Assembly (NCBI GenBank): GCA_001829495.1
Contig: MIBJ01000001.1
Location: 2,414-66,413 of the forward strand
Direction of reading: 5' to 3'
DNA from: Spirochaetes bacterium RBG_16_49_21
GTDB lineage: Bacteria; Spirochaetota; UBA4802; UBA5550
Length of the DNA: 64,000 nucleotides
The notes under the pieces are model-generated. The model saw only the letters and a program-made list of their open reading frames with translations, had not been told where the DNA came from and ran no database searches. Below are positions 1-64,000 of this stretch, piece after piece. A program made the position numbers and the translations under genes. How positions within the stretch are numbered: position 1 is the first letter of the stretch; each line of letters begins with the position of its first letter.

Positions 1-354
1 GCCGCAATATCAATGGCTGAGGGCTACGGCAGCATCCTGGACCTGAACGTGTGCAAGCCGGTAATGATCTACAATCTGCTGGACTCCCTTGAGATAATAA
101 GCAACGGCATCCATTCCTTTATAAAGAACTGTTTAACCGGCTTAAAAGCGAACAAGGAGCAGATAACCGCTCATCTCGAGAGGATGCTCATGACCGTCAC
201 TAACCTGAGCCCTTATATAGGGTATGATAAGTGCGCGGAGATCGCTCAAAAAGCTTTTAGGGAACGTAAGACTATCAGGGAAGTCATAAGGGAACTCAAC
301 ATTACTATTGAAGGCGATATCGACGAACTGCTTGATCCGCGGAAGATGGCATGA
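1..354 (+). CDS. Class II fumarate hydratase / aspartase-family lyase, C-terminal fragment; the 5' end lies outside the window
   Basis: The ORF runs in frame from the window edge. The C-terminal domain motifs GYDKCAEIAQKA...LDPRKM resemble the FumC/AspA C-terminus. Confidence 0.6.
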   Translation, partial: AAISMAEGYGSILDLNVCKPVMIYNLLDSLEIISNGIHSFIKNCLTGLKANKEQITAHLERMLMTVTNLSPYIGYDKCAEIAQKAFRERKTIREVIRELNITIEGDIDELLDPRKMA

Positions 355-551
355 TGCGGGGAGCTTTTGACCTCGCCCCCGATCCTTCTCTCCCTCCGGG
401 AGTCGCCAGCCGGTGCATCCATGCACGCTGCCGCATACTTAGCGACAAAATGTCGAGGATGCGCAACGCGCAGGTGAGTTCGCATATTTAAAATTTGTGC
501 ACGACATATATCTTTTTAATTGCTATATTTACCTTATAAAAGGAGAACAAT

Positions 552-2471
552 ATGAAAGGCACTTTAGCGGAAAAGATACTAAAAGAACATCTTCTTGAAG
601 GCAGGCTTATTCCCGGAAAGGAGATCGGCATCCGCATAGACCAGTCCCTGACGCAGGATGCGACCGGCACCATGGTCTACCTTGAGTTTGAGTCGCTCAA
701 CATGAAGCGCGTGAACATAGAGCTGGCGGTAAGCTATATCGACCACAACATCATTCAGACCGATTACCGGAACGCAGACGATCACCGCTTTCTGCAGTCC
801 GCTGCCGCCAAATACGGGGTAATACTGTCGTCGGCCGGGAATGGTGTTTCGCATCACGTGCACCGCCAACGCTTCGGTATCCCCGGAAAAACGCTCCTCG
901 GCTCCGACAGCCACACCACCACCGGCGGGTGCCTCGGTATGCTGGCCATGGGATCAGGGGGGATCGAAGTCGCCATGGCCATGGCAGGAAAGCCCTACTA
1001 TATCAACACCCCCACCATCTGGGGAATCAGCGTGGAGGGGGAATTTCAGCCCTTCGTGTCTGGCAAGGACCTGATATTGAAACTCCTTGGTGACTATACG
1101 GCAAAGTCCGGCATCGGCAAGATTATGGAATTTTACGGACCGGGCGTGAAAAACATGGATATGGCTGCCCGCGCCACCATCGCCAACATGGCTGTGGATA
1201 TGGGATTCACCGCCTGCATCTTCCCCTCCGATGAAATAACGCGCGATTATTTGAAGAAAAATGACCGGCCTGGTGATTTCAGGCGGCTTGCTGCGAGAAA
1301 GAACGCAGTGTACGATGAAATAACTGAAATAAAATTGAACGATATCGAACCCATGGTTGCGTGCCCCAGCAACCCCGACAACGTGAAGCCGGCCCGGGAG
1401 CTCGGCGGAGTTGAGGTCCACCAGGTCATAGTCGGCTCGTCAACCAACGGGGATTTCAGGGACTTCATGATCGTGGCCAAGATGGTGGAAGGCAGTATGA
1501 AGCATTCGCAGGTGAGCTTTGAGATTAACCCGGGAAGTCGCGAGACACTGGATAACGTGCTCGCAGCCGGAGGTATAAAGCTCCTGGTTGAAGCAGGGGC
1601 CCGCGTTCACGAACCAGGGTGCCTGGGCTGCATAGGGATGGGCCAGGCGCCGGCTACAGGCACCAATTCACTCCGGACGTTCCCCAGGAATTTCAAAGGG
1701 CGGAGCGGCACCAAGGAGGACGCGGTCTATCTCTGCTCGCCCGAAACCGCTGCCGCATCGGCCCTGACCGGCAGGATCACCGACCCGCGAAGCATGAAAA
1801 ACTATCCATCCATTGCCTATCCAAGAAAATACGCCTATAATATGGCATGGTTTATCCAGCCATCGGCTAATCCAGATTCAGTGGAGATCATCAAGGGTCC
1901 CAACATAAAGCCTTTTCCGCAGTTTAACGCGCTGGAAGCGGATATTGAAGGCAAGGTTCTTCTTAAAGTGGGGGACAATGTCAGCACCGACATCATAATG
2001 CCGGCGGGTAACCGGGTATTGCCGTACCGGAGCAACATCCCGGCCATAAGCGAGTTCGTGTTCGATATTGTTGATGAAAATTTCGCCAAAAGGGCGAAAG
2101 AGTTAGGGAACGTGGTTATAATAGGCGGTGAGAATTACGGGCAGGGCTCGTCCCGCGAGCACGCGGCGCTTGCTCCCCGCTATCTGGGCGTGAGGGCCAA
2201 GATAGTAAAGAGCATCGCGCGGATTCACAAGTCCAATCTCATCAACTACGGCATTATCCCCCTGATCTTTAAAAATAAAAGTGATTACGACAGCATCATG
2301 CAGGAAAATACGATCAGGATACCCGGCATCAGAAAACTGATTGAACAGGGTAAAACCGAAATTCCCGTTGAGATTAACGGCAAAAGGATACTCACACTTC
2401 TGGATGTTTCCAATCGCCACCGGAAGATACTTCTGGCAGGCGGCATGTTGAATATGGCAAGGCAGGGATGA
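552..2471 (+). CDS. Aconitase-family hydro-lyase, a short (~640 aa) fused LeuC/LeuD-like aconitate hydratase
   Basis: Motifs GSDSHTTTGG, CLGCIG and a C-terminal swivel domain ENYGQGSSREHAA; the N-terminus is LeuC/aconitase-like. A good RBS lies upstream. Confidence 0.75.
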   Translation: MKGTLAEKILKEHLLEGRLIPGKEIGIRIDQSLTQDATGTMVYLEFESLNMKRVNIELAVSYIDHNIIQTDYRNADDHRFLQSAAAKYGVILSSAGNGVSHHVHRQRFGIPGKTLLGSDSHTTTGGCLGMLAMGSGGIEVAMAMAGKPYYINTPTIWGISVEGEFQPFVSGKDLILKLLGDYTAKSGIGKIMEFYGPGVKNMDMAARATIANMAVDMGFTACIFPSDEITRDYLKKNDRPGDFRRLAARKNAVYDEITEIKLNDIEPMVACPSNPDNVKPARELGGVEVHQVIVGSSTNGDFRDFMIVAKMVEGSMKHSQVSFEINPGSRETLDNVLAAGGIKLLVEAGARVHEPGCLGCIGMGQAPATGTNSLRTFPRNFKGRSGTKEDAVYLCSPETAAASALTGRITDPRSMKNYPSIAYPRKYAYNMAWFIQPSANPDSVEIIKGPNIKPFPQFNALEADIEGKVLLKVGDNVSTDIIMPAGNRVLPYRSNIPAISEFVFDIVDENFAKRAKELGNVVIIGGENYGQGSSREHAALAPRYLGVRAKIVKSIARIHKSNLINYGIIPLIFKNKSDYDSIMQENTIRIPGIRKLIEQGKTEIPVEINGKRILTLLDVSNRHRKILLAGGMLNMARQG

Positions 2472-2472
2472 C

Positions 2473-3420
2473 ATGGAGAAAGTGAGCATCATCGGCAGCG
2501 GCAATGTAGGGGCCAACACGGCCTTTTTCATAGCAGAGAAAGGGATTACCAACGTATACCTCTACGATATTCAGGACGGCATTTCCACAGGAAAGGCGCT
2601 GGATATGATGGAGGCCGCGCCTATACGTAAATACCGCAACTGCATAACCGGCATCGACGATATCAATGACATCAGGAATTCCGAATCGGTGATCATAGCT
2701 GCAGGCACGGCGTGCAGTGTGGGAATGAAGCAGGAAAAGCTGCTGGAGGAAAATTGGGAAACGGTCTCAAGAATCGTCGAAAAAATTGTACAGATCTCTC
2801 CGGAAAGCATTGTCATTGTGGCGACCGAACCGGTGGATTTCCTTACCACCTTGATTGCGCAGAAATTCTCCCTGCCCCGCAATAAACTTCTCGGCCTGGG
2901 GTGTATACTGGATGCCAGCCGGCTTAAGGCCGCCGTTTCCCGGGAGCTCTCCATCTCAGCGGAAAACATCACCGCCATGGTGATAGGACGGGATTCCGAC
3001 GACATGATCGTGGTGTCCGAGTACACGCGCGTATCGGGAATCCCTCTTGTTCAACTGATTCCGGAAGGAAAAATCAAGGCTTTAATACACGAGGTCAGAG
3101 AAGGGGGAAATCTCATAGCGGAGCTTTCAGAGTGCCCCGGCTCCTATTATACGCCCTCTGCCGCTGCCGCTGAGGTGATTGATGCCATTCATATGGATCT
3201 AAAGAGAATTTTGCCGGTATCGGTGGAGATGGAGGGCGAGTACGGAACGACCGGCGTCGCCATGTCGCTTCCCTGCGTTATCGGTAAAAACGGCGTGGAG
3301 AAGGTGCTCACCCCCATCTTGACGAAGGCGCAGCAGGACGCCCTGAAAAAGAGCGCAGAGGCCATTAAGGAAATTATAGCGGTTTATGGCGAGAGCAAAG
3401 CTCACATCCGAAAATCATGA
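2473..3420 (+). CDS. Divergent LDH/MDH-family paralog that lacks the canonical catalytic His and substrate Arg residues
   Basis: N-terminal Rossmann motif IIGSGNVGAN. It aligns colinearly with the neighbouring MDH, but GRDSD replaces GGHGD and TACSVGMKQ replaces VPRKPGMDR. Confidence 0.7.
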   Translation: MEKVSIIGSGNVGANTAFFIAEKGITNVYLYDIQDGISTGKALDMMEAAPIRKYRNCITGIDDINDIRNSESVIIAAGTACSVGMKQEKLLEENWETVSRIVEKIVQISPESIVIVATEPVDFLTTLIAQKFSLPRNKLLGLGCILDASRLKAAVSRELSISAENITAMVIGRDSDDMIVVSEYTRVSGIPLVQLIPEGKIKALIHEVREGGNLIAELSECPGSYYTPSAAAAEVIDAIHMDLKRILPVSVEMEGEYGTTGVAMSLPCVIGKNGVEKVLTPILTKAQQDALKKSAEAIKEIIAVYGESKAHIRKS

Positions 3421-3443
3421 AGATAACATTATTACTACTGAAG

Positions 3444-3563
3444 CCAACTCATCCCCCCGGCCCCCTTCTCTTTGGGAAAAGAGAAGGGGGTGGTCACTAT
3501 AAGCTCTTTATCACAATCCCCTCCTCTTTACGGAGTAGAGAGGGGGGCAGGGGGGTGAGTTGG
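3444..3563. repeat. GC-rich nested palindromic intergenic element (family CTCACCCC/CCCTCTCC...GGAGAGGG/GGGGTGAG), copy A
   Basis: Outer arms ccaactcatcccccc / ggggggtgagttgg. Inner hairpins cccccttctctttgggaaaagagaaggggg and cccctcctctttacggagtagagagggggg. Confidence 0.65.
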
Positions 3564-3565
3564 CC

Positions 3566-4516
3566 ATGAAAAAGGTAAGCGTGATCGGGGCCGGCAACGT
3601 GGGCGCAACGACAGTCTACTATATAGCGGAGAAGAATATCGCCGATATCGTCATGGTGGATGTTGCCGAGGGGCTGGCGCAGAAAAAGGCGCTGGATTTT
3701 CTGCACTCTGCCACGCTTCGAAGCTATAACATCAGTATCACCGGCACCAGCGATTACCGCGAGATACGGGACTCGGACGTGGTGGTCGTCACTGCCGGGG
3801 TACCCCGCAAGCCCGGCATGGACCGGATGGATCTCCTTAAAATCAATGTGGCAATTGTTACGGGCGCATCCCGGTATATTGCCGAATACTGTCCCGATGC
3901 GGTGGTGATCGTGGTCACCAATCCGCTGGACGTAATCGCCATGGTGGTGCTCAGGGAGACCGGTTTTGCCATAAAAAAGGTGGTGGGTATGGCCGGCGCT
4001 CTTGATTCCACCCGTTTCCGCTACTTCATCGCCGAAAAGCTGGGTGTATGGCCGGGCGATGTGATGGCGATGGTGTTGGGAGGGCATGGTGATGAGATGG
4101 TGCCGCTTAAAAATTACACCTCGGTGGGAGGCATTCCCCTGCCCCAGCTTCTGGATGATGATTCAATTGAAGGCATGATCCGGCGCACCCGCGACGGCGG
4201 CGGGGAGATCGTTAAATATCTTAAAACAGGGAGCGCCTTTTATGCGCCGGGCGCTTCCGTAGCCAAGATGGTGGAGTCAGTCATCAAAGACGAGAAGCGT
4301 CTTATGGCGGCCAGCGCTTATCTGCGGGGAGAGTATGGGTATCATAATATATTTTTAGGGGTGCCGGCGCTTCTGGGAAAGAACGGAATCGAGAAAATAA
4401 TTAATATTGAGCTCGCACCCGAGGAAAAGAAGGCCCTCGACGCCTCGGCCGAAGCGGTAAGAGAGGGAATCAGGATGCTGGAGAGCTTTTATGTGCCGGG
4501 GGGAGAAAGCCAATGA
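3566..4516 (+). CDS. mdh: Malate dehydrogenase, LDH-like MDH family
   Basis: Motifs VIGAGNVG, AGVPRKPGMDR, LDSTRFR, GGHGDEMVP. An ATG lies at 3566; the ORF track begins at an upstream TTG. The stop overlaps the sdhA start (ATGA). Confidence 0.85.
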   Translation: MKKVSVIGAGNVGATTVYYIAEKNIADIVMVDVAEGLAQKKALDFLHSATLRSYNISITGTSDYREIRDSDVVVVTAGVPRKPGMDRMDLLKINVAIVTGASRYIAEYCPDAVVIVVTNPLDVIAMVVLRETGFAIKKVVGMAGALDSTRFRYFIAEKLGVWPGDVMAMVLGGHGDEMVPLKNYTSVGGIPLPQLLDDDSIEGMIRRTRDGGGEIVKYLKTGSAFYAPGASVAKMVESVIKDEKRLMAASAYLRGEYGYHNIFLGVPALLGKNGIEKIINIELAPEEKKALDASAEAVREGIRMLESFYVPGGESQ

Positions 4517-6249
4517 AACATCACTATGAAGCGATAATCGTCGGCGCCGGGGGTGCCGGGCTTTACGCGGCCCTGGAGGCGAGTAAAACCGCTAAAACAG
4601 CCGTGCTGTCCAAACTTTATCCGGTCCGCAGCCATACCGGAACGGCCCAGGGAGGGATAGGGGCGGCCCTGGGAAACGTGGAGGAGGACCGGCCCGAGTG
4701 GCACGCCTTCGATACCATCAAGGGAGGCGATTACCTGACTGACCAGAAAGCGGCGCAGATACTGGTTGAGGAGGCGGTAGAAGCGGTGTACCATCTGGAA
4801 AACCTGGGACTTCCCTTCAGCAGAACAAGCGAGGGAAAAATCGACCAGCGCCGCTTCGGCGGTCACACCAGGAACTTCGGCGAGGCGCCGGTGAGACGAT
4901 CCTGCTATGCGGCAGACCGCACCGGCCATATGATCCTCCAGACCCTGTATCAGCAATGCATCAAGAACAAGGTCGCTTTTTTCGATGAATTTTTCGTGCT
5001 GGACGTGCTCATTGACGGAAAAAAGTGCAATGGCGTTGTGGCGATGGAGCTGGCCACCGGTGAAATACATACCTTTCAATCGAAAGCGGTCCTGTTCGCT
5101 ACCGGCGGGTTCGGCCGGATTTACCGGATCACCTCCAATGCTTACGCCAGTACCGGCGACGCCCCGGCGGTGCTGGCACGCGCCGGAGTACCCATGGAGG
5201 ACATGGAGTTCTTCCAGTTTCATCCCACCGGCATCTACGGCATGGGCATTCTCATCACCGAGGCGGTGCGGGGAGAGGGAGGAGTCCTCCTCAACCGTAA
5301 CGGCGACCGGCTCATGGAGGAATACGCCCCTGCACTGCTGGACCTTGCCCCACGGGACCTGATAAGCCGCGCCATCATCACCGAGATAAAGAAGGGTAAC
5401 GGCATACGGGGCGATAAAAAGATAGACGACTATGTGTATCTCGACGCCACCCGTATCGGGAAAGAGGTGATCGAGAAAAAACTGCCCGACATCGCCGGCT
5501 TCTGCCGCACCTACCTGGGAATCGACCCGGCGGAGAAGCCGATACCGGTGCAGCCCACTGCGCACTATGCCATGGGCGGTATCCCCACCGACATAATGGG
5601 GCGCGTTCTTGCGAGCGGCGGGGGCGATATATACGAGGGATTGTATGCCGCCGGAGAGTGCGCATGCATATCCGTGCATGGCGCAAATCGTCTGGGCACC
5701 AACAGCCTGGTGGACCTGATCGTGTACGGCAGAAGGGCCGGAGCGGAGATGGCGCGTTTCGTGAAGGAGGCTGATTTCGGCTCAATGCCGGCATCCGCTG
5801 ATGAACAGGCGCGAAAGAAGATCAATGCCCTCTTCACCGGAAAAAAGGGCAAATCCAGGGGCGATATTGCAACGAGGATGCAGGAAATCATGATGGAAAA
5901 GGTGGGCGTATTCCGCACCGGGGAAGAGATGAAAAGGGCGATTACGGATATACGCCGGATCAGGGAGGAATTCAACGATGTCCGCGTCGAGGATACCGGT
6001 AAAAGGTTTAATACCGAGCTGCTCGAGGTACTGGAGCTTGAAAACCTGCTGGATATCGCATACTTGACCGCTGTTGCTGCGAAGAACAGAACTGAGACGC
6101 GCGGAGCGCATTCGCGGATGGATTTTCCTGAAAGGGATGATAAGAAATGGCTAAAGCACAGCCTCATATGGCTCGATGGGGAGAAGTATAAAATAGGATA
6201 TAGAGATGTGGACATATCGCTGTATAAGCCGAAAGCGAGGACGTATTGA
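4513..6249 (+). CDS. sdhA: Succinate dehydrogenase / fumarate reductase flavoprotein subunit
   Basis: Motifs IVGAGGAGL, HTGTAQGGI, HYAMGGIPT and a C-terminal ETRGAHSR motif. Confidence 0.9.
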   Translation: MKHHYEAIIVGAGGAGLYAALEASKTAKTAVLSKLYPVRSHTGTAQGGIGAALGNVEEDRPEWHAFDTIKGGDYLTDQKAAQILVEEAVEAVYHLENLGLPFSRTSEGKIDQRRFGGHTRNFGEAPVRRSCYAADRTGHMILQTLYQQCIKNKVAFFDEFFVLDVLIDGKKCNGVVAMELATGEIHTFQSKAVLFATGGFGRIYRITSNAYASTGDAPAVLARAGVPMEDMEFFQFHPTGIYGMGILITEAVRGEGGVLLNRNGDRLMEEYAPALLDLAPRDLISRAIITEIKKGNGIRGDKKIDDYVYLDATRIGKEVIEKKLPDIAGFCRTYLGIDPAEKPIPVQPTAHYAMGGIPTDIMGRVLASGGGDIYEGLYAAGECACISVHGANRLGTNSLVDLIVYGRRAGAEMARFVKEADFGSMPASADEQARKKINALFTGKKGKSRGDIATRMQEIMMEKVGVFRTGEEMKRAITDIRRIREEFNDVRVEDTGKRFNTELLEVLELENLLDIAYLTAVAAKNRTETRGAHSRMDFPERDDKKWLKHSLIWLDGEKYKIGYRDVDISLYKPKARTY

Positions 6250-6363
6250 CCTCACCCCGCCTCCGGCGCGCCCTCTCCGACTCGGAGAGGGCTTCTCTGA
6301 TCGAAAGCCTTCTCCTACGAACTCCCCCTCTCCTTGAGGAGAGGGGGCCGGGGGGTGAGGTCA
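6247..6363. repeat. GC-rich nested palindromic element, copy B
   Basis: Outer arms tgacctcacccc ... ggggggtgaggtca. Inner hairpins ccctctccgactcggagaggg and ccccctctccttgaggagaggggg. Confidence 0.7.
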
Positions 6364-6375
6364 TAAGGAGCGATC

Positions 6376-7095
6376 ATGAAAATTACATTAAAAATCCAGC
6401 GTTTCAATAAAGAAAAGGATGAAAAGCCTTATTTCCAGGAATTCGAGCTGGAGGCCGAGCCTACAGACCGGCTCCTGGACGCGCTGATGTCTGTGGTAAC
6501 CAATCTGGACGGCTCCCTTGGCCTCCGGAAGAGCTGCGCTCACGGCATCTGCGGCTCTGACGCCATGGTGATCAACGGCATAGAGCGGCTGGCCTGCAAG
6601 ACTCTGATAAAGGACGTGGCTGATGATAATAATTCAGCGATCACCGTGGAGCCGTTGAGATGTATGCCGGTACAAAAGGACCTTATGGTGGACCAGGGCA
6701 GGTTCTTTGAAACCTACCGGGCAGTGAAGCCCTTTTTGATAAATGAGGAGCCGGCAGACGGGAAAGAACGCATTCAAACGCCAGAAGAGCGCTCCCGGTT
6801 CGACGACGCCACCAAGTGCATTCTCTGCGCAGCCTGCTATTCGTCATGCCCGGTCATTCAGGAGAAAAACCCGGCGTTCATCGGGCCCGCTGCCGTGGTC
6901 AATGCAGCCCGGTTCCTCTTCGACAGCCGCGACCGGGGCATGGAGGAGCGGCTTCCGGTGCTTAATGATGAGAACGGCGTATGGCCGTGCGAGAATCATT
7001 TCAACTGCACGCGGGTGTGCCCGCGCGACATCAAGGTTACGAAGAACATCAATTTAACGAAACGGGAAATCAAAAATTATAATGTTCAACAATAA
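6376..7095 (+). CDS. sdhB: Succinate dehydrogenase / fumarate reductase iron-sulfur subunit, E. coli SdhB-like with Asp in the 2Fe-2S motif
   Basis: CAHGICGSDAMVINGIERLAC (2Fe-2S) and CILCAACYSSCP (4Fe-4S) motifs. RBS taaggag upstream. Confidence 0.9.
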   Translation: MKITLKIQRFNKEKDEKPYFQEFELEAEPTDRLLDALMSVVTNLDGSLGLRKSCAHGICGSDAMVINGIERLACKTLIKDVADDNNSAITVEPLRCMPVQKDLMVDQGRFFETYRAVKPFLINEEPADGKERIQTPEERSRFDDATKCILCAACYSSCPVIQEKNPAFIGPAAVVNAARFLFDSRDRGMEERLPVLNDENGVWPCENHFNCTRVCPRDIKVTKNINLTKREIKNYNVQQ

Positions 7096-9793
7096 TTTCG
7101 ACTACATTGAAGAGCTTGTCACCGGTGAGAATGACATCGGAGAAATTCTGGAAAACAAACCCGAGCGTTTCGCGGTAACCCAAAAACGCGCGGTCCCGGT
7201 CGATGACCGGGTATTTAAACAGAGCCGCGTTGACAGCATGCTCTGGGCGTACCGCGATATCGGCTATCTTTACGCGAATGTGAATCCCCTGGGCGAAACC
7301 TACAACAGGGACTTTACGCGCCTGGTCGAATTTCAGGAGGAATCCTATCACAAGCTTTCCCTGGAGGAGTTCGGCCTGTCAGAGGCGGATCTCGAAACCG
7401 AGTTCTTCGGAGGAAAATTCATCGGCGACGGCATGCTGCCGCTGCGGGAGATACTCGCGCGGTTTACAGCGACGTACTGCTCCTCCGTGGGAGCGGAATT
7501 TCTGCACATCCAAAATAAGAACATCCGCGAATGGCTCATCGAGCGGATGGAATCCACCCGGAACGTCACCCGATTCTCCCCTGAACAGAAGCGGATAATC
7601 TTGAGCGATCTCATCAAGAGCGAGGAGCTCGAAAACATACTCCACCGGACATTCCTGGGGCAGACGCGCTTTTCCATCCAGGGTGCGGACGTGGTGATCC
7701 CGGCGCTCCACTTCCTGGTGGACAGCGCCCGTCGATTCAACATCGAAGAGATCGTCATGGGCACGAGCCACCGCGGAAGGCTCTCCATACTGAACGCGAT
7801 ATTAGAGCAGTCTCCGGAAGAGATCTTTTACCGCTTTGAAGAGAACTTCGTGCCGGGGATGCTCGGCGGCAGCGGCGATGTGCGGTACCATATCGGCTAC
7901 TGCACCCGGCATGTGAATGAGGACGGCACCTCAGTGAACATAACCCTCTTGCCCAATTCCAGCCATCTGGAATCGGTGGACGCCGTGGTCGAGGGCGATG
8001 TGCGCGGGTTGCAGGACTTAAGGAACGACGCTGAAAGAAAAAGAATCATACCGGTACTACTGCACGGAGACGCATCCTTCTCCGCGCAGGGCGTCGTAGC
8101 GGAAACCTTCAACCTCTCGCAGTTGGAGGGATACACCACCGGCGGTACCCTGCATATCGTGATCAACAATCAGATCGGTTTTACCACCTCCATGGTCGAA
8201 GGGCGCTCCGGCCTGAACCCCACGGACGTAGCCAAGATGATGCCGGTGCCTATCTTTCACGTAAACGGGGACGATCCGGAAGCGATGCTGCACATTATGC
8301 AGCTCGCCCTTGAATACCGGCAGAAATTCCATAGGGACGTTGTGGTGGATATCTATTCCTATCGAAGGTACGGACATAACGAGGGCGATGAGCCGTCTTT
8401 CACCCATCCCCGCATGTATGCCCTGATCAAAGATCATGAGAGCACGCTCTCGCTGTATGCCAAAAAATGCCTGAAAGAGGCCCTCATCACCGAGGATGAA
8501 ATAAAGGAGATGCGCGACAGGTATAAACAGGCGCTCGCTTCCGCGCTCAAAGAAGAGCGGGCGAAAAAGGGCGAAATCAAGGGCCCCACTCCGGAATCCG
8601 GTGGGATCGAAGAAAAAGAGATCGTCACCGCCTCGCCGGAGCCGCTCCTGCTTGAAATCGCGCAAAAAATAACAACCGCGCCGCCTGATTTTACCCTGCA
8701 CAGCCGCTTGAAAAGAATCATAGAAGGCAATTATAAAAAATTCAGGGAAGAAAAACGGGTGGACTGGGCCATGGCCGAGACCCTTGCCTTCGGTACGCTT
8801 CTCCTCGATGGCGTTCCGGTGCGCCTGAGCGGACAGGACAGCGTGCGCGGCACTTTTTCACAGCGCCACCTTGTCTGGTGGGAAACGGAAAAGGGGGCCC
8901 GCTACCATTATGTTCCGCTGGCCAATCTGACAAAGGATCAGGCCCGGCTGTCGGCCTACGACAGCCCCCTGTCTGAATATTCGGCGCTCGCTTTTGAATA
9001 CGGGTATGCGATCAGTCGTCCCGATTCCCTGGTTATATGGGAAGCCCAGTACGGCGATTTCGCAAACGGCAGCCAGGTGGTGATCGACTGCTACATCGTA
9101 TCCGGAAAATCGAAATGGAATATCGAGAACGGCCTCGTGCTCCTTCTGCCCCACGGATACGAAGGAATGGGAGCGGAGCACTCGAGCGGCCACCTGGAGC
9201 GCTTCCTGCAGCTCTGCTCGGAAGATAACATACGGGTCTGCAACGTGACCACACCGGCCCAGTATTTTCATCTGCTGCGCCGGCAGAAGAAGAACCGGAA
9301 CCAGAGGCCCCTTGTCATCATGACGCCCAAAAGCCTGCTCCGGCATCCGCGCTCCGTATCAACCCTGAATGAGTTAAGCAAAGGGGGCTTCCGGAGGATA
9401 CTCGATGATGTATCGAGCGAAGATATTCGACGCCTCCTTTTCTGTTCCGGAAAAATCTATTATGATCTTATAAATGAATTTAAGGAAGAGCATCGCGTAA
9501 CTACCGGCATAGTCCGCGTGGAGCAGCTTTACCCCTTCCCCAAAAAGGAGATAGAAGGGATACTGGATAAATACCGAAAGGTGAAGAGCCTTTACTGGGT
9601 TCAGGAGGAGCCGCGCAACCGCGGGGCATGGCGTTATATGCAGGAACAGTTTGAGCACTATTTTCCCGAATCGCATCTACTGTATATCGGAAGGGAGGCG
9701 AGCGCCAGCCCGGCAACCGGATCGCTGAAAAAGCACAACGAGGAACAGCAGACAATCGTGGCACGGGCGATAAAAGATTATGACAAAAATTAG
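7082..9793 (+). CDS. sucA: 2-oxoglutarate dehydrogenase E1 component
   Basis: 903 aa. Carries TPP-dependent E1 motifs (HRGRLSIL, GYxxxHNEGDEP) and SucA-like length. Confidence 0.9.
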   Translation: MFNNNFDYIEELVTGENDIGEILENKPERFAVTQKRAVPVDDRVFKQSRVDSMLWAYRDIGYLYANVNPLGETYNRDFTRLVEFQEESYHKLSLEEFGLSEADLETEFFGGKFIGDGMLPLREILARFTATYCSSVGAEFLHIQNKNIREWLIERMESTRNVTRFSPEQKRIILSDLIKSEELENILHRTFLGQTRFSIQGADVVIPALHFLVDSARRFNIEEIVMGTSHRGRLSILNAILEQSPEEIFYRFEENFVPGMLGGSGDVRYHIGYCTRHVNEDGTSVNITLLPNSSHLESVDAVVEGDVRGLQDLRNDAERKRIIPVLLHGDASFSAQGVVAETFNLSQLEGYTTGGTLHIVINNQIGFTTSMVEGRSGLNPTDVAKMMPVPIFHVNGDDPEAMLHIMQLALEYRQKFHRDVVVDIYSYRRYGHNEGDEPSFTHPRMYALIKDHESTLSLYAKKCLKEALITEDEIKEMRDRYKQALASALKEERAKKGEIKGPTPESGGIEEKEIVTASPEPLLLEIAQKITTAPPDFTLHSRLKRIIEGNYKKFREEKRVDWAMAETLAFGTLLLDGVPVRLSGQDSVRGTFSQRHLVWWETEKGARYHYVPLANLTKDQARLSAYDSPLSEYSALAFEYGYAISRPDSLVIWEAQYGDFANGSQVVIDCYIVSGKSKWNIENGLVLLLPHGYEGMGAEHSSGHLERFLQLCSEDNIRVCNVTTPAQYFHLLRRQKKNRNQRPLVIMTPKSLLRHPRSVSTLNELSKGGFRRILDDVSSEDIRRLLFCSGKIYYDLINEFKEEHRVTTGIVRVEQLYPFPKKEIEGILDKYRKVKSLYWVQEEPRNRGAWRYMQEQFEHYFPESHLLYIGREASASPATGSLKKHNEEQQTIVARAIKDYDKN

Positions 9794-9802
9794 GATACGG
9801 CA

Positions 9803-11056
9803 ATGAAAGAAGAGGTAAAAATACCGTCGGTAGGCGAATCCATAGTCGACGGGATGCTCATGGCATGGCTCAAGGAGAACGGCGATTACGTAAAGGAAAG
9901 CGAGGATCTTTATGAGTTTGAAACCGAAAAGGCCAGCGTCACGGTGCCCTCTCCCTTTGAAGGAATACTGGAGATTATCGTACCGGAAGGCACGAAGGTC
10001 GTGATAGGCCAGGTAGTGGCAACGATCGACACCGGCGCCGCGGTTGAAACAGCCGCAAAGGAAAAGGAGCCTGATTTAAGAACGCCAAAGCCCGTCTCCG
10101 CGCCTGAAAAAAAGGCGAAGACGGAAAAGAAGGCCGCGGGGGAAGGAAAAAAAGAGCCCGAAACCCTGTCTCCGGCGGTGCGCCGGATTCTCGAAGAGCA
10201 TGACATCGACCTCACCGGTGTGGCGGGCACGGGAAAGGACGGCAGGATCACCAAGGGCGACGTGCTCGCGGGAATCGAGCAAAAGCCTGAAGAAAAAACG
10301 TTTGAGGAAAAGAAACAGGAAGAACGGCCCGGCGCCGGTGAGATGCGCGCTGATGAGACATCGGTAAAAAGGGTTGCAATGTCCTACTTCCGCAAATCCA
10401 TTGCCCGGCGCATGCTCTCCGCCCGGCAGGAAGCCGCGCATCTTACCACCTTCAATGAAATCAACATGGAAAAACTCATCGAGATGCGAAAGGCACACCA
10501 GGAGCCCTTTCAAAAAAAATACGGCATTAAACTGGGATTTATGTCCTTTTTTGTAAAGGCCTCTGTGGAAGCCCTCAAAGAGTTTCCCGTCATAAACGCC
10601 CGGATAGAGGGCGATGACATCGTGTATTATAATTTTTACGATATCGGCGTTGCGGTATCGACCGACCGGGGGCTTCTGGTTCCCGTTATACGAAACGCAG
10701 ATGCGCTTACCTTCGCCGGAATAGAGAAAAAAATCGCCGACCTGGCCCAGCGAGCAAAAGATAAAAAGATAACCCTGCCGGAGCTCCTGGGGGGAACCTT
10801 TTCGATCACCAACGGCGGAATATTCGGTTCGCTCATGTCCACGCCCATACCGAATCATCCCCAACCGGCAATACTGGGCATGCATGCAATCCAGGAGCGG
10901 CCGGTGGCGATACAGGGCGAAGTGAAGATCAAGCCCATGATGTACGTGGCGGTATCCTACGATCACCGCCTGATAGACGGCAGGGAGGCGGTAAGCTTTC
11001 TGTTCCGTATTAAGGAACATATTGAAGACCCGGAAGAGATGTTATTGAATATCTAA
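9803..11056 (+). CDS. sucB: Dihydrolipoamide succinyltransferase E2
   Basis: N-terminal lipoyl domain (EFETEKASV), Ala/Pro/Lys-rich linkers, and a catalytic domain with DHRLIDG. Confidence 0.9.
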
Positions 11057-11090
11057 GGAAAGGAAGGTAGTGTACCACTTTAACTTAAAG

Positions 11091-11227
11091 TTTGTCATTG
11101 CGAGGAACGCAGTGACGAAGCAATCTGCAAATGGTTTATATACTCAATTATGACACAGAAAATACTTATGAATCATGAATTTCATGAAATAAAATGCAGA
11201 TTGCTTCGCTTTGCTCGCAATGACAAA
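11091..11227. repeat. Imperfect palindromic intergenic element, family 'GTCATTGCGAGGAGCGCAGCGACGAAGCAATC' (copy 1)
   Basis: Left arm tttgtcattgcgaggaacgcagtgacgaagcaatctgca and right arm tgcagattgcttcgctttgctcgcaatgacaaa are inverted complements around an AT-rich core. Confidence 0.7.
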
Positions 11228-11268
11228 ATATCTATGTCTAATTGACTCACGACCGAAAGGAGGACTGA

Positions 11269-12702
11269 ATGCAGGATAACCTCACGTTTGATCTGATCGT
11301 CATCGGTGCGGGCCCGGGGGGGTACACCGCAGCCATCCGGGCATCGCAGCTCGGACTGAAAACCGCCATCATTGAAAAAAGGGCCACACTCGGGGGGACC
11401 TGCGTCAACGTGGGCTGTATCCCGGCAAAAGCCCTGCTGGATACGACGGAATTATTCTCAACGATCAGGGATAAAGCGAACCGCCACGGCATCCTTTTCG
11501 ATAATTTGCGATTCGATCTTGCCGCGGCCATGAAAAAGAAAAACGAAGCGGTGGAGAGGTTTACCAAGGGCGTTGCGCTGCTCATGCGGGAAAACAGGAT
11601 TGAAACATTCTTCGGGAGCGCGCGTCTGGCGTCTTCGCAGGTGGTGAAGGTGAAAACTGCAAAAAAGGAAGAATTATCCCTGCAGGGATCGAAGATCATT
11701 ATTGCCACCGGCAGTGTTCCCGTCGAGCTCCCCTCCATGCCCTTCGATGGAGAGCATATCGTCAGCTCCGACGACGCGTTATCCTTTGATGCCGTGCCGG
11801 AAAGCCTGATAGTTATCGGTGCGGGCGCCGTGGGACTGGAATTGGCGAGCATATGGATGCGGCTGGGCTCCACGGTGACCGTTATTGAGCTTATGGATCA
11901 GATCCTTCCCGGCATGGATCAACAGATATGCAGGTCGCTCATGCAGATATTAAAAAAAGAGGGAATGGAGTTTTCTCTCTCCACCAGGATAGCGGCGCAT
12001 TCCATAAAAAAGGATACGGTCGAGCTGAAGGGAACAAACGGCAAAGGCAAAGAGCTGACGTTCCGGGGGAACAAGGTGCTTGTTGCCGTGGGCAGGAAAG
12101 CATATTGTGCGGATTTGGGATTGGAGATTCTGAATATTGAATTGACGGAAAAGGGAAAGATAAAGATAAATAAAAGCTATGAAACCGCGAATCCGGGCGT
12201 GTACGCCATCGGCGATATCACCGAAGGGCCGATGCTCGCCCATAAGGCGGGGGAAGAGGGGATAGCCGCGGCGGAGCTGATTGCGGGGAAAGCGGGGCAT
12301 GTTAATTACGACACAATTCCGAGCGTAGTGTATACCTGGCCGGAGGTGGCTTCCGTGGGAACGACGGAGGATCAGTGCACATCGGGGAATATCCCCTTTA
12401 ACAGGGGGATCTTCTATTTCAGGGCCAACGGACGCAGCATCACCTCCGATAACCTGGACGGCTTTGTAAAAATTATCGCGCATAAGGAGACCGACAGAAT
12501 TCTCGGCTGCTCTATTTTAGGCCCCTGGGCATCGGACCTCATCACGGAGATAGTTTCGGTCATGGAATTCGGCGGAAGCTCTGAAGATGTTGCGCGCACC
12601 ATGCATGCCCATCCCACCCTGTGTGAGGTTGTCAAGGAGGCGGCCCTGGATGTGGAGAGGCGCGCGATTCATTCCCCGCCGGGAATGAATCTGGGACGAT
12701 AG
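11269..12702 (+). CDS. lpdA: Dihydrolipoyl dehydrogenase E3
   Basis: Motifs GAGPGGY, GGTCVNVGCIP (redox disulfide) and HAHPTL near the C-terminus. Confidence 0.9.
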   Translation: MQDNLTFDLIVIGAGPGGYTAAIRASQLGLKTAIIEKRATLGGTCVNVGCIPAKALLDTTELFSTIRDKANRHGILFDNLRFDLAAAMKKKNEAVERFTKGVALLMRENRIETFFGSARLASSQVVKVKTAKKEELSLQGSKIIIATGSVPVELPSMPFDGEHIVSSDDALSFDAVPESLIVIGAGAVGLELASIWMRLGSTVTVIELMDQILPGMDQQICRSLMQILKKEGMEFSLSTRIAAHSIKKDTVELKGTNGKGKELTFRGNKVLVAVGRKAYCADLGLEILNIELTEKGKIKINKSYETANPGVYAIGDITEGPMLAHKAGEEGIAAAELIAGKAGHVNYDTIPSVVYTWPEVASVGTTEDQCTSGNIPFNRGIFYFRANGRSITSDNLDGFVKIIAHKETDRILGCSILGPWASDLITEIVSVMEFGGSSEDVARTMHAHPTLCEVVKEAALDVERRAIHSPPGMNLGR

Positions 12703-12733
12703 AGGGCTAACTTCTATCCACATCTCACACGTT

Positions 12734-12762
12734 GGCCCCCTAAATCCCCCGGAGGGGGACTT
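12734..12762. repeat. Hairpin motif CCCCTAAATCCCCCGGAGGGGGACTT, a single copy downstream of lpdA
   Basis: Exact motif; tcccccggaggggga is a self-complementary stem-loop. Confidence 0.6.
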
Positions 12763-12868
12763 AAAAGCTTGTCAAATGAGCATGGTAAGTGATAAACATG
12801 TACCATTGTCTCCTTTGGGAGTATGTCGAGCCGATCGGCTGAGTTACCGGTGAACATAAGCCCCCCTC

Positions 12869-13075
12869 TGGGCTAACAACTACCCACAAGTGTGTAAGCA
12901 AGGGGGATAAGAAGATAGAAGAGATGATAGAGATACATTTTTAACGGAATATTGTTAAAATTGAAGAGGAAAAACAATCATTTAAGCTCAAAAAATAAAA
13001 TTATCTCTGATATCTCTTCAATTCCCCTATTCCCTGTTCTTACACATGGAGATGTGGGTAGTTGTTAGCCCTCTG
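12869..13075. repeat. Long imperfect inverted repeat (~37-44 bp arms) around a ~125 bp AT-rich spacer, upstream of citrate synthase
   Basis: Arms gggctaacaactacccacaagtgtgtaagcaaggg (12869-) and ccctgttcttacacatggagatgtgggtagttgttagccc (13032-13075). A third related half-site lies at 12703-12735. Confidence 0.55.
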
Positions 13076-13161
13076 GGGGGTTTGGGGGGCATGAGAGAAG
13101 GAAATAGGTAGAAATTAGGCGGTAGAGGGCGGGGCCAAACATCATAAGGAGGACATTGAAT

Positions 13162-14304
13162 ATGGAACAACCGACTTTCTCAAAAGGATTGGAAGGCGTT
13201 GTTGCCGCATCAAGCGATATATGCAACATAGACGGCAACGCAGGAAAGCTGTATTACCGGGGATATTCAATAGAAGACCTGGCGCGGCATTCCTCCTTCG
13301 AAGAGGTTACCTTTTTGTTGCTGAATGAGCATTTGCCTACAAAAACAGAGCTTGAAGACTTTCAGGGAAAAATGCGCAAAAGCAGGGCCCTCAACCCTGA
13401 GATTCGGGAGATGATCAGGAATTTCCCTGCCGAGGGGAAACCGATGGAGCTCTTACAGGCGGTCATATCCTATCTGAGCGGCTATGTGGAGCACAAGATC
13501 CAGCATTCCGCCTTCTGCGATTGCCGCATAACCCTGCACCAGGTGGTCCAGCTTGCCAGCGTCGTGGCCACATACCAGAGGCTTAAAGAAGGGAAGGAGT
13601 ATGTGGAGCCGGACCCGACCCTGTCGCACGGCGGGAATTTTCTCTATATGATGCGCGGGAAAAAGCCCGAGGATTACGAGGACCGGATCATGGACGTCTG
13701 CCTTCTCCTGCACGCGGAACACGGCTTCAATGCTTCCACCTTTACCGCGCGCGTCGTCGCCTCGACCGTCTCTACCTGCTACAGCAGCATCTCGGCCGCC
13801 ATCGGCGCGCTCTCCGGCCCGCTTCACGGCGGAGCCAATGAAGAGGTGCTGAAGATGCTTGATAAGATCGGCTCCGTTAAAAAGGTGGACGGGTGGTTCG
13901 CAAAAGCCATTGAAAATAAGCAGAAAATCATGGGCTACGGACACCGGGTATATAAGACAAAGGATCCGCGCGCCGTCATTATAGAAGGATTCTTAAAGGA
14001 GCTGTCAGAGAAAAAAAACGATTTCAGAGATTACGATATTCTAAAAAAGCTGGAGGCGAAGGCTCTCGAGGTTCTGAGCACGAAGGATAATCCGGTGTAT
14101 CCTAACGTTGATTTTTTTTCCGGCTCGGTATTCAAGCTTCTCGGCATTCCCCCGTATCTGTTTACCCCAATATTCGCAATCGGCAGGGTTCCCGGATGGC
14201 TTGCGCATATTCTGGAACAGCGCAAGGATAACCGGCTCTACCGGCCGAAGAGCCTGTACCACGGGCCTGATCCGAGACCGTATGTACTGACTGAGGATCG
14301 GTAG
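13162..14304 (+). CDS. Citrate synthase, short (~380 aa) type
   Basis: Typical citrate synthase N-terminus and HGGAN / GYGHRVYK motifs. An ATG at 13162 has an aggagg RBS; the ORF track starts at a TTG two codons upstream. Confidence 0.85.
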   Translation: MEQPTFSKGLEGVVAASSDICNIDGNAGKLYYRGYSIEDLARHSSFEEVTFLLLNEHLPTKTELEDFQGKMRKSRALNPEIREMIRNFPAEGKPMELLQAVISYLSGYVEHKIQHSAFCDCRITLHQVVQLASVVATYQRLKEGKEYVEPDPTLSHGGNFLYMMRGKKPEDYEDRIMDVCLLLHAEHGFNASTFTARVVASTVSTCYSSISAAIGALSGPLHGGANEEVLKMLDKIGSVKKVDGWFAKAIENKQKIMGYGHRVYKTKDPRAVIIEGFLKELSEKKNDFRDYDILKKLEAKALEVLSTKDNPVYPNVDFFSGSVFKLLGIPPYLFTPIFAIGRVPGWLAHILEQRKDNRLYRPKSLYHGPDPRPYVLTEDR

Positions 14305-14326
14305 GGGCGTACGGCCCCTACATAAT
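14301..14326. terminator. Candidate bidirectional hairpin terminator between convergent citrate synthase and the secreted-protein gene
   Basis: Stem-loop gtaggggc-gtacg-gcccctac (8 bp stem) followed by an AT-rich tract ataatttaata. The intergenic gap is only 22 bp. Confidence 0.45.
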
Positions 14327-14995
14327 TTAATATGCATTGGGGATTACGATATCGTCGTTATTCAAAACTTCTGCTTCGATGACCGATCCCCTGGCGGGAT
14401 CCATATTCCAGTTGAGTTTGTTGGTCCAATCGTATGATTTCGGCTCGGTGAGCTCCTTCGCGCCCTTCACGAGTATCCCCTTACCCTGATCTACGGTCAC
14501 CGCCCGGCCGGAATCTTTCTCGGTTACCCGGACGGATCCCTCCTTCACGCAGAGCCAGTAATCCTTTCGGAAAATGTTCTTGCGTTTTATCGCAACATAG
14601 AAGAGCGTCCCGCGCACCGAGGCCACCAGAGTGCGGTGCTGGATTTCAAAGGAGGAGGCCGCATCCTTCTTTAAAAATTTTATAAAAATCATGCCGCTGA
14701 GAAGCTCAAGAACCGTTTTTGACTTACTTGGAGCGTCGTCACCTCTGTAAGTGAAGGAAGTGTCCGGATACATCTTATAAATACTCCCGTCCGTCTCTGT
14801 TATTATGACCAAGGAGCGGCTTCCTGTTTTTATCACGCTTCCCGAAATCACCGGGCTCCCCTTCTCCGCACGATGCCATGATTTATCGCTTTTTATCCAT
14901 ACATCTCCGATGAAGTGAGTGACGGTGGCAGCCCTGATGTTCGTCGCAACAGATAACAAGATTATCATGAATATGAAGGCCCATTTCAGATTCAT
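14327..14995 (-). CDS. Secreted hypothetical protein with signal peptide; the FecR-like fold assignment is tentative
   Basis: Has an N-terminal hydrophobic signal sequence; no confident motif. Confidence 0.5.
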   Translation of the reverse strand: MNLKWAFIFMIILLSVATNIRAATVTHFIGDVWIKSDKSWHRAEKGSPVISGSVIKTGSRSLVIITETDGSIYKMYPDTSFTYRGDDAPSKSKTVLELLSGMIFIKFLKKDAASSFEIQHRTLVASVRGTLFYVAIKRKNIFRKDYWLCVKEGSVRVTEKDSGRAVTVDQGKGILVKGAKELTEPKSYDWTNKLNWNMDPARGSVIEAEVLNNDDIVIPNAY

Positions 14996-15140
14996 AAGCT
15001 TACTTCCTCCTTTGAATTATCGGTAAGTTAATTCAATATAACTTGCTCCATCGTCATAGTCAAGAAGGCGCATGCATCAGCATATAAAAAGTTTTATCAG
15101 CTATCCCAGCCATTACCCACATCTTTAAACCCAGCCTCCT

Positions 15141-15321
15141 CGGCCCCCTAAATCCCCCGGAGGGGGACTTGAAAGATTACTTTACAAACGAGCCTCAATT
15201 ATCAGGCATATCCTTGATTTCCACTGTCGTGAAAAAATACTTGCTTTCGAAGTTGATGATGATATTCACAAAATTATTTTTAGCCTGACATGCAAGTCCC
15301 CCTCCGGGGGATTTAGGGGGC
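15141..15321. mobile_element. MITE-like element: two inverted copies of the CCCCTAAATCCCCCGGAGGGGGACTT motif flank a ~120 bp AT-rich core
   Basis: 15141-15170 reads ggcccccctaaatcccccggagggggactt and 15293-15321 reads caagtccccctccgggggatttagggggc; the two are reverse complements. No ORF lies inside. Confidence 0.5.
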
Positions 15322-15416
15322 TTACCCGCAGAAGCGTTGAATGATAATAAATGTGGGTAACGGGTAGCCGGTGGCACAATGGAAGGATATCAATTTCATT
15401 CGCAAAGTGAAAAATT

Positions 15417-15923
15417 ATGATACGCAAATGCACTGAATCCGATTTTGACGTCATGTATGAAATCATAAATGATGCGGCACGGGCGTATGAAGGGGCCATT
15501 CCCGCGGAGCGGTGGAGGGATCCCTACATGCCGAAGGACGAGCTCAGAGAAGAAATAGACGGCGGCATTCAATTCTGGGGATATGAAGATGCCGGAAGGC
15601 TTATCGGCATAATGGGCATCCAGGATGTCGGAGATGTTACATTGATCAGGCACGCGTATGTCTCGACAGCCGAAAGAAGAAGGGGAATCGGAAGTTCGCT
15701 CCTGAAAGTCCTCGTTAAGCAAACTGAAAAACCGGTACTCGTCGGCACCTGGGCGGGCGCCCGGTGGGCGGTGAGCTTTTATGAGAAACATGGGTTCAGG
15801 CTGGTATCGGAAAAGGAAAAGAACCGGCTGTTGACAAAATACTGGAAAATCCCGGCGCGGCAGGTAGAGACCTCGGTGGTGCTCGCTGATGCGCACTATG
15901 GCAGCAAAAATAATCTTGAATAA
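15417..15923 (+). CDS. GNAT-family N-acetyltransferase
   Basis: Acetyl-CoA binding motif RRRGIGSSLL and an overall GNAT pattern. Confidence 0.7.
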   Translation: MIRKCTESDFDVMYEIINDAARAYEGAIPAERWRDPYMPKDELREEIDGGIQFWGYEDAGRLIGIMGIQDVGDVTLIRHAYVSTAERRRGIGSSLLKVLVKQTEKPVLVGTWAGARWAVSFYEKHGFRLVSEKEKNRLLTKYWKIPARQVETSVVLADAHYGSKNNLE

Positions 15924-16000
15924 TAACCCCGCTTTTTTAAGATTGACATATCTAGCATTTGAATTTTAATTAATGGACTTGTTGCTAAACTACTTCAAAT

Positions 16001-16190
16001 GTCATTGCGAGGAGAGCCGGCGACGAAGGCCGGCGCATTTTGCACATCCTGTGCGCGCCGGCACGAAACCATCCTTGGTTTCAGCAATCTTAGTTTAAAT
16101 TAAAATTAAAGATTGCGCTGGCCAGGATGGCCGAGTGCCGCGAAGTACATGGACGTACGAGAGCGGCCTTCGCTCCGCTCGCAATGACAG
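16001..16190. repeat. Same palindromic element family (copy 2), with nested internal inverted repeats
   Basis: Arms gtcattgcgaggagagccggcgacgaagg... and ...ccttcgctccgctcgcaatgacag. Inner pairs are ccatccttgg/ccaggatgg and gcaatctt/aagattgc. Confidence 0.65.
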
Positions 16191-16240
16191 TGAGTTTTAC
16201 AATGCGTCTAACGACAAAATATCTCACCAGGAGAACAATT

Positions 16241-17707
16241 ATGCCGATGAAAACCCCGCAAGAATATATCGAAAGCTTACGAAAACTCAAACTGGTCGTA
16301 TACCTGTTCGGCAAGAGGGTGGAAAACGTGGTGGACGACCCGATTATCAGGCCCTCCCTGAACGCGGTAGCCATGACCTACGCCCTGGCGACGAACCCGA
16401 AGCACGAGGAGATCATGACCGCGACGTCGCACATAACCGGGAAAAAGATCAACCGATTCACCCATATCCACCGGAGCGTGGACGATCTGGTCAAAAAGAG
16501 CAAGATGGGCAGAGTACTGGGATCCATGACCGGCTGCTGTTTCCAGAGATGCGTCGGCATGGACGCGCTCAACGCCCTTTCAATGACGACATACGATATC
16601 GATGCAAAGCATAAAACTGAATACAATAAACGGTTCCTGAAATATCTGGAATACGTTCAGGAAAACGACCTCGTGTGCGACGGAGCCATGACCGATCCCA
16701 AGGGAGACCGCTCCCTGCCGCCGCACAAGCAGGCCGATCCCGACCTCTTCCTCCATGTCGTTGAAGAGAGAAAAGACGGCATCGTAGTCAGGGGCGCCAA
16801 GGCCCATCAGACCGGCGCGGTGAATTCTCACGAGGTCATCGTTATGCCCACGATCTCCATGCGGGAAGAGGATAAGGATTACGCGGTGTCCTTTGCCGTG
16901 CCGTCAGATACTAACGGGATCATGTATATAATCGGCCGGCAGTCGTGCGACACCCGGAAAGCGGAGGAGTGCAAGATCGACCAGGGAAATATCCTTTTCG
17001 GCGGGCATGAGGCCCTGATGGTCTTCGACAACGTGTTCGTTCCCTGGGAACGGGTGTTCATGTACAAGGAATACGAATTCGCCGGCCAGCTGGTGGAGCA
17101 GTTCGCATCGTATCACCGGCAGAGCTACGCGTGCAAGGTCGGGGTCGGCGACGTGCTCATCGGAGCCACCCAGACCATCGCCGAATACAACGGCACGGAA
17201 AAGGCCTCGCATGTTAAGGATAAAATCATCGAGATGAATCACCTGAATGAAACCCTTTACTGCGGATGCATCGCCTGCGCGGCTGAGGGGCACCGGGAGC
17301 CGAGCGGGACCTATTATGTGGATCCCCTCCTGGCCAATGTGCATAAGCAGAACGTGACCCGGTTCCCGTACGAGATCGCCCGGATCGCCCAGGACATAGC
17401 CGGCGGCCTGCTCGTGACGCTTCCTTCGGAGGCCGACTTAAGATCCGCCGACGTGGGCAAGTGGATGGAAAAATATTACGCTGCCCGGAGCGACATCCCC
17501 ATGGAAAACAGGATGCGCATCCTCCGCCTAATCGAGAATCTCACCCTGGGCACCGCCGCGGTGGGGTATCTTACCGAATCCATGCACGGCGCCGGCTCGC
17601 CCCAGGCTCAGAGGATCATGATATCCCGGCTGGTGGACATGAAGGAGAAGCAGAAAAACGCCAAAAGGCTCTGCGGCATCACGGATGCGGGCGCTCGGGA
17701 GGGATAG
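16241..17707 (+). CDS. abfD: 4-hydroxybutyryl-CoA dehydratase / vinylacetyl-CoA delta-isomerase
   Basis: Near-colinear identity blocks with the recalled Clostridium aminobutyricum AbfD (QEYIESLRKL, CFQRCVGMDA, MTDPKGDR, SHVKDKIIEMNHLNETLYC, MHGAGSPQAQRIMI). The ATG at 16241 has an aggaga RBS. The upstream part of the tracked ORF lies in a repeat. Confidence 0.85.
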   Translation: MPMKTPQEYIESLRKLKLVVYLFGKRVENVVDDPIIRPSLNAVAMTYALATNPKHEEIMTATSHITGKKINRFTHIHRSVDDLVKKSKMGRVLGSMTGCCFQRCVGMDALNALSMTTYDIDAKHKTEYNKRFLKYLEYVQENDLVCDGAMTDPKGDRSLPPHKQADPDLFLHVVEERKDGIVVRGAKAHQTGAVNSHEVIVMPTISMREEDKDYAVSFAVPSDTNGIMYIIGRQSCDTRKAEECKIDQGNILFGGHEALMVFDNVFVPWERVFMYKEYEFAGQLVEQFASYHRQSYACKVGVGDVLIGATQTIAEYNGTEKASHVKDKIIEMNHLNETLYCGCIACAAEGHREPSGTYYVDPLLANVHKQNVTRFPYEIARIAQDIAGGLLVTLPSEADLRSADVGKWMEKYYAARSDIPMENRMRILRLIENLTLGTAAVGYLTESMHGAGSPQAQRIMISRLVDMKEKQKNAKRLCGITDAGAREG

Positions 17708-17796
17708 CTGAGCAGTTACTAAAATTTGCTGAATAGCTGCAATTGTTCTTGATTTTCACCGGAATTCATCGGATAAATGACCTTACGGAGTAAATC

Positions 17797-18243
17797 ATGC
17801 AAAAATCATCACAAGAACCGAGAATCCGCAGAAAGGAAATCCCCATCGGCATGAAGCCCAGCGGGATGCCGTATACCGCTATGATCATAGACGACTCGAA
17901 AACTGCACGGCAAGTCCTCAAACAGGCCCTGTTGTCGGTTCAATTCAAAATCTTTGATGAAGCGGAGAACGGCGAAATAGCGATAAATAAATTGCAGGCG
18001 TCTGCAATCAAGCCTGATTTCGTGTTTGTGGATTATGAGATGGCAATAATGGACGGCATGGAAACCGTGAAGCGGATCAGGCCCCTCCTGGCCGACACAA
18101 AAATTATAATGGTGACCTCCCACAGCGAAAAAGATATGGTCATGAAGATGATAGACATGGGGGTCTGCGGCTATATACGAAAACCGTATGAGCGGGAAAC
18201 GGTGATTAAAACGCTCACCGGCATCATCAGGGGATGCTCATGA
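17797..18243 (+). CDS. Single-domain response regulator (CheY-like receiver)
   Basis: Receiver motifs IIDDS...D...MDG...K. Confidence 0.75.
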   Translation: MQKSSQEPRIRRKEIPIGMKPSGMPYTAMIIDDSKTARQVLKQALLSVQFKIFDEAENGEIAINKLQASAIKPDFVFVDYEMAIMDGMETVKRIRPLLADTKIIMVTSHSEKDMVMKMIDMGVCGYIRKPYERETVIKTLTGIIRGCS

Positions 18244-19206
18244 CCGGGGTACTGATGCCGACGGCAGGGGGGATGATTCATAACGGGATTCCAGAGCCTG
18301 CACGATCTTCATGATCGCGTCGTTAACAGGGCACTTAACGCCGAGCCTCGCCCCTTCCCGGACTATGGCGCCGTTGATGAAATCAATCTCGGTACGCCTC
18401 CCCTGCTTTATATCCTGATGCATTGACGAGTAATTGGCTGCAGTAAGCCTGCACACCTCTTCCACACGCGCTACCGGGTCATCGTATGCCGCCTTCAATT
18501 CCTTGCGCAGCAGCACCTCCCATCCCTCCAGCACGAGCTCCTTCATGAGCTCGCGCGCCGGCTCGAGTTCAAGGAGAGCTCCGTTCCGCACCTGGAGTAT
18601 CGCGGTGAGGGGATTGATGCCGGCATTGACGAGCACCTTGCCCCACACCAGCGACTCCGGTTCAGTGCTCAGCTCAACATCAAGGCCGGCGCTTCCCATG
18701 AGCTTGGCCAGCTCTTCAAGAAAGCCCCGGCCCGGACTGCCGGCAGTTATGGGGCCAAAGGCTGTTTTTCCCCTTCCCGCGTGGCGGACATGGTTCACAT
18801 CCGCCAGGTTGGCGCCCTCGGAAGTTATACCGGCGATAAGGGAAGAGCCGGGCAGGTTCCGGCTGATGATCTCCACGTTGCCCACGCCGTTTTGCAGGGT
18901 CAGCACCGGACCGCGGTACCCGGCCTGGTGCAGTTCCCGGGTGGCATCATCCGTGCTGTAGGCCTTGACGCAGAGAATTACCAAATCCGTGTTTTCCGGA
19001 TATTTCAGGCCTACCGTGACCGGTACCATAAAGCTGAAATCCGCATTCATCCCTTGCCAGCGGATCCCCTTTTTATTCATCAAATCAGCCCGATCAGCCA
19101 GGTGGTCCACCAGCGTAAGATTCACCCCTGTTCTTTGCAAATATCCTGCCAAAAGCAATCCCATGGCTCCCGGCCCAACGATCGCTATGTTCATAGCTCT
19201 TACCAT
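18238..19206 (-). CDS. panE: 2-dehydropantoate 2-reductase (ketopantoate reductase)
   Basis: N-terminal NAD(P) fold IAIVGPGAMG, the characteristic central Lys/Asn/Glu region and an ApbA C-terminal domain. Confidence 0.75.
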   Translation of the reverse strand: MVRAMNIAIVGPGAMGLLLAGYLQRTGVNLTLVDHLADRADLMNKKGIRWQGMNADFSFMVPVTVGLKYPENTDLVILCVKAYSTDDATRELHQAGYRGPVLTLQNGVGNVEIISRNLPGSSLIAGITSEGANLADVNHVRHAGRGKTAFGPITAGSPGRGFLEELAKLMGSAGLDVELSTEPESLVWGKVLVNAGINPLTAILQVRNGALLELEPARELMKELVLEGWEVLLRKELKAAYDDPVARVEEVCRLTAANYSSMHQDIKQGRRTEIDFINGAIVREGARLGVKCPVNDAIMKIVQALESRYESSPLPSASVPRS

Positions 19207-19224
19207 CTCTCTGAAATAATAGTG

Positions 19225-19842
19225 TCACTCTCGTGTGACCCGGCGATTATAACCCGCTTGAGCGTGGTCTCCCGATTTTACCGCCTGCACGCCAAACTCA
19301 TACGCCCGTTTCAGATCACCGGGATTATTCAGAACATCCCCTCTCCCTTCGGCCTTGAAAAATATCCCTCCCTCGTAGGACTTGTCCAGGGAATCAAAAA
19401 AATATTTCGCCGTCAGCTCTCCTCCGGTGAAAAGATTCACCCCCTTTGTGGCTCCCACCATGACGAGGTATCCCCTACCCCCCTCGTGGCGCTTGCGCTC
19501 TTCGGCCGACTTCATGATCATTCTCCGCGACCAGAGCGCCTGGCACCGGTCGATGAACGCCTTCAACTGGGAGCTCATGCCGTAAAAAAAGACGGGCGAC
19601 GAAAGAAAAATGATGTGCGAATCTATGAGCTTTGGGTAGACCGATTGCATGTCGTCCGGCGTTACGCATCGGCCCGTGTCCCTGCAGCCGCCGCATTCAA
19701 CGCATCCCTTAAAATTCAAATCACGCACGTATATCCGCGACGCTACTGCTCCCGCGGAAGCGGCGCCGTCAAGCACCCGGTCCAGGATAGTATCGCTGTT
19801 ACCTCCCTTCCGCGGGCTGCCGTATATTCCCAATACATTCAT
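19225..19842 (-). CDS. Iron-sulfur flavoprotein / NADPH-dependent FMN reductase family
   Basis: Flavodoxin-like N-terminus LGIYGSPRKGGNS plus a Cys cluster CVECGGCRDTGRC. The start was chosen at an internal Met because the annotated 5' extension runs into a repeat. Confidence 0.7.
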   Translation of the reverse strand: MNVLGIYGSPRKGGNSDTILDRVLDGAASAGAVASRIYVRDLNFKGCVECGGCRDTGRCVTPDDMQSVYPKLIDSHIIFLSSPVFFYGMSSQLKAFIDRCQALWSRRMIMKSAEERKRHEGGRGYLVMVGATKGVNLFTGGELTAKYFFDSLDKSYEGGIFFKAEGRGDVLNNPGDLKRAYEFGVQAVKSGDHAQAGYNRRVTRE

Positions 19843-19860
19843 GGCGTAACCGCCCATTAA

Positions 19861-19994
19861 TTTGTCATTGCGAGGAGCGCAGCGACGAAGCAATCTTGTT
19901 ATTGTTACGCTAAGTATCCCTTAAAAAGCGATATTTTTTCAAGGCTTTTATATTGTCTATGCCCAGATCGCTTCACTTCGTTCGCGATGACAGG
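19861..19994. repeat. Same palindromic element family (copy 3)
   Basis: Arms tttgtcattgcgaggagcgcagcgacgaagcaatct and agatcgcttcacttcgttcgcgatgacagg. Confidence 0.65.
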
Positions 19995-20181
19995 TAAAAA
20001 ACATGATAAATAGCATTTTTGAGATGGCTTCTAATAAATCTACAATATAATACAAACATCGATTTTGTTTCCTATTTCTAATCCGCGTTCATCGGCGTCT
20101 ATCGGCGGTTCCATTATTATATTTGACTATACCTGAATAGTTACTAAAAATCAAGAATATTTAACGGGACGATTTTTTTAC

Positions 20182-20230
20182 TTGACAGACCCGTTAGTAT
20201 TAGGTATTTTAGTACTTAAATACCTAAATT
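20182..20230 (+). promoter_or_regulatory. Putative promoter (-35 TTGACA) with an overlapping near-perfect 28 bp palindrome, a candidate Rrf2 autoregulatory operator
   Basis: TTGACA at 20182-20187. Palindrome ttaggtattt-tagtactt-aaatacctaa at 20200-20227, ~15 bp upstream of the rrf2 start. Confidence 0.45.
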
Positions 20231-20242
20231 TGGACTCATCAT

Positions 20243-20668
20243 TTGCCACAGGGACTATCCATATCAGATGCCGTATCACTGGCCATGCACTCAATGGCCG
20301 TTATTGCGGCGCGGGAAGGAATCTCCAGCGTACGGGCAATATCCGGATGTCTCGGGGTTTCGGAATTTCATCTTGCCAAGGTGCTCCAGCGGCTGGCGAA
20401 GAACGGCCTGGTTAAATCAAGCAGAGGCCCGCAGGGCGGCTTCACCCTCGGCAGGAGGAGCGACACGATTACCCTTCTTGACGTCTATGAAGCGGTTGAG
20501 GGGCCGCTGAAAGATTCCGCCTGTCTGATGCAGAGAAAAACCTGCAAAAAGGAGACCTGCATTTTAGGCGACTCCATGAAAGCCATGAGGAGCATTTTTA
20601 AGAAGCACCTCACCGGCACCAGCATTTCCGATATCGCCGATATTTACCAGCAGGAGGTCGGCAGTTGA
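20243..20668 (+). CDS. Rrf2-family transcriptional regulator
   Basis: Rrf2 wHTH region (LSISDAVSLAMH...GISSVRAISGCLGVSEFHLAKVLQRLAKNGLV...GGFTL). Probable TTG start. Confidence 0.7.
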   Translation: MPQGLSISDAVSLAMHSMAVIAAREGISSVRAISGCLGVSEFHLAKVLQRLAKNGLVKSSRGPQGGFTLGRRSDTITLLDVYEAVEGPLKDSACLMQRKTCKKETCILGDSMKAMRSIFKKHLTGTSISDIADIYQQEVGS

Positions 20669-21288
20669 ACAGAACACGCTGCCCGGGACAGGACACGCGT
20701 TACTGGCGGCCTGGTGACATTTTCACGGTACAATGCGCATCATGCGGAAGCGCGGTGGAGTTCTTTAAGGACGAAGCGAGCCGCCGCTGCCCCGGGTGCG
20801 GTACCCGGCTGCAAAATCCGCGGCTGTCCATGGGATGCGCCCAGTGGTGCGAGCACGCCAGGGAATGCCTCGGGTTTGACCCGAAACAAGCGGGCGCGGG
20901 AGACGCAGCCGGCGACCGCTCCGTGGCGGATAAGATCATTGCCTCAATCAGGAAGGAATTCGGCGCCCACAGCCCTGTTGCAGAGGCAACCGATCGGGCA
21001 TACGCAAAGGCGGTTCAGCTTCTTAAAAGTGAACGTGCTGACCCGGGCGTGGTCCTCCCCGCAGTGCTCCTTCTGTTGGCCGACTCTCCTGCACCGGCAC
21101 AGCCCCCGGCCCGCCAATCCTCCGGAGCCAGACAATCGCTCCCTCTGGCGAAAAAAATCATGGAGGATGCGGGAGTAGAATTGAGCGACGCGGACGATAT
21201 ATGCTCGATAATAAGCACCTACCACTCCGGGGGGTTCATCGATTCGCCGGAGTTTCGCGTGGTTAAAAATTCATTCAACGGGCGGTGA
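20665..21288 (+). CDS. Hypothetical protein with an N-terminal Cys-rich (8 Cys) zinc-ribbon-like region
   Basis: Overlaps the rrf2 stop (TTGA) and is preceded by an aggagg SD. The pattern is CPG..C.SCGS..CPGCG..C..WC....C. Confidence 0.55.
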   Translation: MNRTRCPGQDTRYWRPGDIFTVQCASCGSAVEFFKDEASRRCPGCGTRLQNPRLSMGCAQWCEHARECLGFDPKQAGAGDAAGDRSVADKIIASIRKEFGAHSPVAEATDRAYAKAVQLLKSERADPGVVLPAVLLLLADSPAPAQPPARQSSGARQSLPLAKKIMEDAGVELSDADDICSIISTYHSGGFIDSPEFRVVKNSFNGR

Positions 21289-21311
21289 GGCCGGTAACGA
21301 TCGACCGATAC

Positions 21312-22349
21312 CTAACCGATCATCCGGTCTACCTCCACGTACTCCGAGACAAGGCGGCCGAGGAACTTTACGTTTTCCCGGTTGTCCGGCATGAGAAGGC
21401 TGTGGAAATTATCCATCTGCCGGGCGACCTCGTAGGTGTCATAGGAAACCAGAAGGAGAGGAATCCGCTTCTCCGCTGCCCTGCTTACTATGTTCGGCGG
21501 CGGCAGAAGGTTGTTGGTCAGGATGACGCCCGCCGTGTCGCTCTCAAGCGCGGCGACGATCATGTCGCTCCGGTCTCCGCTCGTGATGAGAAGCTTGTGC
21601 TCCTTGTTGAAGAGCGGATTCCTCAGGGATTCCTCGGTGGACATGGCGCCCACGAATATATGCTTAACGATATTATTGAGCCCCTCTTCTCCGGCAATGA
21701 CCTTGGCGACGAACCGGTCGGCGAGGAAGCTCATGGTGAAATGGGTGAGCTGCGCCTTATAGGGAATGATGCCTAAAACCGCGATGCCCGTATCCGTGAC
21801 GGACTTGAGGTAGCTGTTTTTAAAGTCGTCGATATCATGGATTTTATTGATGATGACGCCGCCGAAGTCGATGTCGGAAAAATCAACATAGGATCTCAGA
21901 AACTCTACATCGTCCATAACCTGGTCGACATCCCCGCCGATAACAAGCACGAGCCGGGCGTCCAGATATCTGACCAGCGAGATAGAGTCAAGGTGCACGG
22001 AGGCGCCGAAGGCGAGGTCCCTCCCCCCTTCTATGATGAGCGCGTCGCAGCCTTTGCCCTGTGATTCCGCCATGTCGGCGAGCGCCTTCCTGACGCTCCG
22101 GTCGTCATACTTGAAGCGGAGCTTCGAGTGGCTGAAACCCAATGAGATGCTGTCCGGCTCTTCATCATGCCCCAGGATCTTCAGCAGCACCGTAGCGTCA
22201 TGATCGACGTTCTTCTTTCGCTTATAGATCAGCCGGTCTCCCAGCGGCTTGATGTATCCGTATTTCTTCTGCGCCGCCGCGATCATTCCGGCAATGATGC
22301 TCGTTTTGCCCGCGGCCTCGTGCATGGATGCTATCAATATCCTTTTCAT
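21312..22349 (-). CDS. Pta N-terminal-domain-like protein (P-loop CobQ/BioD-like plus DRTGG domains), stand-alone
   Basis: P-loop SMHEAAGKTS and the DRTGG-region motif ITSGDRSDMIVAALESDTAGVILTNN. The ATG at 22349 has an aaggagg RBS. Confidence 0.7.
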   Translation of the reverse strand: MKRILIASMHEAAGKTSIIAGMIAAAQKKYGYIKPLGDRLIYKRKKNVDHDATVLLKILGHDEEPDSISLGFSHSKLRFKYDDRSVRKALADMAESQGKGCDALIIEGGRDLAFGASVHLDSISLVRYLDARLVLVIGGDVDQVMDDVEFLRSYVDFSDIDFGGVIINKIHDIDDFKNSYLKSVTDTGIAVLGIIPYKAQLTHFTMSFLADRFVAKVIAGEEGLNNIVKHIFVGAMSTEESLRNPLFNKEHKLLITSGDRSDMIVAALESDTAGVILTNNLLPPPNIVSRAAEKRIPLLLVSYDTYEVARQMDNFHSLLMPDNRENVKFLGRLVSEYVEVDRMIG

Positions 22350-22380
22350 GAACTGCCTCCTTAAGCCAGATATTTTTTCA

Positions 22381-24492
22381 TCATCCGATAAGGATGCGGC
22401 TGTCAAGGGCTTTCACCCCCCGGCTCTGCTCATATACGACGACCGGGTTGATCTCGAGGTCGGTGATCCGCGGGCACTTACGGATGACCGCGCCCGCTTT
22501 AATCATCACCTCCACGAGCCCCTCGATGTCCTTGCGGACCTCGCCCCGTACGCCCATGAGGAGCGGGAACGACTTGAGCTCCTTGAGCATCTTCACGGCT
22601 TCGATGCGGTTAAAAGGGAAACCCCGGAAGGCTATATCCTTCATCACCTCCACGTAGATGCCGCCGAATCCGCACATGACGATCGGGCCGAACGACGCAT
22701 CGCGCCGCGCGCCCACGATGATCTCGACCCCCTGGGAAACCATCTCGCAGACCTCGATTCCGTCGATGTGCGCGTCCGGCTTGAATCTGCGAGAATTCTG
22801 GATAATGGCCTCATACGCGTCCACGGCCTCTTCCCGGTTCTCAATATTGAGCGCAACTCCGCCTGCGTCGCTCTTATGCAGGATGTCCCGGGACACCACC
22901 TTCATGACCAGGGGATAGCCGATATCCTCGGCGTGGCGCACCGCCTGATCAATGGTGACGGCAATCCTGCTTTGCGGAATGCTGATATTCACCGCCTTCA
23001 TGACTGCGGAGCCCTCGTTCGCGAGCAGGAAATTCCTCCCCGCGGCAAGCGCCTGGCCGATTATCCGGTCGATGGCGCCGACATCGATGTCCGCATCGTC
23101 GATCATGTCCGATTTCTCCCGCAGATACCGCTCATACCGGTGCAGCACGCCCAGGCACGACACGGACGCGTGCACATCGCCGTACACGGGAACATTCCGG
23201 CTCCTGAGCCGGTTAATCGCCTCCGCAACGGCCTCACCCCCCACGGCCGCGTAGCAGACGGGCTTGCCGGCATTCATATGGTCCCGGTACGAGCCCTCGA
23301 TCATGGGGGCAAGGCTCGCGGAATCGAAGGTCGCGGTCTCGCAATAGAGCGCGATGGTGGCGCCGATGTTCTTGTTGGTCAAGGGCACCGAAAGCGCCAG
23401 GTCGTAATCCCCGGCGTTGGCCCCGCCGGTCAGGTCCACCGGGTTTTTCGTTGATCCGAATGACGGAACAACCGGATCAAAGGCATTCTTTAATTCGGCC
23501 TGATCGTCATAGAGCTCGATCCCGAATCTCTCGCACGCGTCGGTCGCGAGCACCCCGACTCCACCCCCGTTGGTGATTATAACGCTTTTGCCTCCGCCCG
23601 GCTTCGGGCTGAAGGCGAGGAAGGCGCACCAGTTAAACGCCTCTTCGATGCTTTCGGAGCGGATCACCCCGCACTGCCTCATGACGGCGTCGAAGATCTC
23701 GTCCGTACCGGCGAGCGACCCGGTGTGCGAAGCGGCAGCCAGGGCGCCCCGCTTCGACCGGCCGGATTTGATGACCACAACCGGTTTTTTCTCGGTTACG
23801 CGCTTCAGCGCGGCGATGAGCCGCTCTCCGTCCTTAACGCCTTCAATGTACATTAAAATGACTCTGGTGCCGTCATGCCTGATCAGGTAATCCAGGAGAT
23901 CGGATTCGTCGATATCGCACTTGTTGCCGATGGAAACGATGGCGGAAAGGCCGATATTCTCCACCGCAGTTTTGCCGATAAGGGCGATCCCGAGCGCCCC
24001 GCTCTGCGTGAGGATGGCTACGCGGCCCGGTTTTATATCGGTGGCGGAGAAGGTGGAATTGAGCGACGCCTCGGATGAGTAGAGTCCGAAGATGTTCGGG
24101 CCCAGAACCCTCATGCCGTAATCGCGGGCGACCGCGACGATATTCTTCTCCTCTTCGGTGTTGCCGATCTCGGAAAAGCCGGAGGTAATGATCTGCACGA
24201 ACTTCACGCCCTTGCGGCCGCACTGCATAACCGCGTCCAGGACGAATTTGGCGGGGATCACGATTGAAGCAACGTCGATATCGCCGTTGATATCCTCTAT
24301 TTTCCCGTATACCTGACGTCCTAAAATCTCGCCGCCATGCGGGTTTACCGGAAAGACCCTGCCCGGGTATCCCCCCCGTATGATATTATAGAGAACCTTA
24401 TATCCGATCTTGTCGGTTTCATGCGAAGCTCCGATAACGGCGACGCTTTTGGGCGCAAACAGATCCCGTATTTCATTGTCATTTTTTGTCAT
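22381..24492 (-). CDS. Acetate--CoA ligase (ADP-forming), fused alpha/beta subunits (acetyl-CoA synthetase, NDP-forming)
   Basis: 703 aa. CoA-binding N-terminus (VAVIGAS...), succinyl-CoA-synthetase-like ligase-CoA domain and a C-terminal ATP-grasp domain. Confidence 0.85.
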   Translation of the reverse strand: MTKNDNEIRDLFAPKSVAVIGASHETDKIGYKVLYNIIRGGYPGRVFPVNPHGGEILGRQVYGKIEDINGDIDVASIVIPAKFVLDAVMQCGRKGVKFVQIITSGFSEIGNTEEEKNIVAVARDYGMRVLGPNIFGLYSSEASLNSTFSATDIKPGRVAILTQSGALGIALIGKTAVENIGLSAIVSIGNKCDIDESDLLDYLIRHDGTRVILMYIEGVKDGERLIAALKRVTEKKPVVVIKSGRSKRGALAAASHTGSLAGTDEIFDAVMRQCGVIRSESIEEAFNWCAFLAFSPKPGGGKSVIITNGGGVGVLATDACERFGIELYDDQAELKNAFDPVVPSFGSTKNPVDLTGGANAGDYDLALSVPLTNKNIGATIALYCETATFDSASLAPMIEGSYRDHMNAGKPVCYAAVGGEAVAEAINRLRSRNVPVYGDVHASVSCLGVLHRYERYLREKSDMIDDADIDVGAIDRIIGQALAAGRNFLLANEGSAVMKAVNISIPQSRIAVTIDQAVRHAEDIGYPLVMKVVSRDILHKSDAGGVALNIENREEAVDAYEAIIQNSRRFKPDAHIDGIEVCEMVSQGVEIIVGARRDASFGPIVMCGFGGIYVEVMKDIAFRGFPFNRIEAVKMLKELKSFPLLMGVRGEVRKDIEGLVEVMIKAGAVIRKCPRITDLEINPVVVYEQSRGVKALDSRILIG

Positions 24493-24554
24493 CGCTTTAA
24501 TCGCATATCAGGACGAGCTTCTTCTTTGGCATTCGCATACCTCCTTAGATCACT

Positions 24555-25628
24555 TTAACACCGGGGAATGCTGAAGTAAAAGGTCGCGTGTTTCCCGACT
24601 TCGGATTCCACCCACATCCTGCCCTGATGCTTCTCGATTATCTTTTTGCATATATACAGGCCCAGACCCGATCCTTTCACCCCCTCCGTGCCTTTCTGCC
24701 TCAGGCGGCTGAATTTTTTAAAGAGCCGCTCTTCAATATCGGCCTTGGATATTCCTACGCCCTGGTTATGTATCGAGACAATGTAATTTCCGGCGTTCTC
24801 CTCGCAGGCTACGGTTATCGGGGTTTCGGGAGCGCCGTACTTGATGGCGTTGTTGAGGAGGTTGTTGACCACGATCTTCAGGAGATTCGGATCCCCGATT
24901 ATAAAGGGCTTGGCCGGTATCTCCGCTGCGACAATGGGCATCTTTTTCAGATTTTCCCGGTATTCGGGTATATCCAGAGCCGGCTGGATGACATCGCCTG
25001 CCAGATCGATCCTCTGGGTAAAGGCCTCAAGGTTGTCGAGGTCCATCTTGGAGAGATCGATATAATTGCGGATGATATCCTCCAGATACTGGCAGTTGCG
25101 CAGAATCTTTTCAACGGTCTTCTGCTGCTCATTGTCGAGGTTTCCCAGGTAGCCCCGGTACAGGGTCTCGGCCGTGGTATGGACCGCCGAGACCGGGCTT
25201 TTCATCTCATGGGAGACGATCGCCATAAGGTCGAGCATGGCCGCATCGGAATGCTCCTCCCGCGACTTTACCGCGTTCTCAACCACGCTCTTAAGCTCCT
25301 CCTTGGTGAAGGGCTTGGGGATATAATCAAAGGCGCCCATCTTGAGCGCTTCGCGCGTATTCTCCACCGTGGCGAAGCCGGTGAAAATAATGACGGTCAC
25401 CTCGGGCTTGGTTTTTCGCAGGGTCGACAGAACCTCCATGCCGCTGAGGCCCGGCATTTTAATATCGGTTATAACGATATCGTATTCCTTTTCCCCGGCG
25501 CGTTTCAAGCCTTCGTCCCCTGAATACGCAGTGTCTATTTGATAATTTTCTTGGCCCAGTATGCGCAGACAACTCTTCAATATGATGTCTTCATCGTCAA
25601 TTATCAGTATTTTTATTTTTTTATTCAT
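24555..25628 (-). CDS. Hybrid response-regulator receiver / histidine kinase
   Basis: N-terminal receiver (ILIIDDE...DIKMPG), H-box SHEMKSPV, and HATPase N/G boxes (NNAIKYG, GSGLGL). Confidence 0.8.
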   Translation of the reverse strand: MNKKIKILIIDDEDIILKSCLRILGQENYQIDTAYSGDEGLKRAGEKEYDIVITDIKMPGLSGMEVLSTLRKTKPEVTVIIFTGFATVENTREALKMGAFDYIPKPFTKEELKSVVENAVKSREEHSDAAMLDLMAIVSHEMKSPVSAVHTTAETLYRGYLGNLDNEQQKTVEKILRNCQYLEDIIRNYIDLSKMDLDNLEAFTQRIDLAGDVIQPALDIPEYRENLKKMPIVAAEIPAKPFIIGDPNLLKIVVNNLLNNAIKYGAPETPITVACEENAGNYIVSIHNQGVGISKADIEERLFKKFSRLRQKGTEGVKGSGLGLYICKKIIEKHQGRMWVESEVGKHATFYFSIPRC

Positions 25629-25685
25629 ATTTATAACTATTCAACTATTATTTCAGAGATTTCATTTTCATTCAAGATATAAACC

Positions 25686-27665
25686 TCAAAACCTTTGCGA
25701 CTTTGCGTCTTTGCGAGAATTTTCCAAATCTTGTTGCTTAGCCATCGAAACCTCTACCGGGAACTCAATAGTAAAGGTCGTTCCCCTGCCCACCGTGCTG
25801 TCGACTTTGATCGTGCCGTTATGCCGCTGTACAATGCCGTAGGTGACCGCAAGCCCGAGACCGGTGCCCTTGCCGGTCTCCTTGGTTGTAAAAAACGGAT
25901 CAAAGATCTTGGGCAGATTTTCTTCTTTAATTCCGATTCCGGTGTCGGAAACCCTGACAACTATCTTCCGGTCGCTCTCATCATATTCGGTAGACATGGT
26001 CAGCTCGCCCCCGTCATGCATGGCGTCGGCTGCGTTGACAGCGAGGTTGTTTATGACGGATTTTATCTGGTTGCTATCAATATTAATCTCCGGAAGATTT
26101 TCCGACAATTGTTTTTTGATCTTTATATTTTGAAAATTCACGTGCTTCTCCAGTATGGAAAGGAGATCGATTATGATCCTGTTGATGTCTCCGGGCAGCT
26201 TTTCTATCTTCGTCTCGCGCGCGAAATCGAGTATTCCTTTCACGATCTCCCTGCACCGCAGGGTCTCATCGATGATCACTTTTAAATCGCACCGGCACCG
26301 CTCATCCGTAAGCTCGTCATACAGGGCGGTGCTGTAGCTTAAAACCCCGGTGAGGGGGTTGTTGATCTCATGCGCTATGCCGGAGGCGAGCCTTCCCAGA
26401 GAGGCGAGCTTCTCCGACTGGACAATCTGCATCTCCGTCTGTTCTTTGAGCTTCTTGTCCCGCTCGTCGATCGCATCGATCATCCGGTTGAAGGTGACGC
26501 CTAAATACCCCAATTCATCATGGGAAACCGGAACGATTTTCTTACTATAGTTCCCCCGCACTATCTCCTGTGACGCGGCTACCAGCGACCGGATCGGGGT
26601 TATGATACTCCGTATCAGATACACGGAAAGGGCGACGGCGACGAGCGCGGTTATAAGGGTGACCAGCAGCGCGAAAATCGTGGCGTTCCGCTTGATGATG
26701 TTGTACTTGTCCTCGAGAATTCCCACATACAGGATGCCGATGACCTTATTGTTTATATCATGGATGGGGCTATATCCCGACAGGTACCAGTTGTTGACGA
26801 CAAAGGCCTTGTCCAGCCACACCTCCCCGTGCTCGATGACCTTCCGGTACACCTCTTCGGATACCTGCGTGCCCACGGCCCGCTTCCCCCGGCTGTTTTT
26901 CACGTTGGTCGCTATGCGTAAATCGTCCATGAATATCGTAACCGTGCCTATTTCATATCCGTTGACGCTGTCGTCTTTAAAAAGGAGCTTCTTGATGCGG
27001 TCCACCAGCTCAAAGTCGTTATTGAGCATCTTGGCGCCGTAGATCACGCCGATCAGCCTGCCGCCGCTTAAAACCGGGGCTGCCGCCGCCAGGCTCATGC
27101 CGTTGGTCTCGAACATCTTATCGATTTTGCGCGCCCGGGGCGTCGGTATGACCCTGATTCCGGCCCGGTCCGCGAGCTTCCGGTCCTCACGCAGGAGGAG
27201 CTCCCGGCTGGCAATATCCGTACCGGAGCATGATTTCCTGTTCTGAAGCACGTACCTGACGAACCGATCGCCGCTTATGTCGTCGCCGTAACCGGCCGAG
27301 CCGTTCGCCCGCGCTACGACCCTGCCGGCCGCGTCGGTTATGGTCATGATATCGATATCGAGCTCCTTCCTGACCTCATTGAGCTTTTCGCTCAAGAGGG
27401 GGCGGTTGTTCTGTAAGATGGCGGTTTGCAGATACCCGAGTGAGGCAAGGTGTTTCGTGAAAAGATATATTATATTGACGCGTTTAAAGTATATGTACCG
27501 GGCGGTATTGAGGTTGCTCCGCACGTCATCGTAAGCCTGTCCCACGACATTCTTGTTGATGACGTTCCGGCTGATTATGACCGAGTTGATCCCGCTGATT
27601 ACTACAACTGACAGCAGGCTGATGACAAGCTTGGTGCTGATGTTCGCCTTAACTATTTCCTTCAT
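25686..27665 (-). CDS. Sensor histidine kinase with a periplasmic sensor domain, HAMP, HisKA and HATPase
   Basis: Two TM segments flank a ~270 aa extracytoplasmic domain. HAMP is followed by H-box AHEINNPL, then N and G boxes. Confidence 0.8.
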
Positions 27666-27689
27666 CAGGTATCACCCGGATAGCCCGGA

Positions 27690-28091
27690 TCAGGTGTGTT
27701 TCGACACCTTCTCCAGCAGCGCGTCTAAATTAACCGGCTTCGTCAAAAAATCATTGACCCCCGGCAGAAAATTCTCGGAATCATCAAGGGAGAACCGGGA
27801 ATTTGTCACCTGATTGATTGCGGTGAGCATGATGATCGGCGTATTCTTGACCTCTTTGTATTTCGACATAGGCCTGCTGTTCCGTATCTGGTAGGCGAAT
27901 TCGAAGCCGGCCGTGTCCGTCTCCATCATGATATCCAGTATTATCAGGTCCGGTTTGACGGCGGATACCTTTTTCAACGCTTCCGCACCTGAATGAGCTT
28001 CTGTAACATCATATCCTTTTGAAGTCAATACTGTTTTAAGGTTTGAACAGGTATCCGTATCATCATCAACCAGCAGTATTTTTTTACCCAT
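27690..28091 (-). CDS. Single-domain response regulator receiver
   Basis: KILLVDDD...DIMME...K receiver motifs. Confidence 0.75.
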   Translation of the reverse strand: MGKKILLVDDDTDTCSNLKTVLTSKGYDVTEAHSGAEALKKVSAVKPDLIILDIMMETDTAGFEFAYQIRNSRPMSKYKEVKNTPIIMLTAINQVTNSRFSLDDSENFLPGVNDFLTKPVNLDALLEKVSKHT

Positions 28092-28127
28092 TGAATTGCT
28101 CCATTGTCAACTATAATTGCTCTTATG

Positions 28128-28266
28128 CCCTCACCCGCGCTGCCGCGCACCCTCTCCCATTTAGCTCGGAAAAAAGGAGAGGGTTTTCGTGATATTAGCC
28201 TTCTCTCCCTCCCCCTCTCCTTTTTTCATTATTTCTTAATGGGAGAGGGGGTCGGGGGGTGAGGGT
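28128..28266. repeat. GC-rich nested palindromic element, copy C
   Basis: Outer arms ccctcacccgcg ... ggggggtgaggg, inner ccctctccc...ggagaggg (two inner hairpins). Confidence 0.65.
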
Positions 28267-28796
28267 TAATCATTCAATACCTTATATATAACGTTCCTCT
28301 CCTCCCATGCCTTGTTCGCCAGATACATATCCACCGGGAACTCGACCTGTTTGAGCTCCACCGGCGCCGCTTTCTTATTCGCCAGGCCGAGAGCCACGGC
28401 CACGCCGTAGATGATAGCCTCGGGCCGCGGCGGGCATCCGGGCACGATGAAGTTCACGGGAACGGCCTTGTCGGCTCCGCCGGTCACATTATAGGTGTCG
28501 AACCAGCAGTTCCCGCCGATCGCGCATGAGCCGATCCCGAACACGAGCTTCGGCTCGGGGATGGCAGCGTACGCCTTTTTCACCAGCGGGAGCATCGGAC
28601 GCGTGACCGCACCGGATATGAGCATGACGTCCGCATGCCGCGGCGATGCGACGAGCTTCATGCCGAACCGCTCAACGTCGTAATAGGGCGTAAGCACGTT
28701 CAGTATCTCTATATCGCAGCCGTTGCAGGCGCCGGAGTTGCAATGGTATATCCAGAGCGACTTGGTAAAGGCTTTCTTGCAGATTTTGGACAGCAT
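28266..28796 (-). CDS. hycG: Group 4 [NiFe]-hydrogenase small subunit (NuoB/HycG-like)
   Basis: NuoB-family Cys motifs CNSGACNGCDIE, GSCA and GCPP. Confidence 0.8.
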   Translation of the reverse strand: MLSKICKKAFTKSLWIYHCNSGACNGCDIEILNVLTPYYDVERFGMKLVASPRHADVMLISGAVTRPMLPLVKKAYAAIPEPKLVFGIGSCAIGGNCWFDTYNVTGGADKAVPVNFIVPGCPPRPEAIIYGVAVALGLANKKAAPVELKQVEFPVDMYLANKAWEERNVIYKVLND

Positions 28797-28798
28797 AG

Positions 28799-29344
28799 CT
28801 ATTCTCCTATTTTACGGGGCCGCTGGTGCCGGTCTGACTCTTCGAGCATCTTCTCGTCAAAATGCTCCGTGGCTTTCTGGATCACCGCGCGCAGCTCCAG
28901 ATTGTCGTACCGGAAGCCCTTGAGCCCCATCTTGTCGATCATATTGGTCTTTTCCCTGTTGTAGCATCTGCCGCACCGCTGGCAGGTGAGCATGAAGAGC
29001 TCCATGCTCAGGGTGATATCGTTCTTGTCATTCGTGGCGAGCTCATACTGTTCGCTCATGGTTATGGCGCTCTCCGGGCACACGTCTGCGCAGCGGCCGC
29101 AGTAGGTGCAGCGGGAGCCGTCGTACATCATCACGCGCAGGTCCTGGCACAAATCCCTGACCAGAATCGTCCGGGCCGGACAGTGGGCCGCGCATCCGCC
29201 GCAGCCGATGCATTTATGGTGGTCCCATACCGGCTGGCCCCGGAAATTTTTCGGGACCGGATGCGGTTCAAACGGGTACTTCAGAGTAACCACTCCCGGT
29301 TTTAAAACCAACAACACCTGTTTTATTTTACTCGTAAGCCACAC
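28799..29344 (-). CDS. hycF: Hydrogenase 4Fe-4S ferredoxin subunit (NuoI/HycF-like)
   Basis: Two CxxCxxCxxxCP motifs (CIGCGGCAAHCP, CTYCGRCADVCP). Confidence 0.75.
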   Translation of the reverse strand: MWLTSKIKQVLLVLKPGVVTLKYPFEPHPVPKNFRGQPVWDHHKCIGCGGCAAHCPARTILVRDLCQDLRVMMYDGSRCTYCGRCADVCPESAITMSEQYELATNDKNDITLSMELFMLTCQRCGRCYNREKTNMIDKMGLKGFRYDNLELRAVIQKATEHFDEKMLEESDRHQRPRKIGE

Positions 29345-29367
29345 GGCAACTCTCCTTAAAAAATAGA

Positions 29368-30264
29368 TTATACCCCGTACACGGACAATCCTACCGCGAC
29401 CAGGGAGATCGCGATCAACACCGCGTAATACTTCTGCGCCTGGTCGATTCGAAGCCGCGGATTGGTGGATCCGATGAGCGCGATGACGATAAACACGACG
29501 AATACCATTGCGAGCTGGACCAGCACGTCCACGCCGTAAGCGCCGGTTTTCGCAAAGGGAATGAAAACCATGACGAACAGGGCCGCGTAAAACATCTGCT
29601 TGAGCATCAGATAATACCGAAACAGCGCGTAATTGGGGCCGCTGTATTCGATAAAGGGCCCCTCCAGTATCTCGACCTCCGCCTCGGCTATGTCGAACGG
29701 CTGGCGTCCCACAAAGGCCTGGAGCGCCATCAGATACACGGCGAGCATGAGCACGGCCGACCAGCCGTATCCTCCCGCAGTGCTGAACACGGCTTCATCT
29801 ATCCCGAGGCTCTTCACCTTGACCGCGCCCAGAATGAAGGTCATGGCAAGCACCGGCTCGACCATGATCATGGTGATCATCTCGCGGCTTGATCCCATGA
29901 GCGCATAGGTGTTTTTGCTGGAAAGCGCTCCCAGGAGGCAGGCGACCCCGCCGAGCGTCAAAAGGTAAATTATCGTAATGACGTCAGCGTACCGTGTTAA
30001 ATAATTCGCCTGATAGCCCAGGGGCATGAAGGCGATCACGCTGAGTATCGAAGCGAGCGCGAGCATCGGCGCGACGGTGAACGCGAAATTACCGGCGCTC
30101 AGATTCTGTTTCCCCAACAATTTGAGCAGGTCGTAGTAGGGCTGGATCACCGGCGGCCCCTGCCGCGACTGTACCCGGGCGGTAATTTTCCTGACCACGC
30201 CCTCGAACAGAGGGGCGAGGACCAGAAACGCCGCTATATTGACCGCGATGTAGAGAATGTCCAT
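29368..30264 (-). CDS. hycD: Hydrogenase membrane subunit (NuoH/HycD-like)
   Basis: Polytopic membrane protein with the NuoH-like signature RxQxRxGP (RVQSRQGPP). Confidence 0.8.
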   Translation of the reverse strand: MDILYIAVNIAAFLVLAPLFEGVVRKITARVQSRQGPPVIQPYYDLLKLLGKQNLSAGNFAFTVAPMLALASILSVIAFMPLGYQANYLTRYADVITIIYLLTLGGVACLLGALSSKNTYALMGSSREMITMIMVEPVLAMTFILGAVKVKSLGIDEAVFSTAGGYGWSAVLMLAVYLMALQAFVGRQPFDIAEAEVEILEGPFIEYSGPNYALFRYYLMLKQMFYAALFVMVFIPFAKTGAYGVDVLVQLAMVFVVFIVIALIGSTNPRLRIDQAQKYYAVLIAISLVAVGLSVYGV

Positions 30265-30267
30265 GTT

Positions 30268-31950
30268 TCACCTTCCCGCGTTTAATTTAGCTCGTGAAAT
30301 CTGCTCGAGCTCCCTGCCGGTCAGACGGATTGCCTTCCCGGATCCTACGTCGACCTTCACCACCCGGTCGGTGCACGAGAAGCAGGGATCGATGCTCCCG
30401 ATGATGATCGGCAGGTCCGCGAACTGATCATTCAGAAGCATGAGCGGAACCCCCTGCAGATTCGGATACGTGGGGGCGCGCACCCGCCACCGCTCAGGCC
30501 GGTTCTCCTCTCCCGTGATCAGGTAGTGAACCACCTCTCCCCGGGGCGCCTCAACCGCCGAGATGGCGTGCCGGAGCGGCTGAATGTCTTCGGCGAATTC
30601 AGTCATGATCGGCCCGTCCGGCATCTTGTCCAGGGCCTGGCGGATTATCTTGATCGACTCGAATGTCTCCAGTATCCGCACCACGACCGTGGCCCATACG
30701 TCGCAGCTGTCCAGTACCGGCACGTCGAACTGCACCTCGTCGTATGCGGCATAGGGGTGATCTCTACGAACGTCTATGTCTATGCCCCGCGCCCGCGCCA
30801 CCGGCCCGACCAGGCTCCAGAGCCTGGCCTCCTCGTTGGTAATGCATCCTACGCCCTTGGTCCTCCGGTGGATTGCGGTGTCGCCGATGATCGCATTTTT
30901 TATTGTCATAAGCTCTTTTTCAATGGTCTTGAGCACGCCGGCCAGCTCGTCTTTAAGCTCGGGCGTGATGTCGCGGCGCACCCCGCCGACAACGATCATG
31001 CCGTAGGTCTTGCGGTTGCCCGTGAGCTTCTCGCTGAACCACATGATGCTCTCGCGCACCCGCCATGCCTGCATGAACACGGTGTCGAACCCGATCAGGT
31101 GGCCGGCCACGCCGAGCCAGAGGAGGTGCGAATGCACCCGCTCGATCTCGAGCATAATGGTGCGGATGAATTCAGCCCTGCGCGAAATCTTGAGGCCGCT
31201 GGCAAGCTCGACGGACTGGGAATACGACGTGGCGTGCACCGATCCGCATATCCCGCATATCCGCTCCGCTATGAAGGGAATCTCGTTGTAGGTGACCTGG
31301 GTCTGGCACAGCTTCTCGATGCCGCGGTGCACCATGAACCCGCGGTAGTCGCACCCCTTGATGGTCTCGCCGTCCACGAATACTGCAAAGTGAGCGGGCT
31401 CATGAAGCGTGGGATGGAACGGGCCCACCGGCACTACGGTGCACCCTTCAGGGCACTCATCGAGCTGGTACGCCACGTTCTCCGCCGGGGGCGGCATCAG
31501 GTTCCAGGGGACCTCTTTTCTCAAGGGATAGATTCCCTCAGGCCAGTCGTCGGAGAGTATGAGCCGCTTCGGCTTGGGATGTCCCGTGAACTTCATGCCC
31601 AACAGGTCCATGTACTCGCGCTCGGACCAGCCGGCGTTCGGGATATCCGGGGTAATGGAGTCGAGGACCGGGTCCTCCGCCGGAACCGCGCTTCTCAGGC
31701 ACACGAACAGGTCGTCCCGGTCAAGGCTGAAGGTATGGATGAGGCCCAGGGTCTTGTCCCGGGCGATATTGTCGTACCCGATGCTCACGAGGTACCGGCC
31801 GCCCATTCTAACAATCTCATTGGATATCTCCCTGACCCTGGCCTTGTCGATGTCGACGAAGAGCCTGCTTCTCAGGGGATGATCGAAATGGATTATAGCA
31901 CTCTTGAATCTATTAGAAAGTTTATTTTTAACTTCTTCAATAGTAAGCAT
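30268..31950 (-). CDS. hycE: Group 4 [NiFe]-hydrogenase large subunit fused to a NuoC-like N-terminal domain (HycE-like)
   Basis: L1 motif RICGICGSVH and L2 motif DPCFSCTDR, followed by a ~29 aa C-terminal extension that is a predicted HycI cleavage substrate. Confidence 0.85.
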   Translation of the reverse strand: MLTIEEVKNKLSNRFKSAIIHFDHPLRSRLFVDIDKARVREISNEIVRMGGRYLVSIGYDNIARDKTLGLIHTFSLDRDDLFVCLRSAVPAEDPVLDSITPDIPNAGWSEREYMDLLGMKFTGHPKPKRLILSDDWPEGIYPLRKEVPWNLMPPPAENVAYQLDECPEGCTVVPVGPFHPTLHEPAHFAVFVDGETIKGCDYRGFMVHRGIEKLCQTQVTYNEIPFIAERICGICGSVHATSYSQSVELASGLKISRRAEFIRTIMLEIERVHSHLLWLGVAGHLIGFDTVFMQAWRVRESIMWFSEKLTGNRKTYGMIVVGGVRRDITPELKDELAGVLKTIEKELMTIKNAIIGDTAIHRRTKGVGCITNEEARLWSLVGPVARARGIDIDVRRDHPYAAYDEVQFDVPVLDSCDVWATVVVRILETFESIKIIRQALDKMPDGPIMTEFAEDIQPLRHAISAVEAPRGEVVHYLITGEENRPERWRVRAPTYPNLQGVPLMLLNDQFADLPIIIGSIDPCFSCTDRVVKVDVGSGKAIRLTGRELEQISRAKLNAGR

Positions 31951-31967
31951 GATTTACCTCGGATCAC

Positions 31968-33839
31968 TTATTTTTTGACATTGCCGCCGGTCCACCAGAG
32001 CGCCTTCTTGAAGGCCGCGTACATGTTACTGCTCACATACCTGTTCGTATTATTCAAATCCTGGTACCCGCAGAGCCAGGTCGGCGCCGTCTTTTCCTCT
32101 GCTCCGCCTGATTTTTTCATCAGCCAGGCGAAAATAAAAGCAGCGGCGAAAACGATCAACACGACGATCGGGACGGCAACGGAGGACAAAAGAGCTTTCA
32201 TACCCGGAATGCTCACGGATACCCCCATCGCGGAATTGACGATAATGCCGTCAAGCAAAACGCCGGCGAACAGGGATTGGATTATGGAGCCGCCTGAATT
32301 CCTGAATATTCTCATGAAAGCTTCAAAATACACAAAGGGAAGGAGCCCTTGAACAACGCAGAGCAGCGCCAGGATGATTTTCGGCGCAAGCATCATTGCC
32401 GGAACCTCCTTGATATTCCTGCTGACGTTCCATTCCACGCCGGATGACGCAAAGGTCATGCCGAAAAACTTCACGTACGAGGCGAGCGTCACCGCGCTCG
32501 TAAACAGCGCGATGATCCCGAATATGGCCAGGAACAGCAGCTCGCTCCCCGCCAGTATCGAGGATGATATGATCGTCCACTTGCTCGCGAACCCGCTGAA
32601 AGCCGGCATGCCGGCGATGGAGAGGGACGCTATGCCCGCGACAAGGGCCGTTGCCGGCATGAGCTTCATCAGCCCGCCGAGCTTGTTCAGGTCCCTGGTT
32701 CCGGTTGCATAGAGCACGCTCCCGGTGGACAAAAAGAGGAGACCCTTGAATACCGTGTGGTTGAGGGTATGATACAGGGCGCCGATGATGGCGATTACGG
32801 ACAGGAGCTTTACAAAGTCATTATTGCTATGGAGCATCACCAGGCTGCACCCCACGGCGAATATGATATAACCCATCTGGCCGATGGAGTGAAAGGCGTG
32901 GAGCCGCTTCGCATCATGCTGCTTCAGCGCCTGGACCGTGCCGATGAAAAGCGTCACCGCGCCCAGGCCGGAGACGATCGCGCCCCAGAGAAAGCCGTCG
33001 AACGGAGCTTCTGCGCCTGCCGGAACCATCCAGAAAAAGGTCCGCATGATGCCGTACACGCCGGTCTTGATCATCACGCCGGAAAGGAGCGCGCTGATCG
33101 GAGAGGGCGCAATCGAGTGAGCGTCCGGGAGCCAGAGCTGGCCCAGGGGAAACACGCCGGCCTTGAAACCGAATCCAACCAGGAGAAGTCCGTAGATCGG
33201 ATATATGTATACACCCTTCGTTCCCGCCAGCTTGCCGGTGATGACGTGCAGGGGATCGCCCAAGGAAATTCCGTCAATGAAAAACGTTCCGGCCAGGACG
33301 AGAATCCACGCCAGCTCCATAAGGGCGAGATACTTGTTGGCGTTCCGGACATTTCCCTTCTCGCGGTATTCGAACCGGATAAGGAAATAGGAAGCGAGGG
33401 TCATGAGCTGCCAGGCAAGGCTAAAGCCGATAGACAGATCGTCCACGGTCACGATGCCGATCATGCCGAGTATGAAGACCGGAAAATTGAGGTAATAGCT
33501 CCAGAGCCGGTACTCGGGATAGTGCTCCATGTACTGTATTGAATAAAAGGCGCTCATGATCGCCATGAATGATATGATGCCGATGAAGAAGCCTGAAAAG
33601 CCGTCGATCAGGAGATATATGCCCACCGGCCCGATCTGGAGAAGCCCTGATTTGGCTCCGGCAGCCTCGAATATGGAAACGTAGCTTATATTCAAAAGCA
33701 GTATCCCCGCTGCCGCTACCAGGATAAAATTGATCCATCCGGCAAGCTTCCTCTTGCGGGAGAAGAGCGGCGCGATAAGGGCTGACGCAAGCAGTATGCC
33801 CAGCGCGGTAAGTAATTTTCCATACAGATCAATGTTCAT
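31968..33839 (-). CDS. hycC: Hydrogenase antiporter-like membrane subunit (NuoL/HycC-like)
   Basis: 623 aa polytopic protein with the NuoL/MrpA-family pattern (WLPDAH, GSVLxAT). Confidence 0.8.
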   Translation of the reverse strand: MNIDLYGKLLTALGILLASALIAPLFSRKRKLAGWINFILVAAAGILLLNISYVSIFEAAGAKSGLLQIGPVGIYLLIDGFSGFFIGIISFMAIMSAFYSIQYMEHYPEYRLWSYYLNFPVFILGMIGIVTVDDLSIGFSLAWQLMTLASYFLIRFEYREKGNVRNANKYLALMELAWILVLAGTFFIDGISLGDPLHVITGKLAGTKGVYIYPIYGLLLVGFGFKAGVFPLGQLWLPDAHSIAPSPISALLSGVMIKTGVYGIMRTFFWMVPAGAEAPFDGFLWGAIVSGLGAVTLFIGTVQALKQHDAKRLHAFHSIGQMGYIIFAVGCSLVMLHSNNDFVKLLSVIAIIGALYHTLNHTVFKGLLFLSTGSVLYATGTRDLNKLGGLMKLMPATALVAGIASLSIAGMPAFSGFASKWTIISSSILAGSELLFLAIFGIIALFTSAVTLASYVKFFGMTFASSGVEWNVSRNIKEVPAMMLAPKIILALLCVVQGLLPFVYFEAFMRIFRNSGGSIIQSLFAGVLLDGIIVNSAMGVSVSIPGMKALLSSVAVPIVVLIVFAAAFIFAWLMKKSGGAEEKTAPTWLCGYQDLNNTNRYVSSNMYAAFKKALWWTGGNVKK

Positions 33840-34335
33840 AAACGGGCTCCTTCTGATCCTCGGTAATGTAATCGACGATAAGATCGCAGATTAAACGAAC
33901 GCTTTGATTCACCTCGTTCGACAGGCCGGCGCCGAATCCGGTATCCCGGACCTCGATGCCGAGCAACCAGACCTTCTTGTGATACTTCTCGAGTATCTTC
34001 CCCGTCAAGGCCAGGGAAAGCTTATGGGTCGAATAGTCGCCGGCGATCTCCTCCATTTCACACAGTCTGCCGAACAGCACCGACCCGACCTCTCCCCCGG
34101 ACTGGACCGCGTCGACGATGAGGACGTTGTCGCAGTCGAGCTCCGCTATCTGGTACGCGTAATTTTCAGGCACGTCCTCGACGTTCATTAAAATTACTCC
34201 GCCCGGGACTCCCCGCTTCTTCAGTCCTTCTACGACAAAAAGGCCGGCCGCGTCGTCGCGCTTCAGGTAATTACCCATGCCCACGATGCAGGTCTTCTGA
34301 TGGAGAAGATCTTCTATCTTTACAACGAGTCCCAT
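33829..34335 (-). CDS. hycI: Hydrogenase maturation endopeptidase (HycI/HybD family)
   Basis: N-terminal motif CIVGMGNYLKRDDAAG. The start overlaps the upstream stop in a TAATG arrangement. The tracked ORF is a 5' over-extension. Confidence 0.75.
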   Translation of the reverse strand: MGLVVKIEDLLHQKTCIVGMGNYLKRDDAAGLFVVEGLKKRGVPGGVILMNVEDVPENYAYQIAELDCDNVLIVDAVQSGGEVGSVLFGRLCEMEEIAGDYSTHKLSLALTGKILEKYHKKVWLLGIEVRDTGFGAGLSNEVNQSVRLICDLIVDYITEDQKEPVYEH

Positions 34336-35168
34336 TATATCTGCTCTCCCAGGGTCTTGATCTGGCGGTAGGTGTACACCGGCCCGTCGGTGCACACCAG
34401 GGTTCTGCCGATCGAACAGTGCTGGCACTTGCCGATGCCGCACTTCATGTGCCGCTCCAGGGTTGAGACGATGCTCTCCTCGCTTATGCCGAGCCCGGTG
34501 AGCTCCTTGATGACCGCGTTGAACATGATTGGCGGGCCGCACACGAACGCGATCGTGTCCTTCACCGGCACGTCGACCTTCTTCAACAGGGTGTGCACGA
34601 ACCCGTTCTCGCCGTCCCAACCGGGAACCGGGTTGTCGATGGTGATATAGGTCTCGAATCCGGGAGCCGTCTTCCAGTCTTTAAGGTTGTACTGGTACAT
34701 GAGCTCCCGGGGAGTCCGCGCGCCCAGGAACAGGAGGATACGGCCGAACTTTTCCTTATTCTGCATCACGTGCATGATTGAAGAGCGGAGCGGGATAAGG
34801 CCGATCCCCCCGGCCACGTAGATCACGTTTTTTCCCTTGATCTCGTCAAAGGGGAATCCGTTGCCGAAGGGCCCCCGTATGCCGACTTTATCGCCGGCAA
34901 AAAGCTCATGCAGGGCGTCGGTCACCTTGCCGACCTTCCGCACCGTCAGATGAAAACGGTCGTTCTCCGGGCTCGGCGGCAGCGAAACCGCGAATTCGCC
35001 GGCACCGAAGACCGTGCACATGACGAACTGGCCTGATTTGAATTGGGGAGCCTTTCCGCCCTTTCGCTCATCAAAGGAAAGGTAAAAGGTCTTTACGTCG
35101 ACGATCTCGTCCTTGATCTCCTCAATAGTGGCGATTTCAGGGATTGTTGTGTTGTTTATCTCGCTCAT
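34335..35168 (-). CDS. NAD(P)H-binding FAD / [2Fe-2S] oxidoreductase, PyrK/HydG/AsrB-like (sulfhydrogenase gamma-like)
   Basis: Ferredoxin-reductase fold with GGIGLIPL and a C-terminal CGIGKCQHC...C 2Fe-2S motif. Confidence 0.75.
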   Translation of the reverse strand: MSEINNTTIPEIATIEEIKDEIVDVKTFYLSFDERKGGKAPQFKSGQFVMCTVFGAGEFAVSLPPSPENDRFHLTVRKVGKVTDALHELFAGDKVGIRGPFGNGFPFDEIKGKNVIYVAGGIGLIPLRSSIMHVMQNKEKFGRILLFLGARTPRELMYQYNLKDWKTAPGFETYITIDNPVPGWDGENGFVHTLLKKVDVPVKDTIAFVCGPPIMFNAVIKELTGLGISEESIVSTLERHMKCGIGKCQHCSIGRTLVCTDGPVYTYRQIKTLGEQI

Positions 35169-35177
35169 GTCACCCAC

Positions 35178-36233
35178 CTACTTTTGAATCTCACGTCTGA
35201 TATATGTGACGACATTGGGCAGGCCGATATCGCCGGGGCACACCCACGCGCACCGGCCGCAGCCGACGCAGCCCGGCCGGAGATATTTCTTCGATTGCGA
35301 ATACGATAATTTGCAGAAGAAGCGCTTGTTCCTCCGGTCCTCGACCGGTTTTCGGGGGTTATGGCCGCCCGCCATGCGGGAGTAGCCCTCATACGCGCAT
35401 GAATCCCAGGTCCGCATCCGGTCGGCGGAGTCGGCCCCGGTCACCGGGTCCATGATGTTGAAGCAGGAGCAGCTGGGGCAGACGAAGGTGCAGGCGCCGC
35501 ACTCCAGGCACTGGTCGCCGATGTATTCCCACACCTTCTCATCGATAAGGCCGGTGGTGACCCTGTTCACCACCCGCGATATCCAGGCCTTGTTGTCCTT
35601 TGCCAGGGAATCGAACAGGGACACGGATCTATCTACCCGCTTCTCCTTTTCTTTTTTATGCGAATCGCCGGCTTTCGGAAGCGACATCTTCTCTGCGAGC
35701 TTCTTCCCCTTGTCGCTCCCGACTTCGACCAGGTACTCACCGCCCAGATCGGTCAGATTGAGGTCATATCCCTCATGAGCGCTCGGGCCGGAGTCCGTGC
35801 ATACGCAGAAGCACTGCTTGAACGGCTCGACGCAGGTGTTGGTGACGATGAACATGTTCTTCCGGTGATTCCGGTACACCTCGTCGGCGAACTCCTGCCC
35901 GAGGAAGAAACGGTCAAGGCAGAGCATGCCGCTTAAGTCGCATGAGCGCATGCCGAAGAGCGCCTTGGGCGCGTCGTCGAAATCGGGCTTGATCTCCGCC
36001 TTCTTGTTTTTCCGATCGTAGGTATACGACATGATCCGCTCAAACTGCGGGAACAGTACGTGCTTGGCCGGATTCGCGGGAATGGGAAGCTCAAGGTCGA
36101 TCTCGCCCGCGTCATCCGCCTTCACGAACATGGTCTGCCGCGTCTCCTTTTCCAGTACCGGGCCGTAAACCTGATACTCCTTGTGCAATTCTTGTGCGAT
36201 ATTGGTGACTTGATCTTCTTTTATAATATACAT
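35178..36233 (-). CDS. Multi-cluster 4Fe-4S protein, HydB/AsrA-like (sulfhydrogenase beta-like)
   Basis: Several Cys clusters (CVEPFKQCFCVC, CLECGACTFVCPSCSC, CVGCGRCAWVCP). It forms a pair with the PyrK-like gene. Confidence 0.7.
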   Translation of the reverse strand: MYIIKEDQVTNIAQELHKEYQVYGPVLEKETRQTMFVKADDAGEIDLELPIPANPAKHVLFPQFERIMSYTYDRKNKKAEIKPDFDDAPKALFGMRSCDLSGMLCLDRFFLGQEFADEVYRNHRKNMFIVTNTCVEPFKQCFCVCTDSGPSAHEGYDLNLTDLGGEYLVEVGSDKGKKLAEKMSLPKAGDSHKKEKEKRVDRSVSLFDSLAKDNKAWISRVVNRVTTGLIDEKVWEYIGDQCLECGACTFVCPSCSCFNIMDPVTGADSADRMRTWDSCAYEGYSRMAGGHNPRKPVEDRRNKRFFCKLSYSQSKKYLRPGCVGCGRCAWVCPGDIGLPNVVTYIRREIQK

Positions 36234-36235
36234 GG

Positions 36236-38248
36236 CTATACCTTCACAATTCTGACCGGGATGGTCGCGTCTTCCCCTCTTTTCAGCACGTCCTTGTGCT
36301 CCAAAAAAAATTTGGTGACCATATCATGTATGAAATACGCGACATACGCCGTATTCTTCTTCACCTTGTCGGTTACCTGGACCATCGTCTCCATGGAGCC
36401 GTAGGGAGATACGATCTTGACCGGGAACCGGTCGCGCACGCCGAGCTCCTGGGCGTTTTCAGGCGCCAGGGCGACATATCCCTGCGGATACAGAAGGAGG
36501 GTGGCGTTGTACTCGCGCAGCGGGATAGTGGTCTTTTTCATGAGATTGTTCTGGTGCCAGTAGTGCTGCGCCTCGCCGATGAGGAGGAGTATCGGATATT
36601 CCTCGCTCGCCCGGGGAACCCTGAAGCTCGAGTCGACCGGCGCAAACGAGATCTTTTTCGGGACCCCGTCGAGCGAAAAGCGGGCGGTTCCGTTCGGATT
36701 CTCCTTATTGCAGGGCCACTTGATCCCGTACGAGCCCTCAAGCTTCCGGTGCGAGATGCCCGCGTATGAGGGCGTGAGCCGGGCGATCTCCGCCGTCACG
36801 TCTGCCGGGGAGGCATATCCCCATTTCGCTCCCGCCTTCTCGGCTATCATGGTGTAGAGCTTCCACCCGGGTACCGTACCTTTCGACGGCTCGAGCTTTT
36901 TCTTCGACAGCTGCACGCGGCGCTCGGTATTGGTATAGGTGCCGTCGGTCTCGACGTAGGTCGCGATCGGGAGAACCACATGCGCGTAGTTGATGAAATT
37001 ATTCCGGAACGAGCCGATATAGGCGACAAAGTCCATGTCGCGTACCTCGTTCACGTTCATGATGATGGACTCGTCATGCTCGACCACGACCATGGCCTTG
37101 AGCCTTTTGCCGGCCATGAGAAGCTCATGGATCGACGCGCCCGCCTCCGCGGGGAGTTTGACGCCCCACTCCTTGTTGAATTTCTCCCGGGCAGTCGCGT
37201 CCGATAATTGCTGGAATCCGGTGAGGAGGTCGGGCGCGATCCCCATGTCATAGCTTCCCTGCAGATTGTTGATGCCGGTTATCGGATTCACGCCGCATCC
37301 CTCCCTGCCGATCTTTCCGGCCAGGAGGAAAAGGTTGTAGATATAGCCTATGGTCTCCTGATCGAAGCCCGATATGCCGGAGGAGAAAAAGACCATCGCA
37401 GTATCGGAACGCGCCAATTCGCGGCCGACCTCTTTCAAAGCGGCCAGGTCCACACCGGTCTTATCGGCTACATCGCCGTCCTTCAATGTCTTGATCGCGG
37501 ACACGAAGCCCTCGTATCCGCTGGTGTATCTCTTTATGAAATCCGCGTTGGTGAGAAATTCTTCCAGAATGACCTTTGCCATATACGCCATGGCTATCTT
37601 GTAAGAGCCGGGCCGCACCTGTAAAAAGGAGCCGGAGAGTCGGGCGATCTGCGTGTTCCGGGTGTCGAGAGTGACGAGCCGGGCGCCGGCGCGTGCGGCC
37701 TTGTGTATCTCGCTGCCGATGATCGGGTTTTGCTTGGTTATGTCGATGCCCGCTACCAGGATGAATCGGGCCTTTGATATCTCCTCAAGGGAGCCGAGCA
37801 TGCCTGCCATGCCGGTTCCCCGGTGCATCACGTTCAGGCTTCTCCGGTGGCCGGGGTCCGAATCCAGGCTGATATTGTTCGTGTTGAACACGGCCCGCGC
37901 GAGCTTCATCAATAAAAAATTTTCTTCATTGGATGAGCGGGGGGACGCGAGGAATCCGACTTCGTCGGCCGCGTTTTTTTTGCGCTTTGCCAGGTTGTCC
38001 ACGAGAACGCCGATCGCTTCATCATAGGTCGCCTCCACGAGCTTGCCGTTTTTTCTGACGAGCGGGGTTTGTATCTTTTCATTCGTATTCAACAGCTCAT
38101 GGATATTCCATCCCCTCACGCAGAGCCTGCCCTTGCTGACCGGATGCCCCTGGAGGGGGTAAACGCCGCGCACCGAGTCTCCCCTCACGTCCAGGAGATG
38201 CCCGCATCCCGTGCCGCAGAATGTGCAAATGCCGGATTTATAATTCAT
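36236..38248 (-). CDS. FdhF-family molybdopterin-oxidoreductase homolog that lacks the Sec/Cys Mo ligand and catalytic Arg; probably non-canonical and NuoG-like
   Basis: The N-terminal CTFCGTGCG...C 4Fe-4S motif is colinear with E. coli FdhF. At the U140 position the sequence reads DSDPGHRRS (Gly); at R333 it reads GVNPITGINNLQG (Thr). Confidence 0.75.
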   Translation of the reverse strand: MNYKSGICTFCGTGCGHLLDVRGDSVRGVYPLQGHPVSKGRLCVRGWNIHELLNTNEKIQTPLVRKNGKLVEATYDEAIGVLVDNLAKRKKNAADEVGFLASPRSSNEENFLLMKLARAVFNTNNISLDSDPGHRRSLNVMHRGTGMAGMLGSLEEISKARFILVAGIDITKQNPIIGSEIHKAARAGARLVTLDTRNTQIARLSGSFLQVRPGSYKIAMAYMAKVILEEFLTNADFIKRYTSGYEGFVSAIKTLKDGDVADKTGVDLAALKEVGRELARSDTAMVFFSSGISGFDQETIGYIYNLFLLAGKIGREGCGVNPITGINNLQGSYDMGIAPDLLTGFQQLSDATAREKFNKEWGVKLPAEAGASIHELLMAGKRLKAMVVVEHDESIIMNVNEVRDMDFVAYIGSFRNNFINYAHVVLPIATYVETDGTYTNTERRVQLSKKKLEPSKGTVPGWKLYTMIAEKAGAKWGYASPADVTAEIARLTPSYAGISHRKLEGSYGIKWPCNKENPNGTARFSLDGVPKKISFAPVDSSFRVPRASEEYPILLLIGEAQHYWHQNNLMKKTTIPLREYNATLLLYPQGYVALAPENAQELGVRDRFPVKIVSPYGSMETMVQVTDKVKKNTAYVAYFIHDMVTKFFLEHKDVLKRGEDATIPVRIVKV

Positions 38249-38489
38249 ATAACAAGCTCCTCATTCTATAAATTTTATCCGCAGTCCTTTCCGCGTGAAT
38301 GCCATGAGGGGAAATCACGTTCTCGCGAAAGTAGAGCCTCCCGCTACGCCGCGCCCCGCTTGAATACTATATACAAAGATCCTTAAAAATTAATGTCAAC
38401 AGCACAGGATTAAGATAGCATTGAACGGGGAAGGCGGTCAATTCCCGATAATTGTGATTTTCTATTAACAAAAATTGGTGATGCGCGGA

Positions 38490-39161
38490 TTATTTGTTCT
38501 GCATGATCACCCACTGGATGGCGTATTTGGCGAGATCGGACGAATTTTTAAGTTTGAGCTTCTCTTTTATATTTTTCTTGTGGCTCTCCACGGTGTATAT
38601 GCTCAGATTGAGCTTCTTCGCCATCTCCTTGGTGCTGAAGCCGTTGCCGATGAGCTGGAAGATCTCGAATTCCCTGTTGCTTAAATTCTCAACCGAGATG
38701 CCGATCGTGTCCGCCGAGCCGCGGACCAGCTTGTCGATGATTTTTTTAGATATCTTTTCGCTCAGGTAGAGCTCGTCGCTCAGGATCGTTCTGATGGCAT
38801 TGATGATGTTCTTCGACGCCACCTCCTTCATGATGTAGCCGCGCGCGCCCGCGCGGATGGCGCGCTCCGCGTACACGGACTCATCGTGCATGGTGAGAAC
38901 CAGGGTCTTAATGTCGGGAAAGCGCTCGTTCAGGGACTTGATAAGCTCTATGCCGTTGACGTTCCCGGCCAGAGTGATGTCCACGATAACCACATCCGGC
39001 TTGTCGCGGTTGATGAGATCGATCGCGTCGTGCGCGGTGGAGGCCTCGCCGCAGACCTTCAGGTCTTCCTCAAGCTCGATCACCTGCTTGATCCCCTGCC
39101 GGAGAAGCGGGTGATCGTCCACGATCAGGATTTTCTTGATGATACTTGAATTTTCAGCCAT
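38490..39161 (-). CDS. NarL/LuxR-family response regulator (receiver plus HTH_LuxR)
   Basis: Receiver KILIVDDHP...D and a C-terminal LuxR HTH (EFEIFQLIGNGFSTKEMAKKLNLSIYTVESH). The start at the internal Met is uncertain. Confidence 0.75.
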   Translation of the reverse strand: MAENSSIIKKILIVDDHPLLRQGIKQVIELEEDLKVCGEASTAHDAIDLINRDKPDVVIVDITLAGNVNGIELIKSLNERFPDIKTLVLTMHDESVYAERAIRAGARGYIMKEVASKNIINAIRTILSDELYLSEKISKKIIDKLVRGSADTIGISVENLSNREFEIFQLIGNGFSTKEMAKKLNLSIYTVESHKKNIKEKLKLKNSSDLAKYAIQWVIMQNK

Positions 39162-39315
39162 CTTTTGTTTATCGCTGTAAATAGAATCCTGAGGATCAAG
39201 ATCATGCATCATTATGGATACCGCTCCGCGCAACGCGCGGTAATTCGTCAAAAAAGGTTCGATAATATATTACAGCCCGTGCAATTGGGCGTCAATACCC
39301 GGATTTTGTTATTTT

Positions 39316-39723
39316 TTATCGTTGAATGATGAACCGGTTCCTGACCGTATCGTCCGGCACCATGCAGGCGTCCTTTTTGCCGAACCATTTATACCGGTTC
39401 TTTGCAATTAAGGAATACGCCGCATCCCGTATCGGCCGGGGTACAATTATGAAGGCGTATAAAAGCCGCCACAGCCCGTCGAGTTCTCTGGTAATCTCGA
39501 GCGCTCCCCTGCTCTTTGTATACGGAATCCCGTGTTTGAGCAGGATGAGGGTATCCAGCCGGTCGGTTCGTATGCCCGCATCCTCAAGCAGTTTTGCGCC
39601 TGCATCGGACTGGAGCGGCACGAACCTGAATTTTTTCTTTTTATCCCTCTTAATGATGAAATTGACCGATGCTTCGCATAGATTGCAAACGCCGTCAAAC
39701 AGGATTATCATTTCCAAATCCAT
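39316..39723 (-). CDS. Thiol-disulfide oxidoreductase DCC family (DUF393)
   Basis: N-terminal motif ILFDGVCNLC. Confidence 0.6.
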   Translation of the reverse strand: MDLEMIILFDGVCNLCEASVNFIIKRDKKKKFRFVPLQSDAGAKLLEDAGIRTDRLDTLILLKHGIPYTKSRGALEITRELDGLWRLLYAFIIVPRPIRDAAYSLIAKNRYKWFGKKDACMVPDDTVRNRFIIQR

Positions 39724-39945
39724 AGTTGCGCCTGTCGTATAATATATCAATAATAACCGTGATAATCCATTCTATTTTCCCGCCGCTCAGCGCAAAGCTC
39801 CCCCGTGCCACGGTCGACACCCTGAAATAGCATTTTCATTTTTCATTAGTTCCCATAAAGCCGACACATCCAACTTTTATCGGGAGCGCGTTATTGAATC
39901 GGGAAAACGGCAAAAATAAAAGCGCTGGGAATCATAGGAAAATCT

Positions 39946-40377
39946 TCATAAAGAATAAATCTCGGTGTCGAAGGTATGCACCCAGTTTTTCCGCAAAATA
40001 GCGACAGCCTCCTCGGTTTTATCCACTCCGATGATGACGATAGGCTGCCCGCTCTCGCCTCTTCCTAAAAAAGGATAAAAATAGAGCACGTTTATACTGG
40101 ACGCCTTCAGGGGTTTCAAAATGGCCTGCAGGCCGCCCGGATGGTCCGGAACCTCGACCGCTATGACGTCGGTTTCTTTTACGGCATAGCCGTGGCTCTT
40201 CAGCACATTGACGGTTTTTTGAGGATCATCGGTGACGAACCTGACGGTGCTTATATCGGAGGTATCGGCCACGGTAATGGCCCTGATATTGATCCCCTCC
40301 ACGCCCAGGTACTCGCTGACCGCAAGAAACATACCCGGTATATTTTCAAGACTGACGGAGATCTGCTTTACCGGCAT
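39946..40377 (-). CDS. ACT-domain protein (tandem ACT)
   Basis: Two ~70 aa ACT-like beta-alpha-beta-beta-alpha-beta repeats. Confidence 0.55.
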   Translation of the reverse strand: MPVKQISVSLENIPGMFLAVSEYLGVEGINIRAITVADTSDISTVRFVTDDPQKTVNVLKSHGYAVKETDVIAVEVPDHPGGLQAILKPLKASSINVLYFYPFLGRGESGQPIVIIGVDKTEEAVAILRKNWVHTFDTEIYSL

Positions 40378-40406
40378 AATTCACTCCCGCATGAATTGAA
40401 ATCTAA

Positions 40407-40926
40407 TTACACAAGCTCATACCCGGCTGTAAGGGCATTTTTATTAATGGCTATTAGTTTTTTATTCCCCTTCAGCGCAACGGCTAAAGCATCGATCAGG
40501 GTCTGCAGGTTGACCAGATTGCTCTTTTTTATGAAAGCCCCGAGCATTATCATATTAGCCGATTTCACGCTCCCCATATCCTCGGCAGCCGCATTAGCGG
40601 GAACCTGCACGATCTCTATATCGCCGCGAAGGAGCGGCTCTTTAATCAAGGAGGAATTCAAAAAGAAGATGCCGCCGGACTGGATCTTATTCTGGAATTT
40701 GATCATTGAGGGCTGGTTCAGGGCAACGACAAAAGCAGGCGAGGACGCCACCGGAGAGGCGATCTCCTCATCGGACACGGATACCGTGCAATTGGCGGTG
40801 CCGCCGCGCACCTCGGCGCCGTAAGCGGGCAGGTACGTCACGTATCTTCCTTCCATCATGGCGGCCTGTGCCAGGTTAAGCCCCATGGACATCACCCCCT
40901 GGCCGCCGAAGCCTGCAAAAACCGTT

Positions 40927-40937
<11 letters not shown>
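40407..40937 (-). CDS. 2-oxoacid:ferredoxin oxidoreductase gamma subunit
   Basis: FAGFGGQGV motif typical of POR/KOR gamma. Confidence 0.8.
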
Positions 40938-41682
<745 letters not shown>

Positions 41683-42753
41683 CTATTGGTTCAAACCCTT
41701 TTGATGATATACACGCGTGATAACGCGCAGAACTTCGGTCGGATTGGGTATTACGCCTCCCGGTCTGCCGTAGAAGGACACGTCTCCGCCGCCTTCCAAT
41801 GCCAGCCTTACATCATCGATCATCTGGCCCATGTTCATTTCAAAATCCAGGAAATACTTCGCCCGCTTGGATAATTCTTTAAGCTGTTCCGACGGGAACG
41901 GCCAGAGGGTGACGGGTCTGAACATGCCCACGCGCAGCCCCAGAGCGCGGGCCTGTTTGATCGCGCCTTTTGCAATGCGGGCCGCGATGCCGAAAGCAGT
42001 AACAACGAGCGCCGCGTCTTCCGTCAGGTAATTCTCGCACGAGGCCTCTTGCTTCTGGATCAACTGATACCGCCTGAACAGGCTCCAGTTGACCTCCTCG
42101 AGCTCGGCGGGGTTTGAGGTAAAGGTGCGGACGAACCTGCTGTGTCGCCCCTTTGCGCCCCTGAGCGCGCCGGCTCTGACCGGGAGCGCCGACGGCGCTT
42201 CATGTTTGAATTCCACCGGCTCCATCATCTGGCCCAGCATCCCGTCGCCGAGGATGATGACCGGGATCAGGTATTTATCAGCCAGCTCAAAGGCCCGGCG
42301 GGTCAGGTCCGCCAATTCCTGCACCGACGCCGGCGCAAGCACGATGGTCCGGTAGTCCCCATGCCCTCCGCCGCGCGTGGACTGGAAATAATCGGATTGG
42401 GAGGCGGAAATACTGCCCAGCCCTGGTCCTCCCCGGGACATGTTTACGATGACCGAAGGGAGCTGGCAGGCGGCAAGATACGAGATGCCCTCCTGCTTCA
42501 AGCTGATCCCGGGACTGGATGAAGAAGTCATGGCTCTGGCTCCGGCGACGCTTGCCCCATAGACCATGTTGACGGCTGAAATCTCGCTTTCCGCCTGGAT
42601 GAAAGCACACCCCTCCCTCCGGGAGAGATGAGCCGCCATGTATTCAGTCAATTCATTCTGGGGGGTGATCGGGTAGCCGAAATAGCATCGGCACCCCGCC
42701 CTGATGGCGGCCTCGGCGATAGCGGCGTTTCCGGTCATCAATATTTTAGCCAC
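41683..42753 (-). CDS. 2-oxoacid:ferredoxin oxidoreductase alpha subunit
   Basis: N-terminal MTGNAAIAEAAIRAGCRCYFGYPITP, POR/KOR-alpha-like. Confidence 0.85.
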   Translation of the reverse strand: MAKILMTGNAAIAEAAIRAGCRCYFGYPITPQNELTEYMAAHLSRREGCAFIQAESEISAVNMVYGASVAGARAMTSSSSPGISLKQEGISYLAACQLPSVIVNMSRGGPGLGSISASQSDYFQSTRGGGHGDYRTIVLAPASVQELADLTRRAFELADKYLIPVIILGDGMLGQMMEPVEFKHEAPSALPVRAGALRGAKGRHSRFVRTFTSNPAELEEVNWSLFRRYQLIQKQEASCENYLTEDAALVVTAFGIAARIAKGAIKQARALGLRVGMFRPVTLWPFPSEQLKELSKRAKYFLDFEMNMGQMIDDVRLALEGGGDVSFYGRPGGVIPNPTEVLRVITRVYHQKGLNQ

Positions 42754-42955
42754 GGTACACCTCTATCGCCACCTCCGGGCATACCAGGGCGCACGTTGCG
42801 CACCCGGTGCATTCCCCGTTGCCGCTAAACGCCGAGGGCGGATACCCGGCCGCGTTCAATTTATCCGAAAGCGTGATCAGCTTTTTCGGGCAAAAAAAGA
42901 TACAGAGCTCGCATCCCTTGCAGAGATCCTGATCTATTTCAATTTTTCCCTTCAT
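42746..42955 (-). CDS. 2-oxoacid:ferredoxin oxidoreductase delta subunit (2x[4Fe-4S] ferredoxin)
   Basis: CKGCELCIFFCP and CTGCATCALVCP motifs. Gene order delta-alpha-beta-gamma. Confidence 0.8.
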   Translation of the reverse strand: MKGKIEIDQDLCKGCELCIFFCPKKLITLSDKLNAAGYPPSAFSGNGECTGCATCALVCPEVAIEVYRG

Positions 42956-43258
42956 TTATTATCCGTATCCGATTGATCCAGGCCCTGCGACACATCGCAC
43001 GCAGGGAATTTTCTGTCAAGGAGAATGAGGGCCGGGGAACGGGGGGCCTCAATCATTTTTATTTAAGTATTGTCGAATAAAAATTTTTTTTGCCCCGGTA
43101 TTGCTGTATATTTGGATAATTTTGACTTAACTATTTCATTAAATTCCGGGGCTGTCCAAAAAGCCCCCCAACCCACCGGAGGGGGGATATTAGACAGCCT
43201 CGGAATTTAAATTATAATTTAGTTATGCGACAAGTCGAATGATTTATGGAGTTGCATT

Positions 43259-44614
43259 ATGGAAAAAATAAAACATATATCGATATTAACCTTAATAATT
43301 ACTCTTGGCCTCGTATCCTGCTCTGACTCCGAAAACAGAATAAGCCCTCTGCTCAGGAATACGACGGTCATCCTCAACACCGGGCTTCCGCCTGAAAGCG
43401 CCTCGGCCGATAATTCCCTCCTTGACCGCATACGCCGCCTTTTCGTCCGCGACGCCGTTGCCCAGAGCGCGCCCGCCTCCTTCAGCTCGATCCGGGTGCG
43501 CGTCACCGGCGCCGACTTCGGCGTTATCGAGCAGACATTCGCCGGAGGCGGATTGATATCGCTCTCCGTTCCGTCGGGAAGCTTCAGGCAGTTCGAGGTG
43601 ACCGCATTTACCGCTCCGGGCGATCCGAATCCGGCAGTTACCTTTCGCGGAACTGCGGCAGCGAACCTGCCGGCCGGAGAGACGGTGAGCGTGCCGGTAT
43701 TGATGAGACTCAGTGAGATAAGAATCATCGTGCCGGATTTTTTGAACGGCCGCATAATAGTGATGGATGATATGAGCGGCGCAGGATGGACGGTCATCGA
43801 CGGCGGCAAGCTCGGACTCGATACGATTCAACCGTTCGATGTGGACTTCGACGCACGGGGAAGAATATACATAGCGGACCAGGTGAGCAACGGCATCATA
43901 CGGATCGACAACATCCTGGGCGATAATATGAAAAATTTTGAATCGATTAGTCGTGATGAAGGCACCCTGACGGCGGTTGCCGTGGACCACATCAATGATC
44001 GCGTGTATTATGCGACTTCTGCAACTTTATATCAAAGCAATCTGGACGGCTCGGACAAACAGCCAAAATCAATCCCCGGTTTTGTAAGCATTAACGGGAT
44101 CGACGTGGCTCCGGATGGAATGCTCTATATCGCGGGAACCGATATATCCAAAGAATCCGCCGCGGTTTTTAAATACGACCCGAACGGAAGCGGGGCAATA
44201 GTAGGCCAGTATAGTAATGGCGCTCTTCTCTATGCCGCTTCAGACGTCATGGCGCGCGGGCAGAATATTTATGTCATAAACAGCTCCGGCGGCATAGACA
44301 ATATGATACTGCAATTGGCAGTTGATTCGAGTAATATATTCACCCTCGTGAATAATTACGGCAGCCCCCCGGTAGATCTGGTAACAGATTATACTAAAAT
44401 ACCGGGTCTGTTCTATGGCCCGCAGCATTTCATCGGCGGCGGAAACGGCGCCTTGATAATAATCGATGAGGGATCATTCATATTCAGCGATTTTCTCACC
44501 CCGGTTGACCGGCTCATAGCGATACAGGACATTCAGGGAAACGGGTGGACGACGTATGGTCAGAGTGGAACAGAAACCGGCATGTTTGATTTTTACCAAA
44601 CTATAAGTTTTTGA
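43259..44614 (+). CDS. Lipoprotein with a beta-propeller (NHL / SMP-30-like) repeat region
   Basis: Signal peptide with lipobox LGLVSC, then repeated Gly/Asp-rich blades (YIADQVSNGIIRID, LYIAGTD). Confidence 0.6.
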   Translation: MEKIKHISILTLIITLGLVSCSDSENRISPLLRNTTVILNTGLPPESASADNSLLDRIRRLFVRDAVAQSAPASFSSIRVRVTGADFGVIEQTFAGGGLISLSVPSGSFRQFEVTAFTAPGDPNPAVTFRGTAAANLPAGETVSVPVLMRLSEIRIIVPDFLNGRIIVMDDMSGAGWTVIDGGKLGLDTIQPFDVDFDARGRIYIADQVSNGIIRIDNILGDNMKNFESISRDEGTLTAVAVDHINDRVYYATSATLYQSNLDGSDKQPKSIPGFVSINGIDVAPDGMLYIAGTDISKESAAVFKYDPNGSGAIVGQYSNGALLYAASDVMARGQNIYVINSSGGIDNMILQLAVDSSNIFTLVNNYGSPPVDLVTDYTKIPGLFYGPQHFIGGGNGALIIIDEGSFIFSDFLTPVDRLIAIQDIQGNGWTTYGQSGTETGMFDFYQTISF

Positions 44615-44652
44615 GATGTCATTGATGACACAAATTCCTCGTCCTCCGGAGA

Positions 44653-44970
44653 TCAGAGGCCGACCATCCTGACGGCTTCTTCAAGCTCCAGAGCGGGAAA
44701 GATCGAAAAGGAAAGTCCCGGCACGCTTGAGTATGCTTTCACCCACCGCCCGTTCAGGAATTCAATAGCGTCCGCCATCCTTTCCCTATCCACATCCCAT
44801 ATAATTATGTTCTGGATCCCCACCCCCTTCTCGATGTAACAGTAGTTTCCCTTTATATGAATGTATGCAGGAGAGGAAGGAAGCTTGGAGAATTTCTTAA
44901 CCAATTCGTCTTTGCTGTCCAACGGACAGGATAGCAGGGCTATTATAACCATTGAGAATCTCCATATCAT
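44653..44970 (-). CDS. Hypothetical small protein
   Basis: ORF only; no motif recognised. Confidence 0.35.
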   Translation of the reverse strand: MIWRFSMVIIALLSCPLDSKDELVKKFSKLPSSPAYIHIKGNYCYIEKGVGIQNIIIWDVDRERMADAIEFLNGRWVKAYSSVPGLSFSIFPALELEEAVRMVGL

Positions 44971-45148
44971 TTGTTAAGTTTATGCATTTCAGGAAATATA
45001 AAAATCTTCTGCCTGAATGAGTTTTTAACTTTTATGCAACAGGCGCCAACGTCAACAATAAATAGATCAATTATAAAAATTTTTATCGGAGCCAGATCGT
45101 CGATGGGCGGTTTTTTTTCGAAAGTTCGGGCCCCTGACAAGGGCGGGC

Positions 45149-45373
45149 TTAGAGATGTGCCAATGAAGAAACAAACTCCTCATCTATCGTGTATGTTAAA
45201 AGCGTTTTTAAATCGATTTTTTTTGAGGCATCCAGAATTTCGATCCCCGATATCCTTCCGTCTGGTAAAAAATCCAGATTCACACCCTCTTTTATTTCCA
45301 CAACTCCCTCAGGAGTATCGGAATTTAACTGTATGTATACCGCATCTACTTTATCGTCATAATATACCTTCAT
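45149..45373 (-). CDS. DUF2283-family protein (putative antitoxin-like partner)
   Basis: N-terminal MKVYYDDKVDAVYIQL characteristic of DUF2283. Overlaps the upstream DUF4258 gene by 4 bp. Confidence 0.6.
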   Translation of the reverse strand: MKVYYDDKVDAVYIQLNSDTPEGVVEIKEGVNLDFLPDGRISGIEILDASKKIDLKTLLTYTIDEEFVSSLAHL

Positions 45374-45597
45374 TTAAGACCTCGCTTTAATGGATATGCC
45401 GTTATTATGGTAAGGTAATCATCTTCCCTGGTTAAGACAACCTTTATCGGATATTTAAAATTCGGAACAGGCTCTATTATTTCATTATATCCTTTATTTA
45501 ATTTCTTCGATTTAGCAATTATTTTTTTTACATCCGATTCTGATATACCATATAATTTAATCCGGCGCAACGCATGCCGTGAAAACTCAATGTTCAA
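45370..45597 (-). CDS. DUF4258-family protein (putative toxin-like partner)
   Basis: Small basic protein immediately upstream of and overlapping the DUF2283 gene; this is the known pair architecture. Confidence 0.5.
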   Translation of the reverse strand: MNIEFSRHALRRIKLYGISESDVKKIIAKSKKLNKGYNEIIEPVPNFKYPIKVVLTREDDYLTIITAYPLKRGLK

Positions 45598-45795
45598 CTA
45601 TAAACCTCCATGAAAAAATGAAAATCCGATTATCCCCCATAATTGCCGTTGTGTCAATAAAAAAGATTCGATTTTACTTGACTTATTCCTTTCGGCTGCT
45701 TTGAATCTTTTTAAAAAGAAAAATCACGAAGAATTACCGTATGAGAAAACCTCTTCTCACGCCTGAGCGTGGATTGCAACACCAAGGAGAAAATC

Positions 45796-46146
45796 ATGCA
45801 GATTAAAACTTATTCGGCAATCAAAGCGACTCATTTTGATAATAATTCAGCAAGAAGTGTAGATGCGCGGGTTTTGATCGGTAAGGATGACGGCGCAAAC
45901 AACTTTTGCATGCGCATATTCGAAATTTCGGCAGGGGGCAATACACCAAAACATGCACATGATTGGGAACATGAAATGTTCATTTATTCAGGTGAAGGAG
46001 AAATTTGGGGAAACGGCCGGTGGAATAAAGTCAGATCGGGCAATGCGGTGTTCGTACCGTGCAATGAAGAGCATCAAATAAAAAATTCAGGCAAAGAATT
46101 GTTGACGGTTGTTTGTTTGGTTCCATCGAAGGCCCCCGAATTATAA
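45796..46146 (+). CDS. Cupin-domain protein
   Basis: Cupin motifs G..PKHAHDWEHEMFIYSGEG and NAVFVPCNEEHQIKN. The ATG at 45796 has an aaggaga RBS. Confidence 0.65.
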   Translation: MQIKTYSAIKATHFDNNSARSVDARVLIGKDDGANNFCMRIFEISAGGNTPKHAHDWEHEMFIYSGEGEIWGNGRWNKVRSGNAVFVPCNEEHQIKNSGKELLTVVCLVPSKAPEL

Positions 46147-46208
46147 AAGATCAACTATATTCAATTTTTCCAAGTCGTTCATTAATAAAATTGATCAAGG
46201 AGCCTGAT

Positions 46209-46520
46209 ATGATCAAAAGGGGAAGATTCTGGCTGGCTCTTTTTACCGTGCGCAACGACATGATGGACAGGCTCCACCCACGCCCCCGGCTGAAATCGCT
46301 TATGGCGAAGCTCCCCCGCTTCACCTGGCCGGAACCGAAGCCTTACGGTTTCGTGATCGCCCTGGACGAAAGGGGTAAAATCATCGGATCCCTTCAGGAC
46401 CCGACCGGAAAACACCTTTACGAGATCACGTCCGCGCAGGAGTATGATGGATATCTCTACCTCGGAAGCCTCCACTCGGACCGGATCGGCAGGTACCGGC
46501 TCGAAAATCAGAGGTTTTGA
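46209..46520 (+). pseudogene. Strictosidine-synthase-like (SSL) protein, C-terminal ~100 aa remnant only
   Basis: Matches the C-terminal blade of the SSL family (FWLALF...GKIIGSLQDPTGKHLYEITSAQEYDGYLYLGS). No N-terminal 200+ aa is present; the start is a gene-internal Met. Confidence 0.5.
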
Positions 46521-47596
46521 TTCAGCGGGCAGCGTATGCCCGGCTTTTCGCCGGGTACGAAGCATTGCAGGCAGGCAGTGCATTCGACCACATCCCCGCT
46601 TCTCCCCGCGAGGGATTTGGTAACGAGCTCGGGATCGGCGATAAGAGCCCGGCCTATCGCCACCATATCGGCCATTCCCTCGTCAATCGCGCGCTCGGCC
46701 TGTTCCGGCCGAAGAACACCGCCGACGGCGATGACCGGCAGCTTCACCCGCTTCTTTACCTCGCCCGCGAGCCTGATGATAGTGCCCTTCCCCGCCTCTT
46801 CAAGCATCCGGACGCCGGTGTCGATCCCCCCGGCGGAAACATGCACTATATCAAGGCCCTTTTCCATAAACATGTTGATCATGTCCGCGCATTCTTCAAC
46901 GGTCATGCCGTTATCAACGTACTCCTCGGCGCTTATCCGGAGACCCAGCACGAAATCCTCTCCCACCTTCCCGCGCGTTCTCTCCAGCACCTCCATAACG
47001 ATACGCGCCCGGTTCTGCGTGCTCCCGCCGTATCGGTCCTTTCTCAGATTGGCCGCCGGAGACATGAACTGGTTCAGAAGAAAGCTGTGGGTGCCGTGAA
47101 ACTCCACCATCCGGGCGCCCGCATTTTTTGCGATTTCCGCCGCGTGCGCGAATTGACCGACGATATCCTCGATTTCACCGATCGAGAGCTCCCGGGGAAC
47201 GTTCTTCGACGCGGGCGAGGCAACGGCTGAGGGGCCGACCAGGTCGCCGCCCGCCAGAGCGGGCTTCATGACCCGGCCCCCGTGATTAAGCTGGACCGCC
47301 GGAATGGAGCCGGCCGCACCTATGGCGTCGAAAAGCTTTGCCGCGGACCCGGTTTTCCCCTTGTCGCAGAGGCAAAACGCGTGGTCGCCGAGACGGGAAT
47401 AAGCCGAAATGCCGGTAGCCCCCACGATCGTGAGGCCGACGCCGTTCCCGGCTATCCTCTTATAGAATCTTATGAGCCGCTCCGTAGCCTCGCCGTCGGC
47501 GGATGCGAAGTTCGTCTGAACCGGTGAGAAGACGATCCGGTTCGGAAATGTCGTTTTTTTCACGGTAATCGGGTGTAAAAGTCTTTCATATTTCAT
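46508..47596 (-). CDS. NADH:flavin oxidoreductase, Old Yellow Enzyme family
   Basis: OYE/TIM-barrel motifs (PNRIVFSPVQT, AVQLNHGGR, EFHGTHSFLLNQF, RYGGS). Confidence 0.75.
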   Translation of the reverse strand: MKYERLLHPITVKKTTFPNRIVFSPVQTNFASADGEATERLIRFYKRIAGNGVGLTIVGATGISAYSRLGDHAFCLCDKGKTGSAAKLFDAIGAAGSIPAVQLNHGGRVMKPALAGGDLVGPSAVASPASKNVPRELSIGEIEDIVGQFAHAAEIAKNAGARMVEFHGTHSFLLNQFMSPAANLRKDRYGGSTQNRARIVMEVLERTRGKVGEDFVLGLRISAEEYVDNGMTVEECADMINMFMEKGLDIVHVSAGGIDTGVRMLEEAGKGTIIRLAGEVKKRVKLPVIAVGGVLRPEQAERAIDEGMADMVAIGRALIADPELVTKSLAGRSGDVVECTACLQCFVPGEKPGIRCPLNQNL

Positions 47597-47625
47597 AGAG
47601 CCCTCCTAATGAGGTTGTCTATTAA

Positions 47626-47765
47626 CCCCCTAAATCCCCGAAAGGGGGACTTTACCTCACCCCCAGTCCCTCTCCAAATTGGAGAGGAGAGCTTATAATT
47701 AAGCTTTATGCCCCCCTTCTCTTATTGAGGAAAAGGGGGGAAGGGGGGATGAGGTCAGGGGGATT
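47626..47765. repeat. GC-rich nested palindromic element, copy D; it also contains the CCCCTAAATCCCC-GGGGGACTT motif
   Basis: Contains cccctaaatccccgaaagggggactt, then cctcaccccc...ccctctccaaattggagagg, then cccccttctcttattgaggaaaagggggg...ggatgaggtca. Confidence 0.6.
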
Positions 47766-47801
47766 TTTAGACACTCCCAACTAAACTAAAAAGGCAATAA
47801 A

Positions 47802-49334
47802 TCAGAACAGGTCATTGGGATCCGCCCATGTTCCGAAGTACTGGTAATGCTCAGGCGGAAAAGCCTTCTGCAGGCCGGTATAGGTGGCCCGGGCAAGGGA
47901 TATGCCTTTGCGGGTGCGGTACAGGCCTGCAAGGCCCTGCCCCTCCAGTATCTCCAGGTATTTCACCAGATCCGCGTCCGAGATATCAAGCCATTCCTTG
48001 ATATCCTCCATGGTCATGTGAAGGCCGGGATTGATCCGGTAATTCTCTGCAAGTACGGCGAGCACATCTGCTTCATTTCTGCCCGGCTTCCGGGGCAGCG
48101 GCTTGCCGAGCGGAAGCGGCATATTTATATCGGGATCGATAACCCTCTGCGGAACCTTGAGGTCGTTTTTCAGGTCCCGCACGCCCTGGCGGTAGATGAT
48201 CAGCTTCAATATCTCCGAGGTCCCGGCCGCGATCTGCGCGTGCTTGGCGTCGCGCATGATTCGTTCCACAGGATAAATCTTCATGACGCCGTTGCCGCCC
48301 ATGCACTGCACGGCATCGAGAGCCGTCACCATGGTGGAATCGCTGGCGAACATCTTGGAGATTGCGGCCTCGACCGGCACGTCCTTACCAAGGTCCGCGC
48401 AGTACGCTCCATAGTAAACGATCAGCCTGCTCAGATAAAGCTTCCAGATCATGTCCGCGAGCTTGAACTGGTTGGTGGCGATTTCGCATATAGGGCGGCC
48501 GAACTGCAGGCGCCTTTCAAGGTGCTGCTGGGTGTAGCGGATGCATTCGCGCTGCGGGCCGAGGGTCGGCGCAGCGTTGAGGATCCTCTCCACATTGAGA
48601 CCGCTCATCATGATCTTCCAGCCCTCCCCTTCCTCGCCCAGGCGGTTGGATACCGGCACTTTGGCATTATCGAGACTCAAATAACAATTATACAGGCCGT
48701 CATAGCCCATCGTATCATTGACCTTTTCGATGTGAAAACCGGGCGTTCCCTTTTCCACCACAAAAGCGCTCAGGTGCGTATACGCCTTCCGGTCCTCCGG
48801 CTTCGAGCTTGTCAGAAAATAGCACATGTACAGGTCCGCGGCAGCGGCGACCGTCTGGTAGCGTTTTTTGCCATTAATGATATAGTAATCGCCCTCGCGC
48901 ACCGCCGTACTCTCAATTCCCGCGACATCGGAACCCGCATACGGCTCGGTCATGGTTATGCAGCCGATAAGCTCGCCCTTGTTTATCCGGGGCAGCCACC
49001 TCTGCTTCTGCTCTTCGTTCCCGTTGTGCACGATCTGCGTCGCGCTCCCGAACATGGTGGTTCCGAGAGGGGTGTGGACGACCCCGGCGCGGGACGTCTC
49101 CTCAATGATGATGGCGGCTCCGGTGACGCCCCATTCTTCGGCACGGCCGCCGTATTTCTTCGGGATGAGCGTGCCGAACCAGCCTTTGGTGGCAATCTGC
49201 TTCACTCCCTCCCAGGGAAATTTCTTCTTTAAGACGTCGCGTTCACCCAACGGGATTAAAACCTCGTCGGTGAACTTCTTGGCGTCCTCGGCAAGCTTTA
49301 TCTGCGCTTCGCTCCACCAGGGAAATTTTTCCAT
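47802..49334 (-). CDS. Acyl-CoA dehydrogenase with a ~125 aa C-terminal extension (possible winged-helix-like domain)
   Basis: ACAD core (TEPYAGSDVAG...YRQGVRDL) plus an extra C-terminal segment (...EDIKEWLDISDADLVKYLEILEGQGLAGLYRTRKGISLARATYTGL...). Confidence 0.75.
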   Translation of the reverse strand: MEKFPWWSEAQIKLAEDAKKFTDEVLIPLGERDVLKKKFPWEGVKQIATKGWFGTLIPKKYGGRAEEWGVTGAAIIIEETSRAGVVHTPLGTTMFGSATQIVHNGNEEQKQRWLPRINKGELIGCITMTEPYAGSDVAGIESTAVREGDYYIINGKKRYQTVAAAADLYMCYFLTSSKPEDRKAYTHLSAFVVEKGTPGFHIEKVNDTMGYDGLYNCYLSLDNAKVPVSNRLGEEGEGWKIMMSGLNVERILNAAPTLGPQRECIRYTQQHLERRLQFGRPICEIATNQFKLADMIWKLYLSRLIVYYGAYCADLGKDVPVEAAISKMFASDSTMVTALDAVQCMGGNGVMKIYPVERIMRDAKHAQIAAGTSEILKLIIYRQGVRDLKNDLKVPQRVIDPDINMPLPLGKPLPRKPGRNEADVLAVLAENYRINPGLHMTMEDIKEWLDISDADLVKYLEILEGQGLAGLYRTRKGISLARATYTGLQKAFPPEHYQYFGTWADPNDLF

Positions 49335-49366
49335 ATTTTTATCCTCCTTTTTTTAAATGAACCAGA

Positions 49367-49496
49367 GACGACCTCACCCGCGCTCCTGGCTCCGCCGGGA
49401 GCGAACAGGAGGTTCGCCTGCAAGCATGAACCAGGAGGGTTCAATAAAGCTTGCCATTGGGACATCCTGTCCGGCAGGTGCCGGGGGGTGAGGTCG
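49367..49496. repeat. GC-rich nested palindromic element, copy E
   Basis: Outer arms gacgacctcacccg ... ccggggggtgaggtcg. Inner hairpins are gctccgccgggagc and gcgaacaggaggttcgc. Confidence 0.6.
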
Positions 49497-49642
49497 CCTT
49501 TGTGAGAATATAACGCGAATTTTTAGATAACTCCGGAAAATATCAATTATAATCAAATTATACCAGCGAGTCTAGTATTTTCTGTAAAAGATTTTTAATA
49601 AGGATAGCCGACCAGCGATATTATGGAGCCACGGCACTATCA

Positions 49643-50818
49643 TTACCTCCCGAACGCGCTTATGCCGGTGATATCCATTCCCAAAATGAGCGTGTGGATG
49701 TGGTCCGTGCCCTGGTACGTGTATACTGATTCGATGTTGGCCATGTGGCGCATGGGAGAGGAATCGAGCGAAATACCGTTCGCGCCCATAAGCTCCCGCG
49801 CGGTCCGCGCGCACATGCGCGCGATCTTGATGTTGTTCTTTTTAGCCATGGATATCTGGCCGTGCATTGCCTTTCCCTCGTCCATGAGCCGCCCCAGACG
49901 GTATGCCAAAAGCTGGGCCTTGGTGATCTCGATGAGCATGGTCACCAGCTTGTCCTGCACGAGCTGGTATGAGGCGATCGGCGCACCGAACTGAACCCGC
50001 TCCAGGGAATACCTGAGCGCGGTCTCGTAGCAGTCGATGGCTGCCCCCACTGCTCCCCAGGATATGCCGTAGCGCGCGTGGTTGAGGCAGGCGAACGTCG
50101 CCTTTATTCCCGTGGCCTCGGGCAGCACGTTTTCCTCGGGAACCCTGCAATCCACGAAGGCGAGCTCGCCCACGTCGCCGGCCCGCATGGAGCCCTTATG
50201 CTTTTGAAAGGATTGTGTGAAGCCCTCCTGCCCCCGTTCAACGATGAATCCCTGTATACCGTGGTCGGTCTTCGCCCAGACCACCGCCATATCAGCCAGG
50301 CTCGCCTCGCTGATCCACTGCTTGGTGCCGTTCAGGATCCAATGCTTCCCGTCCTTTTTCGCCACGGTCTCCAGGGAAGACACGTCCGAGCCGCAGTTCG
50401 GTTCCGTAAGGCCGAAGCAGCCGATCGCCTCGCCGCTCGCCAGCGCCGGGAGCCATTTTTTCTTCTGCTCTTCCGTCCCAAACTTATAGAGCGGCGTCAT
50501 CACCAGGCCCGACTGGACCTCCACGTAGCTTCGAAGCGAGCTGTCGACCCGCTCGACCTCCTGGCAGATGATCCCGAGATCCACGTAGCTTGCGCCCGGG
50601 CATCCGTACTTCTGCGGAAGGTCGGCGCCGATGAGCCCCATCCTCCCCATCTTGGGCGCGATCTTCCTCATGTCAAGGGGCTCTTCCGTATGAAAGGCCT
50701 CGAGCACCAGCGGCCGTATCTCCTTATCGAGAAACCTTCTTACCGATTCTTTAAGTACCCGCTCCTCATTCGTGAATTGATCGTATATTTTGTAATAGTC
50801 GGTATCGTTCACTGGCAT
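49643..50818 (-). CDS. Glutaryl-CoA dehydrogenase-like acyl-CoA dehydrogenase
   Basis: GcdH-like N-terminus (DYYKIYDQFTNEER), LTEPNCGSD, and C-terminal HTLILGMDITGISAF. The ATG at 50818 has an aaggaga RBS. Confidence 0.7.
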   Translation of the reverse strand: MPVNDTDYYKIYDQFTNEERVLKESVRRFLDKEIRPLVLEAFHTEEPLDMRKIAPKMGRMGLIGADLPQKYGCPGASYVDLGIICQEVERVDSSLRSYVEVQSGLVMTPLYKFGTEEQKKKWLPALASGEAIGCFGLTEPNCGSDVSSLETVAKKDGKHWILNGTKQWISEASLADMAVVWAKTDHGIQGFIVERGQEGFTQSFQKHKGSMRAGDVGELAFVDCRVPEENVLPEATGIKATFACLNHARYGISWGAVGAAIDCYETALRYSLERVQFGAPIASYQLVQDKLVTMLIEITKAQLLAYRLGRLMDEGKAMHGQISMAKKNNIKIARMCARTARELMGANGISLDSSPMRHMANIESVYTYQGTDHIHTLILGMDITGISAFGR

Positions 50819-50868
50819 GATCTTCTCCTTAAAAATCCCCCCATCCCCCGGAGAGGGGCTAATAGTAG

Positions 50869-51588
50869 CTAGCTGCCTGCCGTCATCCGGCGCCGGATAA
50901 AAGCTAAGGTGTCCAGCAGCGGGATATCCTTGGGGCATACATCGTCACAGCCCATCATTCCGATGCAGCCGAAAACGCCCTCATCGGTGGATACCAGCTC
51001 GAACCATGTCTCATGACCGCGCTCGTCGCGCGGGTCGATCATAAAGCGGGCGATGCGGTTCAGGCCGGCAGCCCCCATAAAATCCGATCGCACGTTCGCG
51101 GTGGCGCATCCGGCGATACAGCATCCGCATTCGATGCACCGCTCGGTGTTATAGATCGCGACCGCGGTTTTATTATCCATTCTGGTTTCTTCGGCGTTCG
51201 GATCGAATTCTTTCCCGGCGTGTATCCACGACTCGACGCGCTGCGCCATCTCCCTGAACCACACGCCGGTATCCACCGAAAGATCGCCCAGCATTTTAAA
51301 AAACGGCAGGGGATAGAGCTCGATTGTCCCCGGCAGATCGGACGTCAAGGTGCGGCACGCCAGCGTGGGGCGGCCGTTGATCATCATCGCGCATGAGCCG
51401 CAGATTCCGGCGCGGCAGACGAAATCAAACATCAACGTCGGATCCTGCTCGTCCCGGATTTTGTTCAGCGCATTGAAGAGATTCAAGCGCGGAGTCTCCT
51501 CCAATGTATATTCCTGGATATGAGGCTTGGATCCATCATCGTAAGGGTTATACCTGAATATTTTAAATGTTAACGTCCTGCCCATCAT
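50869..51588 (-). CDS. sdhB: Succinate dehydrogenase / fumarate reductase iron-sulfur subunit (second copy)
   Basis: CRAGICGSCAMMINGRPTLAC 2Fe-2S, CIECGCCIAGC 4Fe-4S and a C-terminal CxxxCP. Confidence 0.85.
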   Translation of the reverse strand: MMGRTLTFKIFRYNPYDDGSKPHIQEYTLEETPRLNLFNALNKIRDEQDPTLMFDFVCRAGICGSCAMMINGRPTLACRTLTSDLPGTIELYPLPFFKMLGDLSVDTGVWFREMAQRVESWIHAGKEFDPNAEETRMDNKTAVAIYNTERCIECGCCIAGCATANVRSDFMGAAGLNRIARFMIDPRDERGHETWFELVSTDEGVFGCIGMMGCDDVCPKDIPLLDTLAFIRRRMTAGS

Positions 51589-53528
51589 TTCACCTCATCT
51601 TTCCACAAACCTGGTTTTAATTTACTGCCGATCGGCTCCGCCGTATCAGGTCTTCCGGCCTCTTTCTGCAATTTGTGAACCTTTGAATTATAGTCTTCAA
51701 TTGATTCTTTCATTTTTATGAAGGTTGCGCCGCCGTAACCGCGTTCCCCGGGCGGCATGTCTATGATGCCGACCGGTTCGTATGAAAACACCGGTCCATC
51801 GGCCCCTTCAGGCCAGCGGGCCAGCGTACGATTCAGCCAATTGGCGTCGTCACGGTCAGGGTAGTCCTCGCGGGTATGCGCGCCGCGGCTTTCCGTGCGC
51901 GCGTAAGCGCCGCACGCTATCGTCAGCGCAAGTTTTACCTGGCCCTTTATTCTGAGCGCGGCGCTTAATTCAGGATTTGCGCCCGGAACGCTTTTCTTGA
52001 CTTTTATTTTATCAGTTCTTTGAAGCAGCTCCTTCAGCTCTTTACAGGCCGATTCAAGATCGTTTCCGTTACGGAAGATGCCGACCTTATGGAGAAGAAT
52101 ATCGGCCATCTTTTTCTTAATTCCCGCTACGGATTCAGTGCCGTCGCCGTTATACAGATTCTTGATGCGCTTTTCGACTTTCGCGGTAAACGCGTCCGCC
52201 AGTGAAGAGCTTGTCTCAAGATTCGCCTTTTTCGCATATTCGGCGACCCGCTTGCCCACGACCATTCCCGCAACGACGGTTTCGGCCAGCGAATTTCCGC
52301 CCAAACGATTGAACCCGTGCATATCCCAGCACGCCGCCTCTCCTGCCGAGAAAAGCCCCATTAAGGAGTATGCGTGGCCGTCCTTATTTACGCGGACTCC
52401 GCCCATGGTGTAGTGCTGGGTGGGCCGAACCGGAAGCAGCTCCGTGATCGGATTTACGCCGATGAAATACATTGCGATTTCATAAACCTCGCGGAGCTTT
52501 GTTTTAAGATGTTCCTTGCCCAGATGGCGGAGATCCAGCCACAAGTGGGTGCCGTACGGAGATTCGACGCCGAGTCCTTTTTTCATGTGCTCGGTCATAC
52601 GGCGGGAAACGACGTCGCGCGACGCGAGCTCCTGTTTTTCAGGCTCGTAATCCGGCATGAACCGGTGCTCGTTTTTATCGAGAAGGTATCCGCCGTCGCC
52701 CCTGCACCCCTCGGTGACCAGAATATCCGTGGGCACGATGGCGGTCGGGTGGAATTGAACCGCTTCCATGTCCCCCAAAGGAACTAAGCCCGTATCAAGG
52801 GCCAGTGCGATTCCGGTACCCTCATTGATGACCGCATTGGTCGAGGCGCCGTAAATTCTTCCGAACCCGCCGGTAGCTATCACGGTTGCTTTTGCGAAAT
52901 AGGTATGGAGCGAACCGTCGCGGAGGCTTCTGACTATGGCGCCGCGGCATCTCCCGTCCGCGTGCATGAGCGCGAGCGCTTCCATGCGGTCGTGAACCGC
53001 TATGCCCAGTTGGGAGACCATATTATCCATGGTGTAGAGTACCGTATGGCCCGTCCCGTCCGCAGTATAGCACGCCCTCCATTTTGCGGTGCCGCCGAAA
53101 TCCCGTGCGGTAATAAGGCCTTCTTTTGATCTGTCTTCTTCTATGGTAACCTTCTTTCCTTTAATATAATATTGCTGGGGACCGCCCACGACCCGGTTCC
53201 ACGGAACGCCGAAATGAGCCATTTCACGCATCGCAATCGGCGCATTGTCGGCAAAAATACGCGCCACCTCCTGATCCGCACCCCAATCCGATCCCTTTAC
53301 CGTATCCAGCCAATGGATAGTGGAGTTATCCCCTTTCCCTTTTTCGATATTTCCGAGAGCGGCCTGCATGCCGCCCTGAGCCGCGCAGGAGTGGCTCCTC
53401 CGGGCCGGCACCAGACTAAGAAGTATGACGCGCAATCCTTCATGCGCCGCAGCAACAGCCGTTCTTTCCCCCGCCAGGCCGGCGCCGATAACCAGTACAT
53501 CAGTCATAAAAGTATCATTCATAATCAA
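51585..53528 (-). CDS. sdhA: Succinate dehydrogenase / fumarate reductase flavoprotein subunit (second copy)
   Basis: Motifs VIGAGLAG, HSCAAQGG, HYTMGG and a C-terminal ESRGAHTR. Confidence 0.85.
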   Translation of the reverse strand: MIMNDTFMTDVLVIGAGLAGERTAVAAAHEGLRVILLSLVPARRSHSCAAQGGMQAALGNIEKGKGDNSTIHWLDTVKGSDWGADQEVARIFADNAPIAMREMAHFGVPWNRVVGGPQQYYIKGKKVTIEEDRSKEGLITARDFGGTAKWRACYTADGTGHTVLYTMDNMVSQLGIAVHDRMEALALMHADGRCRGAIVRSLRDGSLHTYFAKATVIATGGFGRIYGASTNAVINEGTGIALALDTGLVPLGDMEAVQFHPTAIVPTDILVTEGCRGDGGYLLDKNEHRFMPDYEPEKQELASRDVVSRRMTEHMKKGLGVESPYGTHLWLDLRHLGKEHLKTKLREVYEIAMYFIGVNPITELLPVRPTQHYTMGGVRVNKDGHAYSLMGLFSAGEAACWDMHGFNRLGGNSLAETVVAGMVVGKRVAEYAKKANLETSSSLADAFTAKVEKRIKNLYNGDGTESVAGIKKKMADILLHKVGIFRNGNDLESACKELKELLQRTDKIKVKKSVPGANPELSAALRIKGQVKLALTIACGAYARTESRGAHTREDYPDRDDANWLNRTLARWPEGADGPVFSYEPVGIIDMPPGERGYGGATFIKMKESIEDYNSKVHKLQKEAGRPDTAEPIGSKLKPGLWKDEVK

Positions 53529-54338
53529 TCAACTCCTTATCAACAAATCGCCGACGGGAATCTCAATGAGGGTCAATTTCCCGGCCAGCGCCGCCACTCC
53601 GGCAATACACAGAATTACATAAAACCAGAAAATGACCGTGCACAGCAGATAAGCCCACCGGCGGTTGAACCAGGTATCGGAAATCCATTTTACCGCGAGA
53701 CGATACAGCCCAATGGCAAGATGGGCCACAACGGAAATTCCGAGCACCAGATAGAGGATCCAGAGCCCGCTTTCAACCCTGCTGCTCGCGATTTTTGCGG
53801 TCAGGCCGGATGCATCGGCATACCCCATGTCGGTAAAAATATTCCAGGTGACGAGAAACAGATGAAAAGCGCCGCAGGCAAGGACGATCATTCCGGTGCG
53901 GACCTGCCATATCCACAAGGATGTCTCTCTATGGCGACGCAGCATAATGTCGCTTTTCGGCTGGCTCCATCTTTTTTTTGCTTTTTTGATAGACAGCCCG
54001 ATTTCCATCATCCTCTTTCGCTCGTACAGCCTCGCGGGAATCTTTCTGCTCGCATACACGAAATGGACGAAAAATAATATGCCGATCGAAAACGCCGATA
54101 TTTGAGCCAGGGGAAGCGGATGCTCCATGTAATAGGCGACAACCTCGTACAAATCTTTGCCGAAAAGCATCGTTCCTTCGAGTATTAAATGACCGAATAT
54201 AAACCCGGCCAGCAGGAGCCCGGTTACGCCGCTTATCAGCTCGGCTATCAGGGCGCGGCGGGCTTTCTTGTATGCCTCGCTTTTTTTGCCTCCCCCCCGT
54301 ATCGCCTGCGGGTACAGTTCAGTCTTAATGTTATTCAT
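53529..54338 (-). CDS. sdhC: Succinate dehydrogenase / fumarate reductase diheme cytochrome b membrane anchor (single-subunit type B anchor)
   Basis: Five predicted TM helices with conserved His in helices (GHLILEG, FHLFLVTWN, AHLAIGLY). Position is upstream of sdhA/B. Confidence 0.65.
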   Translation of the reverse strand: MNNIKTELYPQAIRGGGKKSEAYKKARRALIAELISGVTGLLLAGFIFGHLILEGTMLFGKDLYEVVAYYMEHPLPLAQISAFSIGILFFVHFVYASRKIPARLYERKRMMEIGLSIKKAKKRWSQPKSDIMLRRHRETSLWIWQVRTGMIVLACGAFHLFLVTWNIFTDMGYADASGLTAKIASSRVESGLWILYLVLGISVVAHLAIGLYRLAVKWISDTWFNRRWAYLLCTVIFWFYVILCIAGVAALAGKLTLIEIPVGDLLIRS

Positions 54339-54412
54339 AGCTCAATCCTTTCTTGCTTTTAAATTATCCCCTTATCTCTTAAGATCTCCCTATCTCCTTA
54401 TCTTACGCTTTT

Positions 54413-54970
54413 TCACCCTTTCCGGTATTTCTTTGCGCCCTCAACATAAAGGTCGTTCCCCTTTGTATCGTTGATAACCACGACCGGGAAATCTTCAACT
54501 TCAAGTCTGCGAATCGCCTCGGGCCCCAGGTCGTCATACGCGACAACTTCAGCCTTTTTGATGGATTTTGCAATCAATGCTCCGGCTCCCCCGGTGGCGC
54601 CGAAGTAGACGGCCTTATATTTCTTCATAGCCTCGATTACTTCCGGAGACCTGTTCCCCTTGCCGATCATTCCCTTTAATCCGAGCTCGATAAGCTTGGG
54701 GGAAAAGGCATCCATGCGATAACTGGTCGTCGGGCCGGCCGAGCCGATTGCCTGCCCCGGTTTGGCCGGCGAGGGCCCCACAAAATATATTACCTGGCCC
54801 TTGATGTCCATGGGGAGATCCTTGCCCTGTTGTATCAGGTCGAAGAGCCTTTTGTGAGCGGCATCCCTTCCCGTGTATATGACCCCGGTGAGCAGTACCT
54901 TATCGCCTATTTTCAGTTTTTCAAGATCCTTATCGGAAAGCGGCGTAGTTAATTTTATTTGACCACCCAT
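54413..54970 (-). CDS. Class I (Fe-S) fumarate hydratase beta subunit (FumB/TtdB-like)
   Basis: LTGVIYTGRDAAHKRL and GPSPA motifs of the Fe-S hydro-lyase beta type. Confidence 0.8.
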   Translation of the reverse strand: MGGQIKLTTPLSDKDLEKLKIGDKVLLTGVIYTGRDAAHKRLFDLIQQGKDLPMDIKGQVIYFVGPSPAKPGQAIGSAGPTTSYRMDAFSPKLIELGLKGMIGKGNRSPEVIEAMKKYKAVYFGATGGAGALIAKSIKKAEVVAYDDLGPEAIRRLEVEDFPVVVINDTKGNDLYVEGAKKYRKG

Positions 54971-55001
54971 CTGCTTGCTCCCATTATATGAATATATGAA
55001 A

Positions 55002-55841
55002 TTATATCACAGCTTCCTTGTGACGCGCCGAATGACAATTAATATTTACCGCCAAGGGCAGACTCGCAATGTGACACGGCTCCATTTCTATAAAAACATC
55101 GAGGCTGGTTGTGTTGCCCCCGTAGCCCATCGGTCCTATGCCGAGTTTGTTAATGTCCCCGAGAACATCCTTTTCCAGCTTCGCGATCTCGGGATCGGGA
55201 TTCCTGGTCCCTATTTTCCGGAGCAAGGCCTTTTTTGCAAGCAGGGCGGAGCGTTCAAAAGTTCCGCCGATTCCGATGCCGACCAGGGTAGGGGGACAGG
55301 GATTGCTGCCGGCTTCTTTTAACCTGTTTACAACGAAGTCCTTAACACCGTCGATGCCCATTGCCGGCGTGAGCATGGTTACGCGGCTCATGTTTTCACT
55401 TCCGCCGCCTTTAGGCGCCAGCGTTATTTTAATTTTATCCCCGGCTACGATATCGTAGTGAATTATCGCGGGAGTATTGTCGCCGGTATTCTTGCGGGTA
55501 AAGGGATGGCATGCCGATTTCCGCAAAAAGCCGTCTTTATATCCCTGCCGTACTCCTTCATTGATGGCCTCTTTCAGATTGCCGCCGGTAACATGCACGT
55601 CCTGTCCCAGCTCGACAAAAAGGACGGCCAGACCGCAGTCCTGGCACAGGGGCACCTGCTCCTCCCGCGAGATTCTCGCGTTCTCCTTTAGTTCTTTCAG
55701 CACCTCTTTCGCCACAGGGGATTCGTCTTTTTCAATTCCACGGTCAAAGGCGTCAAGCACGTCCTCTCCGAGATTGTAATTTGCATCCATGCAAAGATTC
55801 CGAATCACGGGGATGATCTCATTAACCGATATCTCTCTCAT
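55002..55841 (-). CDS. Class I (Fe-S) fumarate hydratase alpha subunit (FumA/TtdA-like)
   Basis: QDCGLAV... and CHSARH Cys motifs of Fe-S hydro-lyase alpha. Confidence 0.8.
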   Translation of the reverse strand: MREISVNEIIPVIRNLCMDANYNLGEDVLDAFDRGIEKDESPVAKEVLKELKENARISREEQVPLCQDCGLAVLFVELGQDVHVTGGNLKEAINEGVRQGYKDGFLRKSACHPFTRKNTGDNTPAIIHYDIVAGDKIKITLAPKGGGSENMSRVTMLTPAMGIDGVKDFVVNRLKEAGSNPCPPTLVGIGIGGTFERSALLAKKALLRKIGTRNPDPEIAKLEKDVLGDINKLGIGPMGYGGNTTSLDVFIEMEPCHIASLPLAVNINCHSARHKEAVI

Positions 55842-55866
55842 GACCTAATGCTCCTTGAATAACAGG

Positions 55867-57321
55867 TTACTTAACCGAATCAATCGCCTTCTTGGCCGCA
55901 GCCTCGAGAAGTTTCACATCCGGCTCTTTTATAAAATTATTTTTCATCAAAAGCTCCATTGTCGCCCTGGCCTCTTTGATGTCGCGTATAGTGGTATTGT
56001 ACACCTCTTCCTTCGACATTTTGATCCTCGCCACGCCGTTCTTGATCGCTTCCATCGCGACGTCGGCAGCCACCTGTGCAAAGACCTCGGTTTCATCCAT
56101 GGTCGGCATGATTCTCTCAGGATGGATCCCCTTCTTTTCCGCATAGTTCGCTATGGAATAAGCCGCTGCCAGCGCCATCTCGTCCGTAATTTTTCTCGCC
56201 CGGACAAGGAGCGCGCCCTTGAGAATTCCGGGAAATCCGAGGGAATTGTTGACCTGGTTGGGGAAGTCCCCCCTGCCGGTCGCAACGATATACGCGCCCG
56301 CCTCTTTTGCGGCGAACGGATAGATCTCGGGCACCGGGTTTGAGCAGGTAAAAACAATCGACTTGCTCCCCATGCTTCTGATCCAGTCTTTTTTCACCAC
56401 ATCCGGTCCCGGCTGGGAGAGGGCGATGAGCACGTCGGCATTCTTCACGGCATTTTCAATATTCCGCGTTTTCTCGGGATTGGTAAGCTGGCACAGCTCC
56501 CATTTTCTATAGTAGGCGGTATCCGATTTTATATCTTCCCGGTCCGTATGGAGACAGCCTTTGGAATCAACCATGGTCATTTTATCAGGATCGGCGCCCG
56601 CCTGAAGAATCAGCCGGGCGATGGTCGTATTCGAGGCCCCCGCTCCCAGCATCACTATGGTGACTTTACCAATATCTTTTCCCGCAACCTTGAGGGCGTT
56701 TATCAGGCCCGCGACCGTGACGCAGCCGGTGCCCTGTGCGTCGTCGTGCCATACCGGAATGTCGCACGCCTCCCGTAACGTATCGAGCACCTTGAAGCAA
56801 TTCGGCTGTGAGATGTCCTCGAGATTGACCGCTCCAAAGCTCGGTGTCACCATCTTGACGAAGTCTATGATCTTGTCCGCGTCGTGCTTTCCCTGATCAT
56901 TATAGCTGTTTATGCACAGCGCGACGGCGTCGACGCCTCCCAGGTATTTCATCAAAAATGCCTTTCCCTCCATAACGCCCAGGCCTCCGGCCGGAGTGCA
57001 GTCGCCGTCTCCCAGTACCCGCGTCGAGTCGGAAATAACCGCAACGAGGTTACCCCGGTTTGACAGCTCGAAAGACGCGTCATTGTTGTCGCGGATCGTC
57101 GTGGATATCTTTGATACGCCGGGCGTATACCAGACGTTAAACCAGTTAAAGCCGTATACCCCGGCTTTGGGTACCGTCATGGTCTTTCCGCTGTAGAATT
57201 TATGAGCGCTCAGTGCGAGCTCCTTTAAAAATATTGTTTTGCCCTTGGCTTTCTGCTCTTCAGAGAAATCATCCGGAAAAATCGAGTCCAGATTCGAGAG
57301 TGCAAGATCAGGTTTCTTCAT
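55867..57321 (-). CDS. NAD(P)-dependent malic enzyme
   Basis: Motifs VYTPGV, FNDDIQGTG-like (WHDDAQGTG) and GAGASNTTIARL Rossmann. Confidence 0.85.
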   Translation of the reverse strand: MKKPDLALSNLDSIFPDDFSEEQKAKGKTIFLKELALSAHKFYSGKTMTVPKAGVYGFNWFNVWYTPGVSKISTTIRDNNDASFELSNRGNLVAVISDSTRVLGDGDCTPAGGLGVMEGKAFLMKYLGGVDAVALCINSYNDQGKHDADKIIDFVKMVTPSFGAVNLEDISQPNCFKVLDTLREACDIPVWHDDAQGTGCVTVAGLINALKVAGKDIGKVTIVMLGAGASNTTIARLILQAGADPDKMTMVDSKGCLHTDREDIKSDTAYYRKWELCQLTNPEKTRNIENAVKNADVLIALSQPGPDVVKKDWIRSMGSKSIVFTCSNPVPEIYPFAAKEAGAYIVATGRGDFPNQVNNSLGFPGILKGALLVRARKITDEMALAAAYSIANYAEKKGIHPERIMPTMDETEVFAQVAADVAMEAIKNGVARIKMSKEEVYNTTIRDIKEARATMELLMKNNFIKEPDVKLLEAAAKKAIDSVK

Positions 57322-57333
57322 GGTATTTTTCCC

Positions 57334-58209
57334 TCACATTTTTTTTAATACGCGGGCGGCCCGGACGCCCATCTCGGCCAGGTTTTCGACGACCTCTATG
57401 CCGGCCTGTTTCCAGGCTGAAATCTTCTCCGCGGCCGTTCCCTTCCCGCCTGATATTATTGCGCCCGCATGCCCCATTCTTTTACCCGGCGGTGCGGTCT
57501 GTCCGGCAATAAACCCGATAACCGGCTTGTCCATCTTATTCTTGACAAACTCCGCCGCTTCTTCCTCGGCATTTCCGCCTATCTCTCCTATAATCATTAC
57601 CAGCTTCGTTTCACGGTCGTTTTGAAACAGCTCCAATGCATCGGTAAAGGTCGTCCCGATTATGGGGTCGCCCCCGATGCCGATGGAGGTTGACTGCCCC
57701 AAACCAAGATCGGTCAGCTGGCTTATTACCTCATAGGTCAATGTCCCGCTGCGCGAAACGACGCCGACCCCGCCTTTCTTATGGATGAAGTTCGGCATGA
57801 AACCGATCTTCCCGATGCCGGGAGAAGTCAGTCCGGGACAATTAGGGCCGATCAGCCGGGATTTCGATTCTTTTAATAATTTTTTTATTTTCACGAGCTC
57901 CAGAACGGGAATCCCCTCGGACATGCATACGATAAGTCCGACTCCCGCATCAATCGCCTCGATGATAGCGTCCGCGGCAAACGAAGCAGGCACAAAGATA
58001 GCTGAAGCATTGGCGCCCTGTTTCTGGACCGCCTCAATAACAGAATCATACACCGGAATGCCGTCAACGTCCATTCCTCCCTTTCCCGGAGTCACTCCCG
58101 CCACAACCGTGCTGCCGAATTTAACCATCTCTCTGGTATGGAAGCCGCCCTCTCCGCCGGTAATGCCCTGTACGACAATTCTGCTGTGTTCATTCAATAG
58201 TATTGCCAT
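57334..58209 (-). CDS. sucD: Succinyl-CoA synthetase alpha subunit
   Basis: VQGITGGEG..., catalytic-His region [16 protein letters not shown]. Confidence 0.9.
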
Positions 58210-58220
58210 GTATCATTTCC

Positions 58221-59393
58221 TTAGTTCATGTTCCGTGTCAGCGCTACAACTTTCTGGGCGGCTTCAAAAAGTCCCTCGGCCACTTCGAACTTAACATTCG
58301 AATTTTTTAAAATCTTTCTGCCTTCCTCGGAATTTGTGCCCTGGAGTCTGACCACCATTGGTATCGTCAACTTGATATTTTTTGCAGCCTCGACGATCCC
58401 GGTAGCCACCCTGTCGCATCTCAATATTCCGCCGAATATGTTCACTAAAATCGCTTTAACGTTTTTGTCGGATGTGAAAATTTTGAATCCCTTTTCCACC
58501 CGTTCCGGGGTGGCCCCGCCGCCTACGTCCATGAAGTTGGCCGGCTCCCCGCCGGCCAACTTTATAAGATCCATCGTCGCCATGGCCAGACCCGCACCGT
58601 TCACCATGCAGCCTATATCGCCGCTCAGTTTAATATAGTTGATGCCGGCCCGGGACGCCTCCACCTCCAGAGGACTTTCCTCATTTATATCTTTTAAGTC
58701 TTTGATCTCCGGATGCCGGTACAATGCATCATCGTCAAAATTTATTTTTGCATCAAGGGCGCAGAGCTTGCCGTCCTTCGTTACAACGAGGGGGTTTATC
58801 TCAACCAGGGACGCGTCCTTGTCCATGAAAATTCGATAAAGAGTGTCCAGAAACCTGGAGAGCTCGGAGACCATTTTCCCCTCCAAGCCCAGGGCAGCCG
58901 CAATCCTTCGTCCGTGAAAGCCCTTAAATCCGCTGAAGGGGTGTATCCCGACTTTGACGATGCTCTCGGGGCTTTTTCGCGCAATCTCCTCGATCTCCAT
59001 TCCCCCGCTCTTTGAGGCCACGAAGACCGGCTGTTCAAACTCGCTCGCCCTGTCTATGACAATCCCTACATACAGCTCTCTTTCAATGTCAAGGACCTCT
59101 TCCACGAGCACCGTCCTGACCGATATCCCGTCGCTGCCGGTTTGAGGCGTTACGAGCTTTTTCCCCATAATCTCTTTCGCCGCTTCTAGGGCTTGTTCGG
59201 GAGTGCCGGCGATCTTTATGCCGCCGCCCTTGCCTCTGCCGCCTGCATGAACCTGGGCTTTAACGACCACCCTGCCTCCCTGCTTTTCGGCTATCCCTTT
59301 CGCCTCTTCGGGCGTTTTGGCGAGCTCGCCGACCGGGACCGGTATGCCGTACTCTTTAAAAATATATTTCGCCTGATATTCGTGAATTTTCAT
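58221..59393 (-). CDS. sucC: Succinyl-CoA synthetase beta subunit
   Basis: MKIHEYQAK..., ATP-grasp, GGRGKGGGI, GCMVNGAGLAMATMD. Confidence 0.9.
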   Translation of the reverse strand: MKIHEYQAKYIFKEYGIPVPVGELAKTPEEAKGIAEKQGGRVVVKAQVHAGGRGKGGGIKIAGTPEQALEAAKEIMGKKLVTPQTGSDGISVRTVLVEEVLDIERELYVGIVIDRASEFEQPVFVASKSGGMEIEEIARKSPESIVKVGIHPFSGFKGFHGRRIAAALGLEGKMVSELSRFLDTLYRIFMDKDASLVEINPLVVTKDGKLCALDAKINFDDDALYRHPEIKDLKDINEESPLEVEASRAGINYIKLSGDIGCMVNGAGLAMATMDLIKLAGGEPANFMDVGGGATPERVEKGFKIFTSDKNVKAILVNIFGGILRCDRVATGIVEAAKNIKLTIPMVVRLQGTNSEEGRKILKNSNVKFEVAEGLFEAAQKVVALTRNMN

Positions 59394-59414
59394 GTCTCCG
59401 TCATCCTTGAATCG

Positions 59415-60665
59415 CTATCTCTCGAATACCGCGGCAATACCCAGGCCGCCTCCTCCGCAGATGCATTCCAGGCCGTAGCGTGCGCTGCGTCGCTTCATCT
59501 CATGGACCAGGGTGACCAGAACCCGGACCCCGGTACAGGCTATCGGATGGCCGAGGGATATTCCGGAGCCGTTCACGTTCACCTTGCCGTAATCCTTGGG
59601 GCCTACTTTCATGTCCTTCAAGTCGGCCAGGACCTGGGAGGCGAAGGCCTCCTGTATTTCAATTAAATCCATCTGATTGATGGCTAGGCCCGCGCCCTCC
59701 AAAGCCTTGTCCACGGCAACGGGCACGGTCTTATACGTGCGCGTCGGATCGGCTCCGGCCACGCCGAAGGATTTAATGCTGACGAACGGCTCGATCCCCA
59801 GCTCCTTCGCCTTGCGGGCCGTCGTGATCACGACCGCCGCCGCTCCGTCGTTCTCCGATGAAGAGTTGCCGGCTGTACACACGCCCCCAAGCACCGGTTT
59901 CAGCTTCCGGAGCTTCTCAATGGCGGTATCGGGCCGCGGATTTTCGTCACGGTCAATTATTATAGAATCGCCCTTACTTTGAGGGACGGATACGGGAATA
60001 ATCTCATCCTTAAATTTGCCCTCCTCCATGGCGCGGCACGCCTTCCGATGGCTTTCAAGCGCCCACTGGTCGCATTCCTCACGGGAGATGTTTTCCTCCT
60101 TGGCAGCGTTCTCGGCCCAGGACATCATGGAGGGGAGCAGACCGTAGCGCTTTTCAGGCTGGGACATGACGCGGGCCCGCTGTATCCGGTCGTAAAACCG
60201 GAGCCCCCAGATGGAGAGGTCGCCGTGGCCGCGCGGCATGCCTTTAGAGCCGCCCACGCCCCATTTGACGCTCCCCGGCAGGTAAAACTCCGCGTTGCTC
60301 ATGCTCTCGACCCCGCCCGCAACGATCAGGCCGGCCTCGCCGGAGCGGATAAGGGCGGTCGCCGTCCGGACCGCGTCGATCCCGGTACAGCAGCGCCGGT
60401 CGATGGTGAGCCCCGGTATGGTGTCGGGCCATCCGGCATTCAGCAGGGCCATGCGCGCGATGTTGACGTACTCGCCGTTCTGGTACGACTGGCCCATGAC
60501 GACCTCGTCGACCTGATCGGGCTTGATATTTATCTTCTTTATTGCCGCATCGAGCACGAGCGATGCGAGATCATACGCCTCTACGCTCCGCAGGCCGCCC
60601 ATATACTGCCCTACCGGAGTCCTTACCGCGCTTACGATAACGATTGCGTCATCGGGATATTTCAT
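59415..60665 (-). CDS. Thiolase (3-ketoacyl-CoA thiolase / acetyl-CoA C-acyltransferase)
   Basis: Thiolase motifs: active-site Cys region RRCCTGIDA, NGSGISLGHP, CGGGG at the C-terminus. Confidence 0.85.
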   Translation of the reverse strand: MKYPDDAIVIVSAVRTPVGQYMGGLRSVEAYDLASLVLDAAIKKINIKPDQVDEVVMGQSYQNGEYVNIARMALLNAGWPDTIPGLTIDRRCCTGIDAVRTATALIRSGEAGLIVAGGVESMSNAEFYLPGSVKWGVGGSKGMPRGHGDLSIWGLRFYDRIQRARVMSQPEKRYGLLPSMMSWAENAAKEENISREECDQWALESHRKACRAMEEGKFKDEIIPVSVPQSKGDSIIIDRDENPRPDTAIEKLRKLKPVLGGVCTAGNSSSENDGAAAVVITTARKAKELGIEPFVSIKSFGVAGADPTRTYKTVPVAVDKALEGAGLAINQMDLIEIQEAFASQVLADLKDMKVGPKDYGKVNVNGSGISLGHPIACTGVRVLVTLVHEMKRRSARYGLECICGGGGLGIAAVFER

Positions 60666-60701
60666 TTATTTCTCCTTACAATACATATTCGCATTTTGCA
60701 G

Positions 60702-61877
60702 CTATTCATTGCGCACCAGAATTGATATCCCCTGTCCCCCGCCCATGCACATGGTGGCAAGACCCAGCTCCTTACCGGAACGTTTCAGTTCATAAATAAG
60801 CTTTGTCAGGATAATCGCGCCGGTCGCGCTTATCGGATGGCCCAACGCGATGGCGCCGCCGTTCGGGTTCACCGTGGAGGGATCGAGCTTGAGCTCACGA
60901 ATGCAGGCCAGAGACTGTGAGGCAAAGGCTTCATTCAGCTCAACAACATCTATTTTATTAATGTCGATGCCGGTCTGTGAAACAAGCTTTCTCGTTGAAA
61001 AGATCGGGCCGATCCCCATAAGGGAAGGCTCCACTCCCACAGACGCGTATCCGACGATGGAAACCAGCGGTTTGAGGCCGAGCGACCTGGCTTTTTCCCG
61101 CGACGCGATCACGACGGCCCCGGAGCCGTCGTTCATGCTGCTCGAATTTCCCGGCGTGACCGATCCTCCCTCTTTGAATACGGGCTTGAGAGCTGCAAGA
61201 CCCTCGATGGTCGTATCAGATCGCGGCTGCTCGTCCTTGCTGAAAAAAACCGGATTCCCTTTTTTTTGCGGGATCGGCACCGGCACTACCTGTTCATCGA
61301 AGATCCCCTTCTTCAAAGACTCCGCCGCCCGCCGCTGGCTTTCCAGGGCATATGCATCCTGGTCTTTCCGTGAGATTTTATACCGATCGGCGACATTTTC
61401 AGCCGTCTCTCCCATCGTATTTTTGCTGATCGGATCATAAAGCACAAGCTGATCCATAAGCTGTCCATGGCCCAGGCGATATCCCCAGCGCGCCTTGGTA
61501 AGCAGATAAGCCGCATTGGACATATGCTCTGTGCCGCCGGCGACAAGTATGTCGGCATCCCCGGCCTTGATCGCCTGGGCGGCAAGGCTCACGGCTTTTA
61601 AGGCGCCGCCGCAGGCCTTGGCGATGGTGTATTGAGGCACCTCAACCGGTATCCCCGCATTGATAGCCGCCGGCCTGGCCATGTTGGCCGGAAGAACGCC
61701 GGTTCTATACTGCTGGGAAAATACAACCTCATCGACCTGATCAGGCGCCACACCGGCTCTTTTCATGGCCTCTTTTATGACAAGGGAAGAGATATCCCAG
61801 TCTGTTACATCTTTCAGCGTGCCGCCGAACCTGCCGATAGGCGTCCGCGCCGCACTTACTATTACTGCTTCCTTCAT
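60702..61877 (-). CDS. Acetyl-CoA C-acetyltransferase (thiolase II)
   Basis: IVSAARTPIG, KACGGALKAV, NGGAIALGHP, CMGGGQG. Confidence 0.85.
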   Translation of the reverse strand: MKEAVIVSAARTPIGRFGGTLKDVTDWDISSLVIKEAMKRAGVAPDQVDEVVFSQQYRTGVLPANMARPAAINAGIPVEVPQYTIAKACGGALKAVSLAAQAIKAGDADILVAGGTEHMSNAAYLLTKARWGYRLGHGQLMDQLVLYDPISKNTMGETAENVADRYKISRKDQDAYALESQRRAAESLKKGIFDEQVVPVPIPQKKGNPVFFSKDEQPRSDTTIEGLAALKPVFKEGGSVTPGNSSSMNDGSGAVVIASREKARSLGLKPLVSIVGYASVGVEPSLMGIGPIFSTRKLVSQTGIDINKIDVVELNEAFASQSLACIRELKLDPSTVNPNGGAIALGHPISATGAIILTKLIYELKRSGKELGLATMCMGGGQGISILVRNE

Positions 61878-61939
61878 TTTACTACTATGCTCCTTTTGAT
61901 ATTTACTCGAGTTTGGCGAATTTTGTTAATACCACTTAC

Positions 61940-62066
61940 TCCCTCCCCCTCGATGGGGGAGGGTTGGGGTGGGGGCGATGAATTTATGCCGCATAGGTGA
62001 CTTTTATATTCCAAAAACATCTATTTCACCCTCCCCTAACCCCTCCCATCAAGGGAGGGGGATTAC
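61940..62066. repeat. GC-rich palindromic element, copy F
   Basis: Hairpins ccctccccctcgatgggggaggg and ccctcccatcaagggaggg. Confidence 0.55.
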
Positions 62067-62096
62067 TTTAATTAAAAATCCTCCAACTCAAATAAT

Positions 62097-63254
62097 TCAA
62101 TCTTTCAATAGCTCTCTCGCAATTACCACTCTCTGGATCTCGGACGTGCCTTCGTAAATCCTGGTGAGCCGCAGATCCCGGTAAAAACGCTCGGCAGGGC
62201 AGTCCTTCGTGTATCCCATGCCGCCGAATATCTGCACAGCCATGTCCGCCACCCTGCCCGCCATCTCGGTGCAGAAGAGCTTCGTCATCGAGGCTTCCAT
62301 GATCACCGAGGTGCCCCGCTGGTCACGGAGACACGCCGCGTGGTAGAGCATCTGCCGGGCTGCGTAAATCTGTGTGGCCATGTCCGCAAGCATGAACTGG
62401 ATAGCCTGGAGCTTCGCAAGGGGAGCGCCGAACTGAACCCTCGTTTTCGCGTGCTCAATGGATATATCGAGGAGCTTCTGCGCGGCCCCGACCGCCGACG
62501 CGGCAATGGTCATGCGCCCCTTGTCCAGCACCTGCATGGCGATCCTGAATCCCTGGCCGATCATGGCGTCCCCGCCGATCACGTTCGCCTTGGGCACCGT
62601 GCAGTCGTCGAATATAAGCTCATTGGTGTGATTTCCCCGGAGTCCCATCTTCTTTTCAGGTTTACCCACCGAGAAGCCCGGGGTTCCCTTCTCGACAAGA
62701 AACGCGGTTATTCCTCCCTTGGCGCGCTTCTGCCGGTCGGTGAGGGCGAAGACCGTTGCCACCTGCGCGCAGTCGGCGTTGGTGATGAATATCTTCGTTC
62801 CATTTAAAATCCAGTGGTCGCCCTTGAGCACTGCCGTTGTCTGTATGTTGGCCGCGTCGGAGCCTGCTTCCGGCTCGGTAAGGCCGAAGCATGCAGTCCA
62901 CTCTCCGGAGGCGATTTTGGGAAGATAGCGCTTTTTCTGCTCTTCCGTGCCGCTTAATATGAGTCCCTGCGACCCGAGGCCGTTATTCGTTGAAATGCGG
63001 CTGCGGAAGCAGCCGTTGGTCTTGGCTATCTCTTCCTGCACCATGACCTCGCCGAGCATGCTCAAGCCCAATCCGCCGTATTCTTCAGGGATTGAAAGCC
63101 CGAACAGTCCGAGCCCGCGCATTTTTTCCACTATCTCTTCCGGAATGTGATCTTCTTCTTCTACCTGCTGGCTGATCGGATCGAGATCCTTCTTGACGAA
63201 ATTTCGAATCGTCTCAACCATCATCGTTATTTCCTGCGGTACGGAAAAATCCAT
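62097..63254 (-). CDS. Acyl-CoA dehydrogenase (butyryl-CoA dehydrogenase-like)
   Basis: 385 aa ACAD with LTEPEAGSD, GGMGY and YEGTSEIQR motifs. Confidence 0.85.
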   Translation of the reverse strand: MDFSVPQEITMMVETIRNFVKKDLDPISQQVEEEDHIPEEIVEKMRGLGLFGLSIPEEYGGLGLSMLGEVMVQEEIAKTNGCFRSRISTNNGLGSQGLILSGTEEQKKRYLPKIASGEWTACFGLTEPEAGSDAANIQTTAVLKGDHWILNGTKIFITNADCAQVATVFALTDRQKRAKGGITAFLVEKGTPGFSVGKPEKKMGLRGNHTNELIFDDCTVPKANVIGGDAMIGQGFRIAMQVLDKGRMTIAASAVGAAQKLLDISIEHAKTRVQFGAPLAKLQAIQFMLADMATQIYAARQMLYHAACLRDQRGTSVIMEASMTKLFCTEMAGRVADMAVQIFGGMGYTKDCPAERFYRDLRLTRIYEGTSEIQRVVIARELLKD

Positions 63255-63400
63255 ACTTATTCCTCCATCATGTATTTACTCGCCTCATCAGGTTTACATT
63301 TTTCAAAAAATGTCTTTATAAATAATTGCGTCAAACAGTAAAATGGCGGGAAATAAAATCAACTCATTTTTGTACACCGTGTCAGAATGTCTCGTCATTA

Positions 63401-64000
63401 TCAGCGCTTAGACTCAGATCCCCCAAGATACAAACGCCGGGGATCAAAACAGCGAAGGAACTTGATTTCTTCAGGCGCAGGAGAAGGAACTATCTGCAAG
63501 GGATAACGGATTTTCAGCGGCCAGCCGCATTGATCCTGTATGATCCGCACCATCTGTTCCTCCGATTTTATCAAGGGATCTCGAAAATATCCGGTGAGCT
63601 CCAATTCCTGACGGCCCAATGGCTTTTCAAAAATTCCATATTGGGAGACCGCGGTCGACACCTTGAATCCGGGAGAGGTGATATACGGAACATCCGCCAC
63701 GAAGCGGCTTTTGCTTTGCTCCAGGGTAACCATGGTCTCACACGCTCCTGAGGCAACGTCGTTTGCTCCGCCGGATCCTACCAGATAGGAGCCGTCTTCC
63801 GAAACCTTGGTGGTATTTACATTTCCGAAACGATCGACCTGTCCGGCTCCGATCACTCCGATGCCGGACGTTCCGGATCCGGACATAAAGATACCCAGGG
63901 TGGTGAAAATGTCGTTGATCATCAGGCATGAGGGAAGATTTCTCAGGTTGAAAAGAAAGGGGTCTGCCGGCAGGGGGGAATATCCGTAGAAACCGATTTC
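63401..64000 (-). CDS. CoA-transferase subunit B (glutaconate CoA-transferase GctB / 3-oxoacid CoA-transferase B family); the 5' end lies beyond the window
   Basis: GIGVIGAGQVDRFGNVNTT...GSGGAN motifs. The reading frame stays open past the tracked Met to position 64000. Confidence 0.7.
   Translation of the reverse strand, partial: EIGFYGYSPLPADPFLFNLRNLPSCLMINDIFTTLGIFMSGSGTSGIGVIGAGQVDRFGNVNTTKVSEDGSYLVGSGGANDVASGACETMVTLEQSKSRFVADVPYITSPGFKVSTAVSQYGIFEKPLGRQELELTGYFRDPLIKSEEQMVRIIQDQCGWPLKIRYPLQIVPSPAPEEIKFLRCFDPRRLYLGGSESKR

What the first reader, a model, noticed from the sequence alone, without database searches (positions are those of the whole stretch)
2473..3420. Tandem LDH/MDH paralog missing the catalytic His and both substrate-binding Arg residues (possible pseudo-enzyme)
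Two LDH/MDH-family genes sit back-to-back between aconitase and sdhA. The second is a textbook MDH (AGVPRKPGMDR, GGHGDEMVP). The first aligns to it residue-for-residue, but it has TACSVGMKQ where the Arg102/Arg109 loop should be, and GRDSD where the proton-relay His195 motif GGHGD should be (His to Asp). The Rossmann fold and the R171-equivalent (LDASRLK) persist. An MDH fold lacking His195 cannot perform normal hydride-transfer catalysis. It may act as a regulatory or binding subunit, or as an enzyme with altered chemistry, and it is co-transcribed with TCA genes.
Basis: seen in the sequence. Interest (0 to 1): 0.55.

Follow-up and report, generated by a model that had tools for sequence, protein, structure and literature searches.

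The report
Catalytically dead malate dehydrogenase partner gene
This gene encodes a well-folded copy of malate dehydrogenase that has lost its catalytic residues but is still kept by selection, and it belongs to a previously undescribed gene family that always sits directly upstream of a normal malate dehydrogenase, so it most likely acts as a non-catalytic partner of that enzyme.

Summary
ORF 2473-3420 (315 aa) is an intact LDH/MDH-fold protein. It aligns without gaps (35% identity) to the canonical MDH downstream and has Arg102->Cys, Arg109->Gln and His195->Asp. It is not a one-off decay product. It belongs to a large clade marked by Glu140 and Arg194 (161 unique members examined) found in Spirochaetota, Desulfobacteraceae and other phyla. 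In 45 of 45 testable loci the clade's gene lies immediately upstream of a canonical MDH, mostly overlapping it by 4-8 nt. Most members keep all catalytic residues. Losses are frequent in this clade (Arg102 28x, Arg109 22x, His195 8x) and absent from 159 partner or solitary MDHs. The NAD-binding glycines, Asp53 and Arg171 are never lost. His->Asp arose about three times independently. dN/dS among the His-less proteins is 0.11-0.17. The AlphaFold model is confident (pLDDT 92.6). Best reading, from sequence analysis only: a selected, NAD(H)-binding, non-catalytic partner or regulatory subunit of the adjacent MDH. No physical complex has been shown. I found no published description. Cultured carriers of the intact form exist (Desulfobacula toluolica Tol2 'Mdh2').

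The parts
2473..3420 (+). Glu140-type MDH paralogue (315 aa) that lacks catalytic His195, Arg102 and Arg109; this is the finding itself
2494..2511 (+). NAD-binding GSGNVG (G8-G13). Together with Asp32 (equivalent to Asp53, 2566-2568) it is conserved in 100% of 161 clade members
   Evidence: invariant columns
2707..2733 (+). Former substrate-specificity loop TACSVGMKQ: Cys81 (2713-2715) replaces Arg102 and Gln87 (2731-2733) replaces Arg109
2821..2838 (+). ATEPVD: Glu119 (2827-2829) replaces Asn140; this is the family signature, present in 158/161 members
2911..2922 (+). DASR: Asp147 (= Asp168) and Arg150 (= Arg171) are retained; Arg171 is invariant in the clade
2986..3000 (+). GRDSD: Arg173 (Gly194->Arg, the second family signature) and Asp174 (His195->Asp, codon GAT 2992-2994)
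3421..3565 (+). Structured intergenic spacer. The outer stem 3443-3458/3549-3564 pairs with the Shine-Dalgarno region of mdh, and there are two inner hairpins (3461-3490 is a perfect 13-bp stem). It replaces the 4-nt gene overlap seen in most relatives
3566..4516 (+). Canonical NAD-MDH with all catalytic residues, the obligate downstream partner. The ORF listing starts it at TTG 3560; ATG 3566 fits homologues better
   Evidence: (TIGR01763 398.6 bits, cutoff 351.85)
552..2471 (+). Aconitase; its stop codon lies 1 nt before the start of the odd gene
4513..14304 (+). Rest of the TCA cluster: sdhA, sdhB, sucA, sucB, lpd, gltA

Best explanation
The ORF encodes a folded, NAD(H)-binding member of the tetrameric LDH-like MDH fold that can no longer carry out malate/oxaloacetate or lactate/pyruvate hydride transfer. 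It lacks the general acid/base His195, the transition-state Arg109 and the specificity Arg102. It belongs to an old paralogue family (Glu140, Arg194) that arose by tandem duplication of an MDH and has since travelled as a two-gene cassette with a canonical MDH. The most likely mechanism is that the two products assemble into a hetero-oligomeric MDH, a dimer-of-dimers scaffold. The canonical subunit does the chemistry. The Glu140 subunit contributes structure and/or regulation through its retained dinucleotide site and Arg171 carboxylate site. Because its own catalysis is dispensable, catalytic residues have been lost repeatedly; the query is the most degenerate case. SHOWN: residue losses, family membership, obligate synteny, purifying selection, about 2-fold faster evolution concentrated at catalytic elements, strict retention of NAD-binding residues and Arg171, and a confident fold. 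INFERRED: absence of activity, physical association with the MDH, and a regulatory role.
For: (1) Synteny: 45/45 testable loci with a Glu/Asp140 gene have a canonical MDH immediately downstream, across Spirochaetota, Desulfobacteraceae, Edwardsbacteria and Krumholzibacteriia. 121 loci matched through a canonical MDH have a single gene. MDH is the only universally conserved neighbour. (2) Spacing in loci with intact copies is -8 to +29 nt, mostly 4- or 8-nt overlaps, which implies translational coupling. (3) Catalytic residues are lost only in the Glu140 copy (Arg102 28/161, Arg109 22/161, Asp168 9/161, His195 8/161) and never in 38 partner or 121 solitary MDHs. GxGxxG, Asp53 and Arg171 are 100% retained. 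(4) His195 losses are independent: two His->Asp events in the query's sub-clade (codons GAT versus GAC; bootstraps 100 and 69), plus P0122 (Asp), P0124 (Tyr) and P0162 (Gln). (5) dN/dS is 0.11-0.17 among the His-less genes, versus 0.04-0.12 for partners. The query's terminal branch is not elongated. (6) In 36 genome-matched pairs the Glu140 copy is more variable overall (1.50 versus 0.88 bits), most of all at the substrate loop and the His motif. It is more conserved than its partner at GxGxxG and residues 41-56. (7) Distances in the two copies co-vary (r=0.88). The copies share derived residues that solitary MDHs lack (Arg at Q2-54: 99-100% versus 0%; Tyr at Q2-56; an aromatic pair at 20/21). 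(8) AF2 gives pLDDT 92.6, with TM 0.91-0.94 to tetrameric MDHs. (9) The roles of Arg102, Arg109, Asp168, Arg171, His195 and Asn140 are taken from PMC4109310.
Against: There is no direct evidence of a complex, and I could not run a multimer prediction. Co-variation of distances is expected for any two genes in the same genomes. In the query's own sub-group the tight coupling to mdh has been lost: the gap is 90-152 nt and the spacer hides the mdh ribosome-binding site, while the gene abuts aconitase with a 1-nt gap. This weakens the case for an obligate 1:1 complex in this lineage. Intact family members have a strongly constrained, charge-compensated active site (Asn140Glu/Gly194Arg; Gly/Ala237Asp/Glu238Leu; first-shell entropy 0.33 versus 1.34 bits, P<1e-4). 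The family therefore probably began as an active enzyme, possibly with its own substrate. Deep nodes of my NJ tree are poorly supported (bootstraps 25, 56 and 3).
Confidence: 0.5

Rival explanations
1. It is a stand-alone enzyme with altered chemistry or a new substrate. The Cys102 sub-clade would have rebuilt the pocket (Cys102, Gly245, Ala240) and would use other residues (Cys81, Asp174, Glu119) for catalysis on a different substrate.
For: Cys102, Gly245 and Ala240 are fixed in 17-18 of 18 sub-clade members, and Arg171, Leu112 and Pro250 are invariant. His was replaced by Asp in 3 of 5 independent events (P=0.023 under uniform one-step substitution). NAD-site residues are invariant. Purifying selection is strong.
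Against: First-shell constraint in the sub-clade is not significantly above the protein average (0.65 versus 0.91 bits, P=0.085), whereas it is very strong in intact members. Positions 109 and 237 are highly variable in the sub-clade. No LDH/MDH-family enzyme is known to work without His195; all catalytic residues are conserved even in divergent clades (PMC4109310). This reading does not explain the obligate pairing with MDH.
Confidence: 0.2
2. It is a non-catalytic NAD(H)- or carboxylate-binding protein that acts without binding MDH, for example as a redox or metabolite sensor, or as a partner of aconitase or another TCA enzyme.
For: NAD-binding residues and Arg171 are retained. In the query's sub-group the gene starts 1 nt after the aconitase stop and is uncoupled from mdh.
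Against: Aconitase adjacency is confined to Spirochaete loci. In Desulfobacteraceae and other phyla the cassette has no TCA neighbours, and only the MDH is constant. No DNA-binding or signalling domain is present.
Confidence: 0.15
3. It is a non-functional relic, a recently inactivated MDH copy drifting towards loss.
For: Three key catalytic residues are gone. The query has the most first-shell changes of any member examined. Pocket constraint is relaxed.
Against: dN/dS is 0.11-0.17, including within the Asp195 clade whose common ancestor already lacked His (bootstrap 100). Full-length ORFs are intact in all lineages. The terminal branch is not lengthened. NAD-binding motifs are invariant. The model is confident.
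Confidence: 0.07
4. It is a sequencing or assembly artefact.
For: The source is a metagenome-assembled genome.
Against: Identical DNA was recovered from two other samples. The same substitutions occur in relatives at 70-75% identity.
Confidence: 0.01

Closest known systems
Tetrameric LDH-like malate dehydrogenase (MalDH type 3), e.g. Thermaerobacter marianensis 7AOB, Geobacillus 7BY8, Chloroflexus 1UXG
   Same: Same two Pfam domains. Gapless alignment at 31-37% identity, TM 0.91-0.94. GxGxxG, Asp53, Asp168 and Arg171 are retained.
   Different: It lacks His195, Arg102, Arg109 and Asn140. It scores below the TIGR01763 equivalog cutoff (276 versus 351.85). No solved structure has Glu140 or Arg194.
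Regulatory subunits of hetero-oligomeric NAD-isocitrate dehydrogenase (yeast Idh1, mammalian IDH3 beta/gamma); comparison from general knowledge
   Same: A paralogue of a TCA-cycle dehydrogenase that retains ligand binding at a degenerate active site while the sister subunit catalyses.
   Different: Different fold (Iso_dh) and eukaryotic. Heteromer formation is proven there and only inferred here.
Pseudoenzyme activators ('prozymes') of trypanosomatid AdoMetDC and deoxyhypusine synthase; from general knowledge
   Same: A catalytically dead paralogue maintained by selection because it partners the active paralogue.
   Different: Unrelated folds. Here the dead state is a recurrent derived condition inside a family whose other members look catalytically competent.
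Desulfobacula toluolica Tol2 'Mdh2' (P0361) and Desulfotignum phosphitoxidans Mdh (P0272)
   Same: Same Glu140/Arg194 family and the same cassette with a canonical MDH downstream.
   Different: They keep Arg102, Arg109, Asp168 and His195. They are only about 45-47% identical to the query and are not in a TCA cluster.

Membership tests
LDH/MDH superfamily (Pfam PF00056 + PF02866) | Both domains score above the gathering threshold | tested here: met
   91.9 and 75.5 bits against cutoffs of 27 and 22.6
LDH/MDH superfamily | Rossmann GxGxxG plus an acidic residue at position 53 for NAD | tested here: met
   GSGNVG and Asp32 are present; both are 100% conserved in the clade
L-malate dehydrogenase, MalDH type 3 (EC 1.1.1.37) | Catalytic His195 | tested here: not met
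   Asp174, codon GAT
L-malate dehydrogenase, MalDH type 3 | Arg102 (C4-carboxylate specificity) and Arg109 (transition state) | tested here: not met
   Cys81 and Gln87
L-malate dehydrogenase, MalDH type 3 | Asp168 and Arg171 | tested here: met
   Asp147 and Arg150
L-malate dehydrogenase, MalDH type 3 | Asn140 in the first shell | tested here: not met
   Glu119; canonical MDHs have Asn in 100% of cases
L-malate dehydrogenase, MalDH type 3 | NCBIfam equivalog TIGR01763 score at or above the cutoff | tested here: not met
   276.4 versus 351.85. It passes only the broad PRK06223 subfamily model (295.9 versus 283)
L-malate dehydrogenase, MalDH type 3 | Oxaloacetate reductase activity | not testable with these tools
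   Needs an enzyme assay
L-lactate dehydrogenase | Gln102, His195, and TIGR01771 at or above the cutoff | tested here: not met
   Cys at 102 and Asp at 195; 198.7 versus 303.55 bits
Glu140/Arg194 MDH-paralogue clade (undescribed; defined here) | Glu at 140 and Arg at 194 | tested here: met
   ATEPVD and GRDSD. The clade has Glu in 158/161 and Arg in 140/161 members
Glu140/Arg194 MDH-paralogue clade | Located immediately upstream of a canonical MDH on the same strand | tested here: met
   True in the window and in 45/45 testable loci
Glu140/Arg194 MDH-paralogue clade | Groups with the clade in a tree | tested here: met
   NJ clade contains all 144 Glu140 sequences, but bootstrap support is only 25. 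The nearest homologues at 50-81% identity all carry the signature
Pseudoenzyme | Homologue of an active enzyme that lacks essential catalytic residues | tested here: met
Pseudoenzyme | Maintained by purifying selection | tested here: met
   dN/dS 0.11-0.17
Pseudoenzyme | Experimentally inactive | not testable with these tools
   Needs purified protein
Hetero-oligomeric enzyme subunit | Physical complex with the partner | not testable with these tools
   Only genomic coupling, co-variation and shared derived residues are available
Family 4 glycoside hydrolase (LDH-like fold, NAD+/Mn2+) | PF02056 match | tested here: not met
   The query has no hit; the partner MDH has only a weak hit

The most novel reading that the evidence does not exclude
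The Cys102 sub-clade, including this His-less protein, is not dead. It has acquired new chemistry or a new ligand on the MDH scaffold: a thiol on the mobile active-site loop next to the nicotinamide, with Asp195/Glu140 acting as the base (a Cys + carboxylate + NAD arrangement like that of aldehyde dehydrogenases). The convergent His->Asp replacements would then be adaptive rather than degenerative.
Probability: 0.07. Interest if true: 0.85.

Novelty: new variant of a known kind. Interest (0 to 1): 0.6.

Why it matters
Bacterial MDH is treated as a textbook homo-oligomer. If true, this would show a conserved two-gene MDH cassette spread across several phyla, in which one paralogue repeatedly and convergently gives up catalysis while keeping its nucleotide site. 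That would be a bacterial counterpart of the catalytic-plus-regulatory subunit design of eukaryotic NAD-isocitrate dehydrogenase. It would also be a natural series of stages in the birth of a pseudoenzyme: intact, then Arg102Cys, then His195Asp. It is directly testable, because intact cassettes exist in cultured Desulfobacula toluolica and Desulfotignum phosphitoxidans. In practical terms, databases name these proteins 'malate dehydrogenase'. For the query and its relatives that name is almost certainly wrong, and it inflates MDH counts in metabolic reconstructions.

Tried and rejected
(1) Missing isocitrate dehydrogenase. No Iso_dh gene occurs in the window or in any cassette-bearing cluster, so I considered that the Glu140 protein might replace IDH. 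I rejected this. Natural isocitrate has the D (2R) configuration at the carbinol carbon and LDH/MDH-fold enzymes are L-specific (established stereochemistry). The extra acidic residues are unfavourable for a tricarboxylate. The query has no acid/base residue. Whether icd lies elsewhere in the genome could not be checked.
(2) Fusion proteins as evidence of interaction. P0222 is a tandem of two canonical LDH-like domains, and P0134 looks like a chimeric gene call. Neither is informative.
(3) Rfam search of the spacer gave only sub-threshold miRNA-hairpin noise. Spacers in relatives are not homologous.
(4) The metagenome-contig scan with the query returned few close relatives. I obtained DNA for close relatives through the look-up of encoding contigs instead.
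(5) The deep NJ topology (the Glu140 clade as sister to the partner MDHs) has negligible bootstrap support. I rely on shared derived residues instead.
(6) The pocket-conservation test in the Cys102 sub-clade was not significant (P=0.085). It supports neither a fully dead site nor a fully functional one.
(7) Literature searches for a bacterial MDH pseudoenzyme, a heteromeric MDH, a Glu140 variant, or Desulfobacula Mdh2 found nothing relevant. The library lacks most subscription-journal papers, so absence there is weak evidence.

Full report
OBSERVATION. The window carries a TCA cluster on the + strand: fumC (3' end, 13-354), aconitase (552-2471), the ORF in question (2473-3420), a canonical MDH (3560/3566-4516), sdhA, sdhB, sucA, sucB, lpd and gltA. 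The 315-aa ORF matches both LDH/MDH Pfam domains. It aligns to the downstream MDH over 300 residues with no gaps at 35% identity. In LDH numbering, confirmed against solved MDHs 7aob and 7by8, it has Arg102->Cys81, Arg109->Gln87, Asn140->Glu119, Gly194->Arg173 and His195->Asp174. Asp168, Arg171, the GxGxxG motif and Asp53 are retained. Boucher et al. (PMC4109310) list Arg102, Arg109, Asn140, Asp168, Arg171 and His195 among the first-shell residues. They also note that Arg109, Asp168, Arg171 and His195 are conserved even in divergent clades of the superfamily. The protein passes only NCBI's broad PRK06223 model and fails the MDH and LDH equivalog cutoffs, whereas its neighbour passes the MDH equivalog. 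The identical protein is a 'hypothetical protein' of Spirochaetes bacterium RBG_16_49_21. Identical DNA occurs on contigs from two further samples, so this is not an assembly artefact.

IT BELONGS TO A FAMILY. All 120 best homologues (50-81% identity, much closer than the 35% to the in-genome MDH) carry ATEPVD-type Glu140, and nearly all carry Arg194 (G-R-H-S-D). The exhaustive representative search extends the family to roughly 35% identity. Most members keep Arg102, Arg109, Asp168, Arg171 and His195. Only the query's nearest relatives have Cys102, and only a handful lack His195.

OBLIGATE PAIRING WITH A CANONICAL MDH. I examined 171 loci from genomes and metagenomes. In 45 of them a Glu/Asp140 gene is followed immediately, on the same strand, by a canonical Asn140 MDH. 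The only three Glu140 genes without a partner sit at contig ends. 121 loci recovered through a canonical MDH have one MDH gene only (Fisher p about 1e-40, not phylogenetically corrected). Carriers include Spirochaetota, Desulfobacteraceae (Desulfotignum, Desulfobacula), Candidatus Edwardsbacteria and Krumholzibacteriia. The MDH is the only universally conserved neighbour. In Desulfobacteraceae the cassette lies outside any TCA cluster. In loci with intact copies the spacing is -8 to +29 nt, usually a 4- or 8-nt overlap. The two copies share derived residues that solitary MDHs almost never have: Arg at Q2 position 54 (99-100% versus 0%), Tyr at 56, an aromatic pair at 20/21, and Thr151. This supports a single ancestral tandem duplication. 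My NJ tree recovers each group as a clade, and the two as sisters, but with weak bootstrap support (25, 56 and 3).

ASYMMETRIC CONSTRAINT. Among 161 unique Glu140 proteins the NAD-binding glycines, Asp53 and Arg171 are never lost. Arg102 is lost in 28, Arg109 in 22, Asp168 in 9 and His195 in 8. None of these residues is lost in 38 partner or 121 solitary MDHs. In 36 genome-matched pairs the Glu140 copy evolves about twice as fast (Kimura distance ratio 1.98), and distances in the two copies co-vary (r=0.88). Its excess variability peaks at the substrate loop (+1.22 bits) and the His motif (+1.18 bits). It is more conserved than its partner only at GxGxxG and residues 41-56 (KALDMMEAAPIRKYRN). 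Intact family members have a very strongly constrained first shell (0.33 versus 1.34 bits, P<1e-4) that is remodelled in a charge-compensated way (Asn140Glu with Gly194Arg; Gly/Ala237Asp with Glu238Leu). The ancestral Glu140 protein was therefore probably an active dehydrogenase.

THE DEGENERATE LINEAGE. Arg102->Cys arose once, at the base of a Spirochaete sub-clade. Within that sub-clade, L169/L001/L170 form a 100%-supported Asp195 clade (codon GAC). The query (codon GAT) groups at 69% support with His-bearing sequences that use CAT. Two independent His->Asp events are therefore more parsimonious than one loss plus reversals. P0122 (His->Asp plus Asp168->His), P0124 (His->Tyr) and P0162 (His->Gln) are further independent losses. 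Three Asp outcomes among five events is mildly non-random (P=0.023). dN/dS among the His-less genes is 0.11-0.17, including pairs inside the clade whose ancestor already lacked His; partner MDHs give 0.04-0.12. The query's terminal branch is not elongated. In the Cys102 sub-clade, first-shell constraint is largely relaxed (0.65 versus 0.91 bits, P=0.085), although Cys102, Gly245 and Ala240 are fixed. The AlphaFold model built on the family alignment is confident (pLDDT 92.6, pTM 0.91), dipping only at the former substrate loop and at the 211-230 lid. It superposes on tetrameric MDHs at TM 0.91-0.94.

A COMPLICATION. In the query's immediate group (WIN, L001, L168, L169 and, allowing for an apparent homopolymer sequencing error, L170) the gene starts 1 nt after the aconitase stop. 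Where the sequence extends far enough, it is separated from mdh by 90-152 nt of non-homologous spacer. In the window the spacer folds very stably (-78.6 kcal/mol, z=-6.8), and its outer stem pairs with the mdh Shine-Dalgarno region. So the stoichiometric coupling to MDH seen in the rest of the family is not enforced here.

INTERPRETATION. The evidence excludes an artefact and makes a decaying pseudogene unlikely. On established enzymology it almost certainly excludes ordinary MDH or LDH catalysis by this protein. My preferred reading (confidence about 0.5) is a non-catalytic, NAD(H)-binding partner or regulatory subunit of the adjacent MDH. The supporting pattern is: always paired with an MDH, usually translationally coupled, co-inherited, catalysis repeatedly dispensable, and the nucleotide site and Arg171 never dispensable. 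The analogy is the regulatory subunits of NAD-isocitrate dehydrogenase, or the trypanosomatid prozymes (general knowledge). Three alternatives remain open: a neofunctionalised enzyme using Cys102/Asp195 (0.2), an MDH-independent binding protein (0.15), or a relic (0.07). No complex, ligand binding or activity has been measured. All of these can be tested with synthetic genes and, for the intact form, in cultured Desulfobacula toluolica Tol2 ('Mdh2', L172) or Desulfotignum phosphitoxidans.

NOVELTY. I found no description of a Glu140-type MDH paralogue, a bacterial heteromeric MDH, or an MDH pseudoenzyme in the searchable literature, and no solved structure of the family. I rate it a new variant of a known kind: a pseudoenzyme or paralogous-subunit arrangement inside a very well known superfamily.

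Noticed in passing
window 3421-3565: The 145-nt spacer between the odd gene and mdh folds into a three-helix structure (-78.6 kcal/mol, z=-6.8). Its outer stem (3443-3458 with 3549-3564) sequesters the mdh Shine-Dalgarno region GGGGGGUGAG. It contains a perfect 13-bp hairpin at 3461-3490. It is unique in the window, has no Rfam family, and is not conserved in relatives' spacers.
   Followed up: partly
window 2469-2475; L001, L168, L169, L170: In the query's sub-group the odd gene starts 1 nt after the aconitase stop (TGAcATG / TAAaATG) while being uncoupled from mdh. In other Spirochaete loci the acn gap is 8-152 nt and the mdh overlap is 4 nt. Translational coupling appears to have switched from the downstream to the upstream neighbour.
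   Followed up: partly
whole window 1-64000: No isocitrate dehydrogenase (Iso_dh) gene occurs in 64 kb, although nearly every other TCA enzyme is encoded, several of them twice: fumC (13-354) plus a class I fumarase (54413-55841); sdhAB without a membrane anchor (4513-7095) plus a flavoprotein with a cytochrome b subunit (51585-54338); the OGDH complex (7082-12702) plus a 2-oxoacid:ferredoxin oxidoreductase (40927-42753); sucCD (57334-59393); malic enzyme (55867-57321); gltA (13156-14304). Cassette-bearing clusters in relatives also lack icd.
   Followed up: partly
L170 versus L171: The partner MDH genes of these two loci are close (pS 0.26), but their Glu140 genes are far apart (pS 0.60). The discordant divergence within the cassette suggests recombination or replacement of one gene.
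   Followed up: no
L025 150-1103; L044 5995-6924: Cassette copies from Candidatus Edwardsbacteria and an unclassified bacterium have Glu140 but keep Gly194 (GGHHD). They are 46-48% identical to the canonical MDH. They may be early-branching intermediates of the family.
   Followed up: no
L170 about 884-965: The start of the Glu140 gene is disrupted by an apparent one-base error in an A-run (ATGGAAAAATAAGC, where ATGGAAAAAATAAGC is expected). The gene caller therefore truncated the protein (P0012, 280 aa). P0010 (295 aa) is also an N-terminally truncated call.
   Followed up: partly
window 18781-19860, 20665-21288, 40141-40824, 43259-44614 (+): Four sizeable ORFs (359, 207, 227 and 451 aa) have no Pfam match at E<=1e-5 (the first also none at 1e-3).
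   Followed up: no
window 28266-38248 (-): This is a cluster combining a molybdopterin oxidoreductase (formate-dehydrogenase-like, 36236-38248), a 4Fe-4S protein, an NAD-binding/DHODB Fe-S protein, a fused Complex1 30kDa+49kDa / NiFe-hydrogenase-like subunit (30268-31950), NADH-dehydrogenase subunit H-like and antiporter-like subunits. It resembles a formate-hydrogenlyase or group-4 hydrogenase-like complex.
   Followed up: no
window 4513-4516: The sdhA start (ATG 4513) overlaps the mdh stop (4514-4516) by 4 nt, so mdh and sdhA are themselves translationally coupled. This sdhAB pair has no adjacent membrane-anchor genes.
   Followed up: no

Follow-up and report, generated by a model that had tools for sequence, protein, structure and literature searches.

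A Hyc-type [NiFe] hydrogenase gene cluster with a putative NAD(P)H module and a degenerate FdhF homologue in a spirochaete genome

In formate hydrogenlyase the electron input is the formate-oxidising FdhF-HycB pair, and in Ech and Mbh electrons are taken directly from ferredoxin. Complex I has the NuoF/NuoE flavoprotein along with NuoG, a protein that carries an N-terminal FeS domain as well as a cofactor-free MopB domain. The cluster described here, from an uncultured spirochaete, differs from formate hydrogenlyase in having an FdhF-like/beta/gamma module and no HycB. It differs from complex I in that its flavoprotein is of the FNR/PyrK type (FAD) and its MopB subunit, a plain FdhF, lacks the N-terminal FeS domain of NuoG. 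Because of these last two differences the likeness to complex I is a case of convergence; the initial annotation, which had described the architecture as a complex-I-like intermediate, was right about the likeness and wrong about the word ‘intermediate’.

We found no characterised complex of this design in the literature, in agreement with the initial annotation, and none of the group 4 classes in the HydDB scheme is NAD(P)H-coupled. On balance, the gene content and motifs suggest that the nine genes encode one membrane-bound NAD(P)H:H+ / H2:NAD(P)+ oxidoreductase, probably ion-coupled, with a non-catalytic subunit derived from FdhF. A related ‘enigmatic’ cluster without an assigned function was already noted in Saganbacteria (PMC6349859, Supplementary Note 5), the only prior mention that we found in the literature.

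Gene content and operon structure

The window (the whole 64-kb stretch of spirochaete DNA that was analysed) contains nine closely packed genes on the minus strand, running from 38248 to 28266, in which an FdhF-like/beta/gamma/HycI group is joined to a Hyc-type group 4 [NiFe] hydrogenase. Pfam and NCBIfam profile searches recovered all ten minus-strand genes of the initial annotation (these nine and a regulator) where it had placed them and with the domains it had predicted; all features below are on this strand.

The first gene (36236-38248) encodes the FdhF-like MopB subunit of 670 aa, with the Pfam domains Molybdop_Fe4S4, Molybdopterin and Molydop_binding. It is followed by a gene (35178-36233) for a 351-aa poly-FeS subunit, a HydB/ShyB/AsrA-like homologue of sulfhydrogenase beta with a Fer4_22 domain (NCBIfam scores of 166 bits for ShyB and 146 bits for AsrA), and a gene (34335-35177) for a 280-aa FAD / NAD(P)H / 2Fe-2S subunit, a HydG/ShyC/AsrB/PyrK-like homologue of sulfhydrogenase gamma with FAD_binding_6, NAD_binding_1 and DHODB_Fe-S_bind domains (Pfam). 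The best solved homologues of the pair are the beta and gamma subunits of sulfhydrogenase I from P. furiosus, an NADP(H)-dependent enzyme (129 bits to PDB 9nez_B, with every Cys motif aligned, and 186 bits to 9nez_C), so that the pair described earlier as NAD(P)H-dehydrogenase-like is a true homologue with all cofactor motifs present. Fifteen Cys of the beta-like subunit are invariant in 11/11 cluster loci, as are the GGIGLIP (GGxGxxP) motif and the four 2Fe-2S Cys of the gamma-like subunit.

Between the two modules lies the gene for a HycI-type maturation endopeptidase of 168 aa (33829-34335; Pfam HycI; TIGR00072, 95 bits, above the cutoff). The hydrogenase module begins with an antiporter-like membrane subunit (HyfB/HycC/NuoL-like, 623 aa, 31968-33839; Pfam Proton_antipo_M), for which the highest-scoring NCBIfam model is HyfB (354 bits), subunit B of hydrogenase 4. 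The 560-aa HycE-type large subunit (30268-31950), with a fused NuoC-like domain (Complex1_30kDa, NiFeSe_Hases and Complex1_49kDa), shows 41% identity with E. coli HycE across 516 residues and has 7z0s_E as its best PDB match. Its Ni-Fe motifs L1 and L2 are intact, as previously claimed (RICGICGSVH at residue 230 and DPCFSCTDR at residue 521), and the 31-residue tail after the second motif is predicted to be cleavable in the manner of HycI substrates. The remaining genes encode a HycD/NuoH-like membrane subunit (298 aa, 29368-30264; Pfam NADHdh, 191 bits), a HycF/NuoI-like ferredoxin subunit (181 aa, 28799-29344; NCBIfam formate hydrogenlyase FeS subunit, 126 bits), which shares 38% identity with E. 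coli HycF and has 12 Cys invariant in 10/10 loci, and a HycG/NuoB-like small subunit (176 aa, 28266-28796; Pfam Oxidored_q6; NuoB subfamily NF005012, 136 bits, above the cutoff). Searches of the locus genes against Pfam and NCBIfam gave no HycB-like gene, the absence of which had been remarked before.

The junctions across the cluster measure 2, 0, -1, -11, 17, 3, 23 and 2 nt and remain this close at both module boundaries. HycI overlaps both of its neighbours, its start sharing 1 nt with the stop of the HydG-like gene (TAATG), and translational coupling links the HydB/HydG-like genes with the genes on either side. The 241-nt region upstream (38249-38489) has promoter-like hexamers, found by consensus scan, and a GGAG ribosome-binding site, and is the probable start of the operon. 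Beyond it lies the gene for a LuxR/NarL-type response regulator (38490-39251; Pfam Response_reg and GerE). This gene had been counted in a single operon with the other nine; since the 241-nt gap contains promoter-like sites and the position of the gene is not kept in locus L003 of the survey described below, it is probably transcribed separately, and the single operon holds for the nine coupled genes.

After HycG we observed a gene absent from the initial annotation, which encodes a stand-alone receiver-domain response regulator of 133 aa (27690-28091; Pfam Response_reg) and occupies the same place in L001, L003, L007 and L011-L013 (three phyla). Genes for a 2-oxoacid:ferredoxin oxidoreductase (OFOR) are situated ∼2 kb upstream of the cluster; this neighbourhood is not kept in L001 or L003. 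Many NADH-producing TCA and beta-oxidation genes also surround the cluster, which is weak support and concerns the 64-kb window only.

Distribution of the nine-gene order

The locus survey covered the best 80 matches of a genome scan with the FdhF-like protein as the seed, a design that reaches HydBG-Hyc clusters only if they carry an FdhF-like gene. The co-occurrence of this gene order in other genomes, proposed earlier as a check, was found: the identical nine-gene order recurs in MAGs whose assignments span six phyla (Spirochaetota, Aminicenantes, Terriglobia, Chthonomonadales and Nitrospirota, together with one MAG labelled Thiodictyon), and every locus with this order has a degenerate FdhF. 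The other FdhA loci among the best 80 matches are all canonical (70/70), with CARxC/UH, NPLRGQNNV and Lys44 (three read Leu at 44). They include true FdhF with Hyc/Hyf genes, as well as FdhA with HydB-like and HydG-like genes but no hydrogenase (L016-L023, L031, L033, L039, L047, L062, L067 and L086).

It is conceivable, though we consider it unlikely, that two enzymes share the operon, a soluble FdhF-like/beta/gamma oxidoreductase and a Hyc-type hydrogenase fed at HycF by ferredoxin or another carrier. The canonical modules that stand alone without a hydrogenase would fit such an arrangement, as would the nearby OFOR, although the latter is not a conserved neighbour. Against it are the strict co-linearity in MAGs of six phyla, the position of HycI between the modules with overlaps on both sides, and the fact that among the best 80 matches a degenerate FdhF was seen only with Hyc genes attached. 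We infer that the two modules physically associate.

Lost and retained residues of the FdhF-like subunit

HMMER alignment to solved FDHs and MAFFT alignment with E. coli FdhF both show Sec/Cys140 replaced by Gly133 and Arg333 by Thr324, which bears out the loss of the Mo ligand and the catalytic Arg first deduced by manual alignment. Lys44 is replaced by Arg45 and His181 by Asn; the four 4Fe-4S cysteines are present. The losses of Sec/Cys140, Arg333 and Lys44 are kept in 110-111 of the 114 homologues with identity of at least 51%, and all FS0 Cys are retained. When 101 sites conserved at ≥85% among 63 canonical FDH cluster representatives were taken as reference, 32 were found altered in the FdhF-like protein. 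Among 50 positions common to FDHs, NapA and FdnG, 16 are altered and 34 kept; in cofactor-free E. coli NuoG 14 of these 16 are altered as well, versus 10 of the 34 (Fisher p = 1.8e-4), with three identical replacements (K44R, N176D and R581K). The degenerate proteins form one clade on a long branch, and in L001 the FdhF-like protein is the fastest-evolving of the large subunits (51% identity versus 65-80% for the others). The subunit is predicted to be non-catalytic.

Because arsenite oxidase binds Mo-bisPGD without a protein ligand, the missing Cys/Sec is no proof that the pterin cofactor is missing. The subunit might bind a pterin in this way, or some other cofactor, and catalyse a non-formate reaction in a three-way enzyme of substrate, NAD(P)H and H2. 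The AlphaFold2 model (pLDDT 87, pTM 0.91) has a complete MopB fold, with a TM-score of 0.88 to E. coli FdhH, and the new states are strongly conserved in the family (Gly133 97%, His134 96%, Arg135 97%, Asn at 181 100% and Asp at 402 96%); together with the 34 retained positions this speaks for a cofactor, and the good conservation of His141 and the next Arg in one subclade hints at a functional pocket. We nevertheless regard such an enzyme as rather improbable, given the shared pattern of losses with NuoG, the rapid evolution of the subunit and the two degenerate subclades, which differ at the former active site (G-H/Q/L versus Y-S/V; T/A-G versus T/S-E) with no shared alternative catalytic residue apparent.

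Proposed electron path and ion coupling

In the favoured reading, a single NAD(P)H-linked complex, the core would be the Hyc-type (FHL-like, group 4) hydrogenase formed by HycE, HycG and HycF with the membrane subunits HycD and HyfB/HycC, and the FdhF-HycB input would have been exchanged for a module that stems from an FdhA-beta-gamma enzyme. The gamma subunit would exchange hydride with NAD(P)(H) through its FAD and 2Fe-2S cluster, and the beta subunit would hold several 4Fe-4S clusters. The FdhF-derived subunit, now devoid of the catalytic Arg, the Mo/W ligand and a large part of the bis-MGD signature, would keep its fold and a single 4Fe-4S cluster and act, probably free of pterin, as a scaffold or one-cluster adaptor, like the MopB domain of NuoG in complex I. 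Electrons may then pass from NAD(P)H to FAD, the 2Fe-2S cluster and the beta clusters, perhaps by way of the FdhF-like cluster, and on through HycF and HycG to the Ni-Fe site.

A variant of this path, in which NAD(P)H at the gamma FAD and reduced ferredoxin near the FdhF-like 4Fe-4S cluster jointly drive H2 formation (or the reverse, bifurcation), would give a role to an otherwise dead-end surface cluster that all members keep, and ferredoxin-producing OFOR genes are nearby in the window. We think it very improbable: none of the known types of bifurcating flavin site (NfnB, HydB/Bfu or EtfAB) was detected in the cluster with Pfam and NCBIfam, FAD modules of the PyrK/FNR type simply interconvert hydride and one-electron transfer, and confurcation does not need a membrane arm. 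A formate hydrogenlyase with a non-canonical active site is hardly credible, for in spite of the FHL-like gene set, the nearly full-length TIGR01591 alignment and the label ‘formate dehydrogenase major subunit’ in some automatic annotations of homologues, the TIGR01591 score (444.5 bits) is below the curated cutoff of 666.25, HycB is missing, and Sec/Cys140, Arg333 and Lys44 (and His141 in one subclade) are gone where the 70 other FdhA loci among the best 80 matches all retain Cys/Sec140, His141 and Arg333.

Every computational test that was run favours the proposal of the initial annotation that the cluster specifies an NAD(P)H-linked energy-converting hydrogenase and not a formate hydrogenlyase, a function here predicted from sequence. 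The direction and the coupling are speculative, because a proton-pumping hydrogenase with NAD(P)H as the donor is thermodynamically unfavourable at standard conditions. The potential of NAD(P)H/NAD(P)+ (∼-320 mV) is near that of H+/H2, and therefore the membrane arm could link ion movement to the reaction, whichever way it runs: NAD(P)H-dependent H2 evolution may be powered by an ion gradient as long as H2 is not very low, or, alternatively, the oxidation of H2 with NAD(P)+ may build a gradient.

Gene layout and the hydrogenase module

The gene block was defined by ORF listing together with Pfam and NCBIfam profile searches of the window. Nine structural genes follow each other on the minus strand. 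They encode an FdhF-like protein of the MopB family (670 aa, 36236-38248), a ShyB/HydB/AsrA-like poly-FeS protein (here β; 351 aa, 35178-36233), a HydG/ShyC/AsrB/PyrK-like protein with FAD, NAD(P) and 2Fe-2S domains (γ; 280 aa, 34335-35177), a HycI protease (168 aa, 33829-34335), a HyfB/HycC/NuoL-like antiporter subunit (623 aa, 31968-33839), a HycE-type large subunit fused to a NuoC-like domain (560 aa, 30268-31950), a HycD/NuoH-like subunit (298 aa, 29368-30264), a HycF/NuoI-like subunit (181 aa, 28799-29344) and a HycG/NuoB-like subunit (176 aa, 28266-28796). No HycB-like ORF was detected by the ORF listing, Pfam or NCBIfam between 28266 and 38248, as the initial annotation had implied. The FdhF-like protein matches a protein of the MAG 'Spirochaetes bacterium RBG_16_49_21' at 100% identity.

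The junctions between the nine genes measure 2, 0, −1 (TAATG), −11, 17, 3, 23 and 2 nt, and this tight coupling crosses both boundaries of the β/γ module. Scans for terminators and promoters within the operon gave counts close to the shuffled expectation. The initial annotation had proposed a single operon that also included the gene for a LuxR/NarL-type response regulator (253 aa, 38490-39251, minus strand). The proposal holds for the nine structural genes but probably not for the regulator: the LuxR gene is separated from the start of the FdhF-like gene by 241 nt with promoter-like hexamers and a GGAG ribosome-binding site, and in one relative its equivalent is 5 kb distant, so we regard it as a neighbouring regulator.

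The HycG-like gene is followed on its 3′ side by a gene for a stand-alone receiver (27690-28091). The spacer between the two is 174 nt long in the window versus 12 nt in the related Spirochaetota loci L001 and L003. It (28092-28265) is packed with nested GC-rich palindromes (CCCTCACCC...GGGTGAGGG, GGAGAGGG/CCCTCTCC), including a perfect 15-nt inverted repeat (28169-28183 / 28213-28227), and looks like a small REP/MITE-like element; the intergenic gap 6320-6351 carries a related motif pair. Directly downstream of the receiver gene, positions 24555-27665 encode a Cache/HAMP histidine kinase and a receiver-histidine-kinase hybrid, and a similar Cache_3-Cache_2 kinase is found upstream of the cluster in L001; these kinases suggest a dedicated two-component circuit. 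On the plus strand, an ORF of 608 codons (30526-32352) lies antisense to the genes for the HycE- and HyfB-like subunits and most likely arises mechanically from the GC-rich coding sequence opposite. Elsewhere in the window, the region 43259-46520, with a 451-aa ORF lacking a Pfam match (43259-44614, plus strand) and an adjoining low-GC stretch (0.42 at 44001-46000 versus ∼0.54 elsewhere), may be foreign DNA.

Over 516 residues, the C-terminal tail included, the large subunit shares 41% identity with E. coli HycE, and its best solved relative is subunit 5 of formate hydrogenlyase (FHL; 7z0s_E, E. coli HycE), followed by MbhL. Both Ni-Fe motifs are intact, as had been claimed: L1 (RxCGxCxxxH) reads RICGICGSVH at residue 230 and L2 (DPCxxCxxR/H) reads DPCFSCTDR at residue 521. 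The two motifs are likewise intact in every complete homologous cluster. The subunit has the HycE-type architecture, a fusion of the Pfam domains Complex1_30kDa and Complex1_49kDa with a C-terminal extension; the presence of HycI inside the operon is consistent with processing of this extension, whose 31 residues follow L2. NuoB-, NuoI-, NuoH- and NuoL-like partners are all recognized by Pfam and NCBIfam, and the FeS cysteines are invariant in 9-10 of 10 loci for the HycG-like protein and in all 10 for the HycF-like protein. On the evidence of sequence, the module is a real Hyc-type enzyme of group 4, 4a-like.

Beyond its two CxxCxxCxxxC motifs, the HycF-like protein has four further cysteines, C66, C121, C124 and C127, invariant in 10 of 10 cluster loci; E. 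coli HycF aligns a CxCxxC at this site. With the extra cysteines the protein may have a third cluster, or a metal site that bears on how the input module docks.

The HydDB scheme for group 4 has classes for formate, CO and reduced ferredoxin only, all of them low-potential donors, and no class for pyridine nucleotides (PMC5037454). Assignment to its group 4f ('Ehf', putative formate-coupled) was rejected, since the large subunit is HycE-like with intact Ni-Fe ligands, unlike the 4f complexes of the literature, which are either Ech-like complexes of six or seven genes or Ehr complexes without Ni-Fe ligands.

The best solved homologues of β and γ are the corresponding subunits of Pyrococcus furiosus sulfhydrogenase I (9nez_B, 129 bits; 9nez_C, 186 bits), an NADP(H)-dependent enzyme, as is also reflected in NCBIfam names. 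The Pfam domains that had been named as a check on the PyrK-like protein are present in γ: FNR-type FAD and NAD(P) domains with GGxGxxP, and, from Pfam and the 9nez_C alignment, a C-terminal 2Fe-2S motif (CxxxxCxxC...C). All 11 of 11 cluster loci, which span several phyla, share without change the nucleotide-binding motif GGIGLIP and the 2Fe-2S motif of the PyrK type. The β subunit, aligned to 9nez_B, has two CxxCxxCxxxCP motifs and additional N-terminal Cys cluster motifs; 15 of its cysteines are invariant in the same number of loci (11/11). Scores against the NCBIfam equivalogs ShyB, ShyC, HydB, HydG, AsrA and AsrB (142-227 bits) fall under the cutoffs (289-750), which makes β and γ relatives, not orthologues, of the sulfhydrogenase and Asr subunits. 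In its domains and motifs the NAD(P)H module is intact; its nucleotide may be NADH or NADPH.

The FdhF-like subunit

Residues of the FdhF-like protein were placed by HMMER alignment to solved formate dehydrogenases (FDHs) and by MAFFT alignment with E. coli FdhF; site numbers are those of E. coli FdhH. Sec140 is replaced by Gly133 of the window protein and Arg333 by Thr324, in agreement with the initial annotation, which had described an FdhF homologue without the Sec/Cys ligand and the catalytic Arg. Lys44, which in FDHs sits between the pterin and the N-terminal 4Fe-4S cluster, corresponds to Arg45, and His141 is kept as His134. The combination of Sec/Cys140, His141 and Arg333 that marks a catalytically competent FdhF is found neither in the window protein nor in any cluster locus, and the score against the FDH-alpha equivalog TIGR01591 (444.5 bits) lies below its cutoff (666.25).

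These losses extend to nearly the whole family of 114 full-length homologues with at least 51% identity, nearly all from Spirochaetota metagenome-assembled genomes (MAGs). Site 140 is Gly in 111 of them and site 333 is Thr or Ala in 110. All four cysteines of FS0, the N-terminal 4Fe-4S cluster of MopB proteins, are kept throughout (Cys8/11/15/43 invariant). When 1.84 billion cluster representatives were searched exhaustively, the whole Spirochaetota family fell into one 50% cluster; its next relatives (34-46% identity) have the same residue loss, and canonical FDHs follow at ∼30-33%.

Conservation of at least 85% across 63 representatives of canonical FDH clusters defines 101 positions, of which the family has kept 69 and changed 32. 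As a test for loss of the pterin, we used a stricter set, the 50 positions at which E. coli NapA and FdnG also have the FDH residue, proteins chosen because they have the same cofactor as FDH with another substrate or architecture. The family has changed 16 of the 50, including K44R, N176D, H181N and R581K, with K679 deleted. E. coli NuoG, which lacks the cofactor, is changed at 14 of these 16 positions versus 10 of the 34 retained ones (odds ratio 16.8, Fisher p = 1.8e-4), and the replacements K44R, N176D and R581K are identical in both.

The MopB domains that had been expected from Pfam are present. The AlphaFold2 model of the protein (pLDDT 87, pTM 0.91) superposes on E. coli FdhH with a TM-score of 0.88 (1fdi) and on NuoG with 0.70; the confident model and the match to FdhH indicate that the full four-domain MopB fold, with FS0 at its N terminus, is kept. 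A fold search is silent on cofactor occupancy, and the residue comparison with NapA, FdnG and NuoG was used in its place. Together the replacements point to a non-catalytic subunit that keeps one FeS cluster, and we infer that it is probably without the pterin cofactor.

The FdhF-like protein is the fastest-evolving large subunit of the cluster, with 51% identity to its counterpart in L001 versus 65-80% for the others, and the ranking is the same against other phyla. A decaying pseudogene was considered and rejected, because the gene is full length, its product is confidently folded, and it is conserved in MAGs assigned to six phyla.

Degenerate MopB subunits are known from other respiratory complexes, ActB being one example and QrcB, named among the NCBIfam models, another. 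In our representative library, many other FdhF-like cluster representatives (within P0126-P0269) also lack Cys140 and Arg333; they have recurrent motifs of their own (SARFYQAP, GGY[AS]Y), and some, of ∼900 aa, are extended at the N terminus. Degeneration of FDH-like proteins thus appears to be widespread and to have happened several times.

Distribution and origin

Genomic context of two distant family members (51% and 55% identity) showed the identical nine-gene order with the downstream receiver. A genome scan with two peptide patterns, using one genome per GTDB species, gave at least 600 stretches, of which the best 80 were kept and searched by tblastn with all window proteins; it recovered few Spirochaetota species, and its taxon list is a lower bound. 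Among these best 80 of at least 600 loci, the full cluster in the same order is present in Spirochaetota (L001, L003/L008, L007), Aminicenantes/Saccharicenans (L010-L012), a MAG labelled Thiodictyon (L013), Terriglobia (L014), Chthonomonadales (L015) and Nitrospirota (L056). Conservation of the gene order, which had been proposed as a check, thus reaches MAGs assigned to six phyla, a count to be read with the caution that the labels of L009 (Leptospira biflexa MAG) and L013 (Thiodictyon sp. MAG) are odd for the cluster and may reflect mis-binning or mislabelling.

In the matches listed, the FdhF-like proteins of full clusters all lack Cys/Sec140, Arg333, Lys44 and His181 and keep FS0. The 70 other loci among the best 80 of at least 600 all have CARxC/UH, NPLRGQNNV and Lys44, save for Leu at residue 44 in three; they include FdhA alone, FdhA with HydB/HydG-like genes and no hydrogenase, and true FdhF with Hyc/Hyf (L041, L078). 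Within the same best 80 of at least 600, the degenerate FdhF occurs only where β/γ and Hyc genes are combined, and each locus with that combination has it. The degenerate proteins group in a neighbour-joining tree as one long-branched clade with two subclades, whose residues at the former active site differ (G-H/Q/L versus Y-S/V); this difference argues against a common alternative catalytic residue.

A trio of FdhA, HydB-like and HydG-like genes without a hydrogenase was observed, among the matches listed, in L016-L023, L031, L033, L039, L043, L047, L062, L067 and L086. Its hosts are Desulfuromonadaceae, Geobacteraceae, Thermodesulfovibrionia, Clostridium, Methanothrix and other MAGs. The FdhA of every trio keeps Cys/Sec140, His141 and Arg333, and all but that of L040 (Leu) keep Lys44. 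Presumably the three genes encode an NAD(P)+-dependent formate dehydrogenase; we found no description of such a trio. In the matches listed, no canonical protein is closer to the FdhF-like protein than the FdhA of these trios (33-37% identity). That the most similar canonical FdhA genes are mostly flanked by HydB/G-like genes suggests that the input module of the cluster came from an FdhA-β-γ enzyme.

Relation to known complexes and possible function

The closest characterized hydrogenase module is that of E. coli FHL-1 (Hyc, group 4a; PDB 7z0s/7z0t). Both have a NuoC-NuoD-fused HycE with the same Ni-Fe motifs and a HycI-cleaved type of C-terminal tail, one antiporter-like subunit and an FdhF homologue of the same fold (TM 0.88), and the subunits are recognizable homologues (identity 41% for HycE, 46% for HycG, 38% for HycF and 30% for HycD). 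In contrast to FHL-1, the cluster has no HycB, its FdhF homologue lacks Sec140, Arg333 and Lys44, sulfhydrogenase-type β and γ subunits are added, the gene order is different and HycI is placed mid-operon. Without a competent FdhF and HycB, the cluster falls outside the functional FHL family. The β and γ subunits have the Cys motifs, the FAD and NAD(P) domains and the PyrK-type 2Fe-2S site of P. furiosus soluble hydrogenase I (group 3b; 9nez) and of AsrA/AsrB. In the former, however, β and γ serve cytosolic group 3b α/δ subunits, and in anaerobic sulfite reductase AsrA/AsrB act with the sirohaem subunit AsrC, whereas here they accompany a membrane-bound group 4 hydrogenase. By analogy, the complex would be a functional hybrid, with the hydrogenase and membrane arm of FHL-1 and the NAD(P)H input of sulfhydrogenase.

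The initial annotation had also seen in the cluster a complex-I-like intermediate architecture. The parallel itself stands: complex I (Nuo) shares the NuoB, C, D, H, I and L homologues, an NAD(P)H-oxidising flavoprotein (predicted here) and a MopB subunit which, in NuoG, is changed at 14 of the 16 positions lost in the FdhF-like family, K44R, N176D and R581K being common to both. The two also differ. The flavoprotein of complex I is NuoF/NuoE with FMN, while that of the cluster is of the FNR/PyrK type with FAD; NuoG has an N-terminal 2Fe-2S/4Fe-4S domain, while the MopB subunit of the cluster begins directly at FS0; in place of the quinone site, the NuoD homologue has intact Ni-Fe cysteines; and the antiporter-like subunit is single. 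Neither NuoE nor NuoF nor a NuoG-type N-terminal FeS domain was detected in the cluster by ORF listing, Pfam or NCBIfam. The cluster is not complex I, since NuoE/F are missing and the Ni-Fe site is intact. The likeness is convergent, with a different flavoprotein recruited and the same kind of dead MopB subunit as the outcome, and no intermediate stage is involved.

The literature search for a characterized NAD(P)H-linked group 4 enzyme, or for the same gene combination, returned only the 'enigmatic' group 4 cluster of Saganbacteria RX5A, whose function 'could not be determined' (Matheus Carnevali et al. 2019, PMC6349859 Supplementary Note 5; preprint 10.1101/328856); this agrees with the earlier remark that no characterized complex of this architecture was known. 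Compared by description only, the RX5A cluster is alike in having an FdhH-like protein with a single 4Fe-4S domain, unclassifiable as an FDH and with catalytic residues not reported, and asrA-like and asrB-like genes adjoining a membrane-bound group 4 hydrogenase; it is unlike in being of the Mrp-Mbh type, with antiporter-like subunits and an extra CooF-like protein (PMC6349859).

We confirmed and extended the observation made in the initial annotation, and its interpretation as an NAD(P)H-linked hydrogenase, itself drawn from sequence, passed every computational test proposed for it. In the mechanism that we propose, electrons would pass from NAD(P)H through the FAD and the 2Fe-2S cluster of γ, the 4Fe-4S clusters of β, the clusters of HycF and that of HycG to the Ni-Fe site. 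For the FdhF-derived subunit we propose one of two roles, that of a scaffold off the path, like the MopB domain of NuoG with its cluster N7, or that of an adaptor with one cluster between β and HycF.

The couples NAD(P)+/NAD(P)H (about −320 mV) and H+/H2 (−414 mV at 1 bar, near −300 mV at ∼10 Pa H2) have similar potentials, and thus the reaction would proceed close to equilibrium. Most plausibly, the HycD/HyfB membrane arm would link this reaction with a flow of ions, which could go either way: ion-gradient-driven evolution of H2 from NAD(P)H, or energy-conserving reduction of NAD(P)+ by H2.

The window is unusually dense in genes of central oxidative metabolism (552-14304 and 46508-63254), many of them NADH-producing. 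These include aconitase, two malate/lactate dehydrogenase homologues, citrate synthase, fumarase, malic enzyme and succinyl-CoA synthetase, two SdhA/SdhB sets (4513-7095 and 50869-54338), E1, E2 and E3 of the 2-oxoglutarate dehydrogenase complex, three acyl-CoA dehydrogenases and two thiolases. A 2-oxoacid:ferredoxin oxidoreductase and an ADP-forming acetyl-CoA synthetase are encoded in the window as well. The NADH-producing neighbours fit disposal of NADH as H2, though they are weak evidence for it, because this neighbourhood is not conserved in relatives.

We give about even chances to the full proposal, namely that the cluster represents a widespread class of membrane-bound [NiFe] hydrogenases, reversible NAD(P)H:proton oxidoreductases that tie the NAD(P)H pool directly to H2 and the ion gradient. 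The class would have been born when an NAD(P)+-dependent FdhA-β-γ formate dehydrogenase was grafted onto a Hyc-type hydrogenase and the formate dehydrogenase site then decayed, an independent repeat of the way complex I gained its flavoprotein N-module and a dead NuoG. The automatic label 'formate dehydrogenase major subunit' on the homologues probably overstates formate metabolism in the MAGs that bear the cluster.

If the proposal is true, anaerobes that oxidise organic acids could shed NADH as H2 at the expense of ion-motive force or, using NAD(P)+ as the acceptor, draw energy from H2. The complex would join the NAD(P)H pool, H2 and the ion gradient at a new node, with a bearing on anaerobic sediments, digesters, syntrophy and H2 thresholds. 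As a living system of separate origin, it would also parallel the way in which a hydrogenase core, a flavoprotein and a degenerate molybdoenzyme were assembled into complex I, and a long-discussed evolutionary scenario would thereby become experimentally testable.

Follow-up and report, generated by a model that had tools for sequence, protein, structure and literature searches.

The described systems closest to the locus analysed here are formate hydrogenlyase-1 of E. coli (FdhH-HycBCDEFG; PDB 7z0s/7z0t), the NuoG/Nqo3 subunit of complex I, and the beta/gamma subunits of P. furiosus sulfhydrogenase I together with AsrA/AsrB. Hydrogenases of the formate hydrogenlyase (FHL) type require a HycB-like connector. 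NuoG is thought to derive from the docking of a formate dehydrogenase (FDH) module and the loss of its molybdenum site, and the C-terminal domain of NuoG in complex I is cofactor-free. The beta/gamma pair is partnered by a soluble group 3b alpha/delta dimer in sulfhydrogenase I, and AsrA/AsrB by the sirohaem subunit AsrC. In Saganbacteria RX5A, an "enigmatic" group 4 hydrogenase region was described, in which asrA-like and asrB-like genes and the group 4 hydrogenase adjoin an FdhH-like single-4Fe-4S molybdopterin protein that was unclassifiable as FDH (Matheus Carnevali et al. 2019, PMC6349859). The authors proposed an oxidoreductase module and left its function undetermined; the passages of that paper considered here make no mention of a loss of the Mo ligand, Arg or Lys, or of an analogy with NuoG.

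The window, i.e., the whole 64,000-nt stretch of DNA that was analysed, contains on its minus strand a gene for a 670-aa protein (here called MopB*) and a downstream set of hydrogenase genes (Table 1). Database labels for the homologues of MopB* are "formate dehydrogenase", "YjgC" or "molybdopterin-dependent oxidoreductase". In our literature searches, no characterised example of a MopB*-hydrogenase complex was found.

Table 1. Positions in the window of the mopB* gene, its diagnostic segments and the neighbouring genes
Feature	Position	Strand	Remarks
MopB*	36236..38248	minus	Probably FdhF-derived, 670 aa; Sec/Cys140, Arg333 and Lys44 equivalents gone, [4Fe-4S] Cys kept
MopB* aa 8-43 codons	38120..38227	minus	C8-x2-C11-x3-C15...C43, then R45 (FdhF Lys44 position)
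MopB* aa 117-138 codons	37835..37900	minus	ARAVFNTNNISLDSDPGHRRSL; G133 at Sec/Cys140, H134 at His141
MopB* aa 319-331 codons	37256..37294	minus	GVNPITGINNLQG; T324 at Arg333, I326 at Gln335
HydB/AsrA-like Fe-S subunit	35178..36233	minus	351 aa; Pfam Fer4_22
HydG/AsrB-like flavoprotein	34335..35177	minus	280 aa; FAD_binding_6 + NAD_binding_1 + PyrK-type [2Fe-2S]
HycI-type hydrogenase maturation endopeptidase	33829..34335	minus	168 aa; ATG overlaps HydG stop
HyfB/HycC/NuoL-like antiporter-type membrane subunit	31968..33839	minus	623 aa; domain and family profiles
HycE-like fused NuoC-NuoD [NiFe] large subunit	30268..31950	minus	560 aa; L1, L2, C-terminal extension
HycD/NuoH-like membrane subunit	29368..30264	minus	298 aa
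HycF/NuoI-like 2x[4Fe-4S] subunit	28799..29344	minus	181 aa
HycG/NuoB-like hydrogenase small subunit	28266..28796	minus	176 aa
Single-domain response regulator	27690..28091	minus	Right after HycG
Cache-domain sensor histidine kinase (659 aa) + hybrid kinase/receiver (357 aa)	24555..27665	minus	
LuxR/GerE-type response regulator	38490..39251	minus	Directly upstream of operon

A first-pass annotation had claimed for this protein an intact N-terminal 4Fe-4S motif, Gly at the Sec/Cys position and Thr in place of Arg333, with the adjacent His kept, and neither a Cys within 25 residues nor an in-frame TGA. The two segments on which it relied, ARAVFNTNNISLDSDPGHRRSL and GVNPITGINNLQG, were found exactly, at aa 117-138 and aa 319-331, respectively. 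The open reading frame (38248..36236) has an ATG start, a strong GGAGG-like ribosome-binding site and zero internal stops. The protein has six Cys in total (positions 8, 11, 15, 43, 318 and 513), which include all four of the cluster motif (C8, C11, C15 and C43); no Cys in this whole-protein list lies within 25 residues of position 133. MopB* was aligned by BLASTP with E. coli FdhF at 29% identity over 669 columns (E = 7e-87); the FdhF reference sequence is that of PDB 1aa6_A at 715 positions save X140 (selenocysteine). Residues 119-178 aligned without gaps, with G133 opposite Sec140 and H134 opposite His141, and elsewhere T324 was opposite Arg333 and I326 opposite Gln335. The phmmer alignment with the F420-dependent FDH 9t1s_L gave the identical residue placement independently. 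In both alignments, the Mo position is thus Gly instead of Cys/Sec and the R333-equivalent is Thr instead of Arg, in agreement with the annotation. The minus strand, the operon and the change of FdhF Lys44 to Arg45 are additions to it.

Among 114 full-length homologues of MopB* with identities of 51-81%, Gly occupies position 133 in 111, His occupies position 134 in 109, and Thr or Ala is found at position 324 in 110; because the same residues recur across these homologues, the substitutions are not sequencing noise. The ligand-less proteins fall into a Spirochaetota/Aminicenantes clade that includes MopB* (clade A) and a sister clade with the same operon (clade B), in which the Sec/Cys140 position is Tyr/Phe and His141 is lost. 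The [4Fe-4S] cysteines are present in all of the 33 operon-linked sequences of the two clades. Lys44 is replaced by Arg in the same 33/33, whereas it is Lys in 54/54 true FDHs; the 54 true FDHs from the same scan all retain Sec/Cys-His-Arg-Lys. We take Lys44 of FdhH to sit between the pterin and the [4Fe-4S] cluster. The annotation had also considered an alternative Asp/Ser ligand in the segment DSDPG. This idea is weakened, because the equivalent segment of clade B reads GTGVY, which offers no acidic or Ser candidate, and His141 is missing there; conservation of the Asp and Ser residues is confined to the Spirochaetota/Aminicenantes clade. A Mo ligand in the DSDPG segment was rejected on this lack of conservation beyond clade A.

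MopB* heads an operon of nine genes with the order MopB*-HydB-HydG-HycI-HyfB-HycE-HycD-HycF-HycG. The HydB/AsrA-like subunit contains two CxxCxxCxxxC motifs (C242-252 and C322-332) and more Cys, and its sole PDB match was the beta subunit of P. furiosus sulfhydrogenase I (9nez_B, 2.5e-36). The HydG/AsrB-like flavoprotein has the [2Fe-2S] cysteines C246, C251, C254 and C262, and its best PDB match was the gamma subunit of the same enzyme (9nez_C, 7.7e-54). Both proteins scored under all NCBIfam equivalog cutoffs (beta: ShyB, 166 vs 690, AsrA, 146 vs 323, and HydB; gamma: HydG, 188 vs 650, and AsrB, 184 vs 289). In the HycE-like subunit, the L1 (RICGICGSVH, position 232) and L2 (DPCFSCTDR, position 523) motifs are both intact, and the best PDB match was E. 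coli HycE (7z0s_E, 3.7e-126). Judged by its sequence, the hydrogenase looks functional, FHL-type and group 4a-like. A HycB-like gene is absent from the tightly packed operon here and from those in L001, L003, L004 and L006. The response regulator that follows HycG is found as the tenth gene in clade A loci with 61-79% identity, and L001, L003 and L004 also have, on the flanks of the operon, genes of the same kinds as the two kinases next to it.

The operon was present in 27/27 loci of ligand-less relatives with enough flanking sequence, in at least eight phyla (Spirochaetota, Aminicenantes/Acidobacteriota, Verrucomicrobiota, Lentisphaerota, Armatimonadota, Nitrospirota and Thermodesulfobacteriota among them). 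The more diverged members P0128, P0133, P0140 and P0169 have at least the first two operon genes, MopB*-HydB, and P0140 additionally has HydG, HycI and antiporter-like genes. At the 54 true Sec/Cys FDH loci, the operon was found in none; three of them have HydB/HydG-like genes and nothing more of it, and one locus encodes a true FHL. The FdhF-HydB/HydG loci are those of Photobacterium (L070) and Clostridium (L034/L040), each with no hydrogenase gene within ~10 kb on either side. In a neighbor-joining tree (Kimura distances, 100 bootstraps), the ligand-less proteins were monophyletic, with support of 100/100 for clade A, for clade B and for A+B, and the nearest true FDHs were the FHL-type FdhF and the HydB/HydG-linked FdhFs (L070, L034/L040). 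Because the latter are among the nearest FDHs, the tree suggests that the ancestor was a soluble FdhF-beta-gamma enzyme; the sister relationship of the ligand-less clade with the beta/gamma-linked FdhFs had a weak bootstrap of 15-39/100. An apparent MopB*-HydB fusion in L021 (Verrucomicrobia) was rejected as proof of physical association and taken as a frameshift artefact, because the junction looks out-of-frame and several other genes on the contig are split too.

The degeneration of MopB* extends beyond the catalytic residues. FDH-invariant columns were defined as the 161 columns that are each at least 90% conserved across the 54 true FDHs; 69/161 are retained in clade A and 93/161 in clade B (about 43-58%). 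Those lost in both clades are K44, C136, A137, R138, N176, H181, P203, T300, G305, Q335, G402, E403, D478, R581, Y586, T592, N662, K679 and others, and presumably include pterin-contact positions of the FdhH structure; the literature search yielded no published compilation of such contacts in FdhH. Columns 402, 403, 478 and 679 (Gly/Glu/Asp/Lys) are substituted in clades A and B alike, in some cases with a larger side chain (G402 to R, E403 to Y/H). PF04879, PF00384 and PF01568 were each detected over the gathering threshold, and the Fe4S4 domain scored as in true FDHs. PF00384 had 125 bits in MopB* vs 233-337 in true FDHs, and PF01568 had 31 bits, as a partial match, vs 95-119. The score for TIGR01591 (Fdh-alpha) was 444.5 bits, under the cutoff of 666.25. 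For 20 "core" columns in 150 representatives, true FDHs retained 17.4/20 on average and MopB* retained 0, a score that serves as an illustration only and involves some circularity, since loss in the query clades was the criterion for picking these columns. The residue losses and the TIGR01591, column and Pfam scores give good support to the view of the first-pass annotation that the protein is not a formate dehydrogenase. MopB* is probably a descendant of formate dehydrogenase H in which formate oxidation has been lost. The low column retention and the partial PF01568 match point to the loss of the bis-pyranopterin guanine dinucleotide cofactor; MopB* has most probably lost this Mo/W cofactor and kept the N-terminal [4Fe-4S] cluster.

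An alternative is that MopB* still binds Mo/W-bis-pyranopterin, with no protein ligand or, in clade A, with a nearby Asp/Glu/Ser (S130, D131) as the ligand, and acts on a substrate other than formate; the electrons would then go to the hydrogenase and/or to NAD(P)+ via the beta/gamma pair. Arsenite oxidase holds Mo without a protein ligand, and Gly/Ala at the ligand position alone does not exclude a pterin cofactor. The AF2 model of MopB* (pLDDT 90.8) has the complete four-domain molybdopterin oxidoreductase (MopB) fold, with Foldseek TMq values of 0.88-0.90 to FdhH, RcFDH, ForCE and NapA and of 0.69 to NuoG, so that a complete FDH fold, predicted with high confidence, is in favour of a bound cofactor, as are the FDH-invariant columns that are left. 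G133-H134-R135 and D390-H391-D392 are replaced in comparison with FDHs yet strongly conserved within clade A, which could mean that a new ligand site has formed there and not that the cavity has been filled. Clade A also conserves His134, S130 and D/E131, and many replaced positions are clade-invariant, as in a functional site. We nevertheless consider cofactor binding unlikely: His134 and the ligand candidates are missing in clade B and in other diverged operon members (GTGVY, GQEE, AYRA etc.), Lys44 is substituted in every member, columns 402, 403, 478 and 679 are changed in both clades, and PF01568 is matched partially with about one third of the normal score.

It is far less probable that mopB* is a functionless, decaying remnant of the fdhF of an FHL. 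The catalytic residues are gone, as they would be in a remnant, but the open reading frame is intact with its ribosome-binding site, full-length homologues with 51-81% identity and many invariant columns number more than 114, the clade is monophyletic over many phyla with its operon position kept, and the structure is predicted confidently. With a mean column identity of 66% within its clade, MopB* is neither an oddity nor a pseudogene and is not decaying, and the conservation effectively refutes a remnant. MopB*-beta-gamma might also be a separate soluble NAD(P)H-linked oxidoreductase (with ferredoxin, polysulfide or another acceptor) that is only co-transcribed with the hydrogenase, the latter being fed by ferredoxin like Ech/Mbh. 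An FdhF-beta-gamma trimer can exist alone, because true FdhF-HydB/HydG occurs without a hydrogenase gene nearby (L034, L040, L070), and 2-oxoacid:ferredoxin oxidoreductase genes lie near the operon within the window. However, the gene order is strict and translationally coupled, and HycI and the hydrogenase genes come straight after the gamma gene in 27/27 loci with 32-81% identity. In addition, hydrogenases of the FHL type need a HycB-like connector and none is encoded, so some operon product must feed HycF; and the loss of catalysis exactly parallels the association of MopB* with the hydrogenase. We therefore regard a separate soluble enzyme as improbable.

Our preferred reading, which we consider fairly likely, is that MopB* serves as a non-catalytic, Fe-S-bearing adaptor, probably without the cofactor, within a hydrogenase that derives from an FHL and is coupled to NAD(P)(H). 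A NuoG-like role, one of the options in the first-pass annotation, is favoured on genomic evidence, because mopB* always shares its operon with the genes for a diaphorase pair of the NAD(P)H type and for a group 4 hydrogenase that resembles complex I. Synteny would place MopB* and the hydrogenase in one physical assembly, an eight-subunit membrane complex matured by the dedicated HycI protease. Its core would be the FHL-type [NiFe] hydrogenase (HycE, HycG, HycF, HycD and the HyfB/HycC-like subunit), and the electron input would consist of MopB* and the sulfhydrogenase-type beta/gamma pair (an Fe-S protein and a FAD/[2Fe-2S]/NAD(P) flavoprotein), not of FdhH-HycB. NAD(P)H is the presumed partner of the hydrogenase, and electrons may pass from it to FAD and [2Fe-2S] of gamma, [4Fe-4S] of beta, HycF, HycG and finally NiFe. 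This path would run in either direction and be coupled to the antiporter-like membrane arm, through which ions are presumably translocated. The cluster of MopB* may be in line or may be an N7-like side cluster, and MopB* would act mainly as a structural adaptor that keeps beta/gamma on the hydrogenase. Overall, the complex would catalyse NAD(P)H + H+ <-> NAD(P)+ + H2, and the H2 partial pressure and the membrane potential would decide the direction; H2 formation from NAD(P)H is endergonic under standard conditions. We put forward more tentatively, with belief and doubt nearly balanced and doubt slightly the heavier, that the operon encodes a widespread, uncharacterised respiratory-type enzyme, an ion-translocating NAD(P)H:proton (in reverse, H2:NAD(P)+) oxidoreductase, which arose when a soluble, NAD(P)+-dependent formate dehydrogenase of the FdhF-beta-gamma kind docked on an FHL-type hydrogenase and the molybdenum site then died.

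A dead molybdenum site would make it a mistake to deduce formate-driven H2 production in anoxic sediments for Spirochaetota, Aminicenantes, Verrucomicrobiota, Acidobacteriota and others. An Aminicenantes group 4 hydrogenase, which may or may not be that of the MopB* operon, is interpreted as formate hydrogenlyase in at least one metagenome study. If the proposed coupling is true, an NAD(P)H-coupled membrane hydrogenase would let fermenters and syntrophs shed or gain the reducing power of NAD(P)H as H2, by a route without ferredoxin or electron confurcation, and the membrane potential could tip the balance. The less degenerate clade B and the possible catalytic ancestors (the FdhF-HydB-HydG loci of Photobacterium and Clostridium) are extant for comparison. 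For the trimer of Photobacterium ganghwense, a cultured organism, NAD(P)+-dependent formate dehydrogenase activity is predicted.

By description, the present operon differs from the Saganbacteria RX5A region, which is Mbh-like, not FHL-like, and includes a CooF-like gene as well as antiporter subunits of the Mrp type. The 351-aa and 280-aa proteins share the domains and cluster motifs of the beta/gamma subunits of sulfhydrogenase I and of AsrA/AsrB, whereas here they are partnered by MopB* and a membrane-bound group 4 hydrogenase. With formate hydrogenlyase-1 of E. coli, the locus shares the HycE/HycG/HycF/HycD core, one HycC/HyfB-like subunit and HycI, and MopB* has the same fold as FdhH, to which it is 29% identical, and is nearest to FHL-type FdhF. 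In contrast to formate hydrogenlyase-1, HycB is absent, Sec140, Arg333, Lys44 and many FDH-invariant residues of FdhH are replaced, and a sulfhydrogenase-type beta/gamma NAD(P) pair lies between the MopB* and hydrogenase genes; formate is therefore improbable as the substrate. MopB* is also likened to the cofactor-free MopB scaffolds HydA (bifurcating NiFe-HydABCSL, 7t2r), NfnC (9bov), StnC (8oh5) and QrcB; such chains, including NuoG, came up as weaker matches in the sequence and fold searches. Like NuoG/Nqo3, MopB* appears to be a MopB/FDH-derived protein that lost the metal ligand and kept the N-terminal [4Fe-4S] cluster (N7 in NuoG), and by synteny it stands beside an NAD(P)H-type flavoprotein module and a complex-I-like core in 27/27 loci. 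Unlike NuoG, it probably arose independently, as a stand-alone protein of 670 aa that starts at the MopB Fe4S4 domain and is without the N-terminal 2Fe-2S/4Fe-4S domains (TIGR01973, 119 bits vs the cutoff of 470). Its flavoprotein partner is FNR/PyrK-type (FAD), not NuoF-type (FMN), and the absence of the cofactor, established for NuoG, is inferred for MopB*. MopB* would be a second, independent FDH module turned into a non-catalytic scaffold on a complex-I-like machine and, as a second case of the NuoG-type origin, would therefore, if true, be a present-day counterpart of the transition from hydrogenlyase to complex I.

The ORF of MopB*, the 670-aa FdhF-like protein of the window, starts with an ATG at 38248 behind a GGAGG-like ribosome-binding site and has no internal stop. 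The two segments quoted in the first-pass annotation were recovered exactly at aa 117-138 (ARAVFNTNNISLDSDPGHRRSL) and aa 319-331 (GVNPITGINNLQG). The E. coli FdhF reference sequence was compared with PDB 1aa6_A; the 715 positions agree except X140 (selenocysteine). With BLASTP, MopB* was aligned to FdhF over 669 columns (29% identity, E = 7e-87), without gaps in the active-site block, pairing G133 with Sec140, H134 with His141, T324 with Arg333, and I326 with Gln335. The same residue placement was obtained with phmmer for the F420-dependent FDH 9t1s_L, which scored best among the solved relatives (E = 3.6e-99). The Gly at the Sec/Cys position and the Thr replacing the catalytic Arg, both proposed from the sequence alone, were confirmed in two alignments, and the adjacent His is kept as proposed. 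The annotation did not contain a further change, Arg45 at the position of Lys44 of FdhF. MopB* has six Cys residues (8, 11, 15, 43, 318, and 513), of which C8, C11, C15, and C43 form the MopB [4Fe-4S] motif.

A predicted protein of the MAG 'Spirochaetes bacterium RBG_16_49_21' is identical to MopB*. Gly occupies position 133 in 111 of 114 full-length homologues (51-81% identity), with His at position 134 in 109, Arg at position 135 in 111, and Thr or Ala at position 324 in 110, and the four cluster Cys are retained. The mean column identity of a 66-sequence alignment was 66%, and in the AlphaFold2 model built from it (pLDDT 90.8, pTM 0.92) the complete four-domain FDH/Nap fold was recognised by Foldseek, with TMq of 0.88-0.90 to R. 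aestuarii FDH, R. capsulatus FDH, B. subtilis ForCE, E. coli FdhH, and D. desulfuricans NapA, and 0.69 to mycobacterial NuoG. Judged from these sequences, MopB* is under purifying selection; the residue changes are not noise, nor is the gene a pseudogene.

E. coli FdhF and 86 sequences from species-representative genomes and other contigs were aligned; 54 were regarded as true FDHs (reading CARL[U/C]H and PLRGQNNVQG), and 161 columns at least 90% conserved among these 54 were defined as FDH-invariant. Clade A (the ligand-less relatives including MopB*) retained 69 of the 161 columns and clade B (its ligand-less sister with the same operon) 93. Gone from both clades (E. coli numbering) are K44, C136, A137, R138, U140, N176, H181, P203, T300, G305, R333, Q335, G402, E403, D409, D478, R581, Y586, T592, R631, K632, N662, and K679; the contacts of the pterin guanine dinucleotide in FdhH, which we take to comprise T112, N176, P203, Q335, G402/E403, D478, R581, Y586, N662, and K679, include many of them. 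All aligned sequences retain the four Fe-S cysteines. The scores of MopB* and of the true FDHs were, respectively, 125 and 233-337 bits for PF00384, 31 (positions 25-78 of 110 only) and 95-119 bits (full length) for PF01568, and 46 and 37-62 bits for PF04879 (Fe4S4). MopB* has lost the Sec/Cys, the Arg, the Lys, and many other FDH-invariant positions, with the [4Fe-4S] motif and the fold kept, and the degeneration extends far past two residues. These losses and a TIGR01591 score of 444 bits, below the curated cutoff of 666, argue strongly, as the first-pass annotation did, that MopB* is not a formate dehydrogenase.

Of 138 full-length FDH-like representatives at 28-33% identity, 54 (e.g. P0148, P0165, P0168, P0178, P0181, P0187, and P0194) likewise have neither a Cys/Sec nor an Arg333 equivalent; many of the 54 are about 890-910 aa long and carry a NuoG-like extension at the N terminus. 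FDH homologues without the ligand are thus common, and they are heterogeneous.

MopB* is the first gene of a closely packed minus-strand operon in which some genes overlap (see the table). The window operon has neither a HycB-type ferredoxin gene nor space for one. A LuxR-type regulator lies upstream. The remainder of the window encodes central carbon metabolism and is unusually dense in TCA genes (aconitase, malate dehydrogenase, citrate synthase, class I fumarase, malic enzyme, succinyl-CoA ligase, and 2-oxoglutarate dehydrogenase E1/E2/E3), with two acyl-CoA dehydrogenases; many of these central carbon enzymes are NAD(P)H producers. The HpaB-family protein lies in otherwise anaerobic-looking surroundings.

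Features of the window, with the operon in gene order
Feature	Coordinates	Strand	Length (aa)	Remarks
MopB*	36236-38248	-	670	FdhF-like; Fe4S4 domain PF04879
HydB/AsrA-like Fe-S protein (beta)		-	351	Fer4_22; two CxxCxxCxxxC motifs and further Cys; sole PDB match P. furiosus sulfhydrogenase I beta, 2.5e-36
HydG/AsrB-like flavoprotein (gamma)		-	280	FAD_binding_6, NAD_binding_1, PyrK-type 2Fe-2S; top PDB match sulfhydrogenase I gamma, 7.7e-54
HycI protease		-	168	Hydrogenase maturation endopeptidase
HyfB/HycC/NuoL-like antiporter subunit		-	623	Proton_antipo_M
Fused NuoC-NuoD [NiFe] large subunit (HycE)		-	560	L1 RICGICGSVH, L2 DPCFSCTDR, C-terminal extension; top PDB match E. coli HycE, 3.7e-126
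HycD/NuoH-like		-	298	NADHdh
HycF/NuoI-like		-	181	2x[4Fe-4S]
HycG/NuoB-like		-	176	Oxidored_q6
CheY-like response regulator	27690-28091	-		Single-domain; directly after HycG
Cache sensor kinase and hybrid kinase	24555-27665	-		Beyond response regulator
ADP-forming acetyl-CoA synthetase	22381-24492	-
2-Oxoacid:ferredoxin oxidoreductase	40407-42753	-
TCA-dense region	552-14304	+
TCA-dense region	46508-63254	-
Succinate dehydrogenase/fumarate reductase flavoprotein set	4513-6249	+
Succinate dehydrogenase/fumarate reductase flavoprotein set, separate	51585-53528	-
HpaB family	16127-17707	+	526	4-Hydroxyphenylacetate 3-hydroxylase/4-hydroxybutyryl-CoA dehydratase family
ORF	43259-44614	+	451	No Pfam match at E <= 0.001

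Linkage was examined in one genome per GTDB species by BLAST of ten window proteins against every ORF of the best 80 loci and of additional contigs with MopB* homologues at 51%, 42%, 38%, and 36% identity; on these contigs the order of the nine genes was unchanged, and the response regulator was present in three of the four. At all 27 triad-less MopB loci of this set, HydB, HydG, HycI, HyfB, HycE, HycD, HycF, and HycG followed downstream, as far as each contig reached. These operon-linked loci, all from MAGs, span Spirochaetota, Aminicenantes/Saccharicenans, Acidobacteriota/Terriglobia, Verrucomicrobia, Lentisphaerota, Chthonomonadales, Nitrospirota, and Thermodesulfobacteriota. When residues were read at the codon level (TGA taken as U), the Lys44 site was C-x-R-G-W in all operon-linked proteins, and the active site was S[DE]xGH...P[IV][TA]GI in clade A and DHGTGVY...ALTE[HQ] in clade B, in which His141 is gone too. 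All 54 remaining proteins of the set had C-x-K-G, CARL[U/C]H, and PLRGQNNVQG, and the operon was absent. The association of ligand-less MopB with the operon is universal and exclusive; partial exceptions among the operon-less loci are L085, a true FHL with Sec-FdhF, and the loci L034, L040, and L070 described below. The Fer4_22 gene also follows more diverged ligand-less representatives (32-34% identity), with HydG, HycI, and antiporter genes next where the contig suffices.

In two Clostridium MAGs (L034 and L040, ~9900-13945), Sec-FdhF is directly followed by a fused HydB-HydG in one ORF of ~640 aa, and in the cultured isolate Photobacterium ganghwense JCM 12487 (L070:9887-14031), Cys-FdhF is directly followed by HydB-like and HydG-like genes. 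No hydrogenase genes were found within ~10 kb on either side of FdhF at these three loci. The loci may encode soluble formate dehydrogenases, as yet uncharacterised, that depend on NAD(P)+, and these may be the catalytic enzymes from which the MopB*-beta-gamma module descends.

In clade A operons the response regulator is the tenth gene, after HycG (61-79% identity; L001, L003, L004, L008-L012, and L016-L018), and among loci with gene calls, a Cache-domain sensor kinase lies nearby in L001, L003, and L004, and a hybrid kinase in L001. Some clade B or diverged operons have two Proton_antipo_M subunits instead of one, or spacing suggesting so (L021, L027, and L030 of Verrucomicrobia; L091:7125-10784), and in L091 hypA and a cobW/HypB-like gene lie immediately upstream of MopB*. 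An apparent MopB*-HydB fusion ORF (L021:9989-13138) was rejected; the reading frame appears to shift at its junction and a number of adjacent genes are split, so the contig probably has indel errors.

A neighbor-joining tree was built from Kimura distances over 672 columns, and clade A, clade B, and A+B were each supported by 100/100 bootstraps. Closest among the true FDHs was L070, followed first by L085 and E. coli FdhF and next by L034 and L040, any single sister of A+B being weakly supported (15-39/100). The simplest history would be one catalytic loss, in an FdhF lineage already tied to beta/gamma and/or an FHL-type hydrogenase.

MopB* is strictly syntenic with the diaphorase-type beta/gamma pair and with an FHL-type [NiFe] hydrogenase that appears to be functional and has no HycB. 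We infer that it is a non-catalytic, probably cofactor-free subunit, which with beta/gamma would substitute for FdhH-HycB as the electron input. The NuoG-like reading, one of the two offered in the first-pass annotation, gains support from the conserved operon with the diaphorase-type pair and the group 4 hydrogenase, and is extended by it. Electrons would pass from NAD(P)H through FAD and 2Fe-2S (gamma), the 4Fe-4S clusters (beta), HycF, and HycG to NiFe, and the MopB* cluster would be in this chain or off-path like N7 of NuoG. The net reaction, NAD(P)H + H+ <-> NAD(P)+ + H2, would cost about +18 kJ/mol at standard conditions and, as calculated from standard potentials, turn favourable below roughly 60 Pa H2, so that the membrane arm could work either way, the membrane potential driving H2 evolution or H2 uptake conserving energy.

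A MopB* that retains the pterin cofactor, without a ligand or with an alternative one, and acts on a new substrate would also fit the intact fold and the replaced positions, which are strongly conserved inside clade A; this is unlikely, since no candidate ligand is conserved between the clades, and Lys44 and the presumed pterin-contact columns are replaced. FdhF-beta-gamma loci do exist on their own, as would be expected if MopB*-beta-gamma were a separate soluble enzyme only co-transcribed with the hydrogenase, but the gene order does not vary, HycB is missing, and catalytic loss coincides exactly with the link to the hydrogenase, all of which make this improbable. That MopB* is a decaying relic is contradicted by its conservation and hardly credible.

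In the literature searched, no characterisation of the hydrogenase complex marked by MopB* was found, and a related system was met only in Matheus Carnevali et al. 2019 (PMC6349859), where, in the part of the paper available to us, an unclassifiable FdhH-like protein of Saganbacteria with a single 4Fe-4S domain adjoins asrA-like, asrB-like, and cooF-like genes and an Mbh/Mrp-type group 4 hydrogenase. The region is termed 'enigmatic' there, without an assigned function, and that part contains no mention of metal-ligand loss. In another study, a group 4 hydrogenase of an Aminicenantes bin was interpreted as formate hydrogenlyase; it may or may not be the MopB* operon. In function, MopB* is probably closest to MopB scaffolds that carry no cofactor, among them the NuoG C-terminal domain. 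Unlike NuoG, however, it is FdhF by descent (TIGR01973 score 119, cutoff 470), lacks the N-terminal NuoG domains, and has a predicted fold nearer FDHs. The hydrogenase core of the window is that of an FHL-type group 4 hydrogenase, the input module excepted. MopB* by itself is a further case of a known phenomenon, the dead MopB scaffold; the complex, conserved in multiple phyla, is apparently an FHL-type hydrogenase rewired to NAD(P)H via a fossil formate dehydrogenase, and matters for anaerobic physiology, MAG annotation, and complex I evolution.
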